DNA of 64,000 nucleotides from Desulfarculaceae bacterium (GCA_037443445.1 JBBIOJ010000007.1:69383-133382); one strand, 5' to 3'; numbered from the stretch's first letter, positions 1 through 64,000 are shown. The notes: generated by a model from the sequence alone, not told the origin. Made by a program: numbers and translations.

Positions 1-256
1 AAGGGTCCCTGATGTTGTTGATCTCTGCCACCTGCTGAAGCTCTGCCCCGTAAGCCTTGCAGATACGCCAAAGTGTTTCTCCCCTTTTGACCACATGGTA
101 AACACCCTGGGCCTTTTCCTGCGGGGTGTCCAGGGCGGGCGCCTGGACGGTTCTGATCTTCCTGGCCGGAGGCTGGGCAACTTGCCTCTTGGCCTCGCAC
201 CCCGTCAGGAGCAAGAGAACTCCTGCAAGGGCGGTCCAGCTCATCCAGCCCCTCAT
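1..256 (-). CDS. LysM-domain lipoprotein, NlpD-like (5' portion; gene continues beyond the window start)
   Basis: My own translation of the minus strand from 256 gives MRGWMSWTALAGVLLLLTGC (signal peptide with a lipobox-like LTGC) followed by a LysM motif YHVVKRGETLWRICKAYGAELQQVAEINNIRDP. It lies downstream of surE-pcm, as in the classic surE-pcm-nlpD arrangement. Confidence 0.6.
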   Translation of the reverse strand, partial: MRGWMSWTALAGVLLLLTGCEAKRQVAQPPARKIRTVQAPALDTPQEKAQGVYHVVKRGETLWRICKAYGAELQQVAEINNIRDP

Positions 257-283
257 GGGAGCGCTTCCGGGGCCCCTGCCCAA

Positions 284-949
284 CTACGGGTTCCAGCCAT
301 ATCTTCCCACCAGGTCCACGAAACGGCATCCCCCAAGGTCTTCCTGGTGAAACTCCTCCCCTTTTCTGAGGATCTTGTACATGGACTGGGAGAAGCGGTC
401 CCCCACTGGGATCACCAGGCGGCCCCCATCGGCAAGTTGTTCTTTCAGGGGTCGGGGGATCTCTGGGGCCCCGGCTGTGACCAGTATGCCGTTGTACGGG
501 GCGTTCTCAACCCAACCCTCGGTTCCGTCCCCTATCTTGATAGACACATTGTAAAGCCTCAGCTGGTCCAAGACCTTCCTGGCCTTCATAGCCAGGGAGC
601 GGATTCTCTCCACCGAATAGACCCATTGGCAAAGACTTGCCAGTATGGCTGTCTGGTACCCGGAGCCGGTACCGATCTCCAGGATCCGGTCAGTGGGGGT
701 AGGCTCCAGGGCTTCTGTCATCAGGGCAACAATGTAGGGCTGGGAAATAGTCTGTTTCTCCCCTATGGGCAATGGATGATCCTGATAGGCCTGATCCCAC
801 ATGCCCTCTTCCAGGAAAAGGTGGCGCGGGATTTCCCTCATGACCTGCAGCACCCTCGGGTTCCTGATCCCGCGGGCTGCTATCTGGGTTTCCACCATCT
901 TGCGGCGGGCCACTTCGAAGTCTTTCAAGGGAAGCCCTCCAGCCAGCAC
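284..949 (-). CDS. pcm: protein-L-isoaspartate O-methyltransferase (PIMT)
   Basis: 221 aa ORF; motifs RRKMVETQI, GEKQTISQPYIVALM, EIGTGSGYQTAIL (SAM-binding); located immediately downstream of surE. Confidence 0.85.
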   Translation of the reverse strand: MLAGGLPLKDFEVARRKMVETQIAARGIRNPRVLQVMREIPRHLFLEEGMWDQAYQDHPLPIGEKQTISQPYIVALMTEALEPTPTDRILEIGTGSGYQTAILASLCQWVYSVERIRSLAMKARKVLDQLRLYNVSIKIGDGTEGWVENAPYNGILVTAGAPEIPRPLKEQLADGGRLVIPVGDRFSQSMYKILRKGEEFHQEDLGGCRFVDLVGRYGWNP

Positions 950-1686
950 CTTTCCTGGAGACGGGCCATTGCCTCCTCATCCGTCATGTCCAGGCGCAAG
1001 GGGGTCACGGAGATCCAGCCCTCCATCACGGCCTCTATGTCAGAATTCCGAAGCTCCTCATGCCCGGGCTCCTCACCCCCTATCCAGTAATACTTCTGTC
1101 CCCTGGGATCCGTCTTCTCCACCACGGCCCCGTTGTAAACTCTTTTGCCTTGTCGAGTGATCCGCACCCCTTTTATTTCCTCGGGGGCCAAGTTGGGGAT
1201 GTTCACATTGAGAAACACAGGGGAACAGCCCCTCTCCTCCAGGAGCTTTCTGGCCAGCTCCTGGGCGAAGCGGCATGCCACCTGGAACCTGAAATCCTTC
1301 CTGGCCACCAGGGACACGGCAAAGGAGGTTATGCCCATCCTGGCCCCCTCCATGGCGGCAGAGACGGTTCCTGAGTAAAGGATGTCGTCTCCCAGGTTCC
1401 CGCCCTTGTTTATGCCGGAGATGACCAGGTCTGGCCTGCGTCCCCCAAGAACCCTGTGCATGGCCAGTAAGATGCAGTCCGTAGGGGTACCGTCCACAGA
1501 GAAAAAGCCTGGGGCAACCTGTTTGAGCCTAAGCGGACGGTGCATGGTGAGGGCGTGGCTGGAAGCGCTTTGCTCCCTGTCTGGGGCCACGGCCACCACC
1601 TCTCCCAGGGAACTTAAGGCTTCGGCCAGAACCTTCAGCCCTTCGGAGTGGATTCCGTCATCGTTGGAAATCAGAATAAGGCTCAT
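925..1686 (-). CDS. surE: 5'/3'-nucleotidase SurE
   Basis: MSLILISNDDGIHSEGL start typical of SurE; DxDG metal-binding motif; about 254 aa. The upstream in-frame ATG at 1710 is probably not the true start. Confidence 0.85.
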   Translation of the reverse strand: MSLILISNDDGIHSEGLKVLAEALSSLGEVVAVAPDREQSASSHALTMHRPLRLKQVAPGFFSVDGTPTDCILLAMHRVLGGRRPDLVISGINKGGNLGDDILYSGTVSAAMEGARMGITSFAVSLVARKDFRFQVACRFAQELARKLLEERGCSPVFLNVNIPNLAPEEIKGVRITRQGKRVYNGAVVEKTDPRGQKYYWIGGEEPGHEELRNSDIEAVMEGWISVTPLRLDMTDEEAMARLQERCWLEGFP

Positions 1687-1746
1687 GCAGGCCAAGTCGC
1701 TCCAAGCCACAGGTCAAGCCATTTATACCATGGCCCCCCCTCTCCA

Positions 1747-2598
1747 TCAACCAAGCCCATGCCTCTGCTTTGATCTACGGCTGTCTTGTCCCGGGGCTCT
1801 GGACTGGAATCCCAGGACTTGCCCTTGCTGGAACCAGTTCCTGACACGAATCGAGGCAATCCCCAGATACTCGTGAACAGCATGGCGGACCTTGAGGAGA
1901 TTTTCCGAGCTGGGATATTTTCGGGAGGGGCTGGGCTGCTTTGCTTCTCTTGCCATGTGGCCTGTAGGGGCCGCAACAGGGCGCATGCCCAGTGCCTGGA
2001 AGATTTCCATGGCTCTGGGCATGTGAATGGCTGAGGTCACAAGCACGAAAGGTTCTTCGGCCAGCATGCCCTTTATCTCCCGAGCCTGCTCCTCCGTGTC
2101 CCTGGAGTTTTCCTCCAGCACCATGCGCCTGGGATCCACCCCCAGGGACAAGGCTGCCTCAGCCATGACCCGGGCATTGGAGACGGGGTCGTGGAGCTTT
2201 CCGCCTGAGAGGAGAAGCCGGCTTCGAGGAATGAGATGGTGAATGCTTATTGCTTCGGCCAGCCGAGCCAGGGAAGCCTCGTCCAGCCTCGCTATGGGCG
2301 GTAACTTGGGATCCGAGACGTGTCCACTTCCCAAGACCACCACCCAGCGAACATCTTTCAGGGCCTCGCTGAATACAAAGGGGGGATGTTTTTCTTCCAG
2401 AGGCCTGACCAGGCTGTCGGCCACAGGGCCCCAGCTAAGCCCGGCCAGGGCCATGGTTCCAAGAGTCACCAGCAGCCTTCCGGCTCTTTTCCAGGGCGTG
2501 ATCCAGAGGAGAAAAAGCCCCGAGCCCAGGGCCAGAAGCACTGCAGGGACAGGATAAAGCGCAGAGGAGATGGCCTTCTTCATGAGGAACCAATCCAT
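1747..2598 (-). CDS. DUF218 (YdcF/ElyC/SanA family) membrane-anchored protein
   Basis: N-terminal hydrophobic segment; core VVVLGSGH...LLLSGG is characteristic of DUF218. Confidence 0.55.
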   Translation of the reverse strand: MDWFLMKKAISSALYPVPAVLLALGSGLFLLWITPWKRAGRLLVTLGTMALAGLSWGPVADSLVRPLEEKHPPFVFSEALKDVRWVVVLGSGHVSDPKLPPIARLDEASLARLAEAISIHHLIPRSRLLLSGGKLHDPVSNARVMAEAALSLGVDPRRMVLEENSRDTEEQAREIKGMLAEEPFVLVTSAIHMPRAMEIFQALGMRPVAAPTGHMAREAKQPSPSRKYPSSENLLKVRHAVHEYLGIASIRVRNWFQQGQVLGFQSRAPGQDSRRSKQRHGLG

Positions 2599-3519
2599 TC
2601 AAACCTCCCTGCAACCGGATTTCCAAATCCCCAAGCTTTCCCCAAGTAGCTCTTGAGCCGAGCGCGGGCTCCAGCCAAGGAGCTTGGAAGCCAAAGAGAC
2701 CTTCAGGGTCAGATCCTTGGGGCGAGGGGTGGGACTTTCTCTGAGTCTGGCCCTTGGGACCTGCTGTGGGTCCAAGCACATGGCCCTGGCCAGAAGGCAG
2801 GCCAGGAAGTAGCGGCTCACGGAGTGGGACCCGGCTATATGCAGCACAGGGGGGAGGGGAGAGTGGGTGAGGACCATTTGGGCCATGGCAGCGCAGAGCT
2901 CCTCTATGAAAACGGCCGAGCGAATTTCATCCTCAAAGTAAGGGTAATCGAAAGCCCCGGTTCTGAAGCCTTTCATCAAAGATTGGGTGCGAGGATCCGG
3001 AGGGTTCAGGCCGTATACCAGGGAGGTCCTCAGCACATGGGCCCCGGCCTGCAGGGCCATGGCCTCTGCCTTCAGCTTTGCCCTCCCGTAAGAGGTGATG
3101 GGCCTTGGGGAATCCTCCTCCCCGTAAGGAGGGTTTTCCCCGTCAAACACCATGTCTGTGGAAAGGTAGAAAAAGCGTCTCCCGCCCCCAAGAGTCTCCC
3201 AGGCTGCCAAGAGGTTTCGGGTGCCCTGGACCACACTGCCCTCCAGGTCCTGCATGTCATAGGCCAAGTGGAAGATCACTTGAGGCTCTAGCTCTGTCAG
3301 CAATCGGCTCACTTGAGCCGAGTCTCTTATATCCAAAAATCTGGCATTTGATTCCATGGAGACCGGGTTTCTGAGAAAAGTGGCCCACACCTCCAGGCCT
3401 TGTTTTCTGAGAAGAGCAAGCAAATGCCTTCCCAGGTACCCACTTCCCCCAACTATGAGAACCCGCGGCTTGGATTCCAGCACGAAACCTCCTGAGACAT
3501 GAGCAGAGTTTTTCCTCAT
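2599..3519 (-). CDS. NAD-dependent epimerase/dehydratase family protein (RmlD-like reductase)
   Basis: Rossmann motif VLIVGGSGYLG; YxxxK (YGRAK); extended SDR fold, about 300 aa. Confidence 0.65.
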   Translation of the reverse strand: MRKNSAHVSGGFVLESKPRVLIVGGSGYLGRHLLALLRKQGLEVWATFLRNPVSMESNARFLDIRDSAQVSRLLTELEPQVIFHLAYDMQDLEGSVVQGTRNLLAAWETLGGGRRFFYLSTDMVFDGENPPYGEEDSPRPITSYGRAKLKAEAMALQAGAHVLRTSLVYGLNPPDPRTQSLMKGFRTGAFDYPYFEDEIRSAVFIEELCAAMAQMVLTHSPLPPVLHIAGSHSVSRYFLACLLARAMCLDPQQVPRARLRESPTPRPKDLTLKVSLASKLLGWSPRSAQELLGESLGIWKSGCREV

Positions 3520-3820
3520 CCAGCCCGGATCTTAGGGAAGGATCCCCCTCCAGTCAATCCGTCGGGTTTCGCGCCCTGGAGAGCTTCATAACATTTCCCC
3601 GGCGGTGCTGGCTTTCATGTGCCCTGGGGGTCGGATGTGGCCCTTCAAAGAGGGCTCTGGGATGCTTGTTTAGGTCCAGAGGGGCAGGGTCCGTTCAAAG
3701 CCTTGGAGATGTGCGTGGTTGAACGAATGGCCAGGCCTGGTCCAGGGGTTTACATGCATGTCAGGACTGCGTTATCATAACTAACTTCAGAGAGCCGATC
3801 CCAATGCTTCGGAGACTGCC

Positions 3821-4183
3821 ATGGATGCCCAGAAGCTAGATTTTTTCCGTAAGCTGCTAAACGAGAGGCTCGAGGCTCTGCTCAACGATGCGGCTCGCAC
3901 CATGACCAACATGACAGATGAGGAAGAAAGCTTCCCGGATCCCACTGATAGGGCCTCTGTAGAGAGTGATAGGAATTTTATGCTCCGCATAAGGGACAGG
4001 GAGAGGAAGCTCATCTCCAAGATCCGTGAAGCCCTGGACAGAATAGAGAAAGGCACCTATGGGGTCTGCGAGGAGTGCGGTGAGGAAATCTCAGAACAGC
4101 GGCTCCTGGCCAGACCAGTGACCACTTTGTGCATAGATTGCAAGACCTCACAGGAGGAAGACGAGCGCCGCAGGGGGGAATGA
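3821..4183 (+). CDS. dksA: RNA polymerase-binding transcription factor DksA (DksA/TraR C4 zinc finger)
   Basis: 120 aa; coiled-coil N-terminus with acidic tip; C-terminal CEECGEEI...CIDC zinc finger. Confidence 0.85.
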   Translation: MDAQKLDFFRKLLNERLEALLNDAARTMTNMTDEEESFPDPTDRASVESDRNFMLRIRDRERKLISKIREALDRIEKGTYGVCEECGEEISEQRLLARPVTTLCIDCKTSQEEDERRRGE

Positions 4184-4370
4184 CTAAGCAGAGCTCTAAA
4201 GGAGTGAAGTATCTTCTGAGCTGAGCAACCAGAACCAGGCCATTTCTGCAGCCCAAGAAAGACGGTGGCTTCTCCCCCTCAACGTTGAAGAAATTCCCTC
4301 CTTCGTGTTACTATCGCCCCATCCTGCTATAGCTTGGTGGTTTTTCCTTAAGGTTTAAAAGGATCTGAAA

Positions 4371-6737
4371 ATGGATCTACTTCACACTCTGGAGCGGGTA
4401 AGAGAAATTGCCCGAGGGGGTGGCCCACTGCAGAGGCGGGTGGGTGAAGTCTTGGCTTTCCTCGCCCAGGAGCTGGGTTTCGACTCGGCGGTGCTTTACC
4501 TGAAGGATAAGGATGGACTCTGCTTTGAGCCCTTCCAGGCCAGTCACGGTTGGGAGCTGGTCAGGGGAAGTGGTCCCTTTCCCATTGGGGAGGGGGTGGT
4601 GGGGGCATGCGGTGCGGAGGGCAGGGTGATTTTCCTGGACAAGTCAGCTCCCCAGGGTTTGAGTCAGCCTGGCTGGGGAGATGATTTCCCGGCCTATGTC
4701 ACAGTCCTGGCTGTGCCTACGGGAGAGTCGGGCTCTGTACAGGAGGGGGTTCTGGTATTTCTTTGTGGGACATCCAAGGCAGTCTCTCAGGAGCAGATAA
4801 GGCTTCTTAGACTGGCAGGGGGTGAGTTGACCGGGGTGCTGGCCGTGGAGGAACTCAAAGAGCAGCTCCTCTTGAGACTCCAAGAAATGGATGCCCTCAA
4901 CGAGGTTGGGAAAGCTGTGGGAGGGACTTTGGATCTGGACCCTCTCATGGAGCTGGCCCTGGAGGCAACGGTCAGAGTGGTGGGGGCTCGTGCCGGGGTT
5001 TTGAGGCTCCTGGATGAGGAGTCGCAGCTTCACAGGGTGACATCGGTTGCAGGAGGCGGAATAAAGCGCAAAGAGGAGTTCAGGACCGAGCCGTCTACTG
5101 ACTGTCCTGTGGTCAAAACGGTCAGACCCCATCGCATGTCAATTTCAGAAGGAGCAGGTGTGTGTTCCGGTGAAGGGCTCGGCATCGAGGTGAAGACCTG
5201 CGCGTGCGTTCCCCTTGTGGAGAGGGGGAAGACAATGGGGGTGATGAGCCTGTACGATCGGCTGTCAGGTTCCGGGGGGGAGCCAGAGAGTTTTTCAGAT
5301 CAGGATCTGAGCCTCCTGGAGATAATGGCAGGTTTCATAGCCGGGGCACTTTCCAGGGCCATGCACCACAGGCACATAGAGCAGCTGGTCCAGGAGAAGG
5401 AGTCCATGGTGAGGGAACTGTCCATCCTCTATGCCAGCGGCTCTGCCATGATGAAAGCCACGGAGCTGGAACGGCTCTTGAGAGTGATACTCGTGGCCCT
5501 CACCTTGGGGAATGGGCTGGGATTCAATCGAGCCATGCTTTTCCTGGTAAACGAGAGCGATGGAGTCCTGGAAGGCAGGGTGGGTGTGGGTCCGGCAAGT
5601 GCAGAAGAGGCAGGGAAAATATGGGGTGAGATGACAAGATCCCAATGGAGCCTACCCCAGTGGTTGGACTGGGCCCTATCTCAAGACGCGGAGACGAGGG
5701 AGACCACCATGATCCAAAAGGTGGCAGCCTCCATCAAGGTGCCCTTGGACGACACCGAATGCGTGCTCGTTCGTGCCTTGAGGGCCAAAGGGGCCTTTTG
5801 CCTGGATCCGAGGGAGAATCCAAGGGGAATCGAGTTGCTGAGGCCCCTGGAGATAGGCACGCAGTGCGCCATGGCCCCAGTGGTGGCAAGGGGAGATGCC
5901 CTGGGGGTTATCCTTGTGGACAATCTTTACTCCAAACGATCCATTGGCGAAAGAGATCTCAGATTCCTGGGCGCCTTTGCCTCTCTTGCCGGTCTGGCCA
6001 TTCAGAATGCCATGTTTTTCGAGAGCCTCAGAAGAGCTCACCAAGAGCTTCAGGCCATGCAGCAGCGCCTGGTTCAGTCGGAAAAACTGGCCGCCCTGGG
6101 AGAGTTCGCGGCCACAATGGCCCACGAGATCAGGAATCCATTGGTTTCCATAGGGGGGTACGCCAGGCTCCTGCAAAAGAGGCACAAAGACGATTATTCC
6201 AGGATCATATATGAGGAGGTCGAGAGACTGGAGGGAATTCTGGGCAGGGTTCTGGATTTCTCCAAGATATCCCCTGGCCAAAGGGTGGAAACCGATATCT
6301 GCGCCCTCCTGGAGGAATGTTACAGGTCTGTGCGTATTCAACTCCAGGAGCCGCGACTCAAGGTCAGAAAAGAATTCACCAGCGGCCTGCCGCCGGTGCA
6401 GTGCGACAGGGACCAGCTCAAGCAGGTGTTCCTGAACCTCATGCAGAACGCACTGGATGCCATGGGCGGCAAGGGGGTGCTGGATATCAAGACCTATCTG
6501 GCCTCCGAGGAAGAGGGGCTTTGGGTGGTGGTGGAGCTTTCAGACACTGGCGGCGGCATACCCTCGGATGTTCTTCCCAACATCTTCAACCCGTTTTTCA
6601 CCACAAAGAACAAGGGCACCGGCTTGGGCTTGGCCATAGTGCGCAGGATACTCGAGATGCACGGGGCCAGGATCGAGGTGGACAATCGTCCGGGGGAAGG
6701 CACCACTTTCAGGATAAAGCTGCCCCCTTGTTTTTGA
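4371..6737 (+). CDS. GAF-domain sensor histidine kinase (orphan; no adjacent response regulator)
   Basis: 788 aa; several GAF-like segments; H-box HEIRNPLVSIGGYARLL; HATPase_c N/G boxes (NLMQNALDA, DTGGGIP, GTGLGLAIV). Confidence 0.85.
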   Translation: MDLLHTLERVREIARGGGPLQRRVGEVLAFLAQELGFDSAVLYLKDKDGLCFEPFQASHGWELVRGSGPFPIGEGVVGACGAEGRVIFLDKSAPQGLSQPGWGDDFPAYVTVLAVPTGESGSVQEGVLVFLCGTSKAVSQEQIRLLRLAGGELTGVLAVEELKEQLLLRLQEMDALNEVGKAVGGTLDLDPLMELALEATVRVVGARAGVLRLLDEESQLHRVTSVAGGGIKRKEEFRTEPSTDCPVVKTVRPHRMSISEGAGVCSGEGLGIEVKTCACVPLVERGKTMGVMSLYDRLSGSGGEPESFSDQDLSLLEIMAGFIAGALSRAMHHRHIEQLVQEKESMVRELSILYASGSAMMKATELERLLRVILVALTLGNGLGFNRAMLFLVNESDGVLEGRVGVGPASAEEAGKIWGEMTRSQWSLPQWLDWALSQDAETRETTMIQKVAASIKVPLDDTECVLVRALRAKGAFCLDPRENPRGIELLRPLEIGTQCAMAPVVARGDALGVILVDNLYSKRSIGERDLRFLGAFASLAGLAIQNAMFFESLRRAHQELQAMQQRLVQSEKLAALGEFAATMAHEIRNPLVSIGGYARLLQKRHKDDYSRIIYEEVERLEGILGRVLDFSKISPGQRVETDICALLEECYRSVRIQLQEPRLKVRKEFTSGLPPVQCDRDQLKQVFLNLMQNALDAMGGKGVLDIKTYLASEEEGLWVVVELSDTGGGIPSDVLPNIFNPFFTTKNKGTGLGLAIVRRILEMHGARIEVDNRPGEGTTFRIKLPPCF

Positions 6738-6740
6738 ATC

Positions 6741-7634
6741 ATGCCTGAGATCTCACGCGAATGGTGGCGCCTCAGAATTTCTTTGAAGCAATGGGCCCAG
6801 GACGCTCTGGTTTCCTTCTTGCACGAGAACGGCTGCAATGGCGCGGAGTTCTTGGATGCCCAGCCGAGTCATCTGCTCCTGGCCTATTGCAGGGATGAGC
6901 CAGCCTCCCGCAGCCTGTGCCAAAGGCTCTGGGAATATTCCAGAGCTCTGGGGGAGATTCATGGTGAGTGCCCCGTAGTGGGCATAGAGCTGGAAAGGAT
7001 CAAGGACCCGGGCTGGGCACACGCCTGGAAGGCTCATTTCAGGCCTTCGAGGCTCAGCCGGAGACTGGCTGTAAGACCGCCCTGGAGCTCTTTTGATGGG
7101 CCGGAAGGACTCAGGGTGATTCAGATAGAGCCCGGACAAGCATTTGGAACGGGGTTGCACGAGACGACCAGACTTTGCATGGAATGGCTGGATGATCTCC
7201 TGAGAGACTCCCCCATACCCCGGACCGGAATGGATCTGGGCACCGGAACAGGTATCTTGGCCATGGCCATGGCTCTTCTGGGTGTGAGACAGGTACTGGC
7301 TTTGGACCAGGATCCCCTGGCAGTGGAGGCAGCCCTGGAAAACGTAAGGAACAATAACCTGGTGGAGACCATCCAGGTGGTGCAAGGCTCTTTGGATGCA
7401 GCGGGCGAGAGACTCTTTCCCTTGGTGGTAGCCAATCTGACCGGAACTGTGCTTATGGGAATGGCAAGAGAGCTGGCAAAGAGGGTATGCCCTGGGGGGA
7501 AGCTCCTTGTCTCCGGGATTCTGGGAGAAGAAGCAAAGCATGTGGCCGAGGCATTCAGGAGGGCCGGGATGAGAAAGCTGGGATCCAGGCGAAGGGGAGA
7601 ATGGCGGGCCATGCTCCTGGCTGTGAGAAAATGA
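6741..7634 (+). CDS. prmA: ribosomal protein L11 methyltransferase
   Basis: Motif FGTGLHETTRLC plus SAM motif DLGTGTGILAMA; about 297 aa. Confidence 0.8.
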   Translation: MPEISREWWRLRISLKQWAQDALVSFLHENGCNGAEFLDAQPSHLLLAYCRDEPASRSLCQRLWEYSRALGEIHGECPVVGIELERIKDPGWAHAWKAHFRPSRLSRRLAVRPPWSSFDGPEGLRVIQIEPGQAFGTGLHETTRLCMEWLDDLLRDSPIPRTGMDLGTGTGILAMAMALLGVRQVLALDQDPLAVEAALENVRNNNLVETIQVVQGSLDAAGERLFPLVVANLTGTVLMGMARELAKRVCPGGKLLVSGILGEEAKHVAEAFRRAGMRKLGSRRRGEWRAMLLAVRK

Positions 7635-8383
7635 GCCGGCCCAGGGTGCTTGTGAGAGGACCCCTCAGGGCAGGGGATTTCCTTTGTTTGGACAAGAGGG
7701 AGTCCAGGAGGCTTCGGCGGGTGCTGAGGCTGAATCCAGGGGCGGAGGTAGTGGTTTTTGACGGTGAGGGCTCAGAGGGAAGGGCCAGGTTGGGACGACT
7801 GGACAAAGAGGGGCACCTGGTTCTGGAAGTGCTGGAATCCAAGCTTCTGGACAGGGAGTCCCCTTTGATGGTGCGCCTTGTGCAAGGTCTGCCAAGAGGG
7901 ATGAAGATGGAGTGGGTGTTGCAAAAGGCCACAGAGCTGGGGGTGGCTCAGGTGGGGCTGCTCAGTTCCCAACGCTCGGTCTGCTCGGGAAGGGACTTGC
8001 GAGAAAAGGGAAAGTGGTCTCGCTGGCTCAAGATATTGGAAGAGGCTTCCAGACAGTGTGGAAGGAACAGGGTTCCAGATTTGCTGGGCCCATGGAGCCT
8101 GGACGAATTCTTGAGAGTCTCGAAGGCTGAAGCTTTGAAGCTGGTTTTGTGGGAAAGTGCTTTGGATAGACCGCTAAGAAATGTGATGGCCTCGCTGAAG
8201 GAGATCCCGGGCAGTGTGTGGCTCGTGGTGGGGCCTGAGGGGGGGTTTGAGGCCTGGGAGGTGGAGAAGCTGCTTGGGGCAGGCTTTGTCCCGGTGGGTC
8301 TCGGCCCCAGGATACTTCGCACAGAGACAGTCGGGGTGGCTGCCTTGGCTCTCTTGCAGTTCCTTTACGGGGATCTGGGTTGA
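7631..8383 (+). CDS. rsmE: 16S rRNA (uracil1498-N3)-methyltransferase RsmE
   Basis: MSRPRVLV start overlapping the prmA stop; PUA-like N-terminus and SPOUT C-terminus (LVVGPEGGF..E..L). The longer ORF from 7487 overlaps prmA and is rejected. Confidence 0.7.
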   Translation: MSRPRVLVRGPLRAGDFLCLDKRESRRLRRVLRLNPGAEVVVFDGEGSEGRARLGRLDKEGHLVLEVLESKLLDRESPLMVRLVQGLPRGMKMEWVLQKATELGVAQVGLLSSQRSVCSGRDLREKGKWSRWLKILEEASRQCGRNRVPDLLGPWSLDEFLRVSKAEALKLVLWESALDRPLRNVMASLKEIPGSVWLVVGPEGGFEAWEVEKLLGAGFVPVGLGPRILRTETVGVAALALLQFLYGDLG

Positions 8384-8708
8384 CTCACCCAAAAACACAA
8401 GTTGCAAAGGAGGGTCTTTCTCTGATTCCCAGGGGGAGCACCCCAAAGGCTCTTCGCAAATCCGCTTCGGAGTTCTTGCCAAGGCCGAAGATGCTGGAGG
8501 CACTTGCCCCATGGGTCCAGGGAGAGACTTATCCTGTTTCTTGCCATGCCCTCGGAGCCCAGGCATTCCCTTTTAGGGGAGTTTCCCGGGGGAGGTTGAG
8601 CCTCCCCAAGGTCTTGGGGCGGTCCGGCTTCTATTTGCCCCAACAGCACGCGCAGGCCTTGGGCCTTGACTGGGAGCCTTCCTTGAGCTATACAAGAGGT
8701 TGTGCAAG

Positions 8709-8781
8709 GCCGAGGTAGCTCAGTCGGTAGAGCAGTGGACTGAAAATCCGCGTGTCGGCGGTTCGATTCCGTCCCTCGGCA
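8709..8781 (+). tRNA. tRNA-Phe (anticodon GAA)
   Basis: Manual fold: acceptor GCCGAGG/CCTCGGC, D-arm GCTC-AGTCGGTA-GAGC, anticodon stem GTGGA/TCCGC with loop CTGAAAA, T-arm GGCGG-TTCGATT-CCGTC, discriminator A; 73 nt; CCA not encoded. Confidence 0.85.
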
Positions 8782-8844
8782 CATCCAAGTCAGGGGGGTG
8801 ATGGCAGGTCCCATCAGCCCCCTTCTTTTTTGGGAGGGAGAGCT

Positions 8845-9630
8845 ATGGAAGAGTCAGCGCGTCTGGCAGGCTGGGTCCTGGAGTCCTCCAATACAATAGG
8901 CTTCACAGGGGCCGGGATCAGCACCGAGAGTGGAATCCCGGATTTCAGGAGCCCTGGTGGACTTTGGCAGAAATATGACCCAGAGGATTTCACCTTCCAG
9001 AGGTTCATCTCCAACGCTTTTTCCAGGGAACAGTACTGGAAGATGAGCACAGAGGCCTTTGCCCTGATAAGCCGGGCAAGGCCCAATGCCGCCCATCTGG
9101 CCTTGGCAGAGCTAGAGCGCATGGGACTCTTGGCTTGCGTGATCACCCAAAACATAGACGGATTGCATCAACTGGCAGGTAGTTCCCCCTCCAGGGTCAT
9201 AGAACTGCACGGCACCTGCAGGACAGTATCCTGCCTTTCCTGCAAGAAACGCTGGCCCAGGCAGGAGGTGCACGCCATGGTCTTGAGGGGCGTGAAGGTG
9301 CCCCTGTGTGATGCCTGCGGAGGGCTTCTGAAGCCTGACACAGTCTCCTTTGGACAGCCCATGCCAGAGAAAGAGACATCAGAGGCTTTTGATCGTTCCC
9401 AGGAGGCGGAACTCTTCCTGGTGCTGGGTTCCTCGCTGCTGGTGCAACCCGCGGCCTCCATGCCTTTAGTGGCCAAGCAAAATGGAGCCAGGTTGGTCAT
9501 AGTCAACAGGGATGCCACCCCCTTGGACCGGGTGGCCGACCTGGTGATCAGAGGCTCTTGCGGGCTGGTCATGGAGCGAGTCTTGGGGGAGGTGAAAAAG
9601 CATCAAAGTTCATCCTTCAGACCCTCCTGA
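8845..9630 (+). CDS. cobB: NAD-dependent protein deacylase (Sir2/CobB family)
   Basis: GAGISTESGIPDFRSPGGLW NAD-binding motif; zinc Cys pairs CLSCKK...CDACGG; MEESARL start chosen over the upstream in-frame extension. Confidence 0.85.
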   Translation: MEESARLAGWVLESSNTIGFTGAGISTESGIPDFRSPGGLWQKYDPEDFTFQRFISNAFSREQYWKMSTEAFALISRARPNAAHLALAELERMGLLACVITQNIDGLHQLAGSSPSRVIELHGTCRTVSCLSCKKRWPRQEVHAMVLRGVKVPLCDACGGLLKPDTVSFGQPMPEKETSEAFDRSQEAELFLVLGSSLLVQPAASMPLVAKQNGARLVIVNRDATPLDRVADLVIRGSCGLVMERVLGEVKKHQSSSFRPS

Positions 9631-9688
9631 TCCCCCGGCTTCTTAAGGCAGGACCGGAGATAAATGCCCCCGGGCCGGGCAAGCGCTC

Positions 9689-10762
9689 TCAATCCCCAGC
9701 AGCCTCCCTGCGGGCCACCACGCAGTGAATACCCTGGCCTGCCTGGGCAGGCCCAAAACACTGGTTATCCGAGACACAAAAAGCCCTTCTCAGGTCTCCG
9801 GCCTTCCAGCGGTTTATCAGCCACGGCTCCCTTATGAAAGGCCTGCTCATGGAGATGTAATCCGCCACCCCTTCCTTCACAAGGCGCTCTGCCACCTGGA
9901 AGGATCTGATACCCCCGACCAGAATAACCGGAATCCCGGCTGTTTTCTTGAAGAGCTTTGCAGCATCCCTGAAGTAGGCCTCCTGCCTTTCCTCCTTGAT
10001 GGCCAGCCTGGAGGGCATGAACTGGGGGCCGGCAAGCCTCATTCCGCCGCTCACCTCTATGGCATCCACGCCGGCCTCAGCCAGCATCTTGGCCACCTGA
10101 GCCGAATCCTCCAGGCTGAGCCCCCCCTCCAAAAAGTCTTGGGAGTTCATCTTAACCAGCAGGGGTCTTTCAGGACCAATGGCCTCTCTGGCCTTAGACA
10201 CCGCTTCCAAGAGAGCCCTGGCCCTGTTTTGCAAAGAGCCCCCGTACGCGTCCTGCCTATGGTTGAAGTAAGGGGAGAGAAACTGGCTCAAGAGATACCC
10301 GTGGGCAGCGTGGATCTGAACTCCGTCAAAACCGGCCTCCACAGACCAGGCAGCCGCCTTGCCGAAGGCTTCCACAACTTGCCCGATCTCCTCCAGGCTC
10401 ATCTCTCTGCCCGGGGCTCCTTCTGTGTTGGGGGCAGAAGGGCCGAGAGGCTCCATGTTGGTGAGTTTGTAACCCGCTTGAATGCCAGCATGGGCCAGTT
10501 GCACCACTATCCTTCCTCCCCGTTCATGCACGGCGGAAGCCATCTGGGCCAGGCCAGGGACGAGCCCCTGCTTGTAAATCCCCAGCTGCCTCGGCCCTGC
10601 CTGGCCTTCCCTGCTCACATAAGCATGCCCTGTGACAATGAGCCCCACCCCCCCGGCGGCCAACTCGCCCATGAGCTCCACAAGCTGGGGGGTGACGCTG
10701 CCTTCCTCCCCGGCCATGCCCTCCCAGGTGGCTGATCTCACAAAGCGGTTCCCGAGGGGCAT
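9689..10762 (-). CDS. NADH:flavin oxidoreductase / old yellow enzyme (OYE) family
   Basis: MPLGNRFVRS start; TIM-barrel OYE motifs (HAAHGYLLSQFLSP, GGMRLAG); about 358 aa. The longer upstream extension is rejected. Confidence 0.8.
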   Translation of the reverse strand: MPLGNRFVRSATWEGMAGEEGSVTPQLVELMGELAAGGVGLIVTGHAYVSREGQAGPRQLGIYKQGLVPGLAQMASAVHERGGRIVVQLAHAGIQAGYKLTNMEPLGPSAPNTEGAPGREMSLEEIGQVVEAFGKAAAWSVEAGFDGVQIHAAHGYLLSQFLSPYFNHRQDAYGGSLQNRARALLEAVSKAREAIGPERPLLVKMNSQDFLEGGLSLEDSAQVAKMLAEAGVDAIEVSGGMRLAGPQFMPSRLAIKEERQEAYFRDAAKLFKKTAGIPVILVGGIRSFQVAERLVKEGVADYISMSRPFIREPWLINRWKAGDLRRAFCVSDNQCFGPAQAGQGIHCVVARREAAGD

Positions 10763-10859
10763 CTTCCTGATTACTGTTTCCTGGAACAATACGGACAAGC
10801 CTCTTCCTCCTTGTCTAAGATCCCTTGGCAGGTGGCCTTCCCCCAGAGCATTGCTTGCA

Positions 10860-11938
10860 TCATCTAGCCGAGGAAAGCGCCTGTTTGAGTGCCTTGCGGT
10901 CCACCGGGGGTGGTTCCACAGTGGGCCTTTCCACCAGCTGTATTGCCTCAGAAGGGCAACCGCTGGCGCAAACCCCGCAGCCAAAACATCTGGTCTCGTT
11001 CAAGCTGGGTAATTCCTCCAGCATTGTGAGGGCATGGGCAGGGCACCTCTCCACGCATGTGCCGCAGGCCACGCACCTTGTGGAGTCGAAATCGGGCCGG
11101 AAGCCCGAATGAAGGGCTGCAGCTGGACTTGATTGAGCCAGAGCGGTCTTCAGTATCATGCAGTGGCAAGGGCAGCAGTTGCAAATGAAATCTATTTCCT
11201 GCGAGTTCATGCTGGCGTGCACCAAGCCGGCCTCTTCTGCCTTCTGGAGCACTGCCCTGGCCTCCTCTTTGGAGACCTGTCTGCCCATTTTTCTCTCTAT
11301 CACGTATCTGGCTCCTCCCCCGAACTGCATGCACACATCGTTGGGTTTCCCGCAATCCTGCCCCTCGGTGAGCTTGGCCTCATGACGGCAGAAACAGGTG
11401 GAAACCGAAATGGGCTCATACTTTTCTATGTAAGCTGAGACCTGCTCATAAGTATGCAGCCTGGCCCCAGCCTTTATGGTGCGCTCCACCGGGATGACCC
11501 TGTTGAGGGGGAAGTTGATGTGCTGCGCCCCGCCTCTTGCGGCATCCACCGCCTTCTTGTAATCCCTTATCAACTTGGCCAGAAGTCGGTCCTTGGGGGT
11601 GGCGGTTCCTCTCATGAACTGGAACTCGAAGATGCCCGGGACAAAAGGTATTGCCGCATAAAGCCTTTCCCCCTGCGGCCCTGCCACTGTGGTGCACAGG
11701 CCCTTGTCAGCCATTGCCTCCAGGATCTCTCCCAGAGCTGGCTCCTCCATTCCCACAGACCGGGAGATCTGGGCAGCAGTGGAAGGTCTCCTGGGCATTG
11801 CCGCACACACCTGGGCCTCCTCTGGGGTGAAAAGCTTCCTGGCCAAGGAGTAGAACTCCGGGATATCCATGCCGGGGTAAGGCCCACCCCTCTCGGCCAT
11901 GGCCTCACAAAGATGCTTGTATGCTTCTTGATTCATGG
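10860..11938 (-). CDS. 4Fe-4S ferredoxin domain-containing protein (N-terminal uncharacterised domain plus two C-terminal CxxCxxCxxxCP clusters)
   Basis: Strong RBS AAAGGAGG 5-6 nt upstream of the ATG at 11938 (MNQEAYK); CVACGTCVERCP and CFGCGVCASGCP motifs plus CNCCPCHC. Confidence 0.65.
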
Positions 11939-12282
11939 GAACTCCTCCTTTGATTTCACTCTGGTTCATGCCAGGGTCCCTGTGTGGCCCGGTCTCCTGC
12001 CCGGAGTCGGGCAATCCCAGGTTCATGCCTTCCTCTCCCCAGGGAGCCCCATGAATGAGTGAGGGTCGAAAGTTCCTTCTCTTTACCTGGGCCCTCTGCT
12101 CAAGTGGAAAAGGCTTTGCTTGAACTTGGTATTTGGCCTCTGATATGCTTTGCCCAGGGACTCCCAAAAAAAGGCCGCCACTGGGAGTGAGCTCGCGGCT
12201 CCAGCAGGTTACTTGATGTGAAAACTATACCATTACATTTCCGGGGTCAAGTCAACGTCTCGCAGATGAGGATGAGAGAGCC

Positions 12283-13017
12283 TTGGAAAGCAGGGACTTG
12301 ATCAGAAAAGGGGGTTTGTTGCTATTTGCCCTGTTGTGTCTCTTGGGGTCGGAAGAAAAGCTCAGGGCCGTGGAGCAAGATCCCGGCATGGCTGAAGAAA
12401 GGGCCCGCATGGTAAAAGAGCAGATCAGGGCCCGAGGGGTGAGGGATCCCAGGGTCTTGGAGGCAATGGGCACTGTACCCCGTCACAAGTTCGTGCCGGA
12501 GGCAGAGATTCCAAGGGCCTACCAAGACTCACCCCTTCCCATAGGGCACGGCCAGACCATATCCCAGCCTTTCATAGTGGCTTACATGTGCGAAGCTCTT
12601 GGTTTGAAGGGGCATGAGAAAGTTTTGGAAATAGGGACCGGCTCGGGTTACCACGCGGCGGTTCTGTCCTTGCTGGCCAAAGAGGTGTATGGCATAGAAA
12701 TTCTTGAACCTCTTGCCAATGCGGCCAGAGAGCGCTTGAGGGCGCTAGGGTATGGGAATGTGAAGGTGATCTGCAAAGACGGGTACAAGGGGTTGCCAGA
12801 GGAGGCCCCCTTTGACGGGATAGTGGTGAGCGCAGCCCCGCCCGAGATTCCCCAGGAGCTCCTGAAACAGTTGAAAACAGGTGGCCGCATGGTGCTTCCC
12901 GTGGGCAAGGAGGAACAAGAGCTTCTGAGGATCACCCGCACAGAGCAGGGGGCCAAGGTGGAGAGGTTGCTGCCGGTGAGGTTCGTGCCCATGGTGCCGG
13001 GAAAAGGGGATCCATGA
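12283..13017 (+). CDS. pcm: protein-L-isoaspartate O-methyltransferase, second paralog, possibly with an N-terminal signal peptide
   Basis: Motifs ERARMVKEQI, GHGQTISQPFIVAYM, EIGTGSGYHAAVL. The ORF starts at a TTG and encodes the hydrophobic segment LLLFALLCLLGS before the PIMT domain; the alternative ATG at 12388 would remove it. Confidence 0.75.
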   Translation: MESRDLIRKGGLLLFALLCLLGSEEKLRAVEQDPGMAEERARMVKEQIRARGVRDPRVLEAMGTVPRHKFVPEAEIPRAYQDSPLPIGHGQTISQPFIVAYMCEALGLKGHEKVLEIGTGSGYHAAVLSLLAKEVYGIEILEPLANAARERLRALGYGNVKVICKDGYKGLPEEAPFDGIVVSAAPPEIPQELLKQLKTGGRMVLPVGKEEQELLRITRTEQGAKVERLLPVRFVPMVPGKGDP

Positions 13018-13271
13018 GAAGGGCCCTTGTTAAAAGTTCAGCAACCAATCCAAGGCAACTGGTGGATGTAATTGGACCCCCAGGAGTTGGGTTGAAAACA
13101 CTCTGTGTGTTCGAGACTGGCTGGGAAGTGCCCTTGGGTTTGGATGCATCTTAGAGTGTCCAGGAGGCTCGGGGGTTCAGTCCCCAAGGTGGTCGGATTT
13201 GGGGAACAGTCCCTTTAGCAATTCATGAGTCCAGGGGGCCTGGGATTGTTGCATTCGGGGGGAGAGAATCA

Positions 13272-14009
13272 ATGGCCAAACTGATTGTTCTGGGCAGCGG
13301 GGATGCCTTCGGGTCTGGAGGGAGGAATTTCTCCGCCTTTGTCCTTACCGACGGGGAGCGTCATGTGCTCTTGGACTGTGGACCCTCCACTCTGCCTGCT
13401 TTCAAGGCTGCGGGGCTGGATCCGGCCAAGGTGGAGGCCATCCTGATTAGTCACTGTCATGGGGATCACTTCGGAGGATTGCCGTATTTTTTCATTGAGT
13501 ACCAATTCCTGTCTCAGAGGGCGTTTCCTCTTTTGCTGATAGGGCCGGAGGGAATAGAGCAGAGGTGTAAGGACCTACTTCAGGCCACATATCCTGACGT
13601 GCTTCAGATTCACACCTGGAGGTTCGGGGTAAAGTACATGGGTTTGGCCCCCGGGCAGGATCTTATGGAAGGGCGGCTTCGGGTTGAAGCATTTGGGATG
13701 GAGCACGGGAGAATACCCTCCAGGGGTTACAGGATAGGCTGGGGAGGTGTGGTGGTGGGGTACACGGGGGACACCAGATGGAACAGGGAGATCCTGAGCC
13801 TGGCAAAGGGGTGCGACCTTCTTCTTTGCGAGTGCTTTTTTTTCGAGCAGGACCACCACTCCCACGTGCGCTACAGGGATATCTTGGAGCACAGAGGGGA
13901 GTTGCGGGCCCGGAGGATAATGTTATTCCATCCAGGGCCAGAGATGATTCAGCGAATGGGGGAGGTGGAGATGGAAGTGGCCGAGGACGGGATGGTACTG
14001 GAAATATGA
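13272..14009 (+). CDS. MBL-fold metallo-hydrolase
   Basis: HxHxDH motif (ILISHCHGDHFGG); about 245 aa. Confidence 0.75.
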   Translation: MAKLIVLGSGDAFGSGGRNFSAFVLTDGERHVLLDCGPSTLPAFKAAGLDPAKVEAILISHCHGDHFGGLPYFFIEYQFLSQRAFPLLLIGPEGIEQRCKDLLQATYPDVLQIHTWRFGVKYMGLAPGQDLMEGRLRVEAFGMEHGRIPSRGYRIGWGGVVVGYTGDTRWNREILSLAKGCDLLLCECFFFEQDHHSHVRYRDILEHRGELRARRIMLFHPGPEMIQRMGEVEMEVAEDGMVLEI

Positions 14010-14015
14010 TACGCT

Positions 14016-14346
14016 TTAGCTTTCGGGTTCCTGCCTTCCGGAAGGGGAGTGGCGGGGGGTTTCCATGAGACAAGGAGCTGTGTTCAATTCCTGGGTCACA
14101 TTCCCCGCTGAATCGTTTTCCTCCTGGAGTACAAGAATGCTGTACAAGGAATTTCTGGTCCTGAACCCCCCGGGACTGACCTGTAATACCTTGGATGTCC
14201 GGAAAACAGATCCCTTTTCAGTAAAGAGCACGTAGATCTCACCGACCCTGGGAGGTGTCAACTCCCAGCCTTCCCAGACTGTGCCCACTTGAAAATTGGG
14301 ATGTTTTTCTCCAAGGGTGCGTTCCACCGATACTTTTCGGGACATG
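14016..14346 (-). CDS. hypothetical small protein, paralog family member A (GWE...NGKV.RTS motif family)
   Basis: RBS GGAAGGAGG 6 nt upstream of the ATG at 14346 (MSRKVSV); shares the motif GWE..PPRVG..Y.V.....G.V.RTSKV....GGF.T.NS.YS.LVL with three other ORFs in the window. Confidence 0.6.
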
Positions 14347-14611
14347 GGCACCTCCTTCCCCGTTTCGGATTTGGGGGTTGCGGCGGTCGTTTGTCTGTTA
14401 AGCAATGCCCGTGCCATGGTATGGGGACGTAAGACCGCGTTTCTTGAGGCCTGGGTGAAGCCAGGCTGGGATCAGGGCTCCAAATGGGAATTTCTGGTCC
14501 AATTCTGTTCAGTGGCCCATCCCTCAGGCCATACCCGGGGCTTGGAGGCATGGCCCCCTAAGTTGTAAGCCCTGATGAGCAAGGCGCAGTGGTTTTCCCC
14601 GGGCCAGGATC

Positions 14612-14642
14612 TTGACAAAGCAGACAAATGTCTGCTAAATTA
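14612..14642 (+). promoter_or_regulatory. lexA promoter (TTGACA-N18-TAAATT) with palindromic operator AGCAGACA-AA-TGTCTGCT in the spacer; candidate LexA box
   Basis: Perfect -35 TTGACA at 14612-14617, -10-like TAAATT at 14637-14642, and perfect 8-bp inverted arms at 14619-14636, about 50 nt upstream of the lexA ATG (14692). Confidence 0.55.
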
Positions 14643-14691
14643 CAAGAGCTGAGGAGAGTGTAAAGGCTGGGTCAGTTCACGGGAGGGAGCC

Positions 14692-15351
14692 ATGCCTTAC
14701 AGCCCTGAGGGGAAGACCAGAGAGCGAGTGTTTCGCTTTGTGCTGGAGCGGATCCTGGCCGGAAGACCCCCCACGGTGCGTGAGGTGCAGGAGGCCATGG
14801 GCTTCCGGGCTGTTGAAACAGCACGTCGTCACCTAGAGAATCTGGTGGCCGATGGAAAGCTGCTCAGGGAACCAGGGAAAGCTCGAGGCTACAAGCTCCT
14901 CCAGGAGGCCCGTGAGGTGGTGCTGGTGCCCCTGCTGGGCCGCATCCAGGCCGGGCCCCTTACCACGGCCCTGGAGGAGCCGGATGAGTACCTGGCGGTA
15001 GCCACAAGTAGGGAGAAGGGGGATCTCTTCGCCCTGAGGGTCAGGGGCAACAGCATGCTTGAGGCAGGCATTCTTCCAGGCGATATCGCCATAGTGCGCA
15101 GACAAGCCGTGGCCCAAGATGGGGATATTGTGGTGGCCATGGTAGAGGATGAGGCCACTTTGAAAAGACTCAGGATAAGGGGTGAGTACATAGAGCTCCA
15201 TGCCGAAAACAAGGATTTCCCTGCCATGCGCTTCAAGCCCTGGGAGGTGAGAATCCTGGGCAAGGTTATCCAGATCCGCAGGGATCTGGAATCCTCTCAC
15301 GGGCTGGGAGGCGGCTCGGTCTTGGGAAAGGTGGGAGGGATAGGGGGATGA
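14692..15351 (+). CDS. lexA: LexA repressor (S24 peptidase)
   Basis: Winged-helix N-terminus; catalytic Ser/Lys context (RGNSMLEAGILPGDIAIV...LKRL); first gene of the mutagenesis cassette. Confidence 0.85.
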   Translation: MPYSPEGKTRERVFRFVLERILAGRPPTVREVQEAMGFRAVETARRHLENLVADGKLLREPGKARGYKLLQEAREVVLVPLLGRIQAGPLTTALEEPDEYLAVATSREKGDLFALRVRGNSMLEAGILPGDIAIVRRQAVAQDGDIVVAMVEDEATLKRLRIRGEYIELHAENKDFPAMRFKPWEVRILGKVIQIRRDLESSHGLGGGSVLGKVGGIGG

Positions 15352-15992
15352 GAATCGTGGAAAGAGCCGGGCTTAAGCTCAACATGGGAAAACATCTGGT
15401 GAGGCTTGTCCCTTCAAGGATGCCCTCAGGCTCCTCAATGGAACTCACCCGGAGGGATCTCTCAGGAAGGCTGGTGGAACTTTCGGGATACGGCCCTACA
15501 GCCTTGCTTACCATAGCTGCCAGGTTGGTCCTGGATGCCCAGCTTGAGGGGGAGACAGTGGCCTGGGTTACCAGCATGGAGAGTAGTTTTTACCCCCCCG
15601 ACATGAAAGAGACAGGAGTAGATTTGAATGCCATGGTCGTGGTGCGTTGCACTGAGGTGCGTGCAGCAGCCAGGGCAGTGGATCGGCTGGCTCGTTCTGG
15701 GGCCTTTGGGCTTTTGATCTTGGACTTGGGAAATGCTACGGATCTGCCCCTTCCTCTCCAGACAAGACTGGCAGGCCTGGCCCGTACCCATGATATCGCA
15801 TTGGTCTTCTTGACCGAAAAACCACAAGAAGCCCCCTCTGTCAGCTCCCTGGTCTCTGTAAGGCTGATGGCTGAGCGCTCCAGCCTGGAGGGGGCACTCT
15901 TCTCATCTCGGGCCTTTGCCCTCAAGGACAAGGTGAGGGGACCTGGCTGGAGCAAGGAGTTACTGTGCCATGGGCCGCCTGGCCTGTGTTGA
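15348..15992 (+). CDS. imuA: ImuA-like SOS mutagenesis protein (RecA-fold, SulA-like)
   Basis: Overlaps the lexA stop by 4 nt; about 214 aa; sits between lexA and imuB/dnaE2 as in described imuA-imuB-dnaE2 cassettes. Confidence 0.6.
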   Translation: MRIVERAGLKLNMGKHLVRLVPSRMPSGSSMELTRRDLSGRLVELSGYGPTALLTIAARLVLDAQLEGETVAWVTSMESSFYPPDMKETGVDLNAMVVVRCTEVRAAARAVDRLARSGAFGLLILDLGNATDLPLPLQTRLAGLARTHDIALVFLTEKPQEAPSVSSLVSVRLMAERSSLEGALFSSRAFALKDKVRGPGWSKELLCHGPPGLC

Positions 15993-17454
15993 TCTCCCAG
16001 AGCTTCCTCTCCAGATCCTCCTGGATCACCATCCAGAATGGAGAGGGCTTCCGGCAGTGGTCGTGGCTCAGGACCGACCCCAGGCAAAGATACTTTGGGT
16101 GAGTCCAGAGGCCCGCTCAGCAGGGATTTCAGTGGGGATGCGCTATGCCCAGGGGTTGAGCCTTGCACCGAGGCTGCAGGCGGCCGAGGTGGCCAGCAGG
16201 GAGCTGGAACAGGAGCTGAGGGAACTTACAGAGCTGCTCGGTAGCTTCTCTCCCGAGGTGGAGGTAGCAGAGGAGCCGGGGGTCTTCTGGCTGGGGGCAG
16301 CCGGGCTTGGGCGCCTTTTCAAGTCAGCCTCGGCCTGGGCCAGGCAGATTCATGAAGCCCTTGCGGCCAGGGGCAGGAGGGGTTCGGTGGTAGTGGGGTT
16401 CTCCCGTTTTAGAACTTACGGGATAGCCAGGCACATTGATGGGATTCGTGTGTTGAGAACCCCACAGGAGGAGGATTCGCTCTTCAGGGCAGTTCCTCTG
16501 GAGAAGCTCTCCCTGGGGCCGGAGCTGAGGGATACCCTGGAAAGGTTGGGGATTCAAACTGTGGGGGATCTCTTGAGGCTCCCTGGGCACGGGATTAGAC
16601 GCCGCTTCGGCCACGAGGCCGCGGAGCTATACGAATCAGCTTCAGGGGCCAGATACCAGCCCCTGGTCCCAAACCCTCATGAAGAACCGGTGGGCTGCGT
16701 TGTATCCCCGCAGGAGCCCTTATCAGAGGCAGTCCCTCTCCTGTTCCTGGTAAGGCGCCATTTCCACCCCCTCCTTCGCACCCTGGCCCGCCGTGGGGAA
16801 GCCTTGAGGGAACTAGAGATCAGATGGGTCATGGGCCTTGGCGCAGAACGCACGGATCGCGTCCGGCCAGCCAGACCCAACCTCCAGGAGCACCTTATCT
16901 TGGATCTGCTTCGTATAAGGCTTGAGGCCTTCCCATTGCCCTCCCCCGTGGAGGAGATACGCCTAAGGCTGCACGGAGTTCCAGCAGAACCAGAACAACT
17001 GAGGCTTTTTCTGGAGAGCTCCAGGAGGGACCTCTCGGCCGGAGACCGGGCCTTGGCGAGGCTCAGAACCGAGCTTGGAGAGGAAGCGGTGGTGAAGCCA
17101 CGCCTGCTGGAAGGGCACTTGCCGGAAGCCTCCTTCGCCTGGGAGCCCACGGATCACCTCAGTAGCCCCAAGCCCGGGCCCAAGGCAGGCCATTGGCCCA
17201 TGGTCCGGAGGGTCTACAGCAAGCCCCTGTGCCTTGGAATGAGGCCTCGCCACGAGCCGGACGGATGGATTGTCAAGGACTTGCATTGCGGGCCGGTCGT
17301 GCGCACCTGGGGGCCCTACGTGATATCCGGAGGGTGGTGGCGCAAGGAGGTGCATCGCTCCTACTACTTCTTGGAGACTCTGCGTGGGGACATTTTTTGG
17401 GTCTATTACGATGCATCCAGGAAGAGGTGGTTCCTCCAAGGAAGAGTGGAATGA
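15970..17454 (+). CDS. imuB: ImuB, Y-family DNA polymerase-like protein
   Basis: N-terminal LACVDLPELPLQ typical of ImuB; UmuC/DinB-like fold; about 494 aa; immediately upstream of dnaE2. Confidence 0.7.
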   Translation: MGRLACVDLPELPLQILLDHHPEWRGLPAVVVAQDRPQAKILWVSPEARSAGISVGMRYAQGLSLAPRLQAAEVASRELEQELRELTELLGSFSPEVEVAEEPGVFWLGAAGLGRLFKSASAWARQIHEALAARGRRGSVVVGFSRFRTYGIARHIDGIRVLRTPQEEDSLFRAVPLEKLSLGPELRDTLERLGIQTVGDLLRLPGHGIRRRFGHEAAELYESASGARYQPLVPNPHEEPVGCVVSPQEPLSEAVPLLFLVRRHFHPLLRTLARRGEALRELEIRWVMGLGAERTDRVRPARPNLQEHLILDLLRIRLEAFPLPSPVEEIRLRLHGVPAEPEQLRLFLESSRRDLSAGDRALARLRTELGEEAVVKPRLLEGHLPEASFAWEPTDHLSSPKPGPKAGHWPMVRRVYSKPLCLGMRPRHEPDGWIVKDLHCGPVVRTWGPYVISGGWWRKEVHRSYYFLETLRGDIFWVYYDASRKRWFLQGRVE

Positions 17455-17621
17455 ATCAGCCTGGATTTTTCAAGAGTAGTGGATCACCCAGGCTGAAAAA
17501 AGGGCGACTCTGATGGAAAGCACTCTGGCCGTGCAATGAGCAGCTTGTAGAGGCTTTGGGGTGAGAGCCCCCAACCTCATGGGCCTAGGCGAACAATCCG
17601 GGTTAGAGGTGAGGTGTCGAG

Positions 17622-20600
17622 GTGGGAAGTGGAGGCACAGGATATGTTCCGCTTTGGGTGAAGAGCCACTACTCCTTCCTGGAGGGAGCCAGCAGCCCGG
17701 GGGAGCTGGTGGAGGAGGCCAAACGCCTCGGCCTAAGCTCCATTGCGCTTACGGACAGGGACGGGCTCTACGGGGTGGTGCGCGCTTATGTGGCTGCCCG
17801 GGAGGCCGGTATCCATCTGGTGGTGGGGGCGCAGGTGAGTGTAGGGGAGGTGGAAAGCCGAGAGCCTGCAATCGGGAGTCCAGCTACTTCCCCCCTTGCC
17901 GCCCATCAATCCCAAGTAGTTCTATTGGCCATGGATCGGGAAGGTTATGCCAATCTTTGCAAGCTAATCACCCTGGGCAGGCTTCGCTCTCCCAAGGGCC
18001 GAAGTTTGGTGAGCTGGCAGGAGGTATGCCTGCACTCCAGGGGGCTCCTGGCAATGCTGGGCGGGGATGAAAGTGCCTTGGCTTCCAAGGCGGAGCCAGC
18101 CCCTATCCTCAACATGCTCAAAGATGCTTTCGGGGACAGGCTCTACGCGGCAGTGGCCAGGCACAAGAGGGCTGAAGAGAGGGATCAGGAGTACAGAGTA
18201 ATACTAAGGGCTCGAAAAAACTCCATTCCCTTGGTGGCGGCCCCCGAAGTGCTTTACCACACCCCCTCCAGACGTCCCCTGCAGGATGTGCTCACCTGCA
18301 TCAGAAACGGAGTGGCTCTGAGTGAGGCCGGGCGGTTAACGCGCCCCAATTCAGAATATGCGCTTCTGAGCCCCTTTTCCTTCCGAACCCTTTACCAGGA
18401 TCTTCCTGGAGCAGTGGAACGCACACTGGAGGTGGCCGAGCGCTGTAAATTTTCCCTGGAGGAAATCAGATACAGATACCCCTCAGAAAGGCTCCCGGAG
18501 GGGCTCACCTCCCAGCAGTGGCTCAGGGAACTGACCCTTAGGGGAGCACGGGAGCGCTATGGGGCCTCTGTCCCAGCGGAGGTGAGAGCCCAACTGGAGC
18601 GGGAGCTGGCTCTCATAGAGGAGCTGGACTACAGCGGCTATTTCCTCACCATGTGGGAGATAGTCAGGTTTTGTCGGGAACACTCCATCCTATGCCAGGG
18701 AAGGGGCTCTGCAGCCAACTCAGCGGTTTGTTACTGCCTCGGTATCACAGCCATAGACCCTGTGCGTATGGGGCTCTTGTTCGAACGTTTCATCTCCAAA
18801 GAGAGAGCAGAGCCGCCTGACATAGACCTGGACATCATGCATCAAAGACGGGAAGAGGTGATACAGCATGTGTACGAGCGCTACGGTCGAGACCATGCGG
18901 CCATGGTGGCCAATTTCATCCGGTACAGGCCCAAGATGGCCGTGCGGGACTTGGGGAAGGTGCTGGGGCTTCCCCGCACCAGCCTGGAGCGGTTGGCCAA
19001 GCTGCTTCCCCATCACGGGGAGATAATACCAGAGCATCTTCGCATGGCCGGCATGGACCCAAGTCTGCCCATTTCCCAACACCTAATCCGCCTGGGCTCG
19101 GAACTCCTGGATGTGCCGCGTCACCTCTCAATCCACCCCGGGGGATTCCTGCTGGGACACGAACCGGTTCACACTCTGGTGCCCATAGAGAGAGGCTCCA
19201 TGGAAGGCCGCACAGTCATCCAGTGGGACAAGGAGGACATAGAGGATTTGGGCCTCTTCAAGGTGGATCTGTTGGGCCTTGGGGCCTTGACTCATCTGGA
19301 TATTACCTTGCGCCTCCTGGAGAAACACCACGGGCTAAGTCTATCCATGGCCACCATCCCGGCTGAGGACTCTGCCACCTATGAGATGATCTCCAGGGGG
19401 GATACTGTGGGGGTGTTCCAGCTGGAAAGCAGGGCCCAAATGTCCATGCTGCCAAGGCTCAAGCCCAAGTGCTTCTACGACTTGGTGGTACAGATCAGCA
19501 TCATCAGGCCAGGGCCCATAACAGGAGGCATGGTTCACCCCTATCTGAGAAGGCGAAGCGGGCAGGAGCCCGTTGAGTATCCCCACGAGTGCTTGCGAGC
19601 TGTCTTGGAAAAAACCCTGGGGGTCCCCATCTTCCAGGAGCAGGTGATGAGGTTGGCCATGGTGGCTGCGGACTACAGCCCCGGAGAGGCGGACCAGCTT
19701 CGGCGGGACATGGCCGCCTGGAGAAGAGGGGGGCGCATGGGAAGGCACAGGGAGCGGCTGATCTCCAGGATGCTGGCCAAAGGAATTGAAAGGGAGTTTG
19801 CAGAGAGGGTCTTTCAACAGATCCAGGGTTTTGGGGAATACGGATTCCCAGAGTCCCACGCGGCCAGTTTCGCCCTTATAAGCTACGCCTCTGCCTGGCT
19901 CAGGCGTCACTGGCCAGCAGAGTTTGCATGCGCCCTATTGAATGCACAGCCCATGGGCTTTTACTCCCCGGCCACGATCATCGAGGATGCCAAGCGCCAC
20001 GGCATAGATATCAGGCCAGTCTCTGTAGTGCGCAGTTCTTGGGAGTGCAGCTTGGAACCCCTGGATGGAAAGGTTTGCCCTGGGGGGGAACAGCCGGAAG
20101 GGACCAAACCCGGCTTTGCTGTGCGCATGGGCCTGAGGTTCGTGAAAGGGCTGGGCAGGGGCCACTGGGAGCGTATTGTGGAGGCAAGAAATGTGGCCCC
20201 TTTTGCCTCCTTGGAGGATTTTGTCCAAAGGTGCGGGCTGGATCGGGAGGTGCTCTCGGCTCTGGCTCAGGCAGGAGCCCTGGAAGCCCTCCAGGAGGGA
20301 AGGAGGAACGCCCTTTGGGGAGTGCTGGGAGCCCCCAGAAGGCCCAGGTGTTCCATCCCTGTGAAAGATCGTGAAGCCAAAGCCTCTTTTGCGCCTCTTA
20401 GCGCCTTGGAGACAGTGATGTGGGATTACCGCACACAAGAACACAGCCCCCTGGCCCATCCCCTTGCAATGGTGAGGGAGGAACTAAGGAGAAGGGGTTT
20501 TCCTACAGCCCAGGAGATCTCCGGCATGGGCCAGGGCAGTAGAGTGCGTTATGCCGGACTTGTCATCTGTCGACAGCGCCCAGGCACGGCCAGAGGGGTT

Positions 20601-20819
20601 ACCTTCCTGACCTTGGAGGATGAGACCGGCTTTGTAAACGTGGTGGTCTGGCCCAGCCTCTACGTGAAGCACATGCCCCTTGTGAAGACCGCTCCTCTCT
20701 TGGGGGTATCCGGTACGCTTCAAGTGCAGGGGGAGGTGGTGAATCTGGTGGCCCGAAGCCTCTGGACACCGGGGGTCTCCCTTCAGAAGACCCACGGACC
20801 CAGCCGGGATTTCCAATGA
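17622..20819 (+). CDS. dnaE2: error-prone DNA polymerase III alpha-subunit paralog DnaE2 (ImuC)
   Basis: 1065 aa; PHP-domain N-terminus (KSHYSFLEGASSPGELVEEA) and Pol III alpha core motifs; GTG start with GAGGTG RBS. Confidence 0.85.
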   Translation: MGSGGTGYVPLWVKSHYSFLEGASSPGELVEEAKRLGLSSIALTDRDGLYGVVRAYVAAREAGIHLVVGAQVSVGEVESREPAIGSPATSPLAAHQSQVVLLAMDREGYANLCKLITLGRLRSPKGRSLVSWQEVCLHSRGLLAMLGGDESALASKAEPAPILNMLKDAFGDRLYAAVARHKRAEERDQEYRVILRARKNSIPLVAAPEVLYHTPSRRPLQDVLTCIRNGVALSEAGRLTRPNSEYALLSPFSFRTLYQDLPGAVERTLEVAERCKFSLEEIRYRYPSERLPEGLTSQQWLRELTLRGARERYGASVPAEVRAQLERELALIEELDYSGYFLTMWEIVRFCREHSILCQGRGSAANSAVCYCLGITAIDPVRMGLLFERFISKERAEPPDIDLDIMHQRREEVIQHVYERYGRDHAAMVANFIRYRPKMAVRDLGKVLGLPRTSLERLAKLLPHHGEIIPEHLRMAGMDPSLPISQHLIRLGSELLDVPRHLSIHPGGFLLGHEPVHTLVPIERGSMEGRTVIQWDKEDIEDLGLFKVDLLGLGALTHLDITLRLLEKHHGLSLSMATIPAEDSATYEMISRGDTVGVFQLESRAQMSMLPRLKPKCFYDLVVQISIIRPGPITGGMVHPYLRRRSGQEPVEYPHECLRAVLEKTLGVPIFQEQVMRLAMVAADYSPGEADQLRRDMAAWRRGGRMGRHRERLISRMLAKGIEREFAERVFQQIQGFGEYGFPESHAASFALISYASAWLRRHWPAEFACALLNAQPMGFYSPATIIEDAKRHGIDIRPVSVVRSSWECSLEPLDGKVCPGGEQPEGTKPGFAVRMGLRFVKGLGRGHWERIVEARNVAPFASLEDFVQRCGLDREVLSALAQAGALEALQEGRRNALWGVLGAPRRPRCSIPVKDREAKASFAPLSALETVMWDYRTQEHSPLAHPLAMVREELRRRGFPTAQEISGMGQGSRVRYAGLVICRQRPGTARGVTFLTLEDETGFVNVVVWPSLYVKHMPLVKTAPLLGVSGTLQVQGEVVNLVARSLWTPGVSLQKTHGPSRDFQ

Positions 20820-20928
20820 GAAGAGCCTGGAGGCTTGAATCCCCAGAGGCTTTGCTCTTGTGACCGTCGTGGAGGACGTGGATTGACCATGAGGGCTTTT
20901 CCATAAGAGAATAAGGGCGCGCCTCCAA

Positions 20929-21010
20929 GCGAGAGTGGCGGAACTGGCAGACGCGCTGGACTTAGGATCCAGTGGGGCAACCCGTGGGGGTTCAACTCCC
21001 CCCTCTCGCA
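20929..21010 (+). tRNA. tRNA-Leu (anticodon TAG)
   Basis: Type II tRNA: acceptor GCGAGAG/CTCTCGC, anticodon stem CTGGA/TCCAG with loop CTTAGGA, long variable arm, T-arm GGGGG-TTCAACT-CCCCC; 82 nt. Confidence 0.8.
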
Positions 21011-21179
21011 CTCGGCCCGTGGAGTGAAACAAAAAGGCCAGTTTATTGTCCCACCCGGCCCCTGGGGAGAAAAGCTAGACCTGGGCAGCAGAGCTTAGCA
21101 TGGAGAAGGGCCGGTAGCGGAAACTCGCGTCAGAGACAAGCCTCTGGGTGCCCAAGTTTGAGCAAGGGGGAATCAAGGG

Positions 21180-21716
21180 ATGGAAAGGGAATTCTCCAGG
21201 AGAGTCAGGATAAGAAAGATGGGGGGCGCACAGGAGGAGGTCTTCCCGGTGGACGAGGTGCGGGAGGGCTGGGAACGCCACAGGCCCGAGCCTGGCAGAC
21301 GTTACTACGTGTTCCAGGACAACGGGAAAGTGCTGCGCACCGGGGTGGTGAGGAAACTCACCTTGAGAGGGTTCGAAACAGAGAATTCCCAGTACGAGCT
21401 GGAGGAGGTGCCCTTGAGGGTGGGTCCTGCCTTGGGAGATACCGTGGGATTCACACTGGAGGCCAGGGATCGCCAAGGGAAATATCAGAGGGTTTGCAGG
21501 CCTGCCAAGGTGAGGATCCGGTGTGCTGACGGCAGTACCATAGTGGGTCATGTGAATTTGAGCTGCGAACCCGACGGCTTTGACCGGGTAAGCGAGATCT
21601 TCACAGAAGGGGAGAAGCCCTTCATTGTGGTTTTCAACGCCACCTCCCGGGGCAGGGGTGAAAGCGTCCTGGTAATCAACAAGGCGCACATAATCTGGGC
21701 CAGCCCCGAGGATTGA
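21180..21716 (+). CDS. hypothetical protein, paralog family member B (family core plus about 90 aa C-terminal extension)
   Basis: Contains GWE..RPEPGRRYYVFQDNGKVLRTGVVRKL..GFETENSQYEL; 178 aa. Confidence 0.55.
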   Translation: MEREFSRRVRIRKMGGAQEEVFPVDEVREGWERHRPEPGRRYYVFQDNGKVLRTGVVRKLTLRGFETENSQYELEEVPLRVGPALGDTVGFTLEARDRQGKYQRVCRPAKVRIRCADGSTIVGHVNLSCEPDGFDRVSEIFTEGEKPFIVVFNATSRGRGESVLVINKAHIIWASPED

Positions 21717-21782
21717 ATCCTGAGGCCCGCAAAGAGGAGCTCTTGCAGCTCTCTCAAATGGGGCTGCTGGAGAGCCAATGAT

Positions 21783-22769
21783 TCATGCCCCCAAATCCTC
21801 TCCCGCAAGCCTCACCTCCAGATAAAGGTCGCCTGTCTCCCCCAGAGCGTTTCTCAGACCAAGGCCCTTCAGTCTAAGCACGGTCCCGTCCCTGGTGTGC
21901 GGCGGGATTGTGACCAGGAAGTTTTTCCGAGCCATGCCGTGCCTGACTGATATGAGCTTTCGGGTCCCAAGCAAGGCCTCCTTGGGACTCACGCTTATCC
22001 AGCCCCTGATATCAAGATCCTCCAAAGGCTGGAGCCCGCCCAGCCGCTGGAGTTTGGGAGTCCTCTTTCTCAGGGTTCGGCTCCTGAGAGCTTCCCCCAG
22101 CCCTACCCTGGGCACCAGCTGGGAGAGTTTCAGGAGCGCTATCCCGGCCACAAACCCTCCTATGTGAGCCCACCAGGCCACCCCGCCGGCTTGGCCCGAA
22201 GTGGCTCCGGCCGAAAGGATCTGCATCAGGAACCACAGTCCCAGGAAAACAAAGGCAGGCACCTCCACCAGCTGCAGGAAAAAGAAAATGGGCAAGAGAG
22301 TAAGTATCCTGGCCCGTGGGAACAGAATAAGGTACGCTCCCATGACTCCGGATATGGCTCCGCTGGCTCCTATGGTGGGCACAGGGGACTTCCAGTTGGT
22401 GAAAAGATGGGCGAGACCTGCTGCCAGGCCGCAAAGCAAGTAGAAGACAAGATAGCGCAGATGCCCCAGACGATCCTCCACATTGTCCCCGAACAGGTAC
22501 AGGGACCACATGTTTCCCACCAGGTGAAGTATGCCCCCGTGCAAGAACATGCAGGTGAGAAAAGGAAGCATCTGTTCCACCGCACTGAATTTGGAGGCCA
22601 CGGCCGGGTCTGAATAACGCAGGGGCACAAGGCCGTAGAGGAAGAAGGCCTTCTCCAGCCTGGGACCCAAGCTGGCCTGCCAGACAAAGGCAATCAGGTT
22701 TGTTGCCATGATGGTGTAGTTCACCAACGGGAAGGTGAGGGAGCGGTTGCTGTCTCGAAGGGGTATCAC
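21783..22769 (-). CDS. rhomboid family intramembrane serine protease with C-terminal soluble extension
   Basis: Six predicted TM helices; catalytic GASGAISG and AHIGGF motifs. Confidence 0.8.
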   Translation of the reverse strand: MIPLRDSNRSLTFPLVNYTIMATNLIAFVWQASLGPRLEKAFFLYGLVPLRYSDPAVASKFSAVEQMLPFLTCMFLHGGILHLVGNMWSLYLFGDNVEDRLGHLRYLVFYLLCGLAAGLAHLFTNWKSPVPTIGASGAISGVMGAYLILFPRARILTLLPIFFFLQLVEVPAFVFLGLWFLMQILSAGATSGQAGGVAWWAHIGGFVAGIALLKLSQLVPRVGLGEALRSRTLRKRTPKLQRLGGLQPLEDLDIRGWISVSPKEALLGTRKLISVRHGMARKNFLVTIPPHTRDGTVLRLKGLGLRNALGETGDLYLEVRLAGEDLGA

Positions 22770-22824
22770 GAGATCCCCCCTATGTCCCTGAGAGGCAGGT
22801 GTTCATGGAGAGGCTGCCTTGTTC

Positions 22825-23658
22825 TCATTCTGGGCTCTTGAACGCCTCCAGCTCCCTTATCACTGCCGCCAATGCCCTGGCTGTTCTCACAAGGTTGGCT
22901 GGATCCCTCAGTCCCAGATATCTGACTTCCACCTGCACGGCTTGGGTTGGGCCGATCTTGTTTTCCAGAGACTTCAAGTATCCAGGAATGGCTTTCTTGG
23001 CACAATATTGGGGTACCCCGTCGGTGGCAGTGAAACCCTTTTGGCCCAAGCCCTTGAGGATCCCCCCTATCACCTCCTTTGAGGCCGTGGCTGCCCCCCC
23101 CTGGGCCAGAGCGCTTTCTCTCTCCTCTGAGGTGTATCCGGCCCCAAGGCAGAAATCTCCGGCGCAGAGCCTTCTAGCATTGGCATCTGACATGCCGTGA
23201 ATACAAAGCACAAGGGGCGTGGCCTTGGATCTGGAGGCTACTGTTCTTATCAGGTCCAGAAGCATCTCCATGAATCTTCTGGTATGGGGATTGGAACTCC
23301 ATGGCTGATTCAGGTTAGCCGGTCGGCCCGAGGCATGTTGGTTGCCCGGCTTGTGAAAGGCCTTGTTGTTGATGAGATAACAAGCATTCAGCTCCTTGGC
23401 CAAGAAAAATGCCAGATAGTCCGTATGGTCGTCGTCTCCGGGGAATCCGTGAGGGGCCACCACCAAGACGTTCGATGCCCCTTGGGCAAATACTTTGAGC
23501 TGCTGCTCCGGGTAGAACTCTTCTCGGAAAAGATTTCTCTGCTCTGGGGTGAGCTCCCTTTCTATGTTGCGCCTCACAGACAAAATCCAGCCCTGCAAGT
23601 CCTCCCTGCTCCTGGTGATCTCAAGGGTGGCCGTGTCCTGCTGCCGTGACAAATTCAT
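22825..23658 (-). CDS. hypothetical protein, possible metal-dependent amidohydrolase (FGase/poly-gamma-glutamate hydrolase-like motifs)
   Basis: Strong RBS GGGGAGG before ATG MNLSRQQ at 23658; motifs VVAPHGFPGDDDHTDY and VLCIHGMSD. Family assignment is uncertain. Confidence 0.45.
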   Translation of the reverse strand: MNLSRQQDTATLEITRSREDLQGWILSVRRNIERELTPEQRNLFREEFYPEQQLKVFAQGASNVLVVAPHGFPGDDDHTDYLAFFLAKELNACYLINNKAFHKPGNQHASGRPANLNQPWSSNPHTRRFMEMLLDLIRTVASRSKATPLVLCIHGMSDANARRLCAGDFCLGAGYTSEERESALAQGGAATASKEVIGGILKGLGQKGFTATDGVPQYCAKKAIPGYLKSLENKIGPTQAVQVEVRYLGLRDPANLVRTARALAAVIRELEAFKSPE

Positions 23659-24424
23659 ACCTCCCCAACAATTGGCACTCTGAGCTGCTGGCAGTTCTGC
23701 CCAAAGCAAACACAATAATGTCCAGGTACTTAGCCCTTCTCTCAAAGAAGGCCTTGTTTTCAAAGCTCCTGGCCTGTTATTCAAGAAGCCTTCTTGGAGT
23801 AAGTCTTCCCAAGCCACCGGGTTCCCTTTGTTCTCGGAAGGCGATGATGGAACATCCTGGCCTCGCCGTCAACCTCATTGAAGAGAGGAAGCCGTCCTGT
23901 TGGAGCAGGGGTTCCCATCCTGGTGGTTTGTGCCAGGCCCCTGTTGGGGAGAAACGTTCTTTGAGACTTCCTTGTGATACATCAGAATTCCAGGGGCTCT
24001 GAATCCACAGAAATTTTCCCCGGAAAGATCGGGCCCTGTTTGAAAACCCCCAAAACCAAAGGAAAATAGCCCCATTCCATCTGGTTTTTCTGTAAGGGGC
24101 GGCCACATCGCGAGAATCAAAGGTTGCTTGGCTTGCCATGTTGGAACTGAGTGGGAGGACCGGCAGGCCCGAGCTGCAGGGGGGTGACCAAAGCCCCATT
24201 TTTTTGCACCTGCCTTCGGCAGCAGCTCAAAAGCAGGTATGAAGACACTCCCCTCGAGCCAGATCTTTTGCTGCTAGAAAATGCGACTGTGAAATGGTGA
24301 AAGTGTAAGTTGAGAGACATGAAGCCGATCGGGATTTCCAAGGAATCCTTTGCAGCCCCTTTTTCGTCAAAAGAGTGAAGCCTCAGGGGCTGTTCGGAAT
24401 CAATGGAGCTGCAGGAGGAGAAAA

Positions 24425-24802
24425 ATGGATCTCAAGAGTTACTTCGAGAAGGCCTCAGGAAGAGGAGTTCTTGCCACCGCAGATGCTGATGGAAAGGTGA
24501 ACCTGGCCGTTTTCAGTAGGCCCCATGTGATGGAGGACCAGACAGTGGCTTTCATAATGCCCGAAAGGCTTACCCATCACAATCTTCAGTCCAACCCCTA
24601 TGCCGCGTACATGTTCATGGAGGATGGACAGGGCTGGAAGGGAGTGAGGCTTCACCTGAAAAAGCTCAGGGAGGAAAAGGACTCGGACTTGCTGAGGACT
24701 CTCAAGAGGCGAAGGTACGAGGGAGACGAGGAGGGAAGGCATCTGGTTTTCTTCGAGGTGGAGAGAATCCTGCCCCTTGTGGGCTCTGGGGAGAAGGCTT
24801 AA
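24425..24802 (+). CDS. pyridoxamine 5'-phosphate oxidase-like FMN-binding protein
   Basis: MDLKSYFEKASGRGVLATADADGKVNLAVF is a typical PNPOx-like split-barrel N-terminus; about 125 aa. Confidence 0.6.
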   Translation: MDLKSYFEKASGRGVLATADADGKVNLAVFSRPHVMEDQTVAFIMPERLTHHNLQSNPYAAYMFMEDGQGWKGVRLHLKKLREEKDSDLLRTLKRRRYEGDEEGRHLVFFEVERILPLVGSGEKA

Positions 24803-25019
24803 GCGGGATTCTTCGCCGAGGTTGTTGGCCTGGGTTATCCAAGGCTTGTGAATAATCCAGGCCCAGACACTGAACTCTTGATGTGAGACCTCAAAAAGGC
24901 TTGCTGAACTTTGATTTGCAAAGTATCCCGCGGGCCTTAGGGCCTGATTTCCCAAGGTGTTCTGGGCCCTTATGAAGGGATCCTGGGGCTTCGTAGGCTA
25001 ATTTTTCTTGGCCTGATCC

Positions 25020-25646
25020 CTAGGGGGGTGGGAAAAGAGCACCCACCGGGCAGACATTCCAGCATCCTTCCAGGATGTCCTGATCTCCCTCCCAATGGAA
25101 AAGCCCGATATGTGTTCCAAGTCCCCTCCCGGCGAAATGGAATACACCTGTTCCGTTGCTTCGGGCCCAACTAACACACCTCCCGCAAAGAACGCACTTG
25201 CTCCTGTCGTAGAGCACCCTTCCCAATGTATGGTCTGTGGACTCCTTCACAGAAATATCCACCAGCCCCGAGACCTTGAGGCCCAGCCCCAAGGCCCTGG
25301 CCAGCTTCTGGAGTTGGCATTTGCCGTTGGCAAAGCAGTGTGCACAATCCACCCTGTGGTTTGAAAGAATTAGCCTGAGGGCAGCTCGTTGCAGTCTCCT
25401 GACGCTCTCGGTCTGGGTGCGAACCCTCATCCCGGGGCTCACCCGCTTTGTGCAGGAAGCCACAGGTCCTTGTGTGCCATCTATCTCCACAAAGCAGAGC
25501 CTGCACCCTCCAAAAGCCTCAGAGTCGCCCTCTCCATGGCAGAGGTGGGGTATGAAGATGGAATGCCTGAGGGCGGCTTTCAGCACGCTATCATCCTGAA
25601 GAGCATCTATCTGGAGGCCATCTATTTCCAATCTGACGAGTCCCAT
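25020..25646 (-). CDS. NuoG N-terminal-like / HoxU-like [2Fe-2S] plus [4Fe-4S] ferredoxin subunit
   Basis: 2Fe-2S Cys pattern (CHGEG..C..C...C), His-ligated cluster motif HRVDCAHCFANGKC, 4Fe-4S motif CVLCGRCV; about 209 aa, so it lacks the molybdopterin domain. Confidence 0.65.
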   Translation of the reverse strand: MGLVRLEIDGLQIDALQDDSVLKAALRHSIFIPHLCHGEGDSEAFGGCRLCFVEIDGTQGPVASCTKRVSPGMRVRTQTESVRRLQRAALRLILSNHRVDCAHCFANGKCQLQKLARALGLGLKVSGLVDISVKESTDHTLGRVLYDRSKCVLCGRCVSWARSNGTGVFHFAGRGLGTHIGLFHWEGDQDILEGCWNVCPVGALFPPP

Positions 25647-25662
25647 GTCGGAGTTGCACCTC

Positions 25663-27597
25663 TCAGTGAGAATTCTTCTCTGCTCTCGGGGCTTCGGGCA
25701 ATGGAACATCCGTGACCGGTGAGATGCGCACCACTGCCCTGTACTCGGGCGGGCAGGCTCGAACACACTCCCCGCATTTCACGCACTTGTCCTGCTCCAC
25801 AGCCTTCTTGCGGGTGCGCATTGTGTATATGGCCTCTGTGGGACAGGTTCCCACACAGGCATCACAGCCTGCAGCACACCGCTCAGGCAGGATGTAGTAA
25901 GCTGTAAGCTCCCTGCACTGAAGGGCCGGGCATTTTTTCTCCTGCACATGGGCCAGATACTCCTCCCTGAAGTACCTGAGGGTGGTCAAGACCGGATTGG
26001 GTGCAGTGGCCCCAAGGTTGCAAAGGGATCCCTGCTTCACATCCCTTGCCAGTTCCTCCAGGAGTTCCAGGTCTTCCGGGGTCCCTTTCCCCGAGGTTAT
26101 TCTTGTCAGCAGCTCCAGCATCTGCCGGGTTCCTATTCGGCAAAACGTGCATTTCCCGCAAGACTCCCCCTGAGTGAACTCCAGGAAAAAGCGAGCCACC
26201 TCCACCATACAGTCTTCTTCGTCCAGGACCACTATGCCGCCGGAACCCATCATGGCTCCAGCCTCCTGGAGTGTTTCGTAGTCCATGGGGGTGTCCTGCA
26301 GTGCCGCTGGCACGCAGCCCCCTGAGGGGCCTCCTATTTGAAGGGCCTTGAAACCCTTCTCTTCGGCCATGCCGCCGCAGATGTCGAAAACCAGTTGCCT
26401 CAAGGTGGTGCCCAAGGGGACCTCCACCAGGCCCGGTTGCTGACACTTTCCCACAACGGAAAAGACCATTGTGCCGGGGCTGGAGTCGGTCCCGATTCCA
26501 GAGAAGGAACCATTGCCATTTTCCAGGATCTTGGGCACCAAGGCCAATGTCTTCACGTTGTTCACCAAGGTGGGCCTGCCCCCGAGGCCTCTCTCGGCCG
26601 GGAAGGGAGGTCTGGGCCGGGGCATTCCCCTCTCTCCCTGGATGGATGCTATAAGGGCTGTCTCCTCACCGCACACAAAGGCTCCCGAGCCCTCGAAGAG
26701 CCTGATGTCCAAGTTGACTCCGCTTCCCAGCATGTCCTTGCCCAGCAACCCCAGGCTGGAGGCATCCTGCAGGGCCTTCTTGACTCTCCTGATGGCCAGA
26801 GGGTACTCGGCCCTCACATACACGTATCCCTCGGAAGCCCCCACGGCTAATGCCGCAATGGCCAAACCTTCCAGGACCTGATGAGGATTGCTTTCCAATA
26901 CAGCCCTGTCCATATAGGCGCCAGGATCCCCCTCGTCCCCATTGCAGATCACAATGGGGATGCCGTAAGGGCTTTTTCTGCAGATCTCCCATTTGCGCGC
27001 TGTGGGGAAGCCTGCCCCCCCTCTCCCCCTCAGACCGGCCGCAGCCAGCTCAGCTATGATTTCCTCAGGCTGCAGGGAAAGGCTCCTCACCAGAGCCCTG
27101 TAGCCTCCCTTGGCTATGTATTGGTGAATCTCCTCCGGGTCTATTAGCCCGCAGTGCTCCAGAATGAGTCTTTTTTCATAATGGAACCTGGGAAGATCCC
27201 AAACAGGGGGCATGAGCTCGTCTTCCTGCAGGGCCCCCATCACAAAATCCAAGAAGGGGTCCCCATCCTGCACCAAGTAACGAAGCAGGAGTTCTGCTTT
27301 TGTGGGATTCACACGGGAGTACAGATAGGGAGCCATCCCTGGCATCTTCACAGTGACCAGAGGCTCCGCGTAACAATGGCCTATGCAGCCTACTTCCCTG
27401 ATTTGAACATCCAGGCCCATGCGGGCCGCGGCATCCCTAAAGGCACCCATCACCTCCCCGGCTCCTTGAGCCAGCCCGCAGGTGGCGGTTCCCACTGTTA
27501 TCAGGGGTCTGGGATCCTGCCAGAGGGCCTTCCATCTTCGGGAAGCCTCTTCCTGGATTTGTGCAAATCTGGCCGGTGTATCACTGGGTAGACCCAT
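25663..27597 (-). CDS. NuoF-like NAD(P)H-binding flavoprotein subunit (51-kDa-like) with N-terminal thioredoxin-like and C-terminal 2x[4Fe-4S] domains
   Basis: GRGGAGFPTARKWE FMN/NADH motif; CGKCTFCR; C-terminal CAAGCDACVGTCP and CVKCGECVRACP; architecture resembles the HydB/HoxF/NfnB-like subunit of bifurcating complexes. Confidence 0.75.
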   Translation of the reverse strand: MGLPSDTPARFAQIQEEASRRWKALWQDPRPLITVGTATCGLAQGAGEVMGAFRDAAARMGLDVQIREVGCIGHCYAEPLVTVKMPGMAPYLYSRVNPTKAELLLRYLVQDGDPFLDFVMGALQEDELMPPVWDLPRFHYEKRLILEHCGLIDPEEIHQYIAKGGYRALVRSLSLQPEEIIAELAAAGLRGRGGAGFPTARKWEICRKSPYGIPIVICNGDEGDPGAYMDRAVLESNPHQVLEGLAIAALAVGASEGYVYVRAEYPLAIRRVKKALQDASSLGLLGKDMLGSGVNLDIRLFEGSGAFVCGEETALIASIQGERGMPRPRPPFPAERGLGGRPTLVNNVKTLALVPKILENGNGSFSGIGTDSSPGTMVFSVVGKCQQPGLVEVPLGTTLRQLVFDICGGMAEEKGFKALQIGGPSGGCVPAALQDTPMDYETLQEAGAMMGSGGIVVLDEEDCMVEVARFFLEFTQGESCGKCTFCRIGTRQMLELLTRITSGKGTPEDLELLEELARDVKQGSLCNLGATAPNPVLTTLRYFREEYLAHVQEKKCPALQCRELTAYYILPERCAAGCDACVGTCPTEAIYTMRTRKKAVEQDKCVKCGECVRACPPEYRAVVRISPVTDVPLPEAPRAEKNSH

Positions 27598-28213
27598 TCC
27601 CCTCTTTCCTTTCCACCTCCATGACAAGGCCGTTTACCTTGCTTGTCATCATGTGGCCGTAGAAGGTCTCAGTGGAGTCCTGGCGAACCACCACCACAGG
27701 CGCCAAGGCGCAGCATCCCACGCAGGCCACCTTCTCCAGGCTAAAGAGCCTGTCAGAGGTGGTCCCCCCTTCCTTTATGCCCAAACGTCGCTCCCATTCC
27801 TCCAGGATCACATACGAACGCTTCACGTGGCAGGCCGTTCCTGTACAGACCTTCACCTGGTACTTGCCTGGGGGAGTCAAGCGGAACTGGTTGTAAAAAG
27901 TGGCGACTCCGTACACCTCCCCCACAGGAACTGAGAGGTACTTGGCCACCTCCTCCATCCCCCATGGAGGAAGGTAACCGAACAGGGCCTGCATGCTCTG
28001 CAGCATTGGGATTAGGTTGGTGCGCTGCGGCTCAAAACTCTTGAGGGACCTCTCCAATTGAAGCCGGGCTTCCTTGTCCTCTGCTTCCAAATCTGCTTCT
28101 CCCGAGCGCCATTGTGCCAAATTCACGCCCCTGTAGTATAGCGCCTCACCCCGGGCCTTGGGGAGGGGTAACCGGATCGAGGGGGCGCCAGAGGCCAGCT
28201 TTTTCCGCTGCAA
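27581..28213 (-). CDS. NuoE-like thioredoxin-fold [2Fe-2S] subunit (24-kDa-like)
   Basis: EVYGVATFYNQF and CTGTACHV...CVGCCALAP motifs. The start is uncertain because the ORF overlaps the upstream gene end by about 68 nt. Confidence 0.65.
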   Translation of the reverse strand: MQRKKLASGAPSIRLPLPKARGEALYYRGVNLAQWRSGEADLEAEDKEARLQLERSLKSFEPQRTNLIPMLQSMQALFGYLPPWGMEEVAKYLSVPVGEVYGVATFYNQFRLTPPGKYQVKVCTGTACHVKRSYVILEEWERRLGIKEGGTTSDRLFSLEKVACVGCCALAPVVVVRQDSTETFYGHMMTSKVNGLVMEVERKEGNGSTQ

Positions 28214-28907
28214 GGACCATCCTCAGGGGAAGCTTCTCCCCAAGGACAAGTTTCAGCATATCGAGGGCCTTCTTCGCCTCTTTCCTGAATGTGTCTTGGC
28301 CCAAGGGGCATCCATCCCCCACCAGGGGTATCCGGCTTTTCATGTGTATACTGGCCAAGGTGGCCTCACTCAGATAGATCAGGGGGCGGATCAGCTCCAA
28401 GGGCTCCCCAGGCAGGGAAACCACAGGGGCAAAAACCCGCAACCGGCCCCCCTTTGCCAGGTTCATCAAGAGGGTCTGAGCTGCGTCCTCCGCGTGGTGA
28501 GCCAAGGCCAGCTTCTGGATTTTCTCCTGGCCCAAAGCACCTGCCATGGCCCCTCTCTTGAGCCTGGCGCACAAAGAGCAGGCTCCTTTGGGGGGCACCT
28601 GAGCGGGGAGCCTCAGCAGGACCTCTCTGTAAGGTGTATCCAAGGCTTGGCAAAGCTCTTGAAGGGGTTTGGTGTCATAGGGGCCCATGCGGACATGGAT
28701 CCCCAGGAGCTGGAATCTCACATGTGAATGTCGCCTCAAGTAATCCAGTATCACCAGAAGGGCGGAGCTGTCCTTCCCGCCTGAGAGAGCCACTGCCACC
28801 CGCTCCCCGGGTGAGATCATGCGGTAGCGGGCCAGAGCCCTCAGCACCGAGGTGGCGAACCACTTCCCATTGCTTCTTGCATATTGCAGTGGAAGTTCCA
28901 TGGGCAC
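28146..28907 (-). CDS. PP-loop ATPase, TtcA-like tRNA thiolation protein
   Basis: SGGKDS PP-loop; CSLC and later Cys consistent with the TtcA family. Confidence 0.55.
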   Translation of the reverse strand: MPMELPLQYARSNGKWFATSVLRALARYRMISPGERVAVALSGGKDSSALLVILDYLRRHSHVRFQLLGIHVRMGPYDTKPLQELCQALDTPYREVLLRLPAQVPPKGACSLCARLKRGAMAGALGQEKIQKLALAHHAEDAAQTLLMNLAKGGRLRVFAPVVSLPGEPLELIRPLIYLSEATLASIHMKSRIPLVGDGCPLGQDTFRKEAKKALDMLKLVLGEKLPLRMVLAAEKAGLWRPLDPVTPPQGPG

Positions 28908-28958
28908 ATGATTATACCGCTTGAGGCTTCATGACCCAATTCATGGGAGAAGAGAACC

Positions 28959-29990
28959 TTGCCGGGAAGAAAGTGTGGCCAGCCCTTGGTTTCCGTGGTC
29001 ATGCCTTTTAGAGACTCAGCCGAGACTCTTCCCGAGGCGCTGGATTCAATCCAGTCCCAGACAATGGAGGATTTCGAATTGTTGGCCATAGACGACGGCT
29101 CTCAAGACTGCTCGGCAGAGATTCTGCGAGGCCGGCTCAAGTCAGATCCAAGATTCAGAATCTTTTCCCCCGGAAGGGTGGGACTGGTAAGGGCTCTCAA
29201 CTTGGGGCTAAGAGAGAGCAGGGCGGCCCTTGTTGCCAGAATGGACGCAGACGACATCATGCATCCCAGAAGGCTGGAACTGCAGCACAAGTTCCTGGGA
29301 AAAAGGCCTGAGTTGGCCCTGGCAGCCAGCCGAGTGGAGATGTTCCCCCCGGAGAATGTAAAGGGCGGATACCTGGAGTACCTGCGCTGGCAAAACCGCT
29401 TGACAAGACCCGTGGAGATAGGGGCCAACATATATTGGGAAAGCCCATTCGTGCATCCTTCTGTCATGTTCAGAAAAGAGCTTGTCCTGAGACTTGGGGG
29501 TTATAGGCAGGGGCCTTTCCCAGAGGACTACGAGCTTTGGCTTCGGATTTTCCAGGCCGGAGGCTTCATGGCAAAGCTTCCCAAGGTGCTTCTGCAGTGG
29601 AGGGAGCATCCGGGTCGCGTTTCCAGGGTGGATCCCAGATGTTCCAGAGAGGCATTTGACAGGATCAGGGCCTGGTATCTGGGAAAGGACTCCAGGCTTC
29701 TGACTCAAAGAGAGTGGGTCATCTGGGGGGCCGGAGGGAGCAGCAGGAAAAGAGCCCGCCTGCTAATGGAGCAGGGGGTGAGACCTTCAGCTTGGATAGA
29801 CGTGGACCCCAAAAAAATAGGCAAGCAGATATGGGGACTCAAAGTATACGCACCCTGCTGGCTGGAGGAAAGGCGCCACAGGCCTTTGGTCCTGGTCTAT
29901 GTGAGAAGCCGAGGGGCCAAGGAACAGATTCGGGAATACCTCTGTGAGATTGGCTACCAGGAGGGGCCGGATTTTTTCCCTGTGGGCTAG
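28959..29990 (+). CDS. family 2 glycosyltransferase with C-terminal extension
   Basis: VSVVMPFRD...AIDDGSQD and DADD(I) DxD-type GT2 motifs. Confidence 0.65.
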   Translation: MPGRKCGQPLVSVVMPFRDSAETLPEALDSIQSQTMEDFELLAIDDGSQDCSAEILRGRLKSDPRFRIFSPGRVGLVRALNLGLRESRAALVARMDADDIMHPRRLELQHKFLGKRPELALAASRVEMFPPENVKGGYLEYLRWQNRLTRPVEIGANIYWESPFVHPSVMFRKELVLRLGGYRQGPFPEDYELWLRIFQAGGFMAKLPKVLLQWREHPGRVSRVDPRCSREAFDRIRAWYLGKDSRLLTQREWVIWGAGGSSRKRARLLMEQGVRPSAWIDVDPKKIGKQIWGLKVYAPCWLEERRHRPLVLVYVRSRGAKEQIREYLCEIGYQEGPDFFPVG

Positions 29991-30580
29991 TCTGCATCTT
30001 CAGCTCCTGCCAAATCTTGGGAGTCTGGGGGGAGCCACCTGTCTTTTTCCAGGAAGAGCCTGTAAAAGGCTGCCACCACAAGGGAATGTGAGATGATGCC
30101 CTCGCTGATGAGCCTCGGGATCTGTCCCAGTGGCTTCAAGAGGACCTCTATGTCCTCTTTTTCGTCCTGTTTGAGTTCCGACACTCTTTCCACATGCTTG
30201 GCCAGGAAGGTGTGGCACTTGTTGTTCAGAAAGGCGGGATTGGGTTCCACAAATCCCAAGTAGAGCATCTGCCCGGCCATGCAGCCCGTCTCTTCCAAGA
30301 GTTCCCTGCGGGCCGCTTCCTCAGGGCTGTCTGAGGATTCCAAGAGGCCTCCAGGCACCTCCAGGGTGAAAGAGCGGGTTCCATGCCTCCATTGCCTCAC
30401 AAGCACCACTTGACCCTCTGGGGTGAGGGGTATGACATTGACCCAGTCTGAGGATTCAAGCACATAGAAATCGTGCTCCTTTCCGGTCCTGGGAGATCTG
30501 GACCTGTCCACCCTCAGGCGAAATATCCTGTAATCGGCACGGATTTCAGAGCTCAGGCGCTCCCAAGGTTTTACAGGCAT
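29987..30580 (-). CDS. NUDIX hydrolase
   Basis: NUDIX box GGLLESSDSPEEAARRELLEETG. Confidence 0.8.
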   Translation of the reverse strand: MPVKPWERLSSEIRADYRIFRLRVDRSRSPRTGKEHDFYVLESSDWVNVIPLTPEGQVVLVRQWRHGTRSFTLEVPGGLLESSDSPEEAARRELLEETGCMAGQMLYLGFVEPNPAFLNNKCHTFLAKHVERVSELKQDEKEDIEVLLKPLGQIPRLISEGIISHSLVVAAFYRLFLEKDRWLPPDSQDLAGAEDAD

Positions 30581-30631
30581 GAAGGGCTCCTGCTAGGCGT
30601 TGTCTATAACCAGTGGATGATTATTATGGAA

Positions 30632-32257
30632 TCATAAGTTCTCGTAGGCTATTGTGCCTTCCACTACTGTCATCAGTACCCGGGCCTCCTGGATCTTCTC
30701 GGGATCGCAGGAGGTTATGTCTTTGTCCAAAACCGTCAGGTCGGCAAGCCTGCCCGGGAGCAGGCAACCAGAAACATCCCCGAATCCCACACTGCAGGCT
30801 GCATTAAGGGTGTAGCCCCTCAGGGCCTGCATCACACCTATACGCTCCTGGGGGATCCATCCGCCGGGCCACCTTCCTTCTCGATCCCTGCGGGTCACTG
30901 CTGCCTGGATGCCCAGGAGAGGATTCAGGTCTGCCACGGACCAGTCCGAGCCGAAGACCACGTTGCAGCTCAGGCCCATGAGCGTGCGAATGGGAAAGGA
31001 AAATCTGGCCCTCTGCGGTCCCAGCCTCTCCTCTGTGGAGGCGGCATCAAAAACCATGTGGAGAGGCTGCATGGAGGCCGTGAGCCTGGGATGGTCCATT
31101 TTCATGATGTCCTGCTCAGAGGGGTGCTGGAAGTGCTCTATCCTCAACGGCCCAGCGCCCAGCCCTTTCTCAATGCAATCACCGTACATTTCCAAGGCCA
31201 GTCCTATGGCCGCATCCCCTATGGCATGAAGTGAAACACTTACCCCCCGACCTGCAGCCTCAAACACCATTTGGCGAAACTCCTCGCTGCTAGAGACCCA
31301 GCTCACCCCGCAATCCGAATCACTTCCCACATAAGGTTTTCTGAGCCAGGCAGAGCGGGAGCCGAGACTCCCATCCAAGAAGCCCTTTACTCCCTGCAAG
31401 AAAATACCCGAGGGCCATTTCGAATCCTGGGCAGCCAGGAAATCTGCCAGCTGTTCCAGGGGGGTCCTTAGAAAGACCCTGGGTCGGCTCCCCTCTCTTG
31501 AAAAAACCTCCTTGTGAACCTCCGAGTCCCTGAAATCCCAAACCAGGTCCTGGACAGAGGTGAGCCCCAGAGCGACCGCCCTCTCCATTGCACGGGAAAG
31601 CAGTTGCGCCTTCCTGGAAAGAGAAGGGGGAGGAATGCAGCGCAAGACCGGCTCCATGGCCTTCTCCAGGAGCCATCCTGTGGGCTCCCCAGTGGCTGGA
31701 TCTCGAATTATCCTGCCCCCGGGGGGATCTTGTCTCTGGGCCTGGATCCCGGCCAACCTGAGGGCAACCGAGTTGGCAAGCCCACTGTGCATGTCATAAC
31801 GCAAGAGGAAAAGAGGCTTCCCTTGGCTCACATCCTCGATCCACTCCTTGGTGGGGGGAACCCCTCCCCAAATGGCGTCGTTCCAACCGGCTCCCACTAT
31901 CCAGGGCTCCTTGGGATTCTGCCGGATCCACTGGGAGACTGCCTCCCTGAATTCAAACCTGCTCCTGACACCCCCCAGTTGCACCTGGCCTTGTTCCAAA
32001 GCCCCTGAAAGCAGGTGGGTGTGTGCGTCCCAAAGTCCTGGGAGAACCAGTGCCCCATGGAGCCTTATCCTTCTCGGCCTGGGGCCCACGGCGCTCATCA
32101 CTTCCCCGGGCTCCCCCATGGCCGAGATCTGTCTCCCGGACCATGCCAGGGAGCCCCTGAGTGTTCTCCCTTGGGGCAAGAGAAGAAGCCCCCCCTCCAG
32201 CAGCACAGTCTCCTGCCCGGATTTCTTGCTCCCCATGGAGACCTCCTGCTGGTTCAT
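30632..32257 (-). CDS. amidohydrolase family protein (Amidohydro_3/YtcJ-like metal-dependent hydrolase)
   Basis: LHGALVLPGLWDAHTHLL metal-binding HxH; about 540 aa. Start chosen at MNQQEVS so that it abuts the amidase stop; the longer ORF overlaps the amidase. Confidence 0.7.
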   Translation of the reverse strand: MNQQEVSMGSKKSGQETVLLEGGLLLLPQGRTLRGSLAWSGRQISAMGEPGEVMSAVGPRPRRIRLHGALVLPGLWDAHTHLLSGALEQGQVQLGGVRSRFEFREAVSQWIRQNPKEPWIVGAGWNDAIWGGVPPTKEWIEDVSQGKPLFLLRYDMHSGLANSVALRLAGIQAQRQDPPGGRIIRDPATGEPTGWLLEKAMEPVLRCIPPPSLSRKAQLLSRAMERAVALGLTSVQDLVWDFRDSEVHKEVFSREGSRPRVFLRTPLEQLADFLAAQDSKWPSGIFLQGVKGFLDGSLGSRSAWLRKPYVGSDSDCGVSWVSSSEEFRQMVFEAAGRGVSVSLHAIGDAAIGLALEMYGDCIEKGLGAGPLRIEHFQHPSEQDIMKMDHPRLTASMQPLHMVFDAASTEERLGPQRARFSFPIRTLMGLSCNVVFGSDWSVADLNPLLGIQAAVTRRDREGRWPGGWIPQERIGVMQALRGYTLNAACSVGFGDVSGCLLPGRLADLTVLDKDITSCDPEKIQEARVLMTVVEGTIAYENL

Positions 32258-33684
32258 CTCGCACCTGCTTCCAGCAAAGGGGGCCTCCTTTTCCAGAAAC
32301 CAGTGGCCTCCTGGAAAGCGTAAGCCATCTGGAGGACTTCCCAGTCCTGCTGGTGGCGCCCCACTATCTGGAGGCCCACCGGGAGGCCTTGTGAGCTGAA
32401 GCCGCAGGGGACTGATATGGCCGGGAGGCCCGTCACGGTTATGTAATAGCAAGAGCGCATCCAGTCCAGGTATGTCTCCAGCTGAACGTTGTTTATCTGC
32501 CTCACGTACTCCTGCTCCACAGGGAAGGGCAGAACCTGGCTTACGGGCAGGAGCAGAAACTCATATCGGTTCATGAATTCCCTCACCCTGTGGTAGAGTG
32601 CTGTTCTTTTCAGCTCGGCTCTGCCCAGTTGGGGTCCTGTAAGCTTCTTGCCTTCCTCGATGTTCCAGATGACCGTTGGCTTCATGAGATGCCTGAATTC
32701 CTCCAGGAGCTTTCCATGGGAGAGTTCGAAGCGCCATGCCCTGAAGACCCGGAACACCTCCTCCGCATCTGAAAGGTCAGGCTCAGCCTCTTCCAGGCTG
32801 CAGCCTAGGTCTTGGAATACCCCCAGCTGGCTTTCCAGCACGCTTGTTACTTCAGGCTCCACCGGAAGCCCGCCCAGATCCCTGCTCCAGGCAATTCGAA
32901 CCCCTTTGAAATCCCTCTCCAAAGGCCTCCAGAAGAGTTCTCCAGGCTCTGCTATGGAGATGGGAGAGCGGGGATCCGGCCCTGCCATGGCCCCCAGCAT
33001 CAGGGCAGCGTCCTGGACGGTTCTGGCCATGGGGCCTTCCACCGTGAGAGGGAACCAGGCCGATGGTGCAGGCCAGGTGGGAACCCTTCCGGCCGAGGGT
33101 CTGAATCCCACCACATTGCAGAAGCTGGCGGGGTTCCGAAGGGAACCTCCCAGGTCGCTCCCGTCTGCTATGGGGACCATGCCGCAAGCCAGGGCAACGG
33201 CGGCCCCTCCGCTGCTGCCTCCGCAGGTCTTGCTCAAATCATAGGGATTCCGGGTAGGCCCGAAGACAGGGTTGAATGTCTGAGAGCCCGCTCCGAACTC
33301 CGGGGTGTTGGTCTTGCCCACTGTGAGGGCTCCGGCAGACTTCAACCTCTCCACTATGAGCGCGTCCTTATCAGGCACATGCTCCCTGAAGATCGGGGAT
33401 CCGTACGTGGTTCTTATCCCCTTTGTTTCAACCAGATCCTTGTGCGCCACAGGCAGGCCGTGGAGAGCCCCCAATTGCTCCCCTTTGAGCAACCTTGCAT
33501 CAGCCTCCCTGGCTGCCTCCAAGGCCTGCTCTGCCACCATGGTCACTATGGCGTTCACCTTGGGATTGACTCCTTGGATCTGCGCCAGGTGGGCCTCCAT
33601 GACCTCCAGGGCAGATATCTCCCTTTCCCGAATCAGTCGGGCCATCTCGCAGGCGGTCATAAAGACTATTTCCCTTTGGGACAT
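32254..33684 (-). CDS. amidase (amidase-signature family, GatA-like)
   Basis: GGSSGGAAVALA...GSDLGGSLRNPA signature with a Ser-cisSer-Lys triad context (HGLPVAHKD). Confidence 0.85.
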   Translation of the reverse strand: MSQREIVFMTACEMARLIREREISALEVMEAHLAQIQGVNPKVNAIVTMVAEQALEAAREADARLLKGEQLGALHGLPVAHKDLVETKGIRTTYGSPIFREHVPDKDALIVERLKSAGALTVGKTNTPEFGAGSQTFNPVFGPTRNPYDLSKTCGGSSGGAAVALACGMVPIADGSDLGGSLRNPASFCNVVGFRPSAGRVPTWPAPSAWFPLTVEGPMARTVQDAALMLGAMAGPDPRSPISIAEPGELFWRPLERDFKGVRIAWSRDLGGLPVEPEVTSVLESQLGVFQDLGCSLEEAEPDLSDAEEVFRVFRAWRFELSHGKLLEEFRHLMKPTVIWNIEEGKKLTGPQLGRAELKRTALYHRVREFMNRYEFLLLPVSQVLPFPVEQEYVRQINNVQLETYLDWMRSCYYITVTGLPAISVPCGFSSQGLPVGLQIVGRHQQDWEVLQMAYAFQEATGFWKRRPPLLEAGAR

Positions 33685-33791
33685 AGGACACCTCCCGCTC
33701 TTGCTACCCCCCGAAGATCACTGAAACTCCATTGGGCAAGTCATTATGCCCCACCGGACCGAAAGGCCGCAACAAGCCAAGAGGCGGGGGC

Positions 33792-34946
33792 TCATCCGAG
33801 CTTCAGTGAACTCCACCTCCGTGCTTGACCGAGCAACCTTTCCAGGCCCATGGAGAGGGCTGCTGTAACAGAGGCGGCTCCTGCCAAGAACAAAGGCCAG
33901 TAAGGGCTCCCGAGTCCTGTTTTTTCCATCAGCACGTCACCGTAAGCCAAGACAGGTTGATGAATGAGATAGATGCTGTAGGAAATCCTTGCAAGTCCGG
34001 CAACAGGCCTCAGCCTTCCAAGACTGGCTGCCCGGGAGGAGCCGAGCACCCAAGCCACCAAGAGAAAGCACCAGATGAAGAGGTAGGGATGATACAAGGG
34101 GAGTTGGTTCCGGTCCACCAGGAACCCCGAAATCAAGAGTGCCAGGCCCGCAAGAAAAAAAGATCTGCCCGAAAAGCACATCCAAGGCTGGAGGGAAAAA
34201 AGAGGCACTTCCCCTGGCTTCGCGTCTCCATGAGCCGCCGAGGCAAGCCACATGCCTGCAGCGAACTCCGGAAGCCTCACAGGAAGGTTGAAATAGAGCA
34301 TGTAATTCAACCCGGCCAGGGTTCCTCCGGGGTCTTTGGAAGCAGCAGTGGAAAGTGCCAGCCATCCTGCCCAGGAAAACAGGCTTGTCAGCACCAAACA
34401 CCTGAGGCTTCCAAAGCGTCTGAATAACCTCAATAAGATGGGGAAGGCCAGGTAAAATTGCGCCAAGAGCCCAAGCCACCAGTATGCAGGCACTATTGAG
34501 AAAAAAACCTCGGGGAAAAGGCTGTGGAGGAAAAGCAGATGAGCCAGAAACGGCCAGAGCAAAGAATCCAAGGAATTGGATGAGATCAGAAGAACAAGAC
34601 TCCAGAAGAGAAGCGTGATCCAGTAATTGGGTAGGATCCTGAGAAACCTTCTTCGCAAGAACTCCATGTACCCTGGAGGGGGGATGTTGGAAGCGCCCAG
34701 GTGGGGAAGGGAAAGCACGAAACCGCTCAAAATGTTAAAGAGAACGACTCCCAGATGTCCCCAAGATGAGATCTGGGCCAAGACGTAACCCAAAGCACCT
34801 GTCTGGCTCATCTTGGGCATGGAGCTCCAGGCGTGGAACAGGAATACCCCCCCAACCGCCAAGCCCCTGAGGAGCTCCACCTGAGGGACCAAGTTGGGAA
34901 CAGGATTCAAGTTCTCTGTTAATTGTGGTTTTCCCAGTTTCCTCAA
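33792..34946 (-). CDS. acyltransferase 3 family membrane protein (OafA-like)
   Basis: About 10 TM helices; N-terminal LLRGLAVGGVFLFH motif typical of the acyltransferase_3 family. Confidence 0.65.
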   Translation of the reverse strand: MRKLGKPQLTENLNPVPNLVPQVELLRGLAVGGVFLFHAWSSMPKMSQTGALGYVLAQISSWGHLGVVLFNILSGFVLSLPHLGASNIPPPGYMEFLRRRFLRILPNYWITLLFWSLVLLISSNSLDSLLWPFLAHLLFLHSLFPEVFFSIVPAYWWLGLLAQFYLAFPILLRLFRRFGSLRCLVLTSLFSWAGWLALSTAASKDPGGTLAGLNYMLYFNLPVRLPEFAAGMWLASAAHGDAKPGEVPLFSLQPWMCFSGRSFFLAGLALLISGFLVDRNQLPLYHPYLFIWCFLLVAWVLGSSRAASLGRLRPVAGLARISYSIYLIHQPVLAYGDVLMEKTGLGSPYWPLFLAGAASVTAALSMGLERLLGQARRWSSLKLG

Positions 34947-35332
34947 CCCTGCAGAACACCTTTTCTGGAAGCAGTATTATACCCCCTAAAAATATTTGCT
35001 TGACACCAGATGCCGTGGGATGGTATTGGATCTTTGTGCAGAAGGGGGGACGAGGGGCATGGGAGTCGGCAAGAAAGGCAATCTGAACTGGGGCTGGCGC
35101 AGCTCACATAAGGGGGTGAAGTGCGCCTGCTGACTAGATAATAGAAGAACCTGGCCGCGGGCATGCCTTCATGAGCCCACGGCAAGGTTAGGACGGAATC
35201 TTAAGGCCGTGGGTCCCAAGGATCCACGGCCTTTTTGGTTTCTGAGAAGGGAAGCCCCTTTGGGGCAAGGAGTCCCCCTCTCAATTATCTGCGCCGGGCA
35301 GTGCAGAAAGATCATAGCTCAGGAGGTGGCAA

Positions 35333-36412
35333 ATGTTTGCGGAGTGTCTGGAGAAGGTAATCAAGCACATGGAGCTCTCTCAGAGGGAGGCTTACCAGGT
35401 TGTGAAGGCCATGCTGGCCGGAGAAGTGGGCCCTGTGCAGATGGCGGCCCTGCTTACTGCTTTTCGCATGAAAGGGCTCAGCCCGGCGGAACTTACAGGA
35501 GCCGGCTTGGCCCTGAAGGAGAGCTTTGAGCCGTGGGCCAGGCTGGAGAACGGTTTTCTTTCCATTGACAGGGAGGAAATACACCTTGACCAGGAAACCA
35601 TCACCCGCACTTCCCTTCCAGGGAACCAGGGTACCGCCACCTTCAACGTCTCCACAGCCACGGCTTTGGTGGTGGCTGGAGCTGGGGGGCGGGTGGTGCG
35701 TCACGCAAGCCTGATCCCTTCGGAACACGTGGGCACAGAGCACGTGCTGAGAGAACTGGGAGTGCAGCCTGAGGTGACCCCCAGCATAGCCCGGAGGTGT
35801 CTGGAGGAGGCTGGGGTGGCTTTTCTTTACAGTCCAGCCATCAATCCAGCAGCAAGGCTGGTGCAGCAGGTGCGGCGGCAGTTGGGTTTCAGAACTCTTC
35901 TCAATGTGGCAGGGCCGCTTTCCAACCCCTGTGGGGCCAGCTCGGTTTACCTGGGGGCATATGATGCCTCAGATCTTAGCCTGTTTCCTTTGGTGGCCAG
36001 GGAGCTCGGGGTTGAGACAGGGATCCTGGTGCACGGAGAGCACACCCTGGACGAAGCCAGTATAACGGGCTGGACGCGAGTTTGTCGTCTTTACCCCTCG
36101 GAGATCCGCTTGAGGGAACTGGTGCCGGAGGACTTGGGGCTCAAGAGGGGCAAGCCCCATGAGGTCCGGGGAGGCACGGCAAGGGAAAACGCCATTATCA
36201 TAAGGCAGGTTCTGGAGGGGGCTGCGGGTCCCAGGAGGGATTTGGTCTTGCTGAACTCGGCCTTGGCGCTGGTGGCCTGCAACCTAGCCAAGGAAGAAAA
36301 AGAGGGCTTGTCAATGGCAGCCGAATCCCTTGACTCGGGTGCAGCGCTGCGAAGTTTGGAACTGCTGGTCAGGATAAGTAACGAACAAGGCTATCTAAGA
36401 AAGGCAGAGTGA
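35333..36412 (+). CDS. anthranilate phosphoribosyltransferase (TrpD) family paralog with degenerate active-site motifs
   Basis: Aligns with TrpD core (FNVSTATALVVAGAGG; ...HVLRELGV), but canonical GTGGD is GNQGTA and KHGN is RHAS; no trp genes adjacent. Confidence 0.6.
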   Translation: MFAECLEKVIKHMELSQREAYQVVKAMLAGEVGPVQMAALLTAFRMKGLSPAELTGAGLALKESFEPWARLENGFLSIDREEIHLDQETITRTSLPGNQGTATFNVSTATALVVAGAGGRVVRHASLIPSEHVGTEHVLRELGVQPEVTPSIARRCLEEAGVAFLYSPAINPAARLVQQVRRQLGFRTLLNVAGPLSNPCGASSVYLGAYDASDLSLFPLVARELGVETGILVHGEHTLDEASITGWTRVCRLYPSEIRLRELVPEDLGLKRGKPHEVRGGTARENAIIIRQVLEGAAGPRRDLVLLNSALALVACNLAKEEKEGLSMAAESLDSGAALRSLELLVRISNEQGYLRKAE

Positions 36413-36645
36413 AACAAGAATCAGTAACCGGCAGGTTCCAGCGGGAAGGGGACTTCTCTTGCCTCCACATCATTGAAAGAGGTTGATGTATGGGGCTTTT
36501 TCAGTTGAGGGCCATGAGCTGGGCGGTATTGGATCGTGCCAGAGGCTCATGGGCTTGAGCGCCCCGGGCAGGTGAGATTGATCCGGGCGATGGGCTCAGC
36601 TCCCAGGCCTTCTGATTGCGCCTGAGCACCCGGACTGGGGGGGAG

Positions 36646-36900
36646 TCAATCCATGTACTTTACTCGGTACGTGGAGTTGGCCGTTTCTATCCAGAGGACT
36701 CCATGAAATTCCTGTATTTTTCTCACCGGGCTGGTTCTTAGAAGACGGCCCTTTCCCAAATACACGAGATAGCGCTCCCCCAAAGTGGGGGGTGAGTACT
36801 CCCAGGCTATTACCGATTCCTGCTCGGATTCATCCTTGAATTCGGCCCTGGAGAAGGAGATCTTCCTTGCCTGGAACTCTTTGGTGCGGATGCCTTTCAT
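36646..36900 (-). CDS. hypothetical small protein, paralog family member D
   Basis: ATG at 36900 (MKGIRTKEF) preferred over the GTG at 36921; contains WEYSPPTLGERYLVYLGKGRLLRTSPVRKI......ANSTYRVKY; divergent from the AOR gene. Confidence 0.5.
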   Translation of the reverse strand: MKGIRTKEFQARKISFSRAEFKDESEQESVIAWEYSPPTLGERYLVYLGKGRLLRTSPVRKIQEFHGVLWIETANSTYRVKYMD

Positions 36901-37627
36901 GATTATGACCCCATTCTTCACGAATTCTCATGACAAACCATCCATCCCAGCCTATGACCCTGTGCCGACCCACCAATGCCGGTGGACCCAATAGCATGGG
37001 TACCCTACGCCAGTTCAAGCGCCAATGCCCAAAGAAATGGGTGGCAAGCCCCAAGATCCCACGGGAGACCCTTTGGTGTCGGGATCCCAAGAGAGCTGTC
37101 GAGAGTCTCGAACACTCAAGGTTCTTGCAACAGAATCACATTGGCGCAATCAAGACCAATGGTCAGGCCGCTACATTATCCGGTGCTGGCGAACAATGTA
37201 TGCCTGTTTCCGCCCCCAAGGGAAGCTCCGGGCCAAAGATAACCTCTCTCCCGGAACAAAGCAATACCAACCTGAGTGTTCCCCTTGGGGTCCCCGAGAG
37301 GAAGAGGTCAAGCCCTTATCCCTGGGGTGGCTCAACAGATCGATGCTCAAGGGGCCCATCTTTTAAGGAAAAGCCTCCGTGCCTTTGGGAATCGGTGATC
37401 CGCTGGAGGCATATCATGATGTTGGCTTCAGTTGCCCAAGGCTGTCAAAGGAATAAGGGCCAATAATCGCTAGGTTGTATGGAACCTTATGAGGGATCTC
37501 CCAGGGGTCGGGGCGGTTTGGCTTCTCGAGAGGTTGGGACGTGGAGGATTTGCAGCCAGGGTGTTCCTGGGATAATCTAGCTCTTGTAATGGCGTTACAG
37601 GCTCAGAGGTCTCTTGGAGGGAACCGC

Positions 37628-39457
37628 ATGAAGGGCTGGCATGGCAGGCTGCTTAGGGTCGAGCTGAGCGAGGGGAGGATATGGGAAGAGGAGCTAAAGG
37701 AGGAGGTGGCCAGGGATTTCATAGGGGGCAGGGGAGTCGGAATACACTACCTCCTCAAGGAAGCTGATCCCAAGGGGGATCCGTTTTGCGGGAAGAACCC
37801 CCTTATCATGATGGCCGGCCCCCTTACAGGAACAGGAGCTCCCACAGGGGCGCGCTACATGGTGACAACTCTGTCACCCCTTACCGGGGCTCTCACCTGT
37901 TCCAATTCGGGGGGTATGTTCCCGGCCGAGCTGCGAAGGGCTGGCTGGGACGGGATCATTTTCACGGGGAAGGGGTCGCATCCTGTTTATCTGTGGGTGG
38001 ATGGGAGCAAGGCGGAACTCAGGGATGCCACAGAGCTTTGGGGTAAAAACACCCACCAGACAGAGCAGACCTTGAGGAGTCAGACCCATGCACAGGCCAA
38101 GGTTGCCTGCATAGGACCTGCAGGGGAGCGCCTGGTGCGTTTCGCCTCCATAATGAACGACAAAGACAGGGCTGCCGGCCGTTCTGGTGTCGGGGCTGTG
38201 ATGGGTTCCAAGAACCTCAAGGCCGTGGTGGTAAGGGGGAAGGGAAAGATCCCGCTTCATGATCCAGACGGGTTCAAGGAGCTAAATGCTAGACTTCTAA
38301 AGAAATTCAATGAGACATACAAGGACGCCCCCCCACCTCTTCGCCTGCACGGCACAGCAGTGACAGTCATGGCCACGCAGAACTACGGGGTTTTCCCGAC
38401 CCGCAACTTCCAAAGCGGCATTTTCCCCGGGTGGGAAGCCATTCACGGCGAGACCCTGAGCAAGAGATTCCTTGTGTCGCACAAGGCTTGTTTCGCATGT
38501 CCCATCTCCTGCGGCAGGGTGACCAGGGTGAGTGAACCTCCCTTTGAAGGAGAAGGTGAGGGGCCAGAGTACGAGACCGTGTACGCCCTAGGCTCCAATT
38601 GCGGGGTGGACAACCTGGCGGCCGTAACCAAGGCCAATTACCTCTGCAACGAGCTTGGGATGGACACCATATCCATGGGCTCTGCCATAGCCTGTGCCAT
38701 GGAGATGGCCGAAAGAGGGATTCTCTCAGAGAAAGAGGTAGGCCGCCATCTTGCATTCGGGGATGCCGAGGCGCTGGTGGAGCTGACCCGCATGACAGGG
38801 CTGAGGGAAGGTTTTGGGGACCTACTGGCCGAAGGGAGTCTCAGGCTGGCCACCCGGTATGGACATCCAGAGCTTGCCATGGTCTCCAAAGGGCAGGATT
38901 TTGCCGGGTACGAGCCCAGGGGGGAGCAGGGCATGGGCCTGGCCTATGCTACCTCTCCCATCGGGGCCTCCCACATGCGGGGGGATCCGGCCTACTTCGA
39001 ACTGCTCGGGGTGCCATGTAACGTGGATCCCTTGAGTTGGAAGGACAAACCCCCGGTGGTGGCCAAGTGGCAGGATCTTTTCTGTATCATTGACTCGGCC
39101 GGGCTTTGTGTTTTTTTCTCGGTGAGAAATCTCGTTCGTCCAGAACTGATGGCCCCGCCTGTGGGGATAATGGAACTCCTGAATGCGGCTACAGGGGCGG
39201 GCTACACCCTGGAAGAGCTGGAAAGGGCAGGGGAGCGTATATTCAATGCCGAAAGGATGTTCTTGGCAAAGGCGGGGTTTTCCAGAAAGCAGGACACGCT
39301 TCCCCCCCGCATGCTCAGGGAGCCTCTTCCCGAAGGTCCAGGGAAGGGCATGGTTTGCCACCTGGAGGAGATGCTTACCGATTATTACCGCGTCCGGGGC
39401 TGGACCCAGGAAGGTATACCCACAAACCAGAAGTTGAAGGAACTGGGGCTTATGTGA
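37628..39457 (+). CDS. aor: tungsten-containing aldehyde:ferredoxin oxidoreductase (AOR family)
   Basis: MKGWHGRLLRVELSEG start typical of AOR; about 610 aa with the AOR N-terminal domain and C-terminal Cys motifs (CFACPISC); GGAGGG RBS. Confidence 0.85.
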   Translation: MKGWHGRLLRVELSEGRIWEEELKEEVARDFIGGRGVGIHYLLKEADPKGDPFCGKNPLIMMAGPLTGTGAPTGARYMVTTLSPLTGALTCSNSGGMFPAELRRAGWDGIIFTGKGSHPVYLWVDGSKAELRDATELWGKNTHQTEQTLRSQTHAQAKVACIGPAGERLVRFASIMNDKDRAAGRSGVGAVMGSKNLKAVVVRGKGKIPLHDPDGFKELNARLLKKFNETYKDAPPPLRLHGTAVTVMATQNYGVFPTRNFQSGIFPGWEAIHGETLSKRFLVSHKACFACPISCGRVTRVSEPPFEGEGEGPEYETVYALGSNCGVDNLAAVTKANYLCNELGMDTISMGSAIACAMEMAERGILSEKEVGRHLAFGDAEALVELTRMTGLREGFGDLLAEGSLRLATRYGHPELAMVSKGQDFAGYEPRGEQGMGLAYATSPIGASHMRGDPAYFELLGVPCNVDPLSWKDKPPVVAKWQDLFCIIDSAGLCVFFSVRNLVRPELMAPPVGIMELLNAATGAGYTLEELERAGERIFNAERMFLAKAGFSRKQDTLPPRMLREPLPEGPGKGMVCHLEEMLTDYYRVRGWTQEGIPTNQKLKELGLM

Positions 39458-39466
39458 AAAGATAGG

Positions 39467-39739
39467 ATGGCAGGAGACTTGGGAGCAGAGCCGGGACAAG
39501 AAGGAATCAGTGTGGAGGTGAGGTTGTACTCCACCCTGAGGGCTTATGCCCCTTCAGGCCAAGAGCCTTTCTTCCTGGAACTTGCGGCCGGGGCCACTGT
39601 TTCCTCGGCCCTTGAGGCCCTTGGGATTCCGGAAAAAACGGCAAAGGTCGTGCTTCTCAACGGGAGAAACGCCTCGGCCTCGGATTCTTTGAGTCAAGGT
39701 GATCTGTTGGTCCTTTTCCCGCCAGTGGAAGGGGGATGA
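39467..39739 (+). CDS. MoaD/ThiS-family ubiquitin-like sulfur carrier protein
   Basis: About 75-90 aa ending in a diglycine (…LFPPVEGG); ISVEVRLYSTLRAY resembles a MoaD N-terminus. The true start may be the GTG near 39512. Confidence 0.6.
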   Translation: MAGDLGAEPGQEGISVEVRLYSTLRAYAPSGQEPFFLELAAGATVSSALEALGIPEKTAKVVLLNGRNASASDSLSQGDLLVLFPPVEGG

Positions 39740-39763
39740 GGGCCAGGAGAGAGGAAGCCTGCC

Positions 39764-40051
39764 ATGTTCAGAAAAGTGCTTCTGCGAAAGATCAAAGGCA
39801 GCAGCGAGGGCGGATTCCCGGATGGAACCGAAAGGGTGGGCTGGGAAAAAGAACCACCCCGGGTGGGTGCCAGGTATACTGTATACGAAGACAACGGGAA
39901 GGTTTACAGGACCAGCCTGATCCGAAAAGTCTCGGGGGATGGGTTCGTGACCTCTCATTCCACCTATGTTCTGAAGGTGCTTGAGGATTCACAGGGAAAT
40001 TCAGAATCTGGTGGGAAGCCAGACAGGTTTTCTCCTGGAGGGGGGGCTTGA
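39764..40051 (+). CDS. hypothetical small protein, paralog family member C
   Basis: MFRKVLLRKIKG...GWEKEPPRVGARYTVYEDNGKVYRTSLIRKVSGDGFVTSHSTYVLKVL; 95 aa; its stop abuts the next gene's start. Confidence 0.6.
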   Translation: MFRKVLLRKIKGSSEGGFPDGTERVGWEKEPPRVGARYTVYEDNGKVYRTSLIRKVSGDGFVTSHSTYVLKVLEDSQGNSESGGKPDRFSPGGGA

Positions 40052-40052
40052 A

Positions 40053-40445
40053 ATGAGAAAAAGGCTCTTGGAGAGGCGCGAGTTCGCGGGAATTCTCTTG
40101 GGGGCTGGCCTCAGCCTGGTTCTCCCCAGGCAGGCCATTGCCGACAAGGCCGGGGCTTTGGTTCAAGGCCCAAAGAGCGCCAGAAAGGGGGAGGAAATCA
40201 CCCTCAGGCTGACCTTCACCCACAACAGCAACACGCCATCCCATTTCGTCGAGTGGGCGCGTGTCCTGGTGAACGAGAAAGAAGTGGCCAGATGGGATTT
40301 TTCCCCAAGCCAGCTTCCCGAAGGGGCCACATTGGTGAGGGAACTCAGAATCCCTGTACAGGGTGCCTTGCGTGTGAGAGCTCAGGCAAGTTGCAACAAG
40401 CATGGCAGCAAAGGGGCTGCCTCTTTGGATGTGCAGGTGGACTAG
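40053..40445 (+). CDS. Tat-signal exported protein of unknown function (possibly SoxY/Z-like Ig-fold)
   Basis: MRKRLLERREFAGILLGAGLSL fits a twin-arginine motif (RREFAG) plus an h-region; about 130 aa; RBS GGAGGGGGG. Confidence 0.45.
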   Translation: MRKRLLERREFAGILLGAGLSLVLPRQAIADKAGALVQGPKSARKGEEITLRLTFTHNSNTPSHFVEWARVLVNEKEVARWDFSPSQLPEGATLVRELRIPVQGALRVRAQASCNKHGSKGAASLDVQVD

Positions 40446-40728
40446 TCCTCATCATTCAGGGGCATTGGGGGTACTGCAGGCTGAAGACTGTATTGGCCTG
40501 GAGCCGCACGAAGGTGCCTAGAAACGGGCCGCTTGTGCCATGTGACCCAACAAGGCTTGTTGAGAACTCCGCTGCCAAGACCCCTTCCGGGCCGGCCCGG
40601 GACAGGCAGGGTCAATCCCAAGACACGCACCTCACGCAGATGACCCCATCAGCGCCCAATGAATTGCCTTTGAGCAATTCGGGCCAAATCCCCCCGGGGT
40701 GATCAAGGCACGCCAACCAGCCAGCCCT

Positions 40729-41943
40729 TCAGCCGGTTTCTTCCCATTTGGAGGAGAGCTTTTCCCTGAGCAAGTCTCCAAAGGTGACCGGGGAGCCGGA
40801 AGGCTTTTGTTTGTAGTTCTCCAGGCTCTGGCTTGGGAACTCTTCCTCCTTGTCTTCGGCATCCACCAAGGCAAGAGAAATCCTTTTCCTTTCCACATCC
40901 AGGGATTCCACCTTGACTGCCACTTCCTGCCCTTGGGAGAGGACCTCTCTGGGATGGTTAACACGTTTTCCGGCCCCCAGGCGAGAGACGTGGACAAGCC
41001 CGTCCAGGCCGGGCTCCAGTGAGACAAAAGCCCCAAAAGCCGCCAATCTCACCACCTTCCCTGTGTGTCTGGAGCCCTCGGGATAGCGCTCCAATACCCT
41101 TTCCCAGGGATCAGGCAGGGTCTGCTTGAGGCTCAGGGTGATACGATCCCTATCCCAATCCAGTTGAAGAATGGAAACCTGTACCTCCTGGCCCACACTC
41201 AAGTGATCCCTTAGTTGCTGAACCCTTTCCCAGGAGATCTCGGAGACCGGCAGCAAGCCCTGCACCCCACCTAGGTCTACAAAGGCTCCGAAATCCCTAA
41301 GAGAAACAACCTTCCCGTTGACAATCATTCCTTCCTTGAGGACCTCTCTGAGCTGCTCCTTTCGTCGGGCCCTTTCCTCTTCCAGCAAAGCCCTCCTGGA
41401 GAGCACAAGCCGCCTTCCGCCTTCTGCGTACTCAATGATCCTGAATTGGAGCCTCTGGCCCGAGAAACCAGATGGGTCGGCCACCCTGTGCAGTTCCATG
41501 TGAGAGAAGGGACAAAAACCCCTCAATCCCCCGGCCACCCGGATCTCAAAACCCCCCTTCACCTCCCGCTCCACAGTTCCTTCCACCGGAATGGAATTCT
41601 GGTATGCCTCCTGAAGGAAGTTCCTGGCTGCTTGACCTCCGGTGATCCTGGTGGTGAAGACCCGCTCATTGTTGCGGGTGGCCAGATAATAAGCCCAAAC
41701 CGTATCTCCGACCTGCAAGGTGAAGTTCCCGGACTCGTCCAAGAACTCCTTTCTGTCTATGACACCCTCGCTCTTGCCTCCCATGTCCAGGAAAACCCAC
41801 TCGGGGGTTATCTGCACCACCACCCCCTGGACACGTTGCCCCCGGTCGAAACGCTCCCGCTCCAGCTGAGTCTCTGCCAAGAGCTCGGCAAAACTTTTCT
41901 CTTCTGAAGCCTCCTGCAGATCTTCCATGTCTATAGGAGCCAT
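40729..41943 (-). CDS. S1 RNA-binding domain protein (four tandem S1 domains; ribosomal protein S1-like)
   Basis: Repeated G..V.G.V......GAFV.L pattern four times; 404 aa. Confidence 0.8.
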   Translation of the reverse strand: MAPIDMEDLQEASEEKSFAELLAETQLERERFDRGQRVQGVVVQITPEWVFLDMGGKSEGVIDRKEFLDESGNFTLQVGDTVWAYYLATRNNERVFTTRITGGQAARNFLQEAYQNSIPVEGTVEREVKGGFEIRVAGGLRGFCPFSHMELHRVADPSGFSGQRLQFRIIEYAEGGRRLVLSRRALLEEERARRKEQLREVLKEGMIVNGKVVSLRDFGAFVDLGGVQGLLPVSEISWERVQQLRDHLSVGQEVQVSILQLDWDRDRITLSLKQTLPDPWERVLERYPEGSRHTGKVVRLAAFGAFVSLEPGLDGLVHVSRLGAGKRVNHPREVLSQGQEVAVKVESLDVERKRISLALVDAEDKEEEFPSQSLENYKQKPSGSPVTFGDLLREKLSSKWEETG

Positions 41944-42051
41944 GAACCCCTCTCATGTGAATTTGAAGGCCTTCTGTGGCCTCGGGCAGGATCTCACGCT
42001 TAGATTATGCTCCCCCGTCGGCTTTCTGTCCAGGGCAAGGCTTCCGGGGCC

Positions 42052-42693
42052 TTAGCTCCCCCTCATTTTACGCGCCAGCTCCACGGCCCTGCTTGCCAGA
42101 GCCACTGCAGCTTCCAGCCCCCAGGAATCCTCCAGGACTCCGTGACGCACCTTCCTGTCGAAGCCGCCGGTGCCTGCTTGGGAGGCCACAGCAGGGGCCC
42201 CCCACGGGCAGTGGGGGGTGCTCACCGGGATCATGCCCAGTGTCAGAAAACCAGCCACCACGCTCTGAAGCGAGGTCTCAAGCCCTGCGTGCCTGTACCA
42301 TCCCACGGCTAGGGCTCCGCCCACCTTGTTTGTCAGCGGTCCTTTGTAAACCTTCCCGTAGATAAAGGCCCTTAGGCGGTCCATGAAGCTGGCCAGGTAA
42401 CCCGAGAGCCTTCCTATGTAAACAGGGGTGGCAAGCAATAGCACCTCTGCCTCCAGCACCAAGGGATATATTTCTGCCATGTCGTCCCTTTGGACACAGA
42501 ACTCCTCAGGAGTCTGTTTGGCCATGCACCAGTTGCAGTGTTTGCAGCCTTCCACCCGCTTTCCGGCAAGGGTAACCATTCGGGCTTCCACATCCGGCTC
42601 TGCCTGGGCCCTCTCCAGGGCCCTGCGCAAGAAAACCTCAGTGTTGCCTCCCGCAACCGGGCTGGAACAGACACCAAGCACCTTCACCTGCAT
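42052..42693 (-). CDS. NADPH-dependent FMN reductase / iron-sulfur flavoprotein (Isf-like)
   Basis: Flavodoxin-like fold (VLGVCSSP...LLLATPVY) with a Cys cluster GCKHCNWC. Confidence 0.6.
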   Translation of the reverse strand: MQVKVLGVCSSPVAGGNTEVFLRRALERAQAEPDVEARMVTLAGKRVEGCKHCNWCMAKQTPEEFCVQRDDMAEIYPLVLEAEVLLLATPVYIGRLSGYLASFMDRLRAFIYGKVYKGPLTNKVGGALAVGWYRHAGLETSLQSVVAGFLTLGMIPVSTPHCPWGAPAVASQAGTGGFDRKVRHGVLEDSWGLEAAVALASRAVELARKMRGS

Positions 42694-42858
42694 GGCCCAC
42701 CTCCAAGCCTGAAAGCATCTAAATGGCTCTTTCTGCCTGAAGCACTATAAGCCACAGGCTCAAGGATTTGCAAATCTCGATGGAAACCCAAGTAAACCTT
42801 CCAGGGAATCGATTCGTCAAGAAAACCAGTTTTTCAATCTCAAACAAGGAGGAGCAAG

Positions 42859-43344
42859 ATGAAGGGACTGTGGGTTATCTTCTTGGTGGTAGCCGCCATG
42901 GGGGTGGGGCCATTGGGGCTTCTGGAGAGTGGGGCCGTAACCAGCAATCCGCAATGCGTGCAAGATGCCAGAGATGATTTCAAAGAGTGCCTTTCCACCT
43001 GCAGGGAGACCTTTCAGGTCATCAGGGACCTGTGTCGCAACGTGGAGCACGACTGTGCCGAACAGTGCAGGCAGGGATTCCTGGAGTGCGCAGCTCCTTT
43101 CGTGCAGGAGCTGGAAGAGTGCAAGCAGGATTGCGAGGCCGGGAGAGATCAGGCAGTGCTGCAGTGTAGACAGCAGCATCAAGGCGATCCCGCGGCCCTT
43201 GACGACTGCATAGACGCCGCCCAGGTCCAATCTTTCATGTGCAGGGACCAATGCAGAGAGCAAACCCAGATCCGAAGCGAATTGAGGCAATGCAGGAGGG
43301 AGTTTAGGTCCTGCATCCAGGCCTGCCCTGCTGCAATTCCTTGA
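42859..43344 (+). CDS. secreted cysteine-rich protein (16 Cys; five CX3C motifs), function unknown
   Basis: N-terminal signal peptide MKGLWVIFLVVAAMGVG; Cys pairs CLSTC, DCAEQC, ECKQDC, MCRDQC, SCIQAC; followed by a hairpin terminator. Confidence 0.55.
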   Translation: MKGLWVIFLVVAAMGVGPLGLLESGAVTSNPQCVQDARDDFKECLSTCRETFQVIRDLCRNVEHDCAEQCRQGFLECAAPFVQELEECKQDCEAGRDQAVLQCRQQHQGDPAALDDCIDAAQVQSFMCRDQCREQTQIRSELRQCRREFRSCIQACPAAIP

Positions 43345-43378
43345 TTGTTCCACACCGGGATTTTACCCTTTTTCCGGG

Positions 43379-43405
43379 GCCTCCCCAGAGCTTCCCGGGG
43401 AGGCC
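43379..43405 (+). terminator. candidate intrinsic terminator hairpin (GGCCTCCCC-loop-GGGGAGGCC) followed by TTCCTGTTC
   Basis: 9-bp perfect GC-rich stem with a 9-nt loop, 35 nt after the stop of the Cys-rich gene. Confidence 0.5.
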
Positions 43406-43641
43406 TTCCTGTTCATGCGCTGATTCTTCAAGACCGGCGGTCATGGAACTAAAAGCCTGGGTGGGGTTTTCCATGCTTTGAGCCAGGCCCCGGGCCCACT
43501 TGGCTTTTTTTCCCTTCCCCCGCAGGGAAGAGCCCTGGGGCGAGACCCCCTTGGGCTTGGGGAGCACGGGTGGTACAATGCACTTCCTTTTTTTTCTGTC
43601 GCGCCGTTGACCGAGGCTCTGAGGGGAAGGGGGTTGGGAGG

Positions 43642-44094
43642 ATGAAGGGAAAGAGCATAGGGGAGCTCAGGCCAGGGGATTTTGCCGAGTTCTCCAAGAC
43701 CGTCACAGAGGCGGATGTGGTGCTCCTGGCCGGCATCACCGGGGACTTCAACCCAGCACACATGGATCAGGTGTGGGCTTCCAAGACGCGCTTCGGCGGC
43801 CGCATAGTGCACGGGATCTTCAGCGCCGGGCTCATCTCCGCGGCCATAGGCACCAGGCTGCCGGGGCCCGGAACAATCTACTTGTCTCAGGAGCTCAAGT
43901 TCCTCTCCCCTGTGCGCATCGGGGACACCCTCACAGCCAGGGTGGAGGTTGTGGAGATCCTGGAGCGCAGGAACCGTGCCAGGCTGCTCACCCAGGTCCG
44001 AAACCAGGCTGGAACCCTTGTTGTGGAGGGCAATGCCTGGGTGATGCCCCCGCTGCCGGAGCAGGGGGCTGATCTGAAAGAGTCGGAAACCTAG
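43642..44094 (+). CDS. MaoC-like (R)-specific enoyl-CoA hydratase/dehydratase (hot-dog fold)
   Basis: DFNPAHMD...GGRIVHG hot-dog hydratase motif; about 150 aa from MKGKSIGE. Confidence 0.75.
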   Translation: MKGKSIGELRPGDFAEFSKTVTEADVVLLAGITGDFNPAHMDQVWASKTRFGGRIVHGIFSAGLISAAIGTRLPGPGTIYLSQELKFLSPVRIGDTLTARVEVVEILERRNRARLLTQVRNQAGTLVVEGNAWVMPPLPEQGADLKESET

Positions 44095-44339
44095 GCAACA
44101 CCATTCACCAGGGGTGGGCAATGCCAGCCAAGGGCAAGATCCACTTGCACCAGGGCCACCTTGTTTGAAAACAGGGTGCTCTTGGGCAACTGGCAGCTGC
44201 AGCCGGCTCCCTGAGCTTGCGGGCCCCAGGGAAAAGAGTCGGGAGGGGAGTTCATTCAAAAGTTTCAGGCCTTGACAAGCAGGCAGATCCCACCAGAAGG
44301 ACACCCGGCAGAGCATGAAAACAAGAAGGTAGTCCAGCC

Positions 44340-45500
44340 ATGAGAGGCGATTCCCATCAGGAAGAACGCAACTGGGTCAGGTTGCGTTGGGACAAGAGGT
44401 TCCGGGAGATACTGAGGCTCAGGTCTCTGGTGCTAGCAGGCATCAGGGCTTTTTTCCAGGAGAGGGGTTTCTTGGAGATCGATGCTCCGGCTCTGGTGCC
44501 ACTTCCTGGCATGGAACCACACCTGGATCCCATGAGAGTTCAGCCTGGGCTCGGGGGGGGAGGGGAGACGGTTCTCTATCTTCACACCTCCCCCGAATAC
44601 TGTATGAAGAAGATGCTTTCTGCTGGTTTGGAGCGCATATACTACCTGGGTCACGTGTTTCGGGCAGGGGAGCTCTCCCAAACCCACAATCCCGAGTTTA
44701 CCCTCCTGGAGTGGTACAGGGCAGGAGAGGATTACAGGTCCGCTATGGCCGACTGCGAGGAGCTGGTGGGCTACCTGGCAGGCCTGCTGGGAAGAGGCCA
44801 GGAGATCCTGGGAACTTCCTCCGGTGCCCTGAGCCTGAGGCTCCCCTGGCCTCGGATTAAAGTTGGGGAGGTCATGAGGGAACACGCAGGAATGGATCTG
44901 GAGAAGGTGTCGAGCCTCGAGCAACTGGTGGATCTGGCCCGCTCCAAGGGTTACAAGGAGGTGGATGCCTCCTGGCCCTGGGAAGATGTGTTTTACAAGA
45001 TCTTCCTGCAGGAGGTGGAGCCGAGGCTACCCAAGCACAAGCCTTTTTTCCTGGTGGACTATCCTTTGGAGATGGCTTCCCTGGCCAGGAGAAAACCAGG
45101 GGCGCCCAGGTGGGCCGAACGCTTCGAGCTGTATGCTGGAGCTCTTGAGTTGGCCAATGGTTTCTCAGAACTCACTGACTCCCTAGAGCAGGAGAAAAGG
45201 CTTCTGGCTGAAAGAAAACAAAGAAAGGAAATGGGGAAGGAGGCCTTCCCCTTGGATCACTCATTCCTGGAAGCCCTGAGACAGGGAATGCCAGAAGCCA
45301 CCGGTGTTGCCCTGGGAGTGGACAGGCTGATAATGCTCCTTTCGAGCACCGAAAGCATACGAGAGGTGATGCCCTTCCCCATGGAGGACCTGCTCACGGA
45401 CCTGGACATGGCATTGGGAAGGCCCTCTTCGGAAGAGCCCTTGATCAAGGGCAAAGCCGTTCCCAATGCCCGGGCACCCAAACATCCCGGTAGGTCCTGA
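44340..45500 (+). CDS. class II aaRS-like protein, EF-P lysyl-ligase EpmA/GenX-like (LysRS catalytic-domain paralog)
   Basis: Class II motifs (FFQERGFLEIDAPAL; YLHTSPEY; FELYAGALELANGFSEL; GVALGVDRLIM) without an anticodon-binding domain. Confidence 0.6.
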   Translation: MRGDSHQEERNWVRLRWDKRFREILRLRSLVLAGIRAFFQERGFLEIDAPALVPLPGMEPHLDPMRVQPGLGGGGETVLYLHTSPEYCMKKMLSAGLERIYYLGHVFRAGELSQTHNPEFTLLEWYRAGEDYRSAMADCEELVGYLAGLLGRGQEILGTSSGALSLRLPWPRIKVGEVMREHAGMDLEKVSSLEQLVDLARSKGYKEVDASWPWEDVFYKIFLQEVEPRLPKHKPFFLVDYPLEMASLARRKPGAPRWAERFELYAGALELANGFSELTDSLEQEKRLLAERKQRKEMGKEAFPLDHSFLEALRQGMPEATGVALGVDRLIMLLSSTESIREVMPFPMEDLLTDLDMALGRPSSEEPLIKGKAVPNARAPKHPGRS

Positions 45501-45765
45501 ATCCCCTGTCGTCATAGTAGGTTCTGCGCTCCCAGCGCCCATCCACCCACACGTTTCTGCATGGCGCTGGCACCGGCACCACCACCGGGTAACTGTACAC
45601 AGGAGCCCAGGGTGCCGGATAGTACCAAGGCCCCCACCAGGGTCCCAGGCCGATCCACACGTGCGTTCTCACGTGGGCACAGGCCAAGCTGGGCAGACCC
45701 AGCAGGAACAGCGCAAACAATGCCACGGCCACGGGCTTTAGGTAAGTGAGGTTTCCCTTTCTCAT
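45445..45765 (-). CDS. small secreted Pro/Trp/Tyr-rich protein, function unknown
   Basis: Signal peptide (VAVALFALFLLGLPSLACA) then WIGLGPWWGPWYYPAPWAPVYSYPVVVPVPAP; 106 aa; overlaps the epmA-like 3' end. Confidence 0.4.
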   Translation of the reverse strand: MRKGNLTYLKPVAVALFALFLLGLPSLACAHVRTHVWIGLGPWWGPWYYPAPWAPVYSYPVVVPVPAPCRNVWVDGRWERRTYYDDRGFRTYRDVWVPGHWERLCP

Positions 45766-45792
45766 GCTTCCCCCTCCCTTCCATAGCCTTCC

Positions 45793-46824
45793 TCAACCTG
45801 GATGTTTGCCGATTTCGACACTGGAGGAGCCTCCCAGGTTTACTTCCAAGGGAGACTCTGCTGCCTCCCACCTGCTCTGGATCCTCAGATTCGGATCTGC
45901 CAAGGTGACCCTGGAGTCAGGGGGCACCGATCGGGTAAGCCAAACGTTGCCACCTATGATCGATCTGGCACCTATCACTGTGTTCCCTCCAAGAATGGTG
46001 GCGCCTGCGTAGATGATTACATCATCCTCTATGGTGGGATGCCTCTTGTACCCCCTGGCCATGGAGCCGTCCGCCTCCCTGCGTAGACTCAGGGCTCCGA
46101 GGGTCACCCCCTGATAAATCCGGACATTGTTGCCTATCTCGGTTGTCTCTCCTACGACAACACCTGTCCCGTGATCTATGAAGAAGTCGCTCCCGATGGT
46201 AGCCCCGGGGTGAATGTCTATGCCGGTCACCCTGTGGGCATACTCGGTCATGATCCTGGGCAACAGGGGTACTTCCTGGAGATGAAGCTCGTGGGCTATT
46301 CTATACACTGTCACGGCGAATATGCCGGGGTAGGAGAAGACTATCTCATCAAAGCTCCTGGCAGCAGGGTCCCCCTCATAGGCAGCTCGCACGTCTTTGG
46401 CCAGCATCTGGCGAAGTCTTGGAATCTTGGCCAGGAACTCAAGGGCTTCTTTCTGGCCTTTTTCAACGCAACGCACGCACATGCTGTCCAGACGGCGGCA
46501 CTCGTGCTGGATGCTCCTGGATATCTGAACCGATAGTTTGTCAAAAAGAGAGTTGACCTCAGTCCCTATGTGGTATTGCAAGTTCTTGCGATCCAGCTCT
46601 TGCCGGCCGAAATACCCCGGATACAGCAAATCCAACAGGTCCTTTAGTATCTCCACCACAGACTCCAGGGAAGGGATAAGGGCCGCATCTATGTGGTCAA
46701 TGCTCTCCGGCCCTGTGCAGCTCTCAACAATGCTCTCCACGATCTCCGGGAGCCTGGATCTATAGTCCCCTGTTCTCTCCATCACGGTCTTGCAGTTATC
46801 CCTGTCAGCTATGGGTTGGTTCAT
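45793..46824 (-). CDS. cysE: serine O-acetyltransferase
   Basis: N-terminal SATase domain plus a left-handed beta-helix hexapeptide repeat region (IHPGATIGSDFFIDHGTGVVVGETTEIGNNV...). Confidence 0.85.
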   Translation of the reverse strand: MNQPIADRDNCKTVMERTGDYRSRLPEIVESIVESCTGPESIDHIDAALIPSLESVVEILKDLLDLLYPGYFGRQELDRKNLQYHIGTEVNSLFDKLSVQISRSIQHECRRLDSMCVRCVEKGQKEALEFLAKIPRLRQMLAKDVRAAYEGDPAARSFDEIVFSYPGIFAVTVYRIAHELHLQEVPLLPRIMTEYAHRVTGIDIHPGATIGSDFFIDHGTGVVVGETTEIGNNVRIYQGVTLGALSLRREADGSMARGYKRHPTIEDDVIIYAGATILGGNTVIGARSIIGGNVWLTRSVPPDSRVTLADPNLRIQSRWEAAESPLEVNLGGSSSVEIGKHPG

Positions 46825-47007
46825 GTTTGACTCCTTGGCGGGGAGGTCTTATTGATCTATTCTCTAGCCTCTTTCTGTATGATTCAAGCCGTGGTTGCCT
46901 TTGGGGACTCTCGCGGATATCATGGCCGGGGATTGGCTAGGGGTTTTGGGGCCGTGGGCTCCCGATGCCGTGCTCTTGAGAGAAGACCTGGGCGAATTAT
47001 CCGGGCA

Positions 47008-48018
47008 ATGGGTAGGGCTATGGAGACCGAAACCACCCCTGAGGCTTTGGGGAAGACACCAGGAGAGGCTCGGCGCAAGTACAGGGTGGCCTTGCTTTCT
47101 GTAGGCTCCAACATGCTCTTGGTGGCCCTGAAGCTTGCGGTGGGTTTGCTCACGGGATCTGTGTCTATCTTGTCAGAAGCTGCCCACTCCGCCATGGATC
47201 TCCTGGCCGCTGTGATAGCTGCCATTGCAGTGCGCAGGGCCAGCAGGCCTGCTGACCCCGGGCATCTTTTTGGCCACGGCAAGTTCGAGAATCTCTCGGG
47301 TGCCCTGGAGGCTCTCCTGATCCTGGGGGCTGCGGGTTTCATAAGCCTGGAAGCCGTTGGGAGGCTCTTGAGGGGGGGTGAGCTGGAGTACCTGGAGCTG
47401 GGCTTGGGAGTCATGGTGGTTTCCGTGGTGGTGAACACTTTGGTGTCAGGGAGGCTGCTGAGGACCGCCCGGGAAACCGAATCCATAGCCCTGGAGGCGG
47501 ACGCTCTTCATCTGCGCACAGACGTGTGGACTTCTGCAGGGGTTTTGGGCTCCCTGGGAGTAATATACGTCTCGGACCTGCTGGTAAAGGATCCTCAGGC
47601 CAACATGAGGTTTCACGCTCTGGACCCTGTGGTGGCCCTGCTGGTGGCAGCACTAATTCTGAGGGCTGCCTGGAGCCTCCTCAAGAGGTCCTTGGAGGGC
47701 CTCTTGGATCAACCCTTGCCAGTAGAGGAAGACAGGATCATACGGGAGATCCTGGGCTCACAGGAGGAGGAATTCTTGGAGTTTCACCAACTGAGGCACA
47801 GGAGATCCGGTCCTGAACGCCACATCGACCTGCATCTAGTGGTCTCCCCCCAGGCCACGGTGGGAGAAGTTCACAGATTGTGCGACAGGATAGAGAGTCT
47901 CATACAGGAGAGATTACCCAGAGCAAAGGTGCTCATCCACACAGAGCCTTGCAAGAGGTCGGATTGTCCCAAGTGCAGGGCCAGAGAAGCCTGTGGAATC
48001 AGGGGGCAGATTCCATGA
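47008..48018 (+). CDS. cation diffusion facilitator family transporter (CzcD/FieF-like)
   Basis: Six TM helices; TM2 motif SILSEAAHSAMDL; C-terminal cytoplasmic domain. MGRAM start chosen because the upstream portion overlaps cysE. Confidence 0.75.
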   Translation: MGRAMETETTPEALGKTPGEARRKYRVALLSVGSNMLLVALKLAVGLLTGSVSILSEAAHSAMDLLAAVIAAIAVRRASRPADPGHLFGHGKFENLSGALEALLILGAAGFISLEAVGRLLRGGELEYLELGLGVMVVSVVVNTLVSGRLLRTARETESIALEADALHLRTDVWTSAGVLGSLGVIYVSDLLVKDPQANMRFHALDPVVALLVAALILRAAWSLLKRSLEGLLDQPLPVEEDRIIREILGSQEEEFLEFHQLRHRRSGPERHIDLHLVVSPQATVGEVHRLCDRIESLIQERLPRAKVLIHTEPCKRSDCPKCRAREACGIRGQIP

Positions 48019-48114
48019 TCCAGACTCATGGCAGAGGCCGACAAGAAAAGGGGCGGGTTTTTCTCTGGGTTGTACCTGAGACTGGAGGCACAGACTTGGA
48101 AAGGAGAAGCAATC

Positions 48115-49860
48115 ATGGAAGAAAGGATCTGGCACAAGCATAAGTGGCCCGAAGGGGTGCCGTGGGATATCCAGGTTCCGGATGTTCCACTGTATGAGCT
48201 CTTGGAGGAGACGGTGCGCAGTTACGGTGACTTGACCTACACCATATTCCAGGACTCATCCCGCACTTTCCGGCAGGTCAACGAGATGGCAAACATGGTG
48301 GCCAATTTCCTGGTTTCCAAGGGTGTGAGAAAAGGGGACAGGGTGGCCATCTTCTTTCCCAACTTGCCCCAATACCCGATTCTGTTTTTCGGGATCCTCA
48401 AAAGCGGGGCCACATGCGTGACCTGCAATCCCATGTACACAGCAGGGGAGCTCAATTTTCAACTGAGGGACTCCGGGGCAAGAGGAGTCTTTGTGATGGA
48501 TCATCCCCAGTTCTATTCCACTGCCTGCAAGGCTGTGGAAGGCACCCAGGTGGAGTTTGTGGTGTACTGCAATGTAAAGCCTTTCCTTCCCACCCTGAAG
48601 GGCTTTCTGGGGGGGCTTCTGGGTAAGATCCCCAAGGCAGGGGCATACCAGGCGGGACACATCTCTCTGGAGCAGGCTCTCTCGGGGCAGTCTTCCAGCC
48701 CCCCCAGGGTATCCATGGATCCCAAGGAAGACCTGGCACTAATCCTGTACACAGGAGGCACCACCGGAGTTCCCAAGGGGGCTTGCCTGACCCACTCCAA
48801 CTTCATGGCCAACGTGCTGGCCTTGGAGGAATGGATGAGGGTGGAACCCGCCCCAGGAGAAAAGCCCAGGAAGCTGGAAAAGGGAGGGAAGCACTGTTTC
48901 ATGGGAGTCTTGCCATGGTACCACAGCTACGGTTTGACCCTGACCATGCTGAGTGCGGTGAGACTTGCTGCGCGCCTTGTATGCGTGCCGGACCCCAGGG
49001 CCGGGAACCCACCTTTCACGGAAGTGCTGAGGCTAATAGAGCATCACAAGGCTACCTTGCTCCATGCGGTGCCTACTCTGTACAGCGTTTTGGTGAACCA
49101 TCCGCTGGTCAAGAAGTTCGACCTGAGCTCCATAGTGGCCTGCGCCTCCGGGGCTGCTCCACTTCCCGTGGAGCTGGCCAGACAGTTCGAGGAGAAGACA
49201 GGAGCCGTGATCTTCGAAGGATACGGGCTTTCGGAAACATCCCCTGTGACTCACGTAAATCCCACCAACCGAAAGGACCGCAAGTTTGGCTCCATAGGAT
49301 TGCCCATCCCGGGCACTGACATAAAGATCCTGGATGTGGATACTGGAACCAAAGAGCTTCCCTTGGGAGAGGACGGGGAGATAGCAGTGAGCGGACCGCA
49401 GGTCATGAAGGGCTATTGGAACAGGCCAGAGGAAAACGAGCTGGTCTTCAGGGTCATGGACGGGAAGCGCTTTTTCCTGACCGGGGATATAGGCCACATG
49501 GATGAGGAGGGCTTCACCGTCATCACGGACCGCAAAAAGGACATGATAGATGTTGGGGGACTGAAGGCCTATCCCAGGGAAATCGAGGAGGTGCTTTACG
49601 GGCACCCCAAGGTGGCCAATGCAGCTGTGGTGGGGGTGCCAGACGAGAAATCAGGTCAGGCTGTAAAAGCCTTTATCCAGCTAAAGCCAGGCCAGACAGC
49701 CACGGCAGAGGAGATAATCGAATATTGCAGGGACAAGATGGCCGGATACAAGAGACCCAGGTACGTGGAGTTCAGAGAGGCCCTTCCCATGACAACTGTG
49801 GGAAAGATCCTGAGACGTCAGCTAAGAGATGAGGAATGGTCCAAGCTCAGGAAGACCTGA
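48115..49860 (+). CDS. long-chain fatty acid--CoA ligase (AMP-binding family)
   Basis: AMP-binding motifs YTGGTTGVPKGA, GYGLSETS, TGDIG; about 580 aa. Confidence 0.85.
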   Translation: MEERIWHKHKWPEGVPWDIQVPDVPLYELLEETVRSYGDLTYTIFQDSSRTFRQVNEMANMVANFLVSKGVRKGDRVAIFFPNLPQYPILFFGILKSGATCVTCNPMYTAGELNFQLRDSGARGVFVMDHPQFYSTACKAVEGTQVEFVVYCNVKPFLPTLKGFLGGLLGKIPKAGAYQAGHISLEQALSGQSSSPPRVSMDPKEDLALILYTGGTTGVPKGACLTHSNFMANVLALEEWMRVEPAPGEKPRKLEKGGKHCFMGVLPWYHSYGLTLTMLSAVRLAARLVCVPDPRAGNPPFTEVLRLIEHHKATLLHAVPTLYSVLVNHPLVKKFDLSSIVACASGAAPLPVELARQFEEKTGAVIFEGYGLSETSPVTHVNPTNRKDRKFGSIGLPIPGTDIKILDVDTGTKELPLGEDGEIAVSGPQVMKGYWNRPEENELVFRVMDGKRFFLTGDIGHMDEEGFTVITDRKKDMIDVGGLKAYPREIEEVLYGHPKVANAAVVGVPDEKSGQAVKAFIQLKPGQTATAEEIIEYCRDKMAGYKRPRYVEFREALPMTTVGKILRRQLRDEEWSKLRKT

Positions 49861-50077
49861 AAAGGAGTATTCCCCAAGGCCGAGCAGGCTGGGGGCTTGG
49901 CCCCCCCCCAACCTCTTCACAAGAAAAGCCCTGGCTTGAGATCTGCGCCCGGGGAGAGATCTTATGGGATGACCTACCAGACGCACCGGGGGTAGTGGAT
50001 CGGGCTTTGGGGTCTTGTACCTGGTGGGGTCTTGGCCCGTCCTGGTGAGGGAGAAGAGACCGATTTCCTCTCTCCCC

Positions 50078-50668
50078 TCAAAGCCTCGGCCAGTGCCACC
50101 AATCCTTGGGATCAGCTTCCATGCAGGCCTGGGCAAGAGCCCTGGCCGAGGCAGTCTTGAGCCTGGAGGCTGTGTTGTTGATCCACTCCTGTACCGAGGA
50201 GCAGCCCTGGGCCTGGTATTCCCTTGCCTGGATCAAGCATTCCAGAAGATCGGCATCTCTTGCCACCACTGCCTCACGGGATTCCCCAGATTCCCAATCC
50301 TTGAACAAGGAGTTTAGCTCCAGGCTACACTTCTCTGGAAGGCAGGCCAGTTGCTCGGCCAAAGCCATTCTTTGAGCCTGGGTTGAGTCCAGATAACGCT
50401 CATTGAGCCGGTGAAGGTCTCCTATGCGAGTCTCCGGGAGATCGTGCAGAATGCAAATGGCGGCTGTGCGAAGAGGATCGGCCCCCTCCATGAGAGCCAA
50501 CACATATCCCAGGAGGGCTGTCCTGAAGCTGTGCTCGGCCACGCTCTCCGGGTCTTTCACGCCCGCCACCCACCAACCGCTTCTCTTTATTCTCTTGAGA
50601 AGACCCGCCTCGTAGAAGAATCTAGCCAGATCCTCCATCAGCCCCATCACCTCATTTCTTTGTCCCAA
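50078..50668 (-). CDS. HD-domain phosphohydrolase (YfbR-like)
   Basis: HD motif (AEHSFRTA...ICILHDLPE..IGD); 196 aa. Confidence 0.7.
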   Translation of the reverse strand: MGQRNEVMGLMEDLARFFYEAGLLKRIKRSGWWVAGVKDPESVAEHSFRTALLGYVLALMEGADPLRTAAICILHDLPETRIGDLHRLNERYLDSTQAQRMALAEQLACLPEKCSLELNSLFKDWESGESREAVVARDADLLECLIQAREYQAQGCSSVQEWINNTASRLKTASARALAQACMEADPKDWWHWPRL

Positions 50669-50791
50669 ATGTTCTCCCGCTCAAAAAAAAGGAACCACGG
50701 CCTTCAGTCCAATGCTTCACCTGGCCCCAGAGGCTGGGTCCCATTGTGTTCACAAGAGCCCAACCTACTAGGTCTGGAAGAATAGTCCGGC

Positions 50792-52762
50792 TCAACGCGC
50801 TTTGAGCAGGTTACGCAGCGTCTCCTTGAGATCCTTGCTTGAGGGCAGGGAGAGATGGAGTTTCCCTTCCCCTTTTTTCCTGATCCCGGCCAGATCAGGG
50901 TGGAACTTGGGATGGGAGAAGCTTCCATCCACCCAAAATGGTATAACCAAACCCGCGCCCTGCTGGCCCTCCTTCTGAGAGGCTAACTCTGGCTCCAGCC
51001 GAAAGTCCAGGGACCTCTCCCAAAGATTGGCTTGCCCTGCTGCCAGTACTTTCAAATCCTGGTTCTGCATGGAGGCTTTGGAAACTTTCAAGAGCCCCTC
51101 CGCCAATTCCAGGTGGGTCTCCAGGCGGGAAAAAGGGGTCCTGGGTGGGGTTCCATGTTTTTGTTCTTTGCTGCCACCCAGGCCCAGGGAACGTGATATC
51201 CTGGCCAGGTCTACCCCATTTATACTGCCTTCTGTTATCAGGAGCTCAGCCTCCCCCCTCCAGTTCAAGGCGGCCCTATCCAAGTCCCCTTCCCACGGCC
51301 CCTCCAGAAACCAGCTGCCACTCACCTCTCCTTCCAGGAAAGAGGTATTACCCAGCCTTTTTAAGAGGGGCCCCACCCGCACAGAGCGGGTGCTCAAATC
51401 CAAACGCATGTAAGGGGGCTGTGACTCATCCAACTTCACAAAGCCGCTGCCCCATAGTTCTCCCCCCTCTAGTCGAGCCCTTATTTCCTCAAGTTCCAGA
51501 ACCCCATCAGAGAACTTGTAAGAGGCTTGCAGCTCTTCCATGGGCTGGGATCTCAGAAGCACTCGATGGATTCTGGCCGAACCTTTCAAGGGAAACAAGA
51601 ATATGGCTTGACTCAAAGAAGGAGCTCGGGCCTTGGAATGCTCCCTGTGGCCTCGGGCTGATGTGGTGCTCTTTTCCTTGGAGGCGCTCGGCCTGCTCTG
51701 GTTAAGGTTCAACTCCAGCTCTTCCGTTTCCAAATTCAGCTCTAGGAACGGGTAGGTTCCCTTTGCCCAGGCCATGGAAAGCCGGATCAGGAGCTCGTCA
51801 GCCCTAAGCTCTCCTTGCTGAACCTGGAAAGAGCCTTTGGAGAAAAGAAGGTCTCCCCGGAAGGAGACCTGATTCCAGCTCTTGAGAAGGCCGCCTGCGG
51901 AACCCATTCCCATTGCCAGAAGAACTGGCTGAAGAGGGAAGGGCTCCACATTCACCTGCAGGTGGGCCTCGGGGGAGTGCTCCACGGTTTGGACCCGGCC
52001 CCTCAGGGATCCCCTGAGCCTCCCTCCCACCTGGCAGACAAGCTCAAGGAGCATGATCTTTTCGGCCGAGCCCTTTTCCTTGTGGGTCTTGAGGCTGCCT
52101 TCCATGGAAAAGCCGCGCCCCTGCAAGTCTCCCTGTGCCTTTATGGACTGTGATCCATCTGAGGAGGGTTCTGTTAACTGAAGGCTCAAGTTTCTCATGT
52201 GGGCCAGCCTCTGGTTGTGCTGGTCCACCCAAAGCAGGTCGGCTTCTGAAATCCCGAGTTGGGTGCCGGGCAAGGAGGCCAGGAAAGGGATTCCAAATCT
52301 TAATCTTGCAGTTCTGTGGGGTTGAGCAATATCTGATCCCTCGGGTCTTGTGCCCTTGCTCGGGGATTGCAGCGAGCTGAAATCTCCCTCCTCCCTGTCC
52401 ATCTCCAGGACCAAGTGCAGACCCTGGATGGCCACAATGCTTGGTTTCAGGCCCACATGCAAGATCTGGCCAAATCTGGCTTGGGCTTCCAAGGAGTCTA
52501 TTCTGAGCAGGTCCTTGACATTGGATCCATCTGGTGCCGGAACATGCAACCCCGAGAGCCGGAGCTTCAGGGCCGGCAGAACCGAGATGCTCACAGGCCC
52601 TTCTATCAAGACGGGCCGACCCAGACTTCGGGAAACCCATTGCTCAAGCTGCTGCCTGAAAATGGAGCTCTCAAGGAGCATGGGTATGAAGACCAGGATC
52701 GAAATAGCCAAAACTCCGCAAAGTGCCGCCAACACTACCATCAAGAAAGAGCCTTTGCTCAT
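50792..52762 (-). CDS. AsmA family protein (outer-membrane assembly / lipid transport-like)
   Basis: N-terminal TM anchor MVVLAALCGVLAISILVF followed by a long beta-rich region; 656 aa. Confidence 0.55.
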   Translation of the reverse strand: MSKGSFLMVVLAALCGVLAISILVFIPMLLESSIFRQQLEQWVSRSLGRPVLIEGPVSISVLPALKLRLSGLHVPAPDGSNVKDLLRIDSLEAQARFGQILHVGLKPSIVAIQGLHLVLEMDREEGDFSSLQSPSKGTRPEGSDIAQPHRTARLRFGIPFLASLPGTQLGISEADLLWVDQHNQRLAHMRNLSLQLTEPSSDGSQSIKAQGDLQGRGFSMEGSLKTHKEKGSAEKIMLLELVCQVGGRLRGSLRGRVQTVEHSPEAHLQVNVEPFPLQPVLLAMGMGSAGGLLKSWNQVSFRGDLLFSKGSFQVQQGELRADELLIRLSMAWAKGTYPFLELNLETEELELNLNQSRPSASKEKSTTSARGHREHSKARAPSLSQAIFLFPLKGSARIHRVLLRSQPMEELQASYKFSDGVLELEEIRARLEGGELWGSGFVKLDESQPPYMRLDLSTRSVRVGPLLKRLGNTSFLEGEVSGSWFLEGPWEGDLDRAALNWRGEAELLITEGSINGVDLARISRSLGLGGSKEQKHGTPPRTPFSRLETHLELAEGLLKVSKASMQNQDLKVLAAGQANLWERSLDFRLEPELASQKEGQQGAGLVIPFWVDGSFSHPKFHPDLAGIRKKGEGKLHLSLPSSKDLKETLRNLLKAR

Positions 52763-53463
52763 GAGATAGCCTTCTTGGGGCCGCGGCCGGAAGGTTCAAC
52801 CCCTTTGAAATTCCGCGAGCCTTCCACGTGTGTCTTGTGTAAAGGCTTGCTCCAGCTCTCTCCAAAGAACAGAGGAAGCTCTCCTATGCAGACCGGTCCC
52901 ACCCTGACCTGCCACCCGCCTTGTTCTTCCAGGGGACCCTTCAGCTGGGCTGCCAGCCCCGGGATTATCAGTTCCCTGTGGGAGAGCACCGATTCCAGCC
53001 TTGAATCAACAGCAGCCCTCAAGATCGCCTCAATAGTGAAGGTCTTGTAAATCATGGCCATGTCCACTGTGTGGCCCTTGGAGTCCACGAAAAGCACGTG
53101 AAAAGGGGCGTCGGTAGTGGAAAGCACTGCCAAGAGCACCTCCTGGGTCTGAACAGCATTGCCTGTCACAAGCACTGGAGAGTCCGCTCCGGGGGAGTTC
53201 ACCTCCAGTCTGCCTGTCTGGCCCGGAAGGGGATGTTGAGTCACATCCACCTGTGGGAGAAGCTGCCCCAGGGAGAGAAAAACCTCAAGGGCGTGGGTCC
53301 GGCCTCTGCCCAAGGAGGGGCATTCCTGAGCTCTTGCTTTTCCTGAGCGCAGCTTCTCGAGCCATTCCGAGCAAGATGAGTAACCGCACTTTCTGCAGTC
53401 CGCAGGGCTCAGGTAACGAAGAGGATCTGCCCTGTGGAGGTAAAGGTCTGCCTTCAGGCTCAC
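52759..53463 (-). CDS. Fe-S cluster domain protein with AcsC/RnfB-type CX2CX4CX16CP motif, function unknown
   Basis: LSPADCRKCGYSSCSEWLEKLRSGKARAQECP matches the N-terminal 4Fe-4S motif of the CFeSP large subunit and of RnfB; the C-terminal about 170 aa is unrecognised. Confidence 0.55.
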   Translation of the reverse strand: MSLKADLYLHRADPLRYLSPADCRKCGYSSCSEWLEKLRSGKARAQECPSLGRGRTHALEVFLSLGQLLPQVDVTQHPLPGQTGRLEVNSPGADSPVLVTGNAVQTQEVLLAVLSTTDAPFHVLFVDSKGHTVDMAMIYKTFTIEAILRAAVDSRLESVLSHRELIIPGLAAQLKGPLEEQGGWQVRVGPVCIGELPLFFGESWSKPLHKTHVEGSRNFKGVEPSGRGPKKAIS

Positions 53464-53632
53464 GGAGAACCTCTCTGTTTGGGCTGCCTTTCAGGTGCCC
53501 TTCTTGGGATGCTAGGTTCCTTAGCCTAAAGTGTCAAGAAGGCCCCGGAGCTTGACACCCGCAGGCGGTTTTCCTTAAGATCCGCCAGAGTGCCTGGGCA
53601 CTGCAATCACAGAGTGGCTGACCGGGTCTGAC

Positions 53633-54430
53633 ATGGGTGGTTTGATCACCTTGATCACGGATTTCGGAACCTCGGATTGGTACGTGGCTTCCATGAAGGG
53701 TGTGATCTTGAGGAAACATCCTGATTGCACCATAGTGGACATCACCCATGAAATCCCCCCCGGGCAACTGTTCCACGGGGCCTGGGTGCTGAGGCAGGCC
53801 TTCGGTCATTTCCCCATAGGCACGGTGCACCTGGTGGTGGTAGATCCGGGAGTTGGCACCTCCAGGGCTGCCCTGGCTGCCAGGGCCGGCGGCTTTTTCT
53901 TCCTGGGCCCGGACAATGGTGTGCTGAGTCTGGCCCTGGGGTTGCATCCCGAGGCGGAGGTCAGAAGCATCCAGAGCCAGGAGATAATGTTGCAGCCTGT
54001 GAGCTCAACTTTCCACGGCAGGGATGTGTTTGCGCCAGCGGCGGCCTACCTGGCAGCCGGTGGGGAATTGTCCGCTTTGGGACCAGAGCTGGAAGGCTGG
54101 GTCAGGCTAGAGCAGGCTGGTGTGAGCCGGGGAGGGGGGTTTGTGGAGGGACGGATTGTATATCTGGACCGTTTTGGAAACGGGATTACAAACATAGCCG
54201 AAGAGGACTTGAGGGGAATTCCCATGGGGAAAGGGCTGAGGATTCTGGTGGGTGACTTCCTGGTTCTGGATTCCCTCAAGAAAACCTACGGGGAGGCCCT
54301 TCCAGGTGAACCGCTGGCCTTGGTGGGCAGCTCTGGTTTCCTGGAGATTGCAGTGAGGGGAGCAAGCGCCAAGGACAAGCTGGGCCTTCAGGCCGGGGCA
54401 ACCGAGGTGGTAGTGCAGGTTATTCAATGA
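53633..54430 (+). CDS. SAM hydroxide adenosyltransferase family protein (SAM hydrolase, DUF62)
   Basis: N-terminal LITLITDFGTSDWYVASMKGVIL characteristic of the family; about 265 aa. Confidence 0.75.
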   Translation: MGGLITLITDFGTSDWYVASMKGVILRKHPDCTIVDITHEIPPGQLFHGAWVLRQAFGHFPIGTVHLVVVDPGVGTSRAALAARAGGFFFLGPDNGVLSLALGLHPEAEVRSIQSQEIMLQPVSSTFHGRDVFAPAAAYLAAGGELSALGPELEGWVRLEQAGVSRGGGFVEGRIVYLDRFGNGITNIAEEDLRGIPMGKGLRILVGDFLVLDSLKKTYGEALPGEPLALVGSSGFLEIAVRGASAKDKLGLQAGATEVVVQVIQ

Positions 54431-55365
54431 AATTGAGACCGCAGGACCTGGTGACCCTGGTCTATCTTGGGTGCGTGGGGTCCTTGATCATAATATTCCA
54501 TGGGCGGGTGGAGCAGGCCTGGTTCCATATTCTGCTCCACATGGCCTGGATAGGGGCAGTAATTGGGCTGGTCTGGAAGTCCCGCCAGAGCCGCTCCAGG
54601 TTTTGGTTACATCTGGGAACATGGTACCATCTCCTTAGCATCCCTCTGGCCTTCAGGGAACTTCACTACCTGGTCCACCCCATCAATCCCAGAGATCTGG
54701 ACGGGCTCTTTGTCAAATGGGATATGGCCTTGTTTGGCGTGCACCCAACGCTCTGGCTTGAAGGCATCATGCATCCTGTTCTCACAGAGTACTTACAGAT
54801 CGTTTACAGCACCTTTTATTTTCTTCCCATTGTGCTGGGTCTGCTGCTGTGGCGGAGGCGCAACTGGGAAGGTTTCCAAGCTGCAATGGTGGGGGTTGTG
54901 ACAGCCTTCTACCTTTCCTACCTGGGCTATTTTGCCTTTCCTGCCCTGGGGCCCCGTTTTGAGATAGCCCACCTTCAAAGCCGCCCTTTGGAGGGGCTTT
55001 GGTTGACTCACTGGATCCGGGACTGCCTGGACGAACTGGAGCTGTTGCAGCGGGATGCGTTCCCCAGTGGTCATGTGGGGGTGAGCCTCCTGGTGCTTTA
55101 TTATGCCTGGCGTTACTGCAAAGGAGCCTTTCCGCCTTATCTGTTGATCGTGGCAAGCCTTGTTTTCAGCACAGTGTACCTCCGTTATCACTACGTGGTG
55201 GATGTCCTGGCTGGGGTGTTGCTGGCTCTGGTCTCAGGCTGGCTGGCCCACCTGTTGAGGAGGCTGATGGGGGAGGATTTGTTACCCTGGGCTGTCTCCC
55301 AGCCCGAGACGGGAGAGAAATCCACAAAGGAGCTCCCTCAAAGGGGAAGGTCGTACACCCTGTAA
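54427..55365 (+). CDS. PAP2-family membrane phosphatase / phosphotransferase
   Basis: Multi-TM protein; PAP2 signature elements PSGH and RYHYVVDVLAG; overlaps the preceding stop (ATGA). Confidence 0.7.
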   Translation: MKLRPQDLVTLVYLGCVGSLIIIFHGRVEQAWFHILLHMAWIGAVIGLVWKSRQSRSRFWLHLGTWYHLLSIPLAFRELHYLVHPINPRDLDGLFVKWDMALFGVHPTLWLEGIMHPVLTEYLQIVYSTFYFLPIVLGLLLWRRRNWEGFQAAMVGVVTAFYLSYLGYFAFPALGPRFEIAHLQSRPLEGLWLTHWIRDCLDELELLQRDAFPSGHVGVSLLVLYYAWRYCKGAFPPYLLIVASLVFSTVYLRYHYVVDVLAGVLLALVSGWLAHLLRRLMGEDLLPWAVSQPETGEKSTKELPQRGRSYTL

Positions 55366-56459
55366 GTCTTGTAACGGGTAGCCCCTATGGCTTCCAAAGG
55401 CCGGATCATCGCATGGTTGTCCTCCAGGATCCATGAGAACTCTCCGCGCTTGTAGCCCTTCTTGATGCCTTCCTTGAAGGTTTCGAGATACAAGATCCCG
55501 TCTATTCCCATTCTTCGGTATCCTTGGGCCACTCCCAGCAAGAGAACGCGAACCTGATCGATCTTCTTGAAGTGGTACATCAGCTTTATGAAACCCGTGG
55601 GGAAAAGCCTCCCGTTTATTTTCTTGAGAGCCTGATTGATGTCCGGCAGGGTTAGGGAGAAGCCCACTATCTTGTCCTGCACCTCTGCAAAAAAAACCAG
55701 ATCAGGATCCAGAATCCTCTTCAGTTCAGAGGCCATATGGTCGATCTCGGCCTCGGTCATGGGCACAAAACCCCAGTTCCGCTCCCAGGCCGACTCGTAA
55801 ACGGACTTGAAGCGCAGTATCTCCTCCTTGAGTTCGTCCATGCGCAGCTTTCGAAGTTTGACCCTATTCTTCTGCTTCAACCTGTCGGCCAGTCTGTAAA
55901 GGCGTTGGGGCATTTCCTGTGCAGTGCGGATAAAGGCGTAGAGGTCTTTTTCTTTTAGAAATCCGTAAGCCTCCAGAAGTTGAGCATAGTATGGCGGATT
56001 GTAAGGCATCAGTATCATGGGGCTTTCCTGGAAGCCTTCCACCAGTAACCCGATTTCCTCATTGGTGGAGAAACTAGCAGGCCCCCTCATCACCTCCATG
56101 CCCCTTTGGCGAAGCCAGGAAGAGGCCTTGTCCAGGAGGGCTTGAGAGACCTCCTCGTCCTGGAAGGATTCGAACAGTCCGAAAAACCCCACCCGGTCCT
56201 GATGGAATCTGTTGTGGTTGTGGTTCACCAAGGCGGCTATCCTGCCTGCCGGCTTCCCATCCCGCAGGGCCAGGAAAAGGGCTATGTCAGCGTGTTGGAA
56301 AAAGGGGTTTTTCTTGGGATCAATGAAGGCCTTTCGTTCCATGAGAAGAGGGGGGACCCAAAGAGGATCTCCCCTGTACACCTCCCAGGGGAACTTTACA
56401 AAGGCGTCTCTTTGCCCCCGGTTTAAGACTTGCTCCACTCGCACAGACGGCCTTGGCAT
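55338..56459 (-). CDS. large GNAT-family N-acyltransferase (candidate bacterial ceramide synthase-like)
   Basis: About 374 aa GNAT-like protein directly downstream of, and co-oriented with, the Spt-like gene. Confidence 0.5.
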   Translation of the reverse strand: MPRPSVRVEQVLNRGQRDAFVKFPWEVYRGDPLWVPPLLMERKAFIDPKKNPFFQHADIALFLALRDGKPAGRIAALVNHNHNRFHQDRVGFFGLFESFQDEEVSQALLDKASSWLRQRGMEVMRGPASFSTNEEIGLLVEGFQESPMILMPYNPPYYAQLLEAYGFLKEKDLYAFIRTAQEMPQRLYRLADRLKQKNRVKLRKLRMDELKEEILRFKSVYESAWERNWGFVPMTEAEIDHMASELKRILDPDLVFFAEVQDKIVGFSLTLPDINQALKKINGRLFPTGFIKLMYHFKKIDQVRVLLLGVAQGYRRMGIDGILYLETFKEGIKKGYKRGEFSWILEDNHAMIRPLEAIGATRYKTYRVYDLPL

Positions 56460-56535
56460 GGCTTTCCTCCCGGGCAGGCCCGAGGGTGCATCCACCCCAG
56501 AGCAGCTGAACTGAATCCCTGGTTTCCAAGGTCCT

Positions 56536-57720
56536 CTAGGAAATAACTCCCAGCTCCTTTCCCACCTTTTGAAAGGCTTCCAGGACTCTGTCCAGTTGGG
56601 AGTCCGTATGGGTGGCCATGTAACTGGTGCGCAGCAAGGCCCTTCCCGGAGGCACGGCCGGGCTTCGCACCGGGTTCACGAAGACCCCTTCTTCCAAGAG
56701 CCTTTTCCAGAAAATGAAAACCTTCATGTCATCCCCTATGATGATGGGGATGATGGGGGTCTGGGTGTTTCCTATGTCCAGCCCCATGGACCTGTACTCG
56801 CGGTGCATCCTGCGGGTGATTTCCCAGAGCCTCTCCCTTCGCTCTGGCTCTTTTTCCATTATGTCCAAAGAAGCGAGGCATGCCGCTATGGAGGCCGGGG
56901 GCATGGAGGCACTGAATATGAGAGCCCGGGATATGTGCTTTATGTAGTCTATCACCTCGGCCTTGGCCGAGACGAATCCGCCCAAGGAGGCAAAAGACTT
57001 GCTGAAGGTGCCCATGATGAGGTCCACCTGGTCTGTGATGCCGAAATAGGAGGCTGTGCCGCTTCCTTTTTCCCCCAGCACTCCTATGGAATGGGCGTCG
57101 TCCACCATGAGGCGGGCCCCGAATTCCCTGCACAAGGCCGCGATCTCAGGAAGAGGGGCAATATCCCCTTCCATGCTGAAAACCCCGTCCACCACCACCA
57201 GCCTTCCTGTACGCGGATTGGCTTTTTCCAAGGCCCTTCGAAGTCCTGCCATGTCATTGTGACGAAACCTTATGGTCCTTCCGTGGGAGAGCTGGCAGCC
57301 GTCCACTATGCTGGCGTGGTCATCATAGTCTATTATTACCGTGTCATGGCGGCCTACCAAAGCTGAAATGGTGCCCAGGTTTGTCTGGAAGCCGGTGCTG
57401 AAAACCAGGGCAGCCTCCTTGCCTGTGAACTTGGCAAGCCTTTCTTCCAACTGCACGTGCAGCTCTATGGTGCCATTCAGGAAACGTGAACCCGTGCAGC
57501 TGGTCCCAAAACGTCTCAGGGCTTCTGCTGCAGCCTCTTTGACCTTGGGATGGGTGGTAAGCCCCAGGTAGTTGTTGGAACCGATCATTATCACACGTCG
57601 GCCGTTGATGATGACCTCCGTGTCCTGCTGCGATTCTATGGGAGTGAAGTAAGGGTAATATCCAGAAGCCCTGGCTTGCTCCGCCTGGGTGAATTTCCAG
57701 CACTTCTCGAAGATGTCCAT
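56536..57720 (-). CDS. alpha-oxoamine synthase family PLP enzyme (serine palmitoyltransferase-like / 8-amino-7-oxononanoate synthase-like)
   Basis: PLP-lysine motif [14 protein letters not shown](I)G, DDHAS; 394 aa. Spt is favoured over BioF by the neighbouring genes. Confidence 0.7.
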
Positions 57721-58022
57721 CAGCCACTCCTTCCAGGGGGCAGGAGCGCGGGGCCCTTGCCTTAGGATCTTTCACAGCTCAGAATGTTGCTCACCCGGGC
57801 CTGCCTCACAGGGCAACCGCTCCAGTGAGGCTAGGTGGGGTAAGCTGGTGAATTCTATTCAAGGGCTGAAACTTTGTCAACGAGGGGGCTGCTCAGGAGG
57901 ATCTGCTGGGACTGAAAGACCCGCAGGCTCAACCCCTCAAGAAAGGCTTTTTTCTCAGGCATCCCTGATGCCAAGGGCTTGCAAGCTCGGGTTTCAGGCA
58001 GGCCAAAAAAGGGGGATCGGCT

Positions 58023-59003
58023 GTGAGGGCTCTTGTGACGGGGGCTACAGGCTTTATAGGAAGCCATCTGGTGGAGGCGCTCTTGGCAGATGGACACCAG
58101 GTGCGGATCTTGAGCAGGCAGACCAGCGACCTTATCTGGATCCGGGATCTGGATGTGGAGCGGGTCACAGGGGATCTGCAGGAGGAGGTGTCCTTGGAGA
58201 AGGCGGTACAAGGCATGGAATGGGTCTTTCACCTGGCAGGGCTCACCAAGGCCAGGAGGCTCCACTCTTACATGAAGGCCAATACCTTGGGCACCTTCAA
58301 CTTGCTCAGGGCATGCACCGCGACCGAGAAACCTCCCCAAAGGGTGGTACTCTTGAGTTCCCTGGCTGCCTGGGGCCCCAGTTCACCTTCCTGCCCCAGG
58401 GGGGAGGCAGAACCCTGCTCCCCTGTGAGCCATTACGGGTTGAGCAAGGCCAGGGCCGAGGAAGTGGCCTGTTCTTTCGCCTCCAGGTTACCTTTGGTGA
58501 TCCTGAGACCCACTGCTGTGTACGGTCCTAGGGACAAGGACGTGCTGGCTTTTTTCCGTATGGTCAAGAAAGGCTGGTTCCTGAGGTTGGGGACCCAGGA
58601 GCGATACATCTGCATGATCCACGTGAAGGACCTGGTCAGGGCCATCCTTCTTGCTGCAAAGGCGCCTGTGCAATCAGGATCGGTGTACCCCGTTTCGGAC
58701 GGGGAAGTGCACACCTGGAGTGAGGTGGCCCAGATGCTGGCAAGGATAATGGGGGTGCGTGTAAGAAGCCTGAGTCTTCCTCTGGCCTTGGCCTGGAGTG
58801 CTGCCCTGGTTTCCGAGGCTGTCTCCTGGGTGACGGGCCTGCCCCCTCTTTACAACAGAGAAAAGCTCAAGGAGATGATTCAGCCGGGCTGGACCTGCAG
58901 CATAGAGAAGAGCAAGACCGACCTGGGTTTCGAACCAGCCATCTGCCTGGAAAAAGGGCTGATGGAAACTTATCTCTGGTATCAGAGGATGGGTTGGATA
59001 TAG
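58023..59003 (+). CDS. NAD-dependent epimerase/dehydratase family protein (candidate ceramide/3-ketosphinganine reductase-like)
   Basis: ALVTGATGFIGSHLVEALL Rossmann motif; YxxxK (YGLSK); divergent from the Spt-like gene. Confidence 0.65.
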   Translation: MRALVTGATGFIGSHLVEALLADGHQVRILSRQTSDLIWIRDLDVERVTGDLQEEVSLEKAVQGMEWVFHLAGLTKARRLHSYMKANTLGTFNLLRACTATEKPPQRVVLLSSLAAWGPSSPSCPRGEAEPCSPVSHYGLSKARAEEVACSFASRLPLVILRPTAVYGPRDKDVLAFFRMVKKGWFLRLGTQERYICMIHVKDLVRAILLAAKAPVQSGSVYPVSDGEVHTWSEVAQMLARIMGVRVRSLSLPLALAWSAALVSEAVSWVTGLPPLYNREKLKEMIQPGWTCSIEKSKTDLGFEPAICLEKGLMETYLWYQRMGWI

Positions 59004-59099
59004 GAGGAAGGATCCAACAATCCGCAACGCAAAGCACAAGGCGCCCAAACAGCCTCTGCCTTCCAATCCTTAGGCTGATCCCAAAGGGGAAGCAGAGCT

Positions 59100-59912
59100 C
59101 TATCCTACAGACTCCTCCTCCAGGCCCTCCCCGTCGGTGGCTGCCTGCTTTTGGCTACTGGGTTTCCCAAAGAGGACCGCAACCCAGATACCCAGCTCGT
59201 AGAGAACGCACAGGGGCACGGCCATGAGACACTGCGACACAGGATCCGGTCCCGGGGTCAGAATGGCTGAGGCCATGAATATGACGGGGATGGCGTACCT
59301 TCGTCCCTTCCTGAGTGTTCTGGGGTGAACAATCCCCAGCTTTGCCAGAAAAAAAATGAAGATGGGAAGTTCGAAGACTATCCCGAAGGCCAGGAGCAAG
59401 AAGGTTGCAAAGCTAAGGTACTCCTTCATGGAGGGCAGGGGTTTTATGAACTCTCCGCTGAAGCCCACAAAAAACTGAAAGCCATAAGGGAATACCACGT
59501 AGTAACCGAATACGGCTCCTCCCAGAAAGAAAAAGCTTGCAAAGAAGATGAAGGGTAAAGCAAGCCTCCTTTCCTGTGGATAAAGCCCCGGGGAAATGAA
59601 AGCCCAGAGCTGGTACAAGATCACCGGCACTGAGATCATCAGACCCGCAAAAAAAGAAGCCTTCAGATAAACCATGAAAGCCTCCAGCAGGCCTGTGAAG
59701 ATGAGGTGCCTGTCTTGGGGGGGGAGGACCTTGAGCAGGGGTTCTGATATGAACCTGAAGATCTCCTCCTTGAATACGTAAGCCACAACGGTCCCCACCA
59801 GGACCGAAAGCAAACACACAATAAGACGGTAGCGAAGTTCCTCCAGATGTTCTATGAAGGAGACTTTCTCGTCAGGCTTGAGTCTTCTCGGGAACTTTGG
59901 CTTCAGCCTCAT
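59100..59912 (-). CDS. tatC: twin-arginine translocase subunit TatC
   Basis: Six TM helices; FIEHLEELRYRL N-terminal motif typical of TatC. Confidence 0.85.
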   Translation of the reverse strand: MRLKPKFPRRLKPDEKVSFIEHLEELRYRLIVCLLSVLVGTVVAYVFKEEIFRFISEPLLKVLPPQDRHLIFTGLLEAFMVYLKASFFAGLMISVPVILYQLWAFISPGLYPQERRLALPFIFFASFFFLGGAVFGYYVVFPYGFQFFVGFSGEFIKPLPSMKEYLSFATFLLLAFGIVFELPIFIFFLAKLGIVHPRTLRKGRRYAIPVIFMASAILTPGPDPVSQCLMAVPLCVLYELGIWVAVLFGKPSSQKQAATDGEGLEEESVG

Positions 59913-60195
59913 GGGGGCCCGTGGGCTCCTCCTGCTTTTTTTCTTCCGAGGGCTGGCTGGGGACTTGCCCCTGTGCAGCTTCTTGTTGCTGGCTTGCAGG
60001 GGTGGCTTCGGGTCTTTCAGGTTCCTCCATGATGGTAGCCAGATCTATCTGCCCCTTGAGCTCCTCGCCTGCGCGTCTGAGCTGTATGAAGGCCCTGCCC
60101 AGGGTCCTGGCTATTTCCGGAAGCCTCTTGGGCCCTATGAAAACCAAGGCCACCACAAGGACTATTAGGATTTCCTGCATGCCCAGGTCGAACAT
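59872..60195 (-). CDS. tatA: twin-arginine translocase subunit TatA/TatB
   Basis: MFDLGMQEILIVLVVALVFIGPKRLPE single-TM helix plus amphipathic helix; upstream of tatC. Confidence 0.8.
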   Translation of the reverse strand: MFDLGMQEILIVLVVALVFIGPKRLPEIARTLGRAFIQLRRAGEELKGQIDLATIMEEPERPEATPASQQQEAAQGQVPSQPSEEKKQEEPTGPHEAEAKVPEKTQA

Positions 60196-60437
60196 GGTCG
60201 CCTCTTTCTTGGCAGAGCCCGGAGCCACAAAAAAACATCAGTTCCAAGCATGGTACGTCCTGCCTGAAAAACCTGTCAAGGAGGCCTTCCTGAGGGAAGG
60301 GGAGCGTGCTAAAGTCTGCTCCCGAGAGAGCTTTGAAGAGGGTTTGCTCAAAAGGGCATAGGCCCCTCTTGAGCCCTTTTTTTGCCAAGGGCCGAGAAAG
60401 CCCTGTTCATTTTCCTGAGACCTCTGGAGGGTGGGAA

Positions 60438-60761
60438 ATGGAGGAAGCGAGGCTGATAGTAGTCTTGGTGAGCCTGCCAGATGCTGACAAGGCCTGCTCC
60501 CTGGCCAGGGATCTGGTTGAGAAAAGGCTGGCCGCCTGTGCCAATGTCCTGGAGGGGGTTCGCTCTTTCTATAGATGGAAGGGAGAGATCTGCCAGGACC
60601 CAGAGGTATTGCTCCTGATCAAGACGCGCCAGGAGTCATTGGAATCATTGGTTCAAAGGGTGCGATCCGTGCACCCCTACGAACTCCCGGAAATCCTGGC
60701 CCTGGATGTGTCAGGAGGACTTGCTGAGTACATGAACTGGGTCAGGGAAGAGACCAGCTGA
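60438..60761 (+). CDS. cutA: divalent-cation tolerance protein CutA
   Basis: About 107 aa; CutA1 motifs (VVLVSLPD....A..LV...LAACAN; YRWKGEI). Confidence 0.8.
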   Translation: MEEARLIVVLVSLPDADKACSLARDLVEKRLAACANVLEGVRSFYRWKGEICQDPEVLLLIKTRQESLESLVQRVRSVHPYELPEILALDVSGGLAEYMNWVREETS

Positions 60762-61049
60762 AAGGGCATGGCTTGGCCCATTGCTCCGAAGCGGCTTGTC
60801 CTGAGTGGTTTGGGCCTGGCCGCCAGGAGATGGGATCAAGCCGAGCCGGGTTCGTGCTCCAAGGATGCCTTCAACAGGAAGCCGGGCCCAGGCTCTCGAG
60901 GGTGAGGCCAAGGGGTGAAACATAAGGCTTTTTGTTCTTGATTTCTGGCTGTTCATATAGTAAAGGTCTACTTTGCCTCTTGGTGAGCAGATAGAATCCG
61001 GGCAGAGCGGGAGACGGGCCGAGAAGGGTGCAGGCCCAGGGAGGATGCC

Positions 61050-61682
61050 ATGTTCGTGAAAGACTGGATGGTGACGGATCCTGTGGTGGTTGCCCCCAAC
61101 ACACCCATTCTGGAAGCCCAGCGAATAATGAGGGAGAGGAAAATAAGAAGGCTACCGGTGGTGGAACGCGGAAGGCTGGTGGGGATTGTGACGTACAGGG
61201 ATATCATGGAGGCCACTCCCTCTTCGGCATCCAGCTTGAGCATTCACGAGATGCACTATCTTCTTTCCAAGCTCCAGGTCAAGGACGTGATGGCAAAGGA
61301 TCTGGTGGTAGTAGGCCCTGATGACTCGGCAGAGCATGCAGTGCTCCTGGGTGCCCAGAGGGGGGTGGGCGCCCTGCCCGTGGTGCACAGGGGGAAGCTG
61401 ATAGGGATTGCCACGGAGGCGGACATAGTGCGGGCGTACCTGGCCATGCTGGGTGCCAGGGAGGATCTCCTGCGCATAAGCCTAAAAGATGTGGAGCTTG
61501 AAAAAGGGACTCTCCTGGAAATAGGGAAGGTGGTGGAGGAGGCTGGAGCTGAGCTGGTCAGTATTTTCAGCCTTCCGCAAAGAGCCAGTGATCTGCGAAT
61601 GGTGGTCATAAGAGCCAGGGGGAAAGACCAGGCAGCGGTGGAGAAGGCTCTCAAGGCAAGGGGATACGCGCTTCACAAGTAA
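61050..61682 (+). CDS. CBS-domain pair protein with C-terminal ACT-like domain
   Basis: Two CBS motifs (VKDWMVTDPVVVAP...; VKDVMAKDLVVVGPD...LPVV..GKLIGI). Confidence 0.7.
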   Translation: MFVKDWMVTDPVVVAPNTPILEAQRIMRERKIRRLPVVERGRLVGIVTYRDIMEATPSSASSLSIHEMHYLLSKLQVKDVMAKDLVVVGPDDSAEHAVLLGAQRGVGALPVVHRGKLIGIATEADIVRAYLAMLGAREDLLRISLKDVELEKGTLLEIGKVVEEAGAELVSIFSLPQRASDLRMVVIRARGKDQAAVEKALKARGYALHK

Positions 61683-61716
61683 AGGCTCCTTGGAGTCCGA
61701 AAGAGGAGGGAGCTTC

Positions 61717-62376
61717 ATGAGAATTCGGGACTGGATGACTACGGATCCTGTGGTGGTGACTCCTGAGACACTCCTGGTGGAGGCCAGAAAGAAGATGGAC
61801 GAGTTCAAGATCCACCATCTCCCTGTGGTAAAAAAGGGAAAGCTGGTGGGCATGCTGACCAGGCGAAAGCTCCTGGAAGCCTCGCCTTCTTCTGCCACGA
61901 CTCTCAGCATGCACGAGTTGTCGTATCTCTTGGCCAAGATGACCGTGGGGGATGTAATGGTGAGAGACCCGGTGTGGGTGACTCCGGATACTCCGGTGGA
62001 AGACGTGGTGCTTCTGGGCTACAAGAAAGGGATCGGTTCTTTCCCGGTTGTCGAGAGCGGCAAACTGGTGGGCATAGCCACGGCCACCGAGCTGACCAGG
62101 GCCCTGTTGGAGATTCTTGCAGCCAGGGAGGAGGGAGTGCTCAGGCTCACTGTCCTGAATGTCTCGGTGGATGAGGAAACTTTTCCCAGGATCACCAAGG
62201 CATTGCGGGAGGCCAAGGCCGTGCCCCTCAGCATATTCTCCTTTCCCGAGAAGGGCTCTGCGGATAAGAGGATAATAATCAGGTGCAAGGCCCAAAAGCA
62301 CAAACCAGTCATTGAAGGACTCAAAGATGCCGGCTTCCAGGTGGAGAAAGTGGTCCCCTTGAGGCTTCACAGCTAG
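61717..62376 (+). CDS. CBS-domain pair protein, tandem paralog of the preceding gene
   Basis: MRIRDWMTTDPVVVTPE... is co-linear with the previous protein. Confidence 0.7.
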   Translation: MRIRDWMTTDPVVVTPETLLVEARKKMDEFKIHHLPVVKKGKLVGMLTRRKLLEASPSSATTLSMHELSYLLAKMTVGDVMVRDPVWVTPDTPVEDVVLLGYKKGIGSFPVVESGKLVGIATATELTRALLEILAAREEGVLRLTVLNVSVDEETFPRITKALREAKAVPLSIFSFPEKGSADKRIIIRCKAQKHKPVIEGLKDAGFQVEKVVPLRLHS

Positions 62377-62517
62377 TGTTGTATTTTGTGCATCCTGAGC
62401 TTTTCAGACCGGCTGGACAGGCCGGGCTGGCTGGCCCAGGGTGGTCAGGGACCCGGGCAGAAGGGCGGGTCTCTTTTTTTGCGAGGCAAAAACTTGCCCC
62501 ACAGAGAGGAGGCGACT

Positions 62518-63663
62518 ATGCGTAAGAACTATCTCTTGACCCCGGGCCCCACCCCCATCTCTCCATCCACGCTCTTGACCATGGCCCAACCCATAATCCA
62601 CCACCGCACAGGCGAATACGGGGCCATCTTTCAGGAGGTGAGAGAGGGGCTCAAGTATCTGTTCCAGACCCAACACGAGGTTCTGCTATTTAGCTCTTCA
62701 GGCACCGGGGCAATGGAAGGGGCCGTGACCAACACCTTGAGCCCAGGGGATAAAGCCCTTGTGGTGAGAGGAGGAAAGTTCGGGGAAAGATGGGAGGAGA
62801 TCTGCCTGGCCTACGGAGTGCTGCCGGTTATCCTGGACGTGGAGTGGGGAAGGGCGGTGAGGCCAGAAGATGTGGCCAAAGCCCTGGAGGCAGATCCACA
62901 GATAAGAGCGGTCTTGGTTCAAGCCAGTGAGACTTCCACAGGAGTGCGTCATCCGGTCAAGGAGATAGGAGAGATAGTCTCCAGGTACCCTGAAACCATC
63001 CTCATAGTGGATGCCATAACTGGCATCGGGGTCTTCGACCTCCAGACAGACGCCTGGGGCTTGGACATAGTGGTTGCAGGCTCCCAAAAAGCGGTAATGC
63101 TTCCCCCGGGACTGGCTTTTGCCTCTGTGAGCCCCAAGGCCTGGGAATTTGTGGAAAAGGCCCGGCTACCCCGCTTCTATTTCGATTTCAAGAAAGAGCT
63201 GGCTTCGGCCCGAAAGAACCAAAATGCTTATACTCCCGCAGTCTCACTCATAGTGGGGTTGAGGGAAGTGCTCCAGAGGATACGAGAGGAGACTCTGGAG
63301 GGGATCTTTGAACGGCATTCCAGGATGGCCAGGGCCACCCGTGAGGCTGTGAAGGCCCTGGGCCTGGAACTGCTGGCGCCAGAGTCGCCCAGCGAAGCGG
63401 TCACAGCAGTGAAGGCTCCTGGGGGCGTGGACGCAGGGCGCATTACGGGCCACCTGTGGGATCGGTACGGGGTTCGAGTGGCTGGCGGCCAGGGCCACCT
63501 GAAAGGAAAAATTTTCAGGATAGCGCACATGGGTTTCATGGATGCCTTTGACGTTATCATCGGCATTTCCTCATTGGAGTTGACCCTTCGAGACCTGGGT
63601 CTGCCGGTGGAACCAGGGAAAGGAGTGGGGGTGGCCCAGGAGATCCTGGCGGGAAGGGTCTGA
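62518..63663 (+). CDS. class V aminotransferase (serine-pyruvate/phosphoserine aminotransferase-type)
   Basis: MRKNYLLTPGPTPI start typical of AGXT/SerC-like class V enzymes; PLP Lys context VAGSQKAV. Confidence 0.75.
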   Translation: MRKNYLLTPGPTPISPSTLLTMAQPIIHHRTGEYGAIFQEVREGLKYLFQTQHEVLLFSSSGTGAMEGAVTNTLSPGDKALVVRGGKFGERWEEICLAYGVLPVILDVEWGRAVRPEDVAKALEADPQIRAVLVQASETSTGVRHPVKEIGEIVSRYPETILIVDAITGIGVFDLQTDAWGLDIVVAGSQKAVMLPPGLAFASVSPKAWEFVEKARLPRFYFDFKKELASARKNQNAYTPAVSLIVGLREVLQRIREETLEGIFERHSRMARATREAVKALGLELLAPESPSEAVTAVKAPGGVDAGRITGHLWDRYGVRVAGGQGHLKGKIFRIAHMGFMDAFDVIIGISSLELTLRDLGLPVEPGKGVGVAQEILAGRV

Positions 63664-63698
63664 CAAAGGGCAGGTCTGCCCAAAAGGAGGGAAGAGCT

Positions 63699-64000
63699 AT
63701 GGCATACCGCGTGTTGGTGAGCGACTCCTTGTCAGGGGAGGGTATAGAGGTTTTCCGCAGGGCCGAGGGTGTGGATGTGGACGTGGAGACTGGCCTGGGT
63801 CCAGAGGAACTCAAGGCATTGATAGTGGACTACGATGCCATAGCCATTAGAAGCGGAACCAAGCTGACCGCGGAGATCATAGAGGCTGCCGAGAGACTCA
63901 AGGTGATAGGAAGGGCCGGCATCGGGGTGGACAATGTGGACCTGGATGCAGCCACCAGAAAAGGCATCGTGGTGATGAATACTCCCGAGGGGAATACCAT
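63699..64000 (+). CDS. serA: D-3-phosphoglycerate dehydrogenase (N-terminal part; runs off the window)
   Basis: My own translation gives [19 protein letters not shown]...[53 protein letters not shown], a typical D-2-hydroxyacid dehydrogenase/SerA N-terminus; RBS AAGGAGGG. Confidence 0.75.

Follow-up and report, generated by a model that had tools for sequence, protein, structure and literature searches.

The window, a 64,000-nucleotide stretch of Desulfarculaceae bacterium DNA, contains a four-gene locus that probably directs the synthesis of bacterial ceramide and of a phosphosphingolipid. Genes for an alpha-oxoamine synthase (AOS), a GNAT N-acyltransferase, an epimerase/dehydratase-family reductase (SDR) and a PAP2-family membrane protein had been proposed from the sequence-only reading, and all four were found at the places and in the orientations claimed. 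The features of the locus and its surroundings are as follows.

48115-49860: acyl-CoA ligase (FadD)
53633-54430, plus strand: DUF62, (R)-SAM hydrolase-like gene (Pfam SAM_HAT_N and SAM_HAT_C)
54427-55365, plus strand: PAP2_3 integral membrane protein, AUR1/IPC-synthase-like (312 aa, about 8 TM; PF14378)
55338-56459, minus strand: tandem-GNAT N-acyltransferase, assigned to the CC_1154/YghO (bCerS) family (373 aa)
56536-57720, minus strand: Spt-like AOS (394 aa), first gene of the AOS-GNAT unit
57852-57880, minus strand: putative sigma-70-like promoter match (TTGACA-17-TAGAAT, 11/12, consensus scan only)
58023-59003, plus strand: extended SDR of the epimerase/dehydratase family, putative CerR-like 3-keto reductase (326 aa)
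62518-63663: class-V aminotransferase, best model BhcA-like
from 63699: SerA (PGDH) fragment

The GNAT open reading frame spans 55338-56495, and the true start codon is the ATG at 56459, as a GGAGG ribosome-binding site lies 7 nt 5' of this codon and homologues are also 373 aa long. The gene therefore begins 76 bp downstream of AOS on the same strand. SDR and AOS are divergent, and the 302-bp spacer between them holds the putative promoter, approximately 130 nt upstream of the AOS start. PAP2_3 is convergent with GNAT, and the overlap of their 3' ends, noticed earlier, measures 28 bp and is identical in the relative L090. The stop of DUF62 and the start of PAP2_3 share 4 bp, which places DUF62 physically in the PAP2_3 transcription unit. 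The AOS-GNAT pair and the reductase would be read from the common divergent spacer, and PAP2_3 would be read toward GNAT, after the unrelated DUF62 gene.

The AOS is a fold-type I alpha-oxoamine synthase (213 bits against Pfam Aminotran_1_2), and profile models, PDB matches, a neighbor-joining tree and active-site residues support its grouping with Spt rather than with BioF or Kbl, as had been suggested. It scored 579.7 bits against the NCBIfam model SerpalmtaseCFB (NF047600), 444.1 against Spt beta (NF047599), 411 against bioF and 404 against Kbl. Both Spt scores lie below the equivalog cutoffs (640 and 500, respectively), and the enzyme is therefore best called Spt-like, outside the curated CFB and beta clades. 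The best PDB match was the SPT of Sphingobacterium multivorum (467 bits; next match, 329), and Spt models and structures were ahead of BioF, Kbl, ALAS, CqsA and cysteate acyltransferase by 135 to >200 bits. Identity to the S. multivorum enzyme (PDB 3a2b, 8guh) is 54% over 386 residues without a gap. The AOS retains 14 of 15 active-site residues taken from PMC10196870, with identical residues including the PLP lysine K241 (Lys244 in S. multivorum), H135 (His138) and D207/H210; Met271 is replaced by Ile. In the tree, the AOS falls among AOS genes that adjoin GNAT genes, with Kbl and BioF outside. This strong homology suggests a soluble PLP enzyme that would convert L-serine and a long-chain acyl thioester to 3-ketosphinganine. 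The predicted donor is probably acyl-CoA, since the cluster has no linked gene for a dedicated ACP or an acyl-ACP synthetase and the AOS belongs to the Sphingobacterium/Bacteroidota type, not the "Rhodobacteria" type.

The unusual size of the GNAT protein, previously given as about 374 aa, is accounted for by two GNAT domains in one chain. Sequence comparison supports its placement in the CC_1154/YghO bacterial ceramide synthase family. Full-length identity to GNATs of sphingolipid loci in E. coli (yghO), Sphingomonas, Streptomyces, Pseudomonas, Roseomonas and Rubrobacter was 35 to 43%, and an HMM of six reference GNATs gave 438.7 bits. The alignment with the Sphingomonas protein (37% identity, E value of 2e-79) covered 365 of 373 residues, and this homologue sits in a canonical cerR-acp-spt...lptF-lptG...GNAT locus; identity to YghO was 35%. 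Homology to the characterized Caulobacter enzymes (CCNA_01212 and CCNA_01222) was shown via the E. coli and Sphingomonas counterparts; yghO and CC_1154 are the same "aca" gene, needed for dihydroceramide (PMC9386255), and the literature equates the Sphingomonas N-acetyltransferase with CC_1154 as well. A sequence search of the PDB gave no match for the GNAT. Its structure model (pLDDT of 86.7) has a tandem-GNAT fold, and Foldseek matched it to MshD, glucosamine N-acetyltransferase, MAB_4324, FemX and N-myristoyltransferase (E values of 1e-14 to 1e-8, TM of 0.4 to 0.6), which also carry two GNAT domains per chain but share only 9 to 14% identity and act on other substrates. Family membership and synteny point to N-acylation of the long-chain base from acyl-CoA as the predicted reaction.

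The SDR matched Pfam Epimerase (126.9 bits) and has GxxGxxG and YxxxK motifs at residues 7 and 138. As proposed, it resembles reductases linked to reference sphingolipid clusters, with full-length identities of 31 to 39% to those of E. coli, Sphingomonas, Streptomyces, Pseudomonas and Rubrobacter. An HMM of five cluster reductases, picked solely for adjacency to a GNAT, gave 287.8 bits; HpnA, the top curated model, reached 161 bits. Alignments also showed a C-terminal K-[LI]-x-E-[LM]-x4-W-[TS] segment common to the SDR and the cluster-linked reductases. These similarities suggest a CerR-like (CC_1164/ECD_02852 type) 3-keto reductase that would use NAD(P)H to yield dihydroceramide. The order of N-acylation and 3-keto reduction is disputed even in Caulobacter, and sequence cannot tell which comes first. 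Caulobacter CerR is reported to be periplasmic, with an undefined export route, whereas the SDR here opens directly with the Rossmann motif, which begins at residue 7 and leaves no N-terminal signal peptide in the sequence.

Linkage of these genes was assessed in 80 loci/genomes of many phyla, each with a GNAT homologue. AOS lies directly upstream of GNAT on the same strand in 54 of them, a grouping far beyond chance, and SDR is nearby in 41. PAP2_3 occurs in 19 loci, every one of which also has AOS, and all four genes are present in 17. Arrangements vary: L004 has a codirectional AOS-GNAT-SDR-PAP2_3 operon, Myxococcus has PAP2_3 with an MMPL lipid transporter, divergent from AOS-GNAT-SDR, and the arrangement of the window was found again in L021, L084 (with SDR upstream on the same strand) and L100, where a PAP2_3 homologue also adjoins the AOS-GNAT pair. 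Some GNAT homologues of Thermoflexus, Anaerolineae and spirochetes have no AOS within 10 kb.

The role of the PAP2_3 protein is the least certain. It would move a phospho-alcohol from a glycerophospholipid (PE, PG or PI) to the ceramide C1 hydroxyl with release of diacylglycerol, in the manner of AUR1 and sphingomyelin synthases, at a His-His-Asp site predicted on the periplasmic face. Its description as a head-group-transferase type agrees with both Pfam family and fold. The match to PF14378 (79.7 bits; cutoff, 27) spans the full domain (profile positions 11 to 189 of 190), the PSGH and RYHYxxD motifs are invariant, with S214-G215-H216, H255 and D259 unchanged in 35 homologues, and the family has no C1 lysine typical of phosphatases. 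A Foldseek search of the PDB with the structure model (pLDDT of 90.1) returned E values of <1e-3 only for the yeast AUR1 structures 9vj4 and 9ivc (2e-4, TM of 0.54 to 0.63, approximately 294 aligned columns), whereas PgpB, SMSr and LpxE were near 0.04. The protein thus shares Pfam PAP2_3 and His-His-Asp catalytic motifs with AUR1, its best structural match, and with the AUR1 homologue BT_1522, a proven bacterial inositol-phosphoceramide synthase and a precedent for PAP2_3-type enzymes acting on bacterial ceramides. Identity to AUR1 is only 17%, and a score of 22.3 bits against the Bacteroides PI-DHC synthase equivalog NF052609 (BT_1522; cutoff, 480) places it outside that group. No inositol-synthesis genes lie near the cluster, which makes phosphoethanolamine or phosphoglycerol a possible head group in place of phosphoinositol.

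It is possible, although the less probable reading, that the ceramide core is correct and PAP2_3 encodes a conventional lipid-phosphate phosphatase, whose substrate might be PGP, undecaprenyl-PP, lipid A 1-phosphate or ceramide-1-phosphate, for example. When a sequence profile was searched against the PDB, PgpB (24 bits) came out marginally ahead of AUR1 (15 bits), both weak matches. Of four homologues sampled, two have no Spt gene nearby, and the gene is cotranscribed with the unrelated DUF62 gene in the window. NCBI lists one homologue as an inositol phosphorylceramide synthase; in source annotations, homologues appear as phospholipid phosphatases. Besides the fold, the complete Pfam match and the missing lysine, genomic context argues against a general phosphatase, as genomes of several phyla have PAP2_3 in or next to AOS-GNAT-SDR operons, and in the 80 loci it was always accompanied by AOS. 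Head-group transfer to ceramide is the preferred prediction for PAP2_3.

Another, distinctly unlikely reading is that the same three enzymes make an N-acylated amino lipid that is not serine derived, such as a 1-deoxyceramide (from alanine), a lipid with a glycine-derived base or a capnine-type sulfonolipid (from cysteate). SPT enzymes take alanine and glycine at low efficiency (PMC10196870), and 1-deoxyceramides and sulfono-1-deoxyceramides prevail in some parts of an anoxic water column, where they were attributed to anaerobes with Spt-like genes; the AOS score below the equivalog cutoff would also suit this reading. However, cysteate acyltransferases reached only 260 to 273 bits in the PDB search, compared with the 467 bits of SPT, and residues contacting the serine side chain and carboxylate in the S. 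multivorum enzyme (Asn52, Gly80, Ser81, His138 and Ser243) are all identical in the AOS. In addition, 1-deoxy bases have no C1 hydroxyl, the group that a PAP2_3 head-group transferase would need. A third reading is that a synthase of BioF/Kbl type, a housekeeping acetyltransferase and a sugar-nucleotide epimerase lie together by chance, without a common pathway. The Pfam families of the four genes are all large and widespread, and automated annotations read aminotransferase, N-acetyltransferase, epimerase/dehydratase and phosphatase, but this reading is effectively refuted by the conserved linkage of AOS, GNAT and SDR, and the AOS is far nearer to Spt than to BioF or Kbl.

Serine-derived ceramide synthesis is the probable role of the four genes, and the flanking genes appear less closely tied to it. 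The DUF62 protein scored 207 bits against the NCBIfam (R)-SAM hydrolase model, below cutoff. Its linkage to PAP2_3 is confined to two close relatives, L090 and L091, and DUF62 is absent from the first 89 loci (L001 to L089); it is probably outside the pathway. An acyl-CoA ligase and serine-biosynthesis genes had been put forward as companions of the cluster. The ligase is present, and the genes are indeed nearby, but synteny with the cluster is restricted to close relatives and they are unlinked elsewhere; the FadD of the window had no match to the E. coli cluster ligase at an E value of <1e-10. The serine assignment holds for the SerA fragment only, as the aminotransferase was rejected as a canonical SerC, its best model being BhcA-like (341 bits; cutoff, 650).

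In Caulobacter crescentus, the ceramide genes are those for Spt (CC_1162), bCerS or "aca" (CC_1154) and CerR or "epi" (CC_1164) (Olea-Ozuna 2021; Stankeviciute 2022). The Caulobacter, E. coli BL21 and Sphingomonas loci combine the same three enzyme families as the locus here, and both the E. coli and Sphingomonas reductases have 31% identity to the SDR. Caulobacter-type loci also include a dedicated ACP (AcpR), an acyl-ACP synthetase (AasR) and LptF2/LptG2 paralogues, none of which is present here; the additional gene of this locus is PAP2_3. Bacteroidota carry the three ceramide genes at scattered positions, whereas they are clustered at this locus.

Clusters of Spt-like, bCerS and CerR genes were predicted in Black Sea MAGs of 38 phyla (Ding et al. 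2024; PMC11334938), with the same three homologies and colocalization and in uncultivated, mostly anaerobic hosts. The copy of the cluster described here is carried by an uncultivated bacterium. Both the pathway (Caulobacter, 2021-22) and its distribution over about 40 phyla (Black Sea, 2024) are already published. In a text search of PMC11334938, the terms AUR1, inositol and phosphoethanolamine did not occur, and head-group genes are not addressed there. The recurrent link of PAP2_3 to the ceramide genes is a modest new lead to the head-group step.

The locus between 53.6 and 59.0 kb of the window is a further case of the ceramide pathway clusters that are already known. The three-gene pathway has been defined genetically and biochemically in Caulobacter, and homologues of the cluster are on record from 38 phyla among Black Sea MAGs (Ding et al. 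2024, PMC11334938). Five genes are arranged in three transcription directions, and the layout described by the sequence-only reading is correct in all structural respects (ORF positions and strands):

53633-54430, + strand: DUF62/SAM-hydrolase-like gene
54427-55365, + strand: PAP2_3 membrane protein, its start overlapping the DUF62 stop by 4 bp
55338-56459, - strand: GNAT protein, its 3' end overlapping the PAP2_3 3' end by 28 bp
56536-57720, - strand: alpha-oxoamine synthase (AOS), 76 bp upstream of the GNAT gene
57880-57852, - strand: near-consensus sigma-70-like promoter match (TTGACA-17-TAGAAT) upstream of the AOS gene; a pattern match alone
58023-59003, + strand: extended SDR of the epimerase/dehydratase family, divergent from the AOS gene with 302 bp between them

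The mechanical ORF of the GNAT gene starts at a GTG (56495), with an alternative ATG at 56459. Because a GGAGG site lies 7 nt upstream of this ATG and homologues are 373 aa long, the product is 373 aa long. Rfam at gathering scores gave no riboswitch or other RNA in the cluster leader, and no rRNA lies within the 64-kb window.

Pfam recognizes the GNAT protein through a weak Acetyltransf_1 match and nothing more, and a sequence search of the PDB gave no match below E 0.3; there is therefore no solved structure of bCerS, the bacterial ceramide synthase. The confident AlphaFold model (pLDDT 86.7) has two GNAT domains in one chain, as do MshD, FemX, and other tandem GNATs, which explains the unusually large protein. 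Plasmid records, searched in translation, contain full-length relatives with 35 to 43% identity. The E. coli relative, yghO, has as neighbours a fatty acyl-AMP ligase, an epimerase-family protein, an ACP, an AOS, and LptF/LptG paralogues, and the Pseudomonas veronii relative is arranged as in E. coli. The Sphingomonas parapaucimobilis locus reads NAD(P)H-binding protein, ACP, AOS, and, further on, LptF, LptG, desaturase, and an N-acetyltransferase, this last gene being the GNAT relative. AOS-GNAT-reductase operons occur in Streptomyces and Rubrobacter, and the Roseomonas relative follows LptF/G and a sterol desaturase. RefSeq calls the YghO/bCerS-type GNAT of Roseomonas gilardii pRo-1 (L094, 5980-7137) and 12 other Roseomonas plasmids “dATP pyrophosphohydrolase,” which looks like a propagated misannotation, since the gene sits in this LptF/G-sterol desaturase-GNAT locus.

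The genes termed “aca” (among them CC_1154, yghO ECD_02850, and Swit_3908) and “epi” (among them CC_1164 and ECD_02852) are needed for dihydroceramide (Padilla-Gomez et al., PMC9386255). The homologues' loci, together with the equation of yghO with CC_1154 in PMC9386255, place the window GNAT in the family containing the genetically defined Caulobacter ceramide synthase, with catalysis predicted from sequence. The E. coli yghO and Sphingomonas loci served as stand-ins for the Caulobacter sequences, so the link to the characterized enzyme is one step removed. Through these counterparts, the proposed relationship to bCerS is borne out by full-length homology to YghO-type GNATs and by a score of 438.7 bits with an HMM built on six reference GNATs.

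The reductase carries a Rossmann GxxGxxG motif at residue 7 and a catalytic YxxxK at residue 138. Because extended SDRs all resemble one another, an HMM was built from five reductases picked solely for adjacency to a YghO-type GNAT (E. coli, Sphingomonas, Streptomyces, Pseudomonas, and Rubrobacter). The window SDR scored 287.8 bits against this HMM, compared with 161 bits for HpnA, the best curated family, and 114 bits for the best PDB entry, and is 31 to 39% identical to the cluster reductases over its full length, in agreement with its earlier assignment to the CerR type. Caulobacter CerR has been reported as periplasmic, and the window SDR sequence has no signal peptide. As a side observation, of interest because the export route of the reportedly periplasmic Caulobacter CerR is undefined, a tatC and a tatA/B gene (59100-60201, - strand) lie directly downstream of the reductase gene and convergent with it; TatC is near the cluster in 2 of 80 other loci.

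The Pfam PAP2_3 match of the membrane protein spans the whole domain (79.7 bits); InterPro names this family after Aur1/Ipt1. Across 35 PAP2_3 homologues, little or no variation is seen in the motifs PAxGPRF, RDAFPSGH, and STVYLRYHYxxD. The protein may be a plain phosphatase, and a PDB profile search based on the PAP2_3 alignment gave no separation of phosphatases from AUR1, the yeast inositol-phosphorylceramide synthase; the 35 homologues lack the C1 lysine of PAP2 phosphatases. Comparison of folds did separate them: with the confident predicted structure (pLDDT 90.1), two AUR1 structures were the only Foldseek matches in the PDB at an E of <1e-3 (approximately 294 aligned columns), followed by PgpB, SMSr, and LpxE at an E of approximately 0.04. 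The positive-inside rule applied to the model helices suggests eight transmembrane segments, with both termini cytoplasmic and the catalytic loops periplasmic.

The best NCBI curated model for the AOS is the Bacteroidota-type serine palmitoyltransferase (Spt; 579.7 bits), followed by betaproteobacterial Spt (444 bits), TIGR01825 (420 bits), BioF (411 bits), and Kbl (404 bits). Both Spt scores are under the equivalog cutoffs (579.7 versus 640 and 444 versus 500), and the AOS is therefore outside the curated Spt clades. Among solved structures, Sphingobacterium multivorum SPT ranks first at 467 bits, with Thermus BioF/Kbl second (329 bits) and Sphingomonas-type SPTs at approximately 315 to 326 bits; Kbl (273 to 285 bits), cysteate acyltransferases (260 to 273 bits), and BioF (approximately 225 bits) score lower. 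Identity to S. multivorum SPT is 54% over 386 residues without gaps, and 14 of the 15 residues named around PLP and the bound serine in that enzyme (PMC10196870), including the Schiff-base lysine, are identical in the AOS. The single difference is Met271 to Ile, at a position where Met271 contacts the substrate via its main chain. A neighbour-joining tree was built with E. coli BioF and Kbl, Sphingomonas Spt, the yghO-cluster AOS, and 51 GNAT-adjacent AOS genes. The window AOS falls inside the GNAT-linked clade, to which the Sphingomonas and E. coli Spt are sister, with Kbl and BioF outside; the synthase thus does not group with BioF or Kbl, and the proposal that it is Spt-like stands. A synthase working on a substrate other than serine would give 1-deoxy or sulfono lipids, both plentiful in anoxic waters; this is made less likely by the conservation of the serine-binding residues and by how poorly the AOS scores against cysteate acyltransferases.

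When GTDB species genomes were scanned with the GNAT alignment, 80 loci were recovered, and these were then searched with the window proteins. Among the groups represented are Zixibacteria, Eisenbacteria, Gemmatimonadota, Myxococcota, Bacteroidota, Ignavibacteria, Acidobacteria, Planctomycetota, Calditrichota, and Chloroflexota. An AOS is near the GNAT homologue in 55 of the 80 loci, directly upstream on the same strand in 54. A reductase scoring at least 100 bits is nearby in 41, downstream and co-directional in 22 and upstream and divergent, as in the window, in 12. A PAP2_3 homologue is present in 19, never without an AOS, and all four genes are found in 17; many loci without cluster genes are short contigs, and just 49 of the 80 are flanked by 3 kb or more on each side. 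This linkage, conserved across genomes, excludes chance juxtaposition of the genes.

Two Eisenbacteria loci (L004 and L010) have a co-directional AOS-GNAT-SDR-PAP2_3 operon. The window arrangement recurs in L021, L084, and L100 (Tectimicrobiota), the L084 SDR being upstream on the same strand, and in the close relatives L090 and L091; the nearest public relative is GCA_037481695.1. In Myxococcus dinghuensis (L041), AOS-GNAT-SDR is divergent from an operon (3242-7987, - strand) whose products are an MMPL/sterol-sensing-domain transporter, a 378-aa PAP2_3 protein, and a second Aminotran_1_2 protein of 428 aa; the genes of this operon are candidates for export and head-group genes of myxobacterial sphingolipids. 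In a search starting from PAP2_3, two of four sampled homologues were linked to cluster genes and two were not.

Other loci vary. In Thermoflexus hugenholtzii (L002/L003, 7033-10384), the GNAT homologue is flanked by genes for a DAGK_cat/YegS-type lipid kinase and for an MFS transporter, with no AOS within 8 to 10 kb (also in L017 and L022); a nearby AOS is likewise absent from several Anaerolineae, spirochaete, Cloacimonadota, and Aminicenantes GNAT loci. Either the genes are dispersed there or the GNAT has another substrate. A Zixibacteria locus (L001, CP070839.1, 5885-11154) has an unannotated 221-aa ORF between AOS and GNAT, and the nearby SDRs of L001, L011, and L047 are just 24 to 27% identical to the window reductase, which suggests a different reductase subfamily in Zixibacteria. 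On Rubrobacter radiotolerans plasmid 1 (L096, 4698-10290), an AOS-GNAT-oxidoreductase operon precedes an LTA-synthase-family (sulfatase-fold) gene in place of PAP2_3; this gene may encode an alternative head-group transferase, and the locus adjoins CRISPR-associated genes.

In the proposed pathway, the synthase would convert serine and, as the most likely donor, acyl-CoA to 3-ketosphinganine, the tandem GNAT would N-acylate this product, and the SDR would reduce the 3-keto group; the order of the last two steps is disputed even in Caulobacter. These three steps very probably form a ceramide core. PAP2_3 would then attach a phospho-head-group on the outer side of the inner membrane, a fourth step for which the chances are about even. 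In Bacteroides, the AUR1 homologue BT_1522 is required for phosphoinositol-dihydroceramide. The window PAP2_3 falls outside the BT_1522 equivalog (22 bits versus a cutoff of 480), and no inositol genes are near the window cluster. PAP2_3 genes stand beside spt-bcerS-cerR in the window lineage, Eisenbacteria, Gemmatimonadota, Acidobacteria, Tectimicrobiota, and Myxococcota. Tentatively, this clade could be a general bacterial ceramide phosphotransferase, distinct from the BT_1522 equivalog and making ceramide-phosphoethanolamine, -phosphoglycerol, or -phosphoinositol on the periplasmic face. For bacterial PAP2-type sphingolipid head-group enzymes, the searched literature gave the Bacteroides BT_1522 work only, and the papers searched did not mention an AUR1-like PAP2_3 link to ceramide genes.

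Nearby fatty-acyl ligase and serine biosynthesis genes had also been pointed out. The ligase is present and the serine genes are so in part. The acyl-CoA ligase (48115-49860), SerA fragment, class-V aminotransferase (62518 onward), AsmA, TatC/TatA, and DUF62 genes are syntenic in L090 and L091 (50 to 95% protein identity to the window); however, tblastn with FadD, DUF62, AsmA, and TatC against L001-L089 gave no matches except two to TatC, and the aminotransferase is BhcA-like, not a canonical SerC. The ligase, serine genes, AsmA, and TatC were rejected as parts of the system, since the FadD, AsmA, and TatC queries were unmatched there bar the two TatC, and with Tat and DUF62 they neither support nor weaken the ceramide interpretation.

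The DUF62/(R)-S-adenosylmethionine hydrolase-like gene (207 bits, under the equivalog cutoff of 350) follows a TTGACA-18-TAAGAT promoter match (53552-53581) and is translationally coupled to PAP2_3 through the ATGA overlap, a pairing that is probably incidental because it is otherwise seen only in L090 and L091. The AsmA-family, lipid-transport-like gene (50792-52762, - strand) is 50% identical to its L090 counterpart, versus 70 to 95% for neighbouring genes. It overlaps by 4 bp a gene (52759-53463, - strand) for a 234-aa protein with an RnfB-type Fe-S motif and a CdhD/HgcA-like corrinoid domain, an odd operon partner. Several serine-related genes are near the cluster in the window lineage only: a serine O-acetyltransferase-like gene (45793-46824, - strand; 343 aa with a long N-terminal extension; EpsC model, 159 bits versus a cutoff of 150) and the BhcA-like aminotransferase gene followed by SerA (62518-64000, + strand). 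Elsewhere, an ImuB-like gene (IMS family, 494 aa) followed by one for a 1,065-aa DnaE2-type DNA polymerase III alpha subunit (15970-20819, + strand, possibly from 14692) looks like an imuA-imuB-dnaE2 mutagenesis cassette.

The analysis adds a well-supported ceramide locus for an uncultivated, apparently anaerobic, diderm lineage and is in line with the recent picture of bacterial sphingolipids as widespread, beyond Bacteroidota, sphingomonads, and myxobacteria. The AUR1-like PAP2_3 link is a reasonable lead to the head-group step outside Bacteroides, where the searched literature assigns no enzyme, and its repeated occurrence with ceramide genes provides a testable candidate. If PAP2_3 were a general ceramide phosphotransferase, the ability to make phosphosphingolipids would extend to many uncultivated anaerobic phyla.
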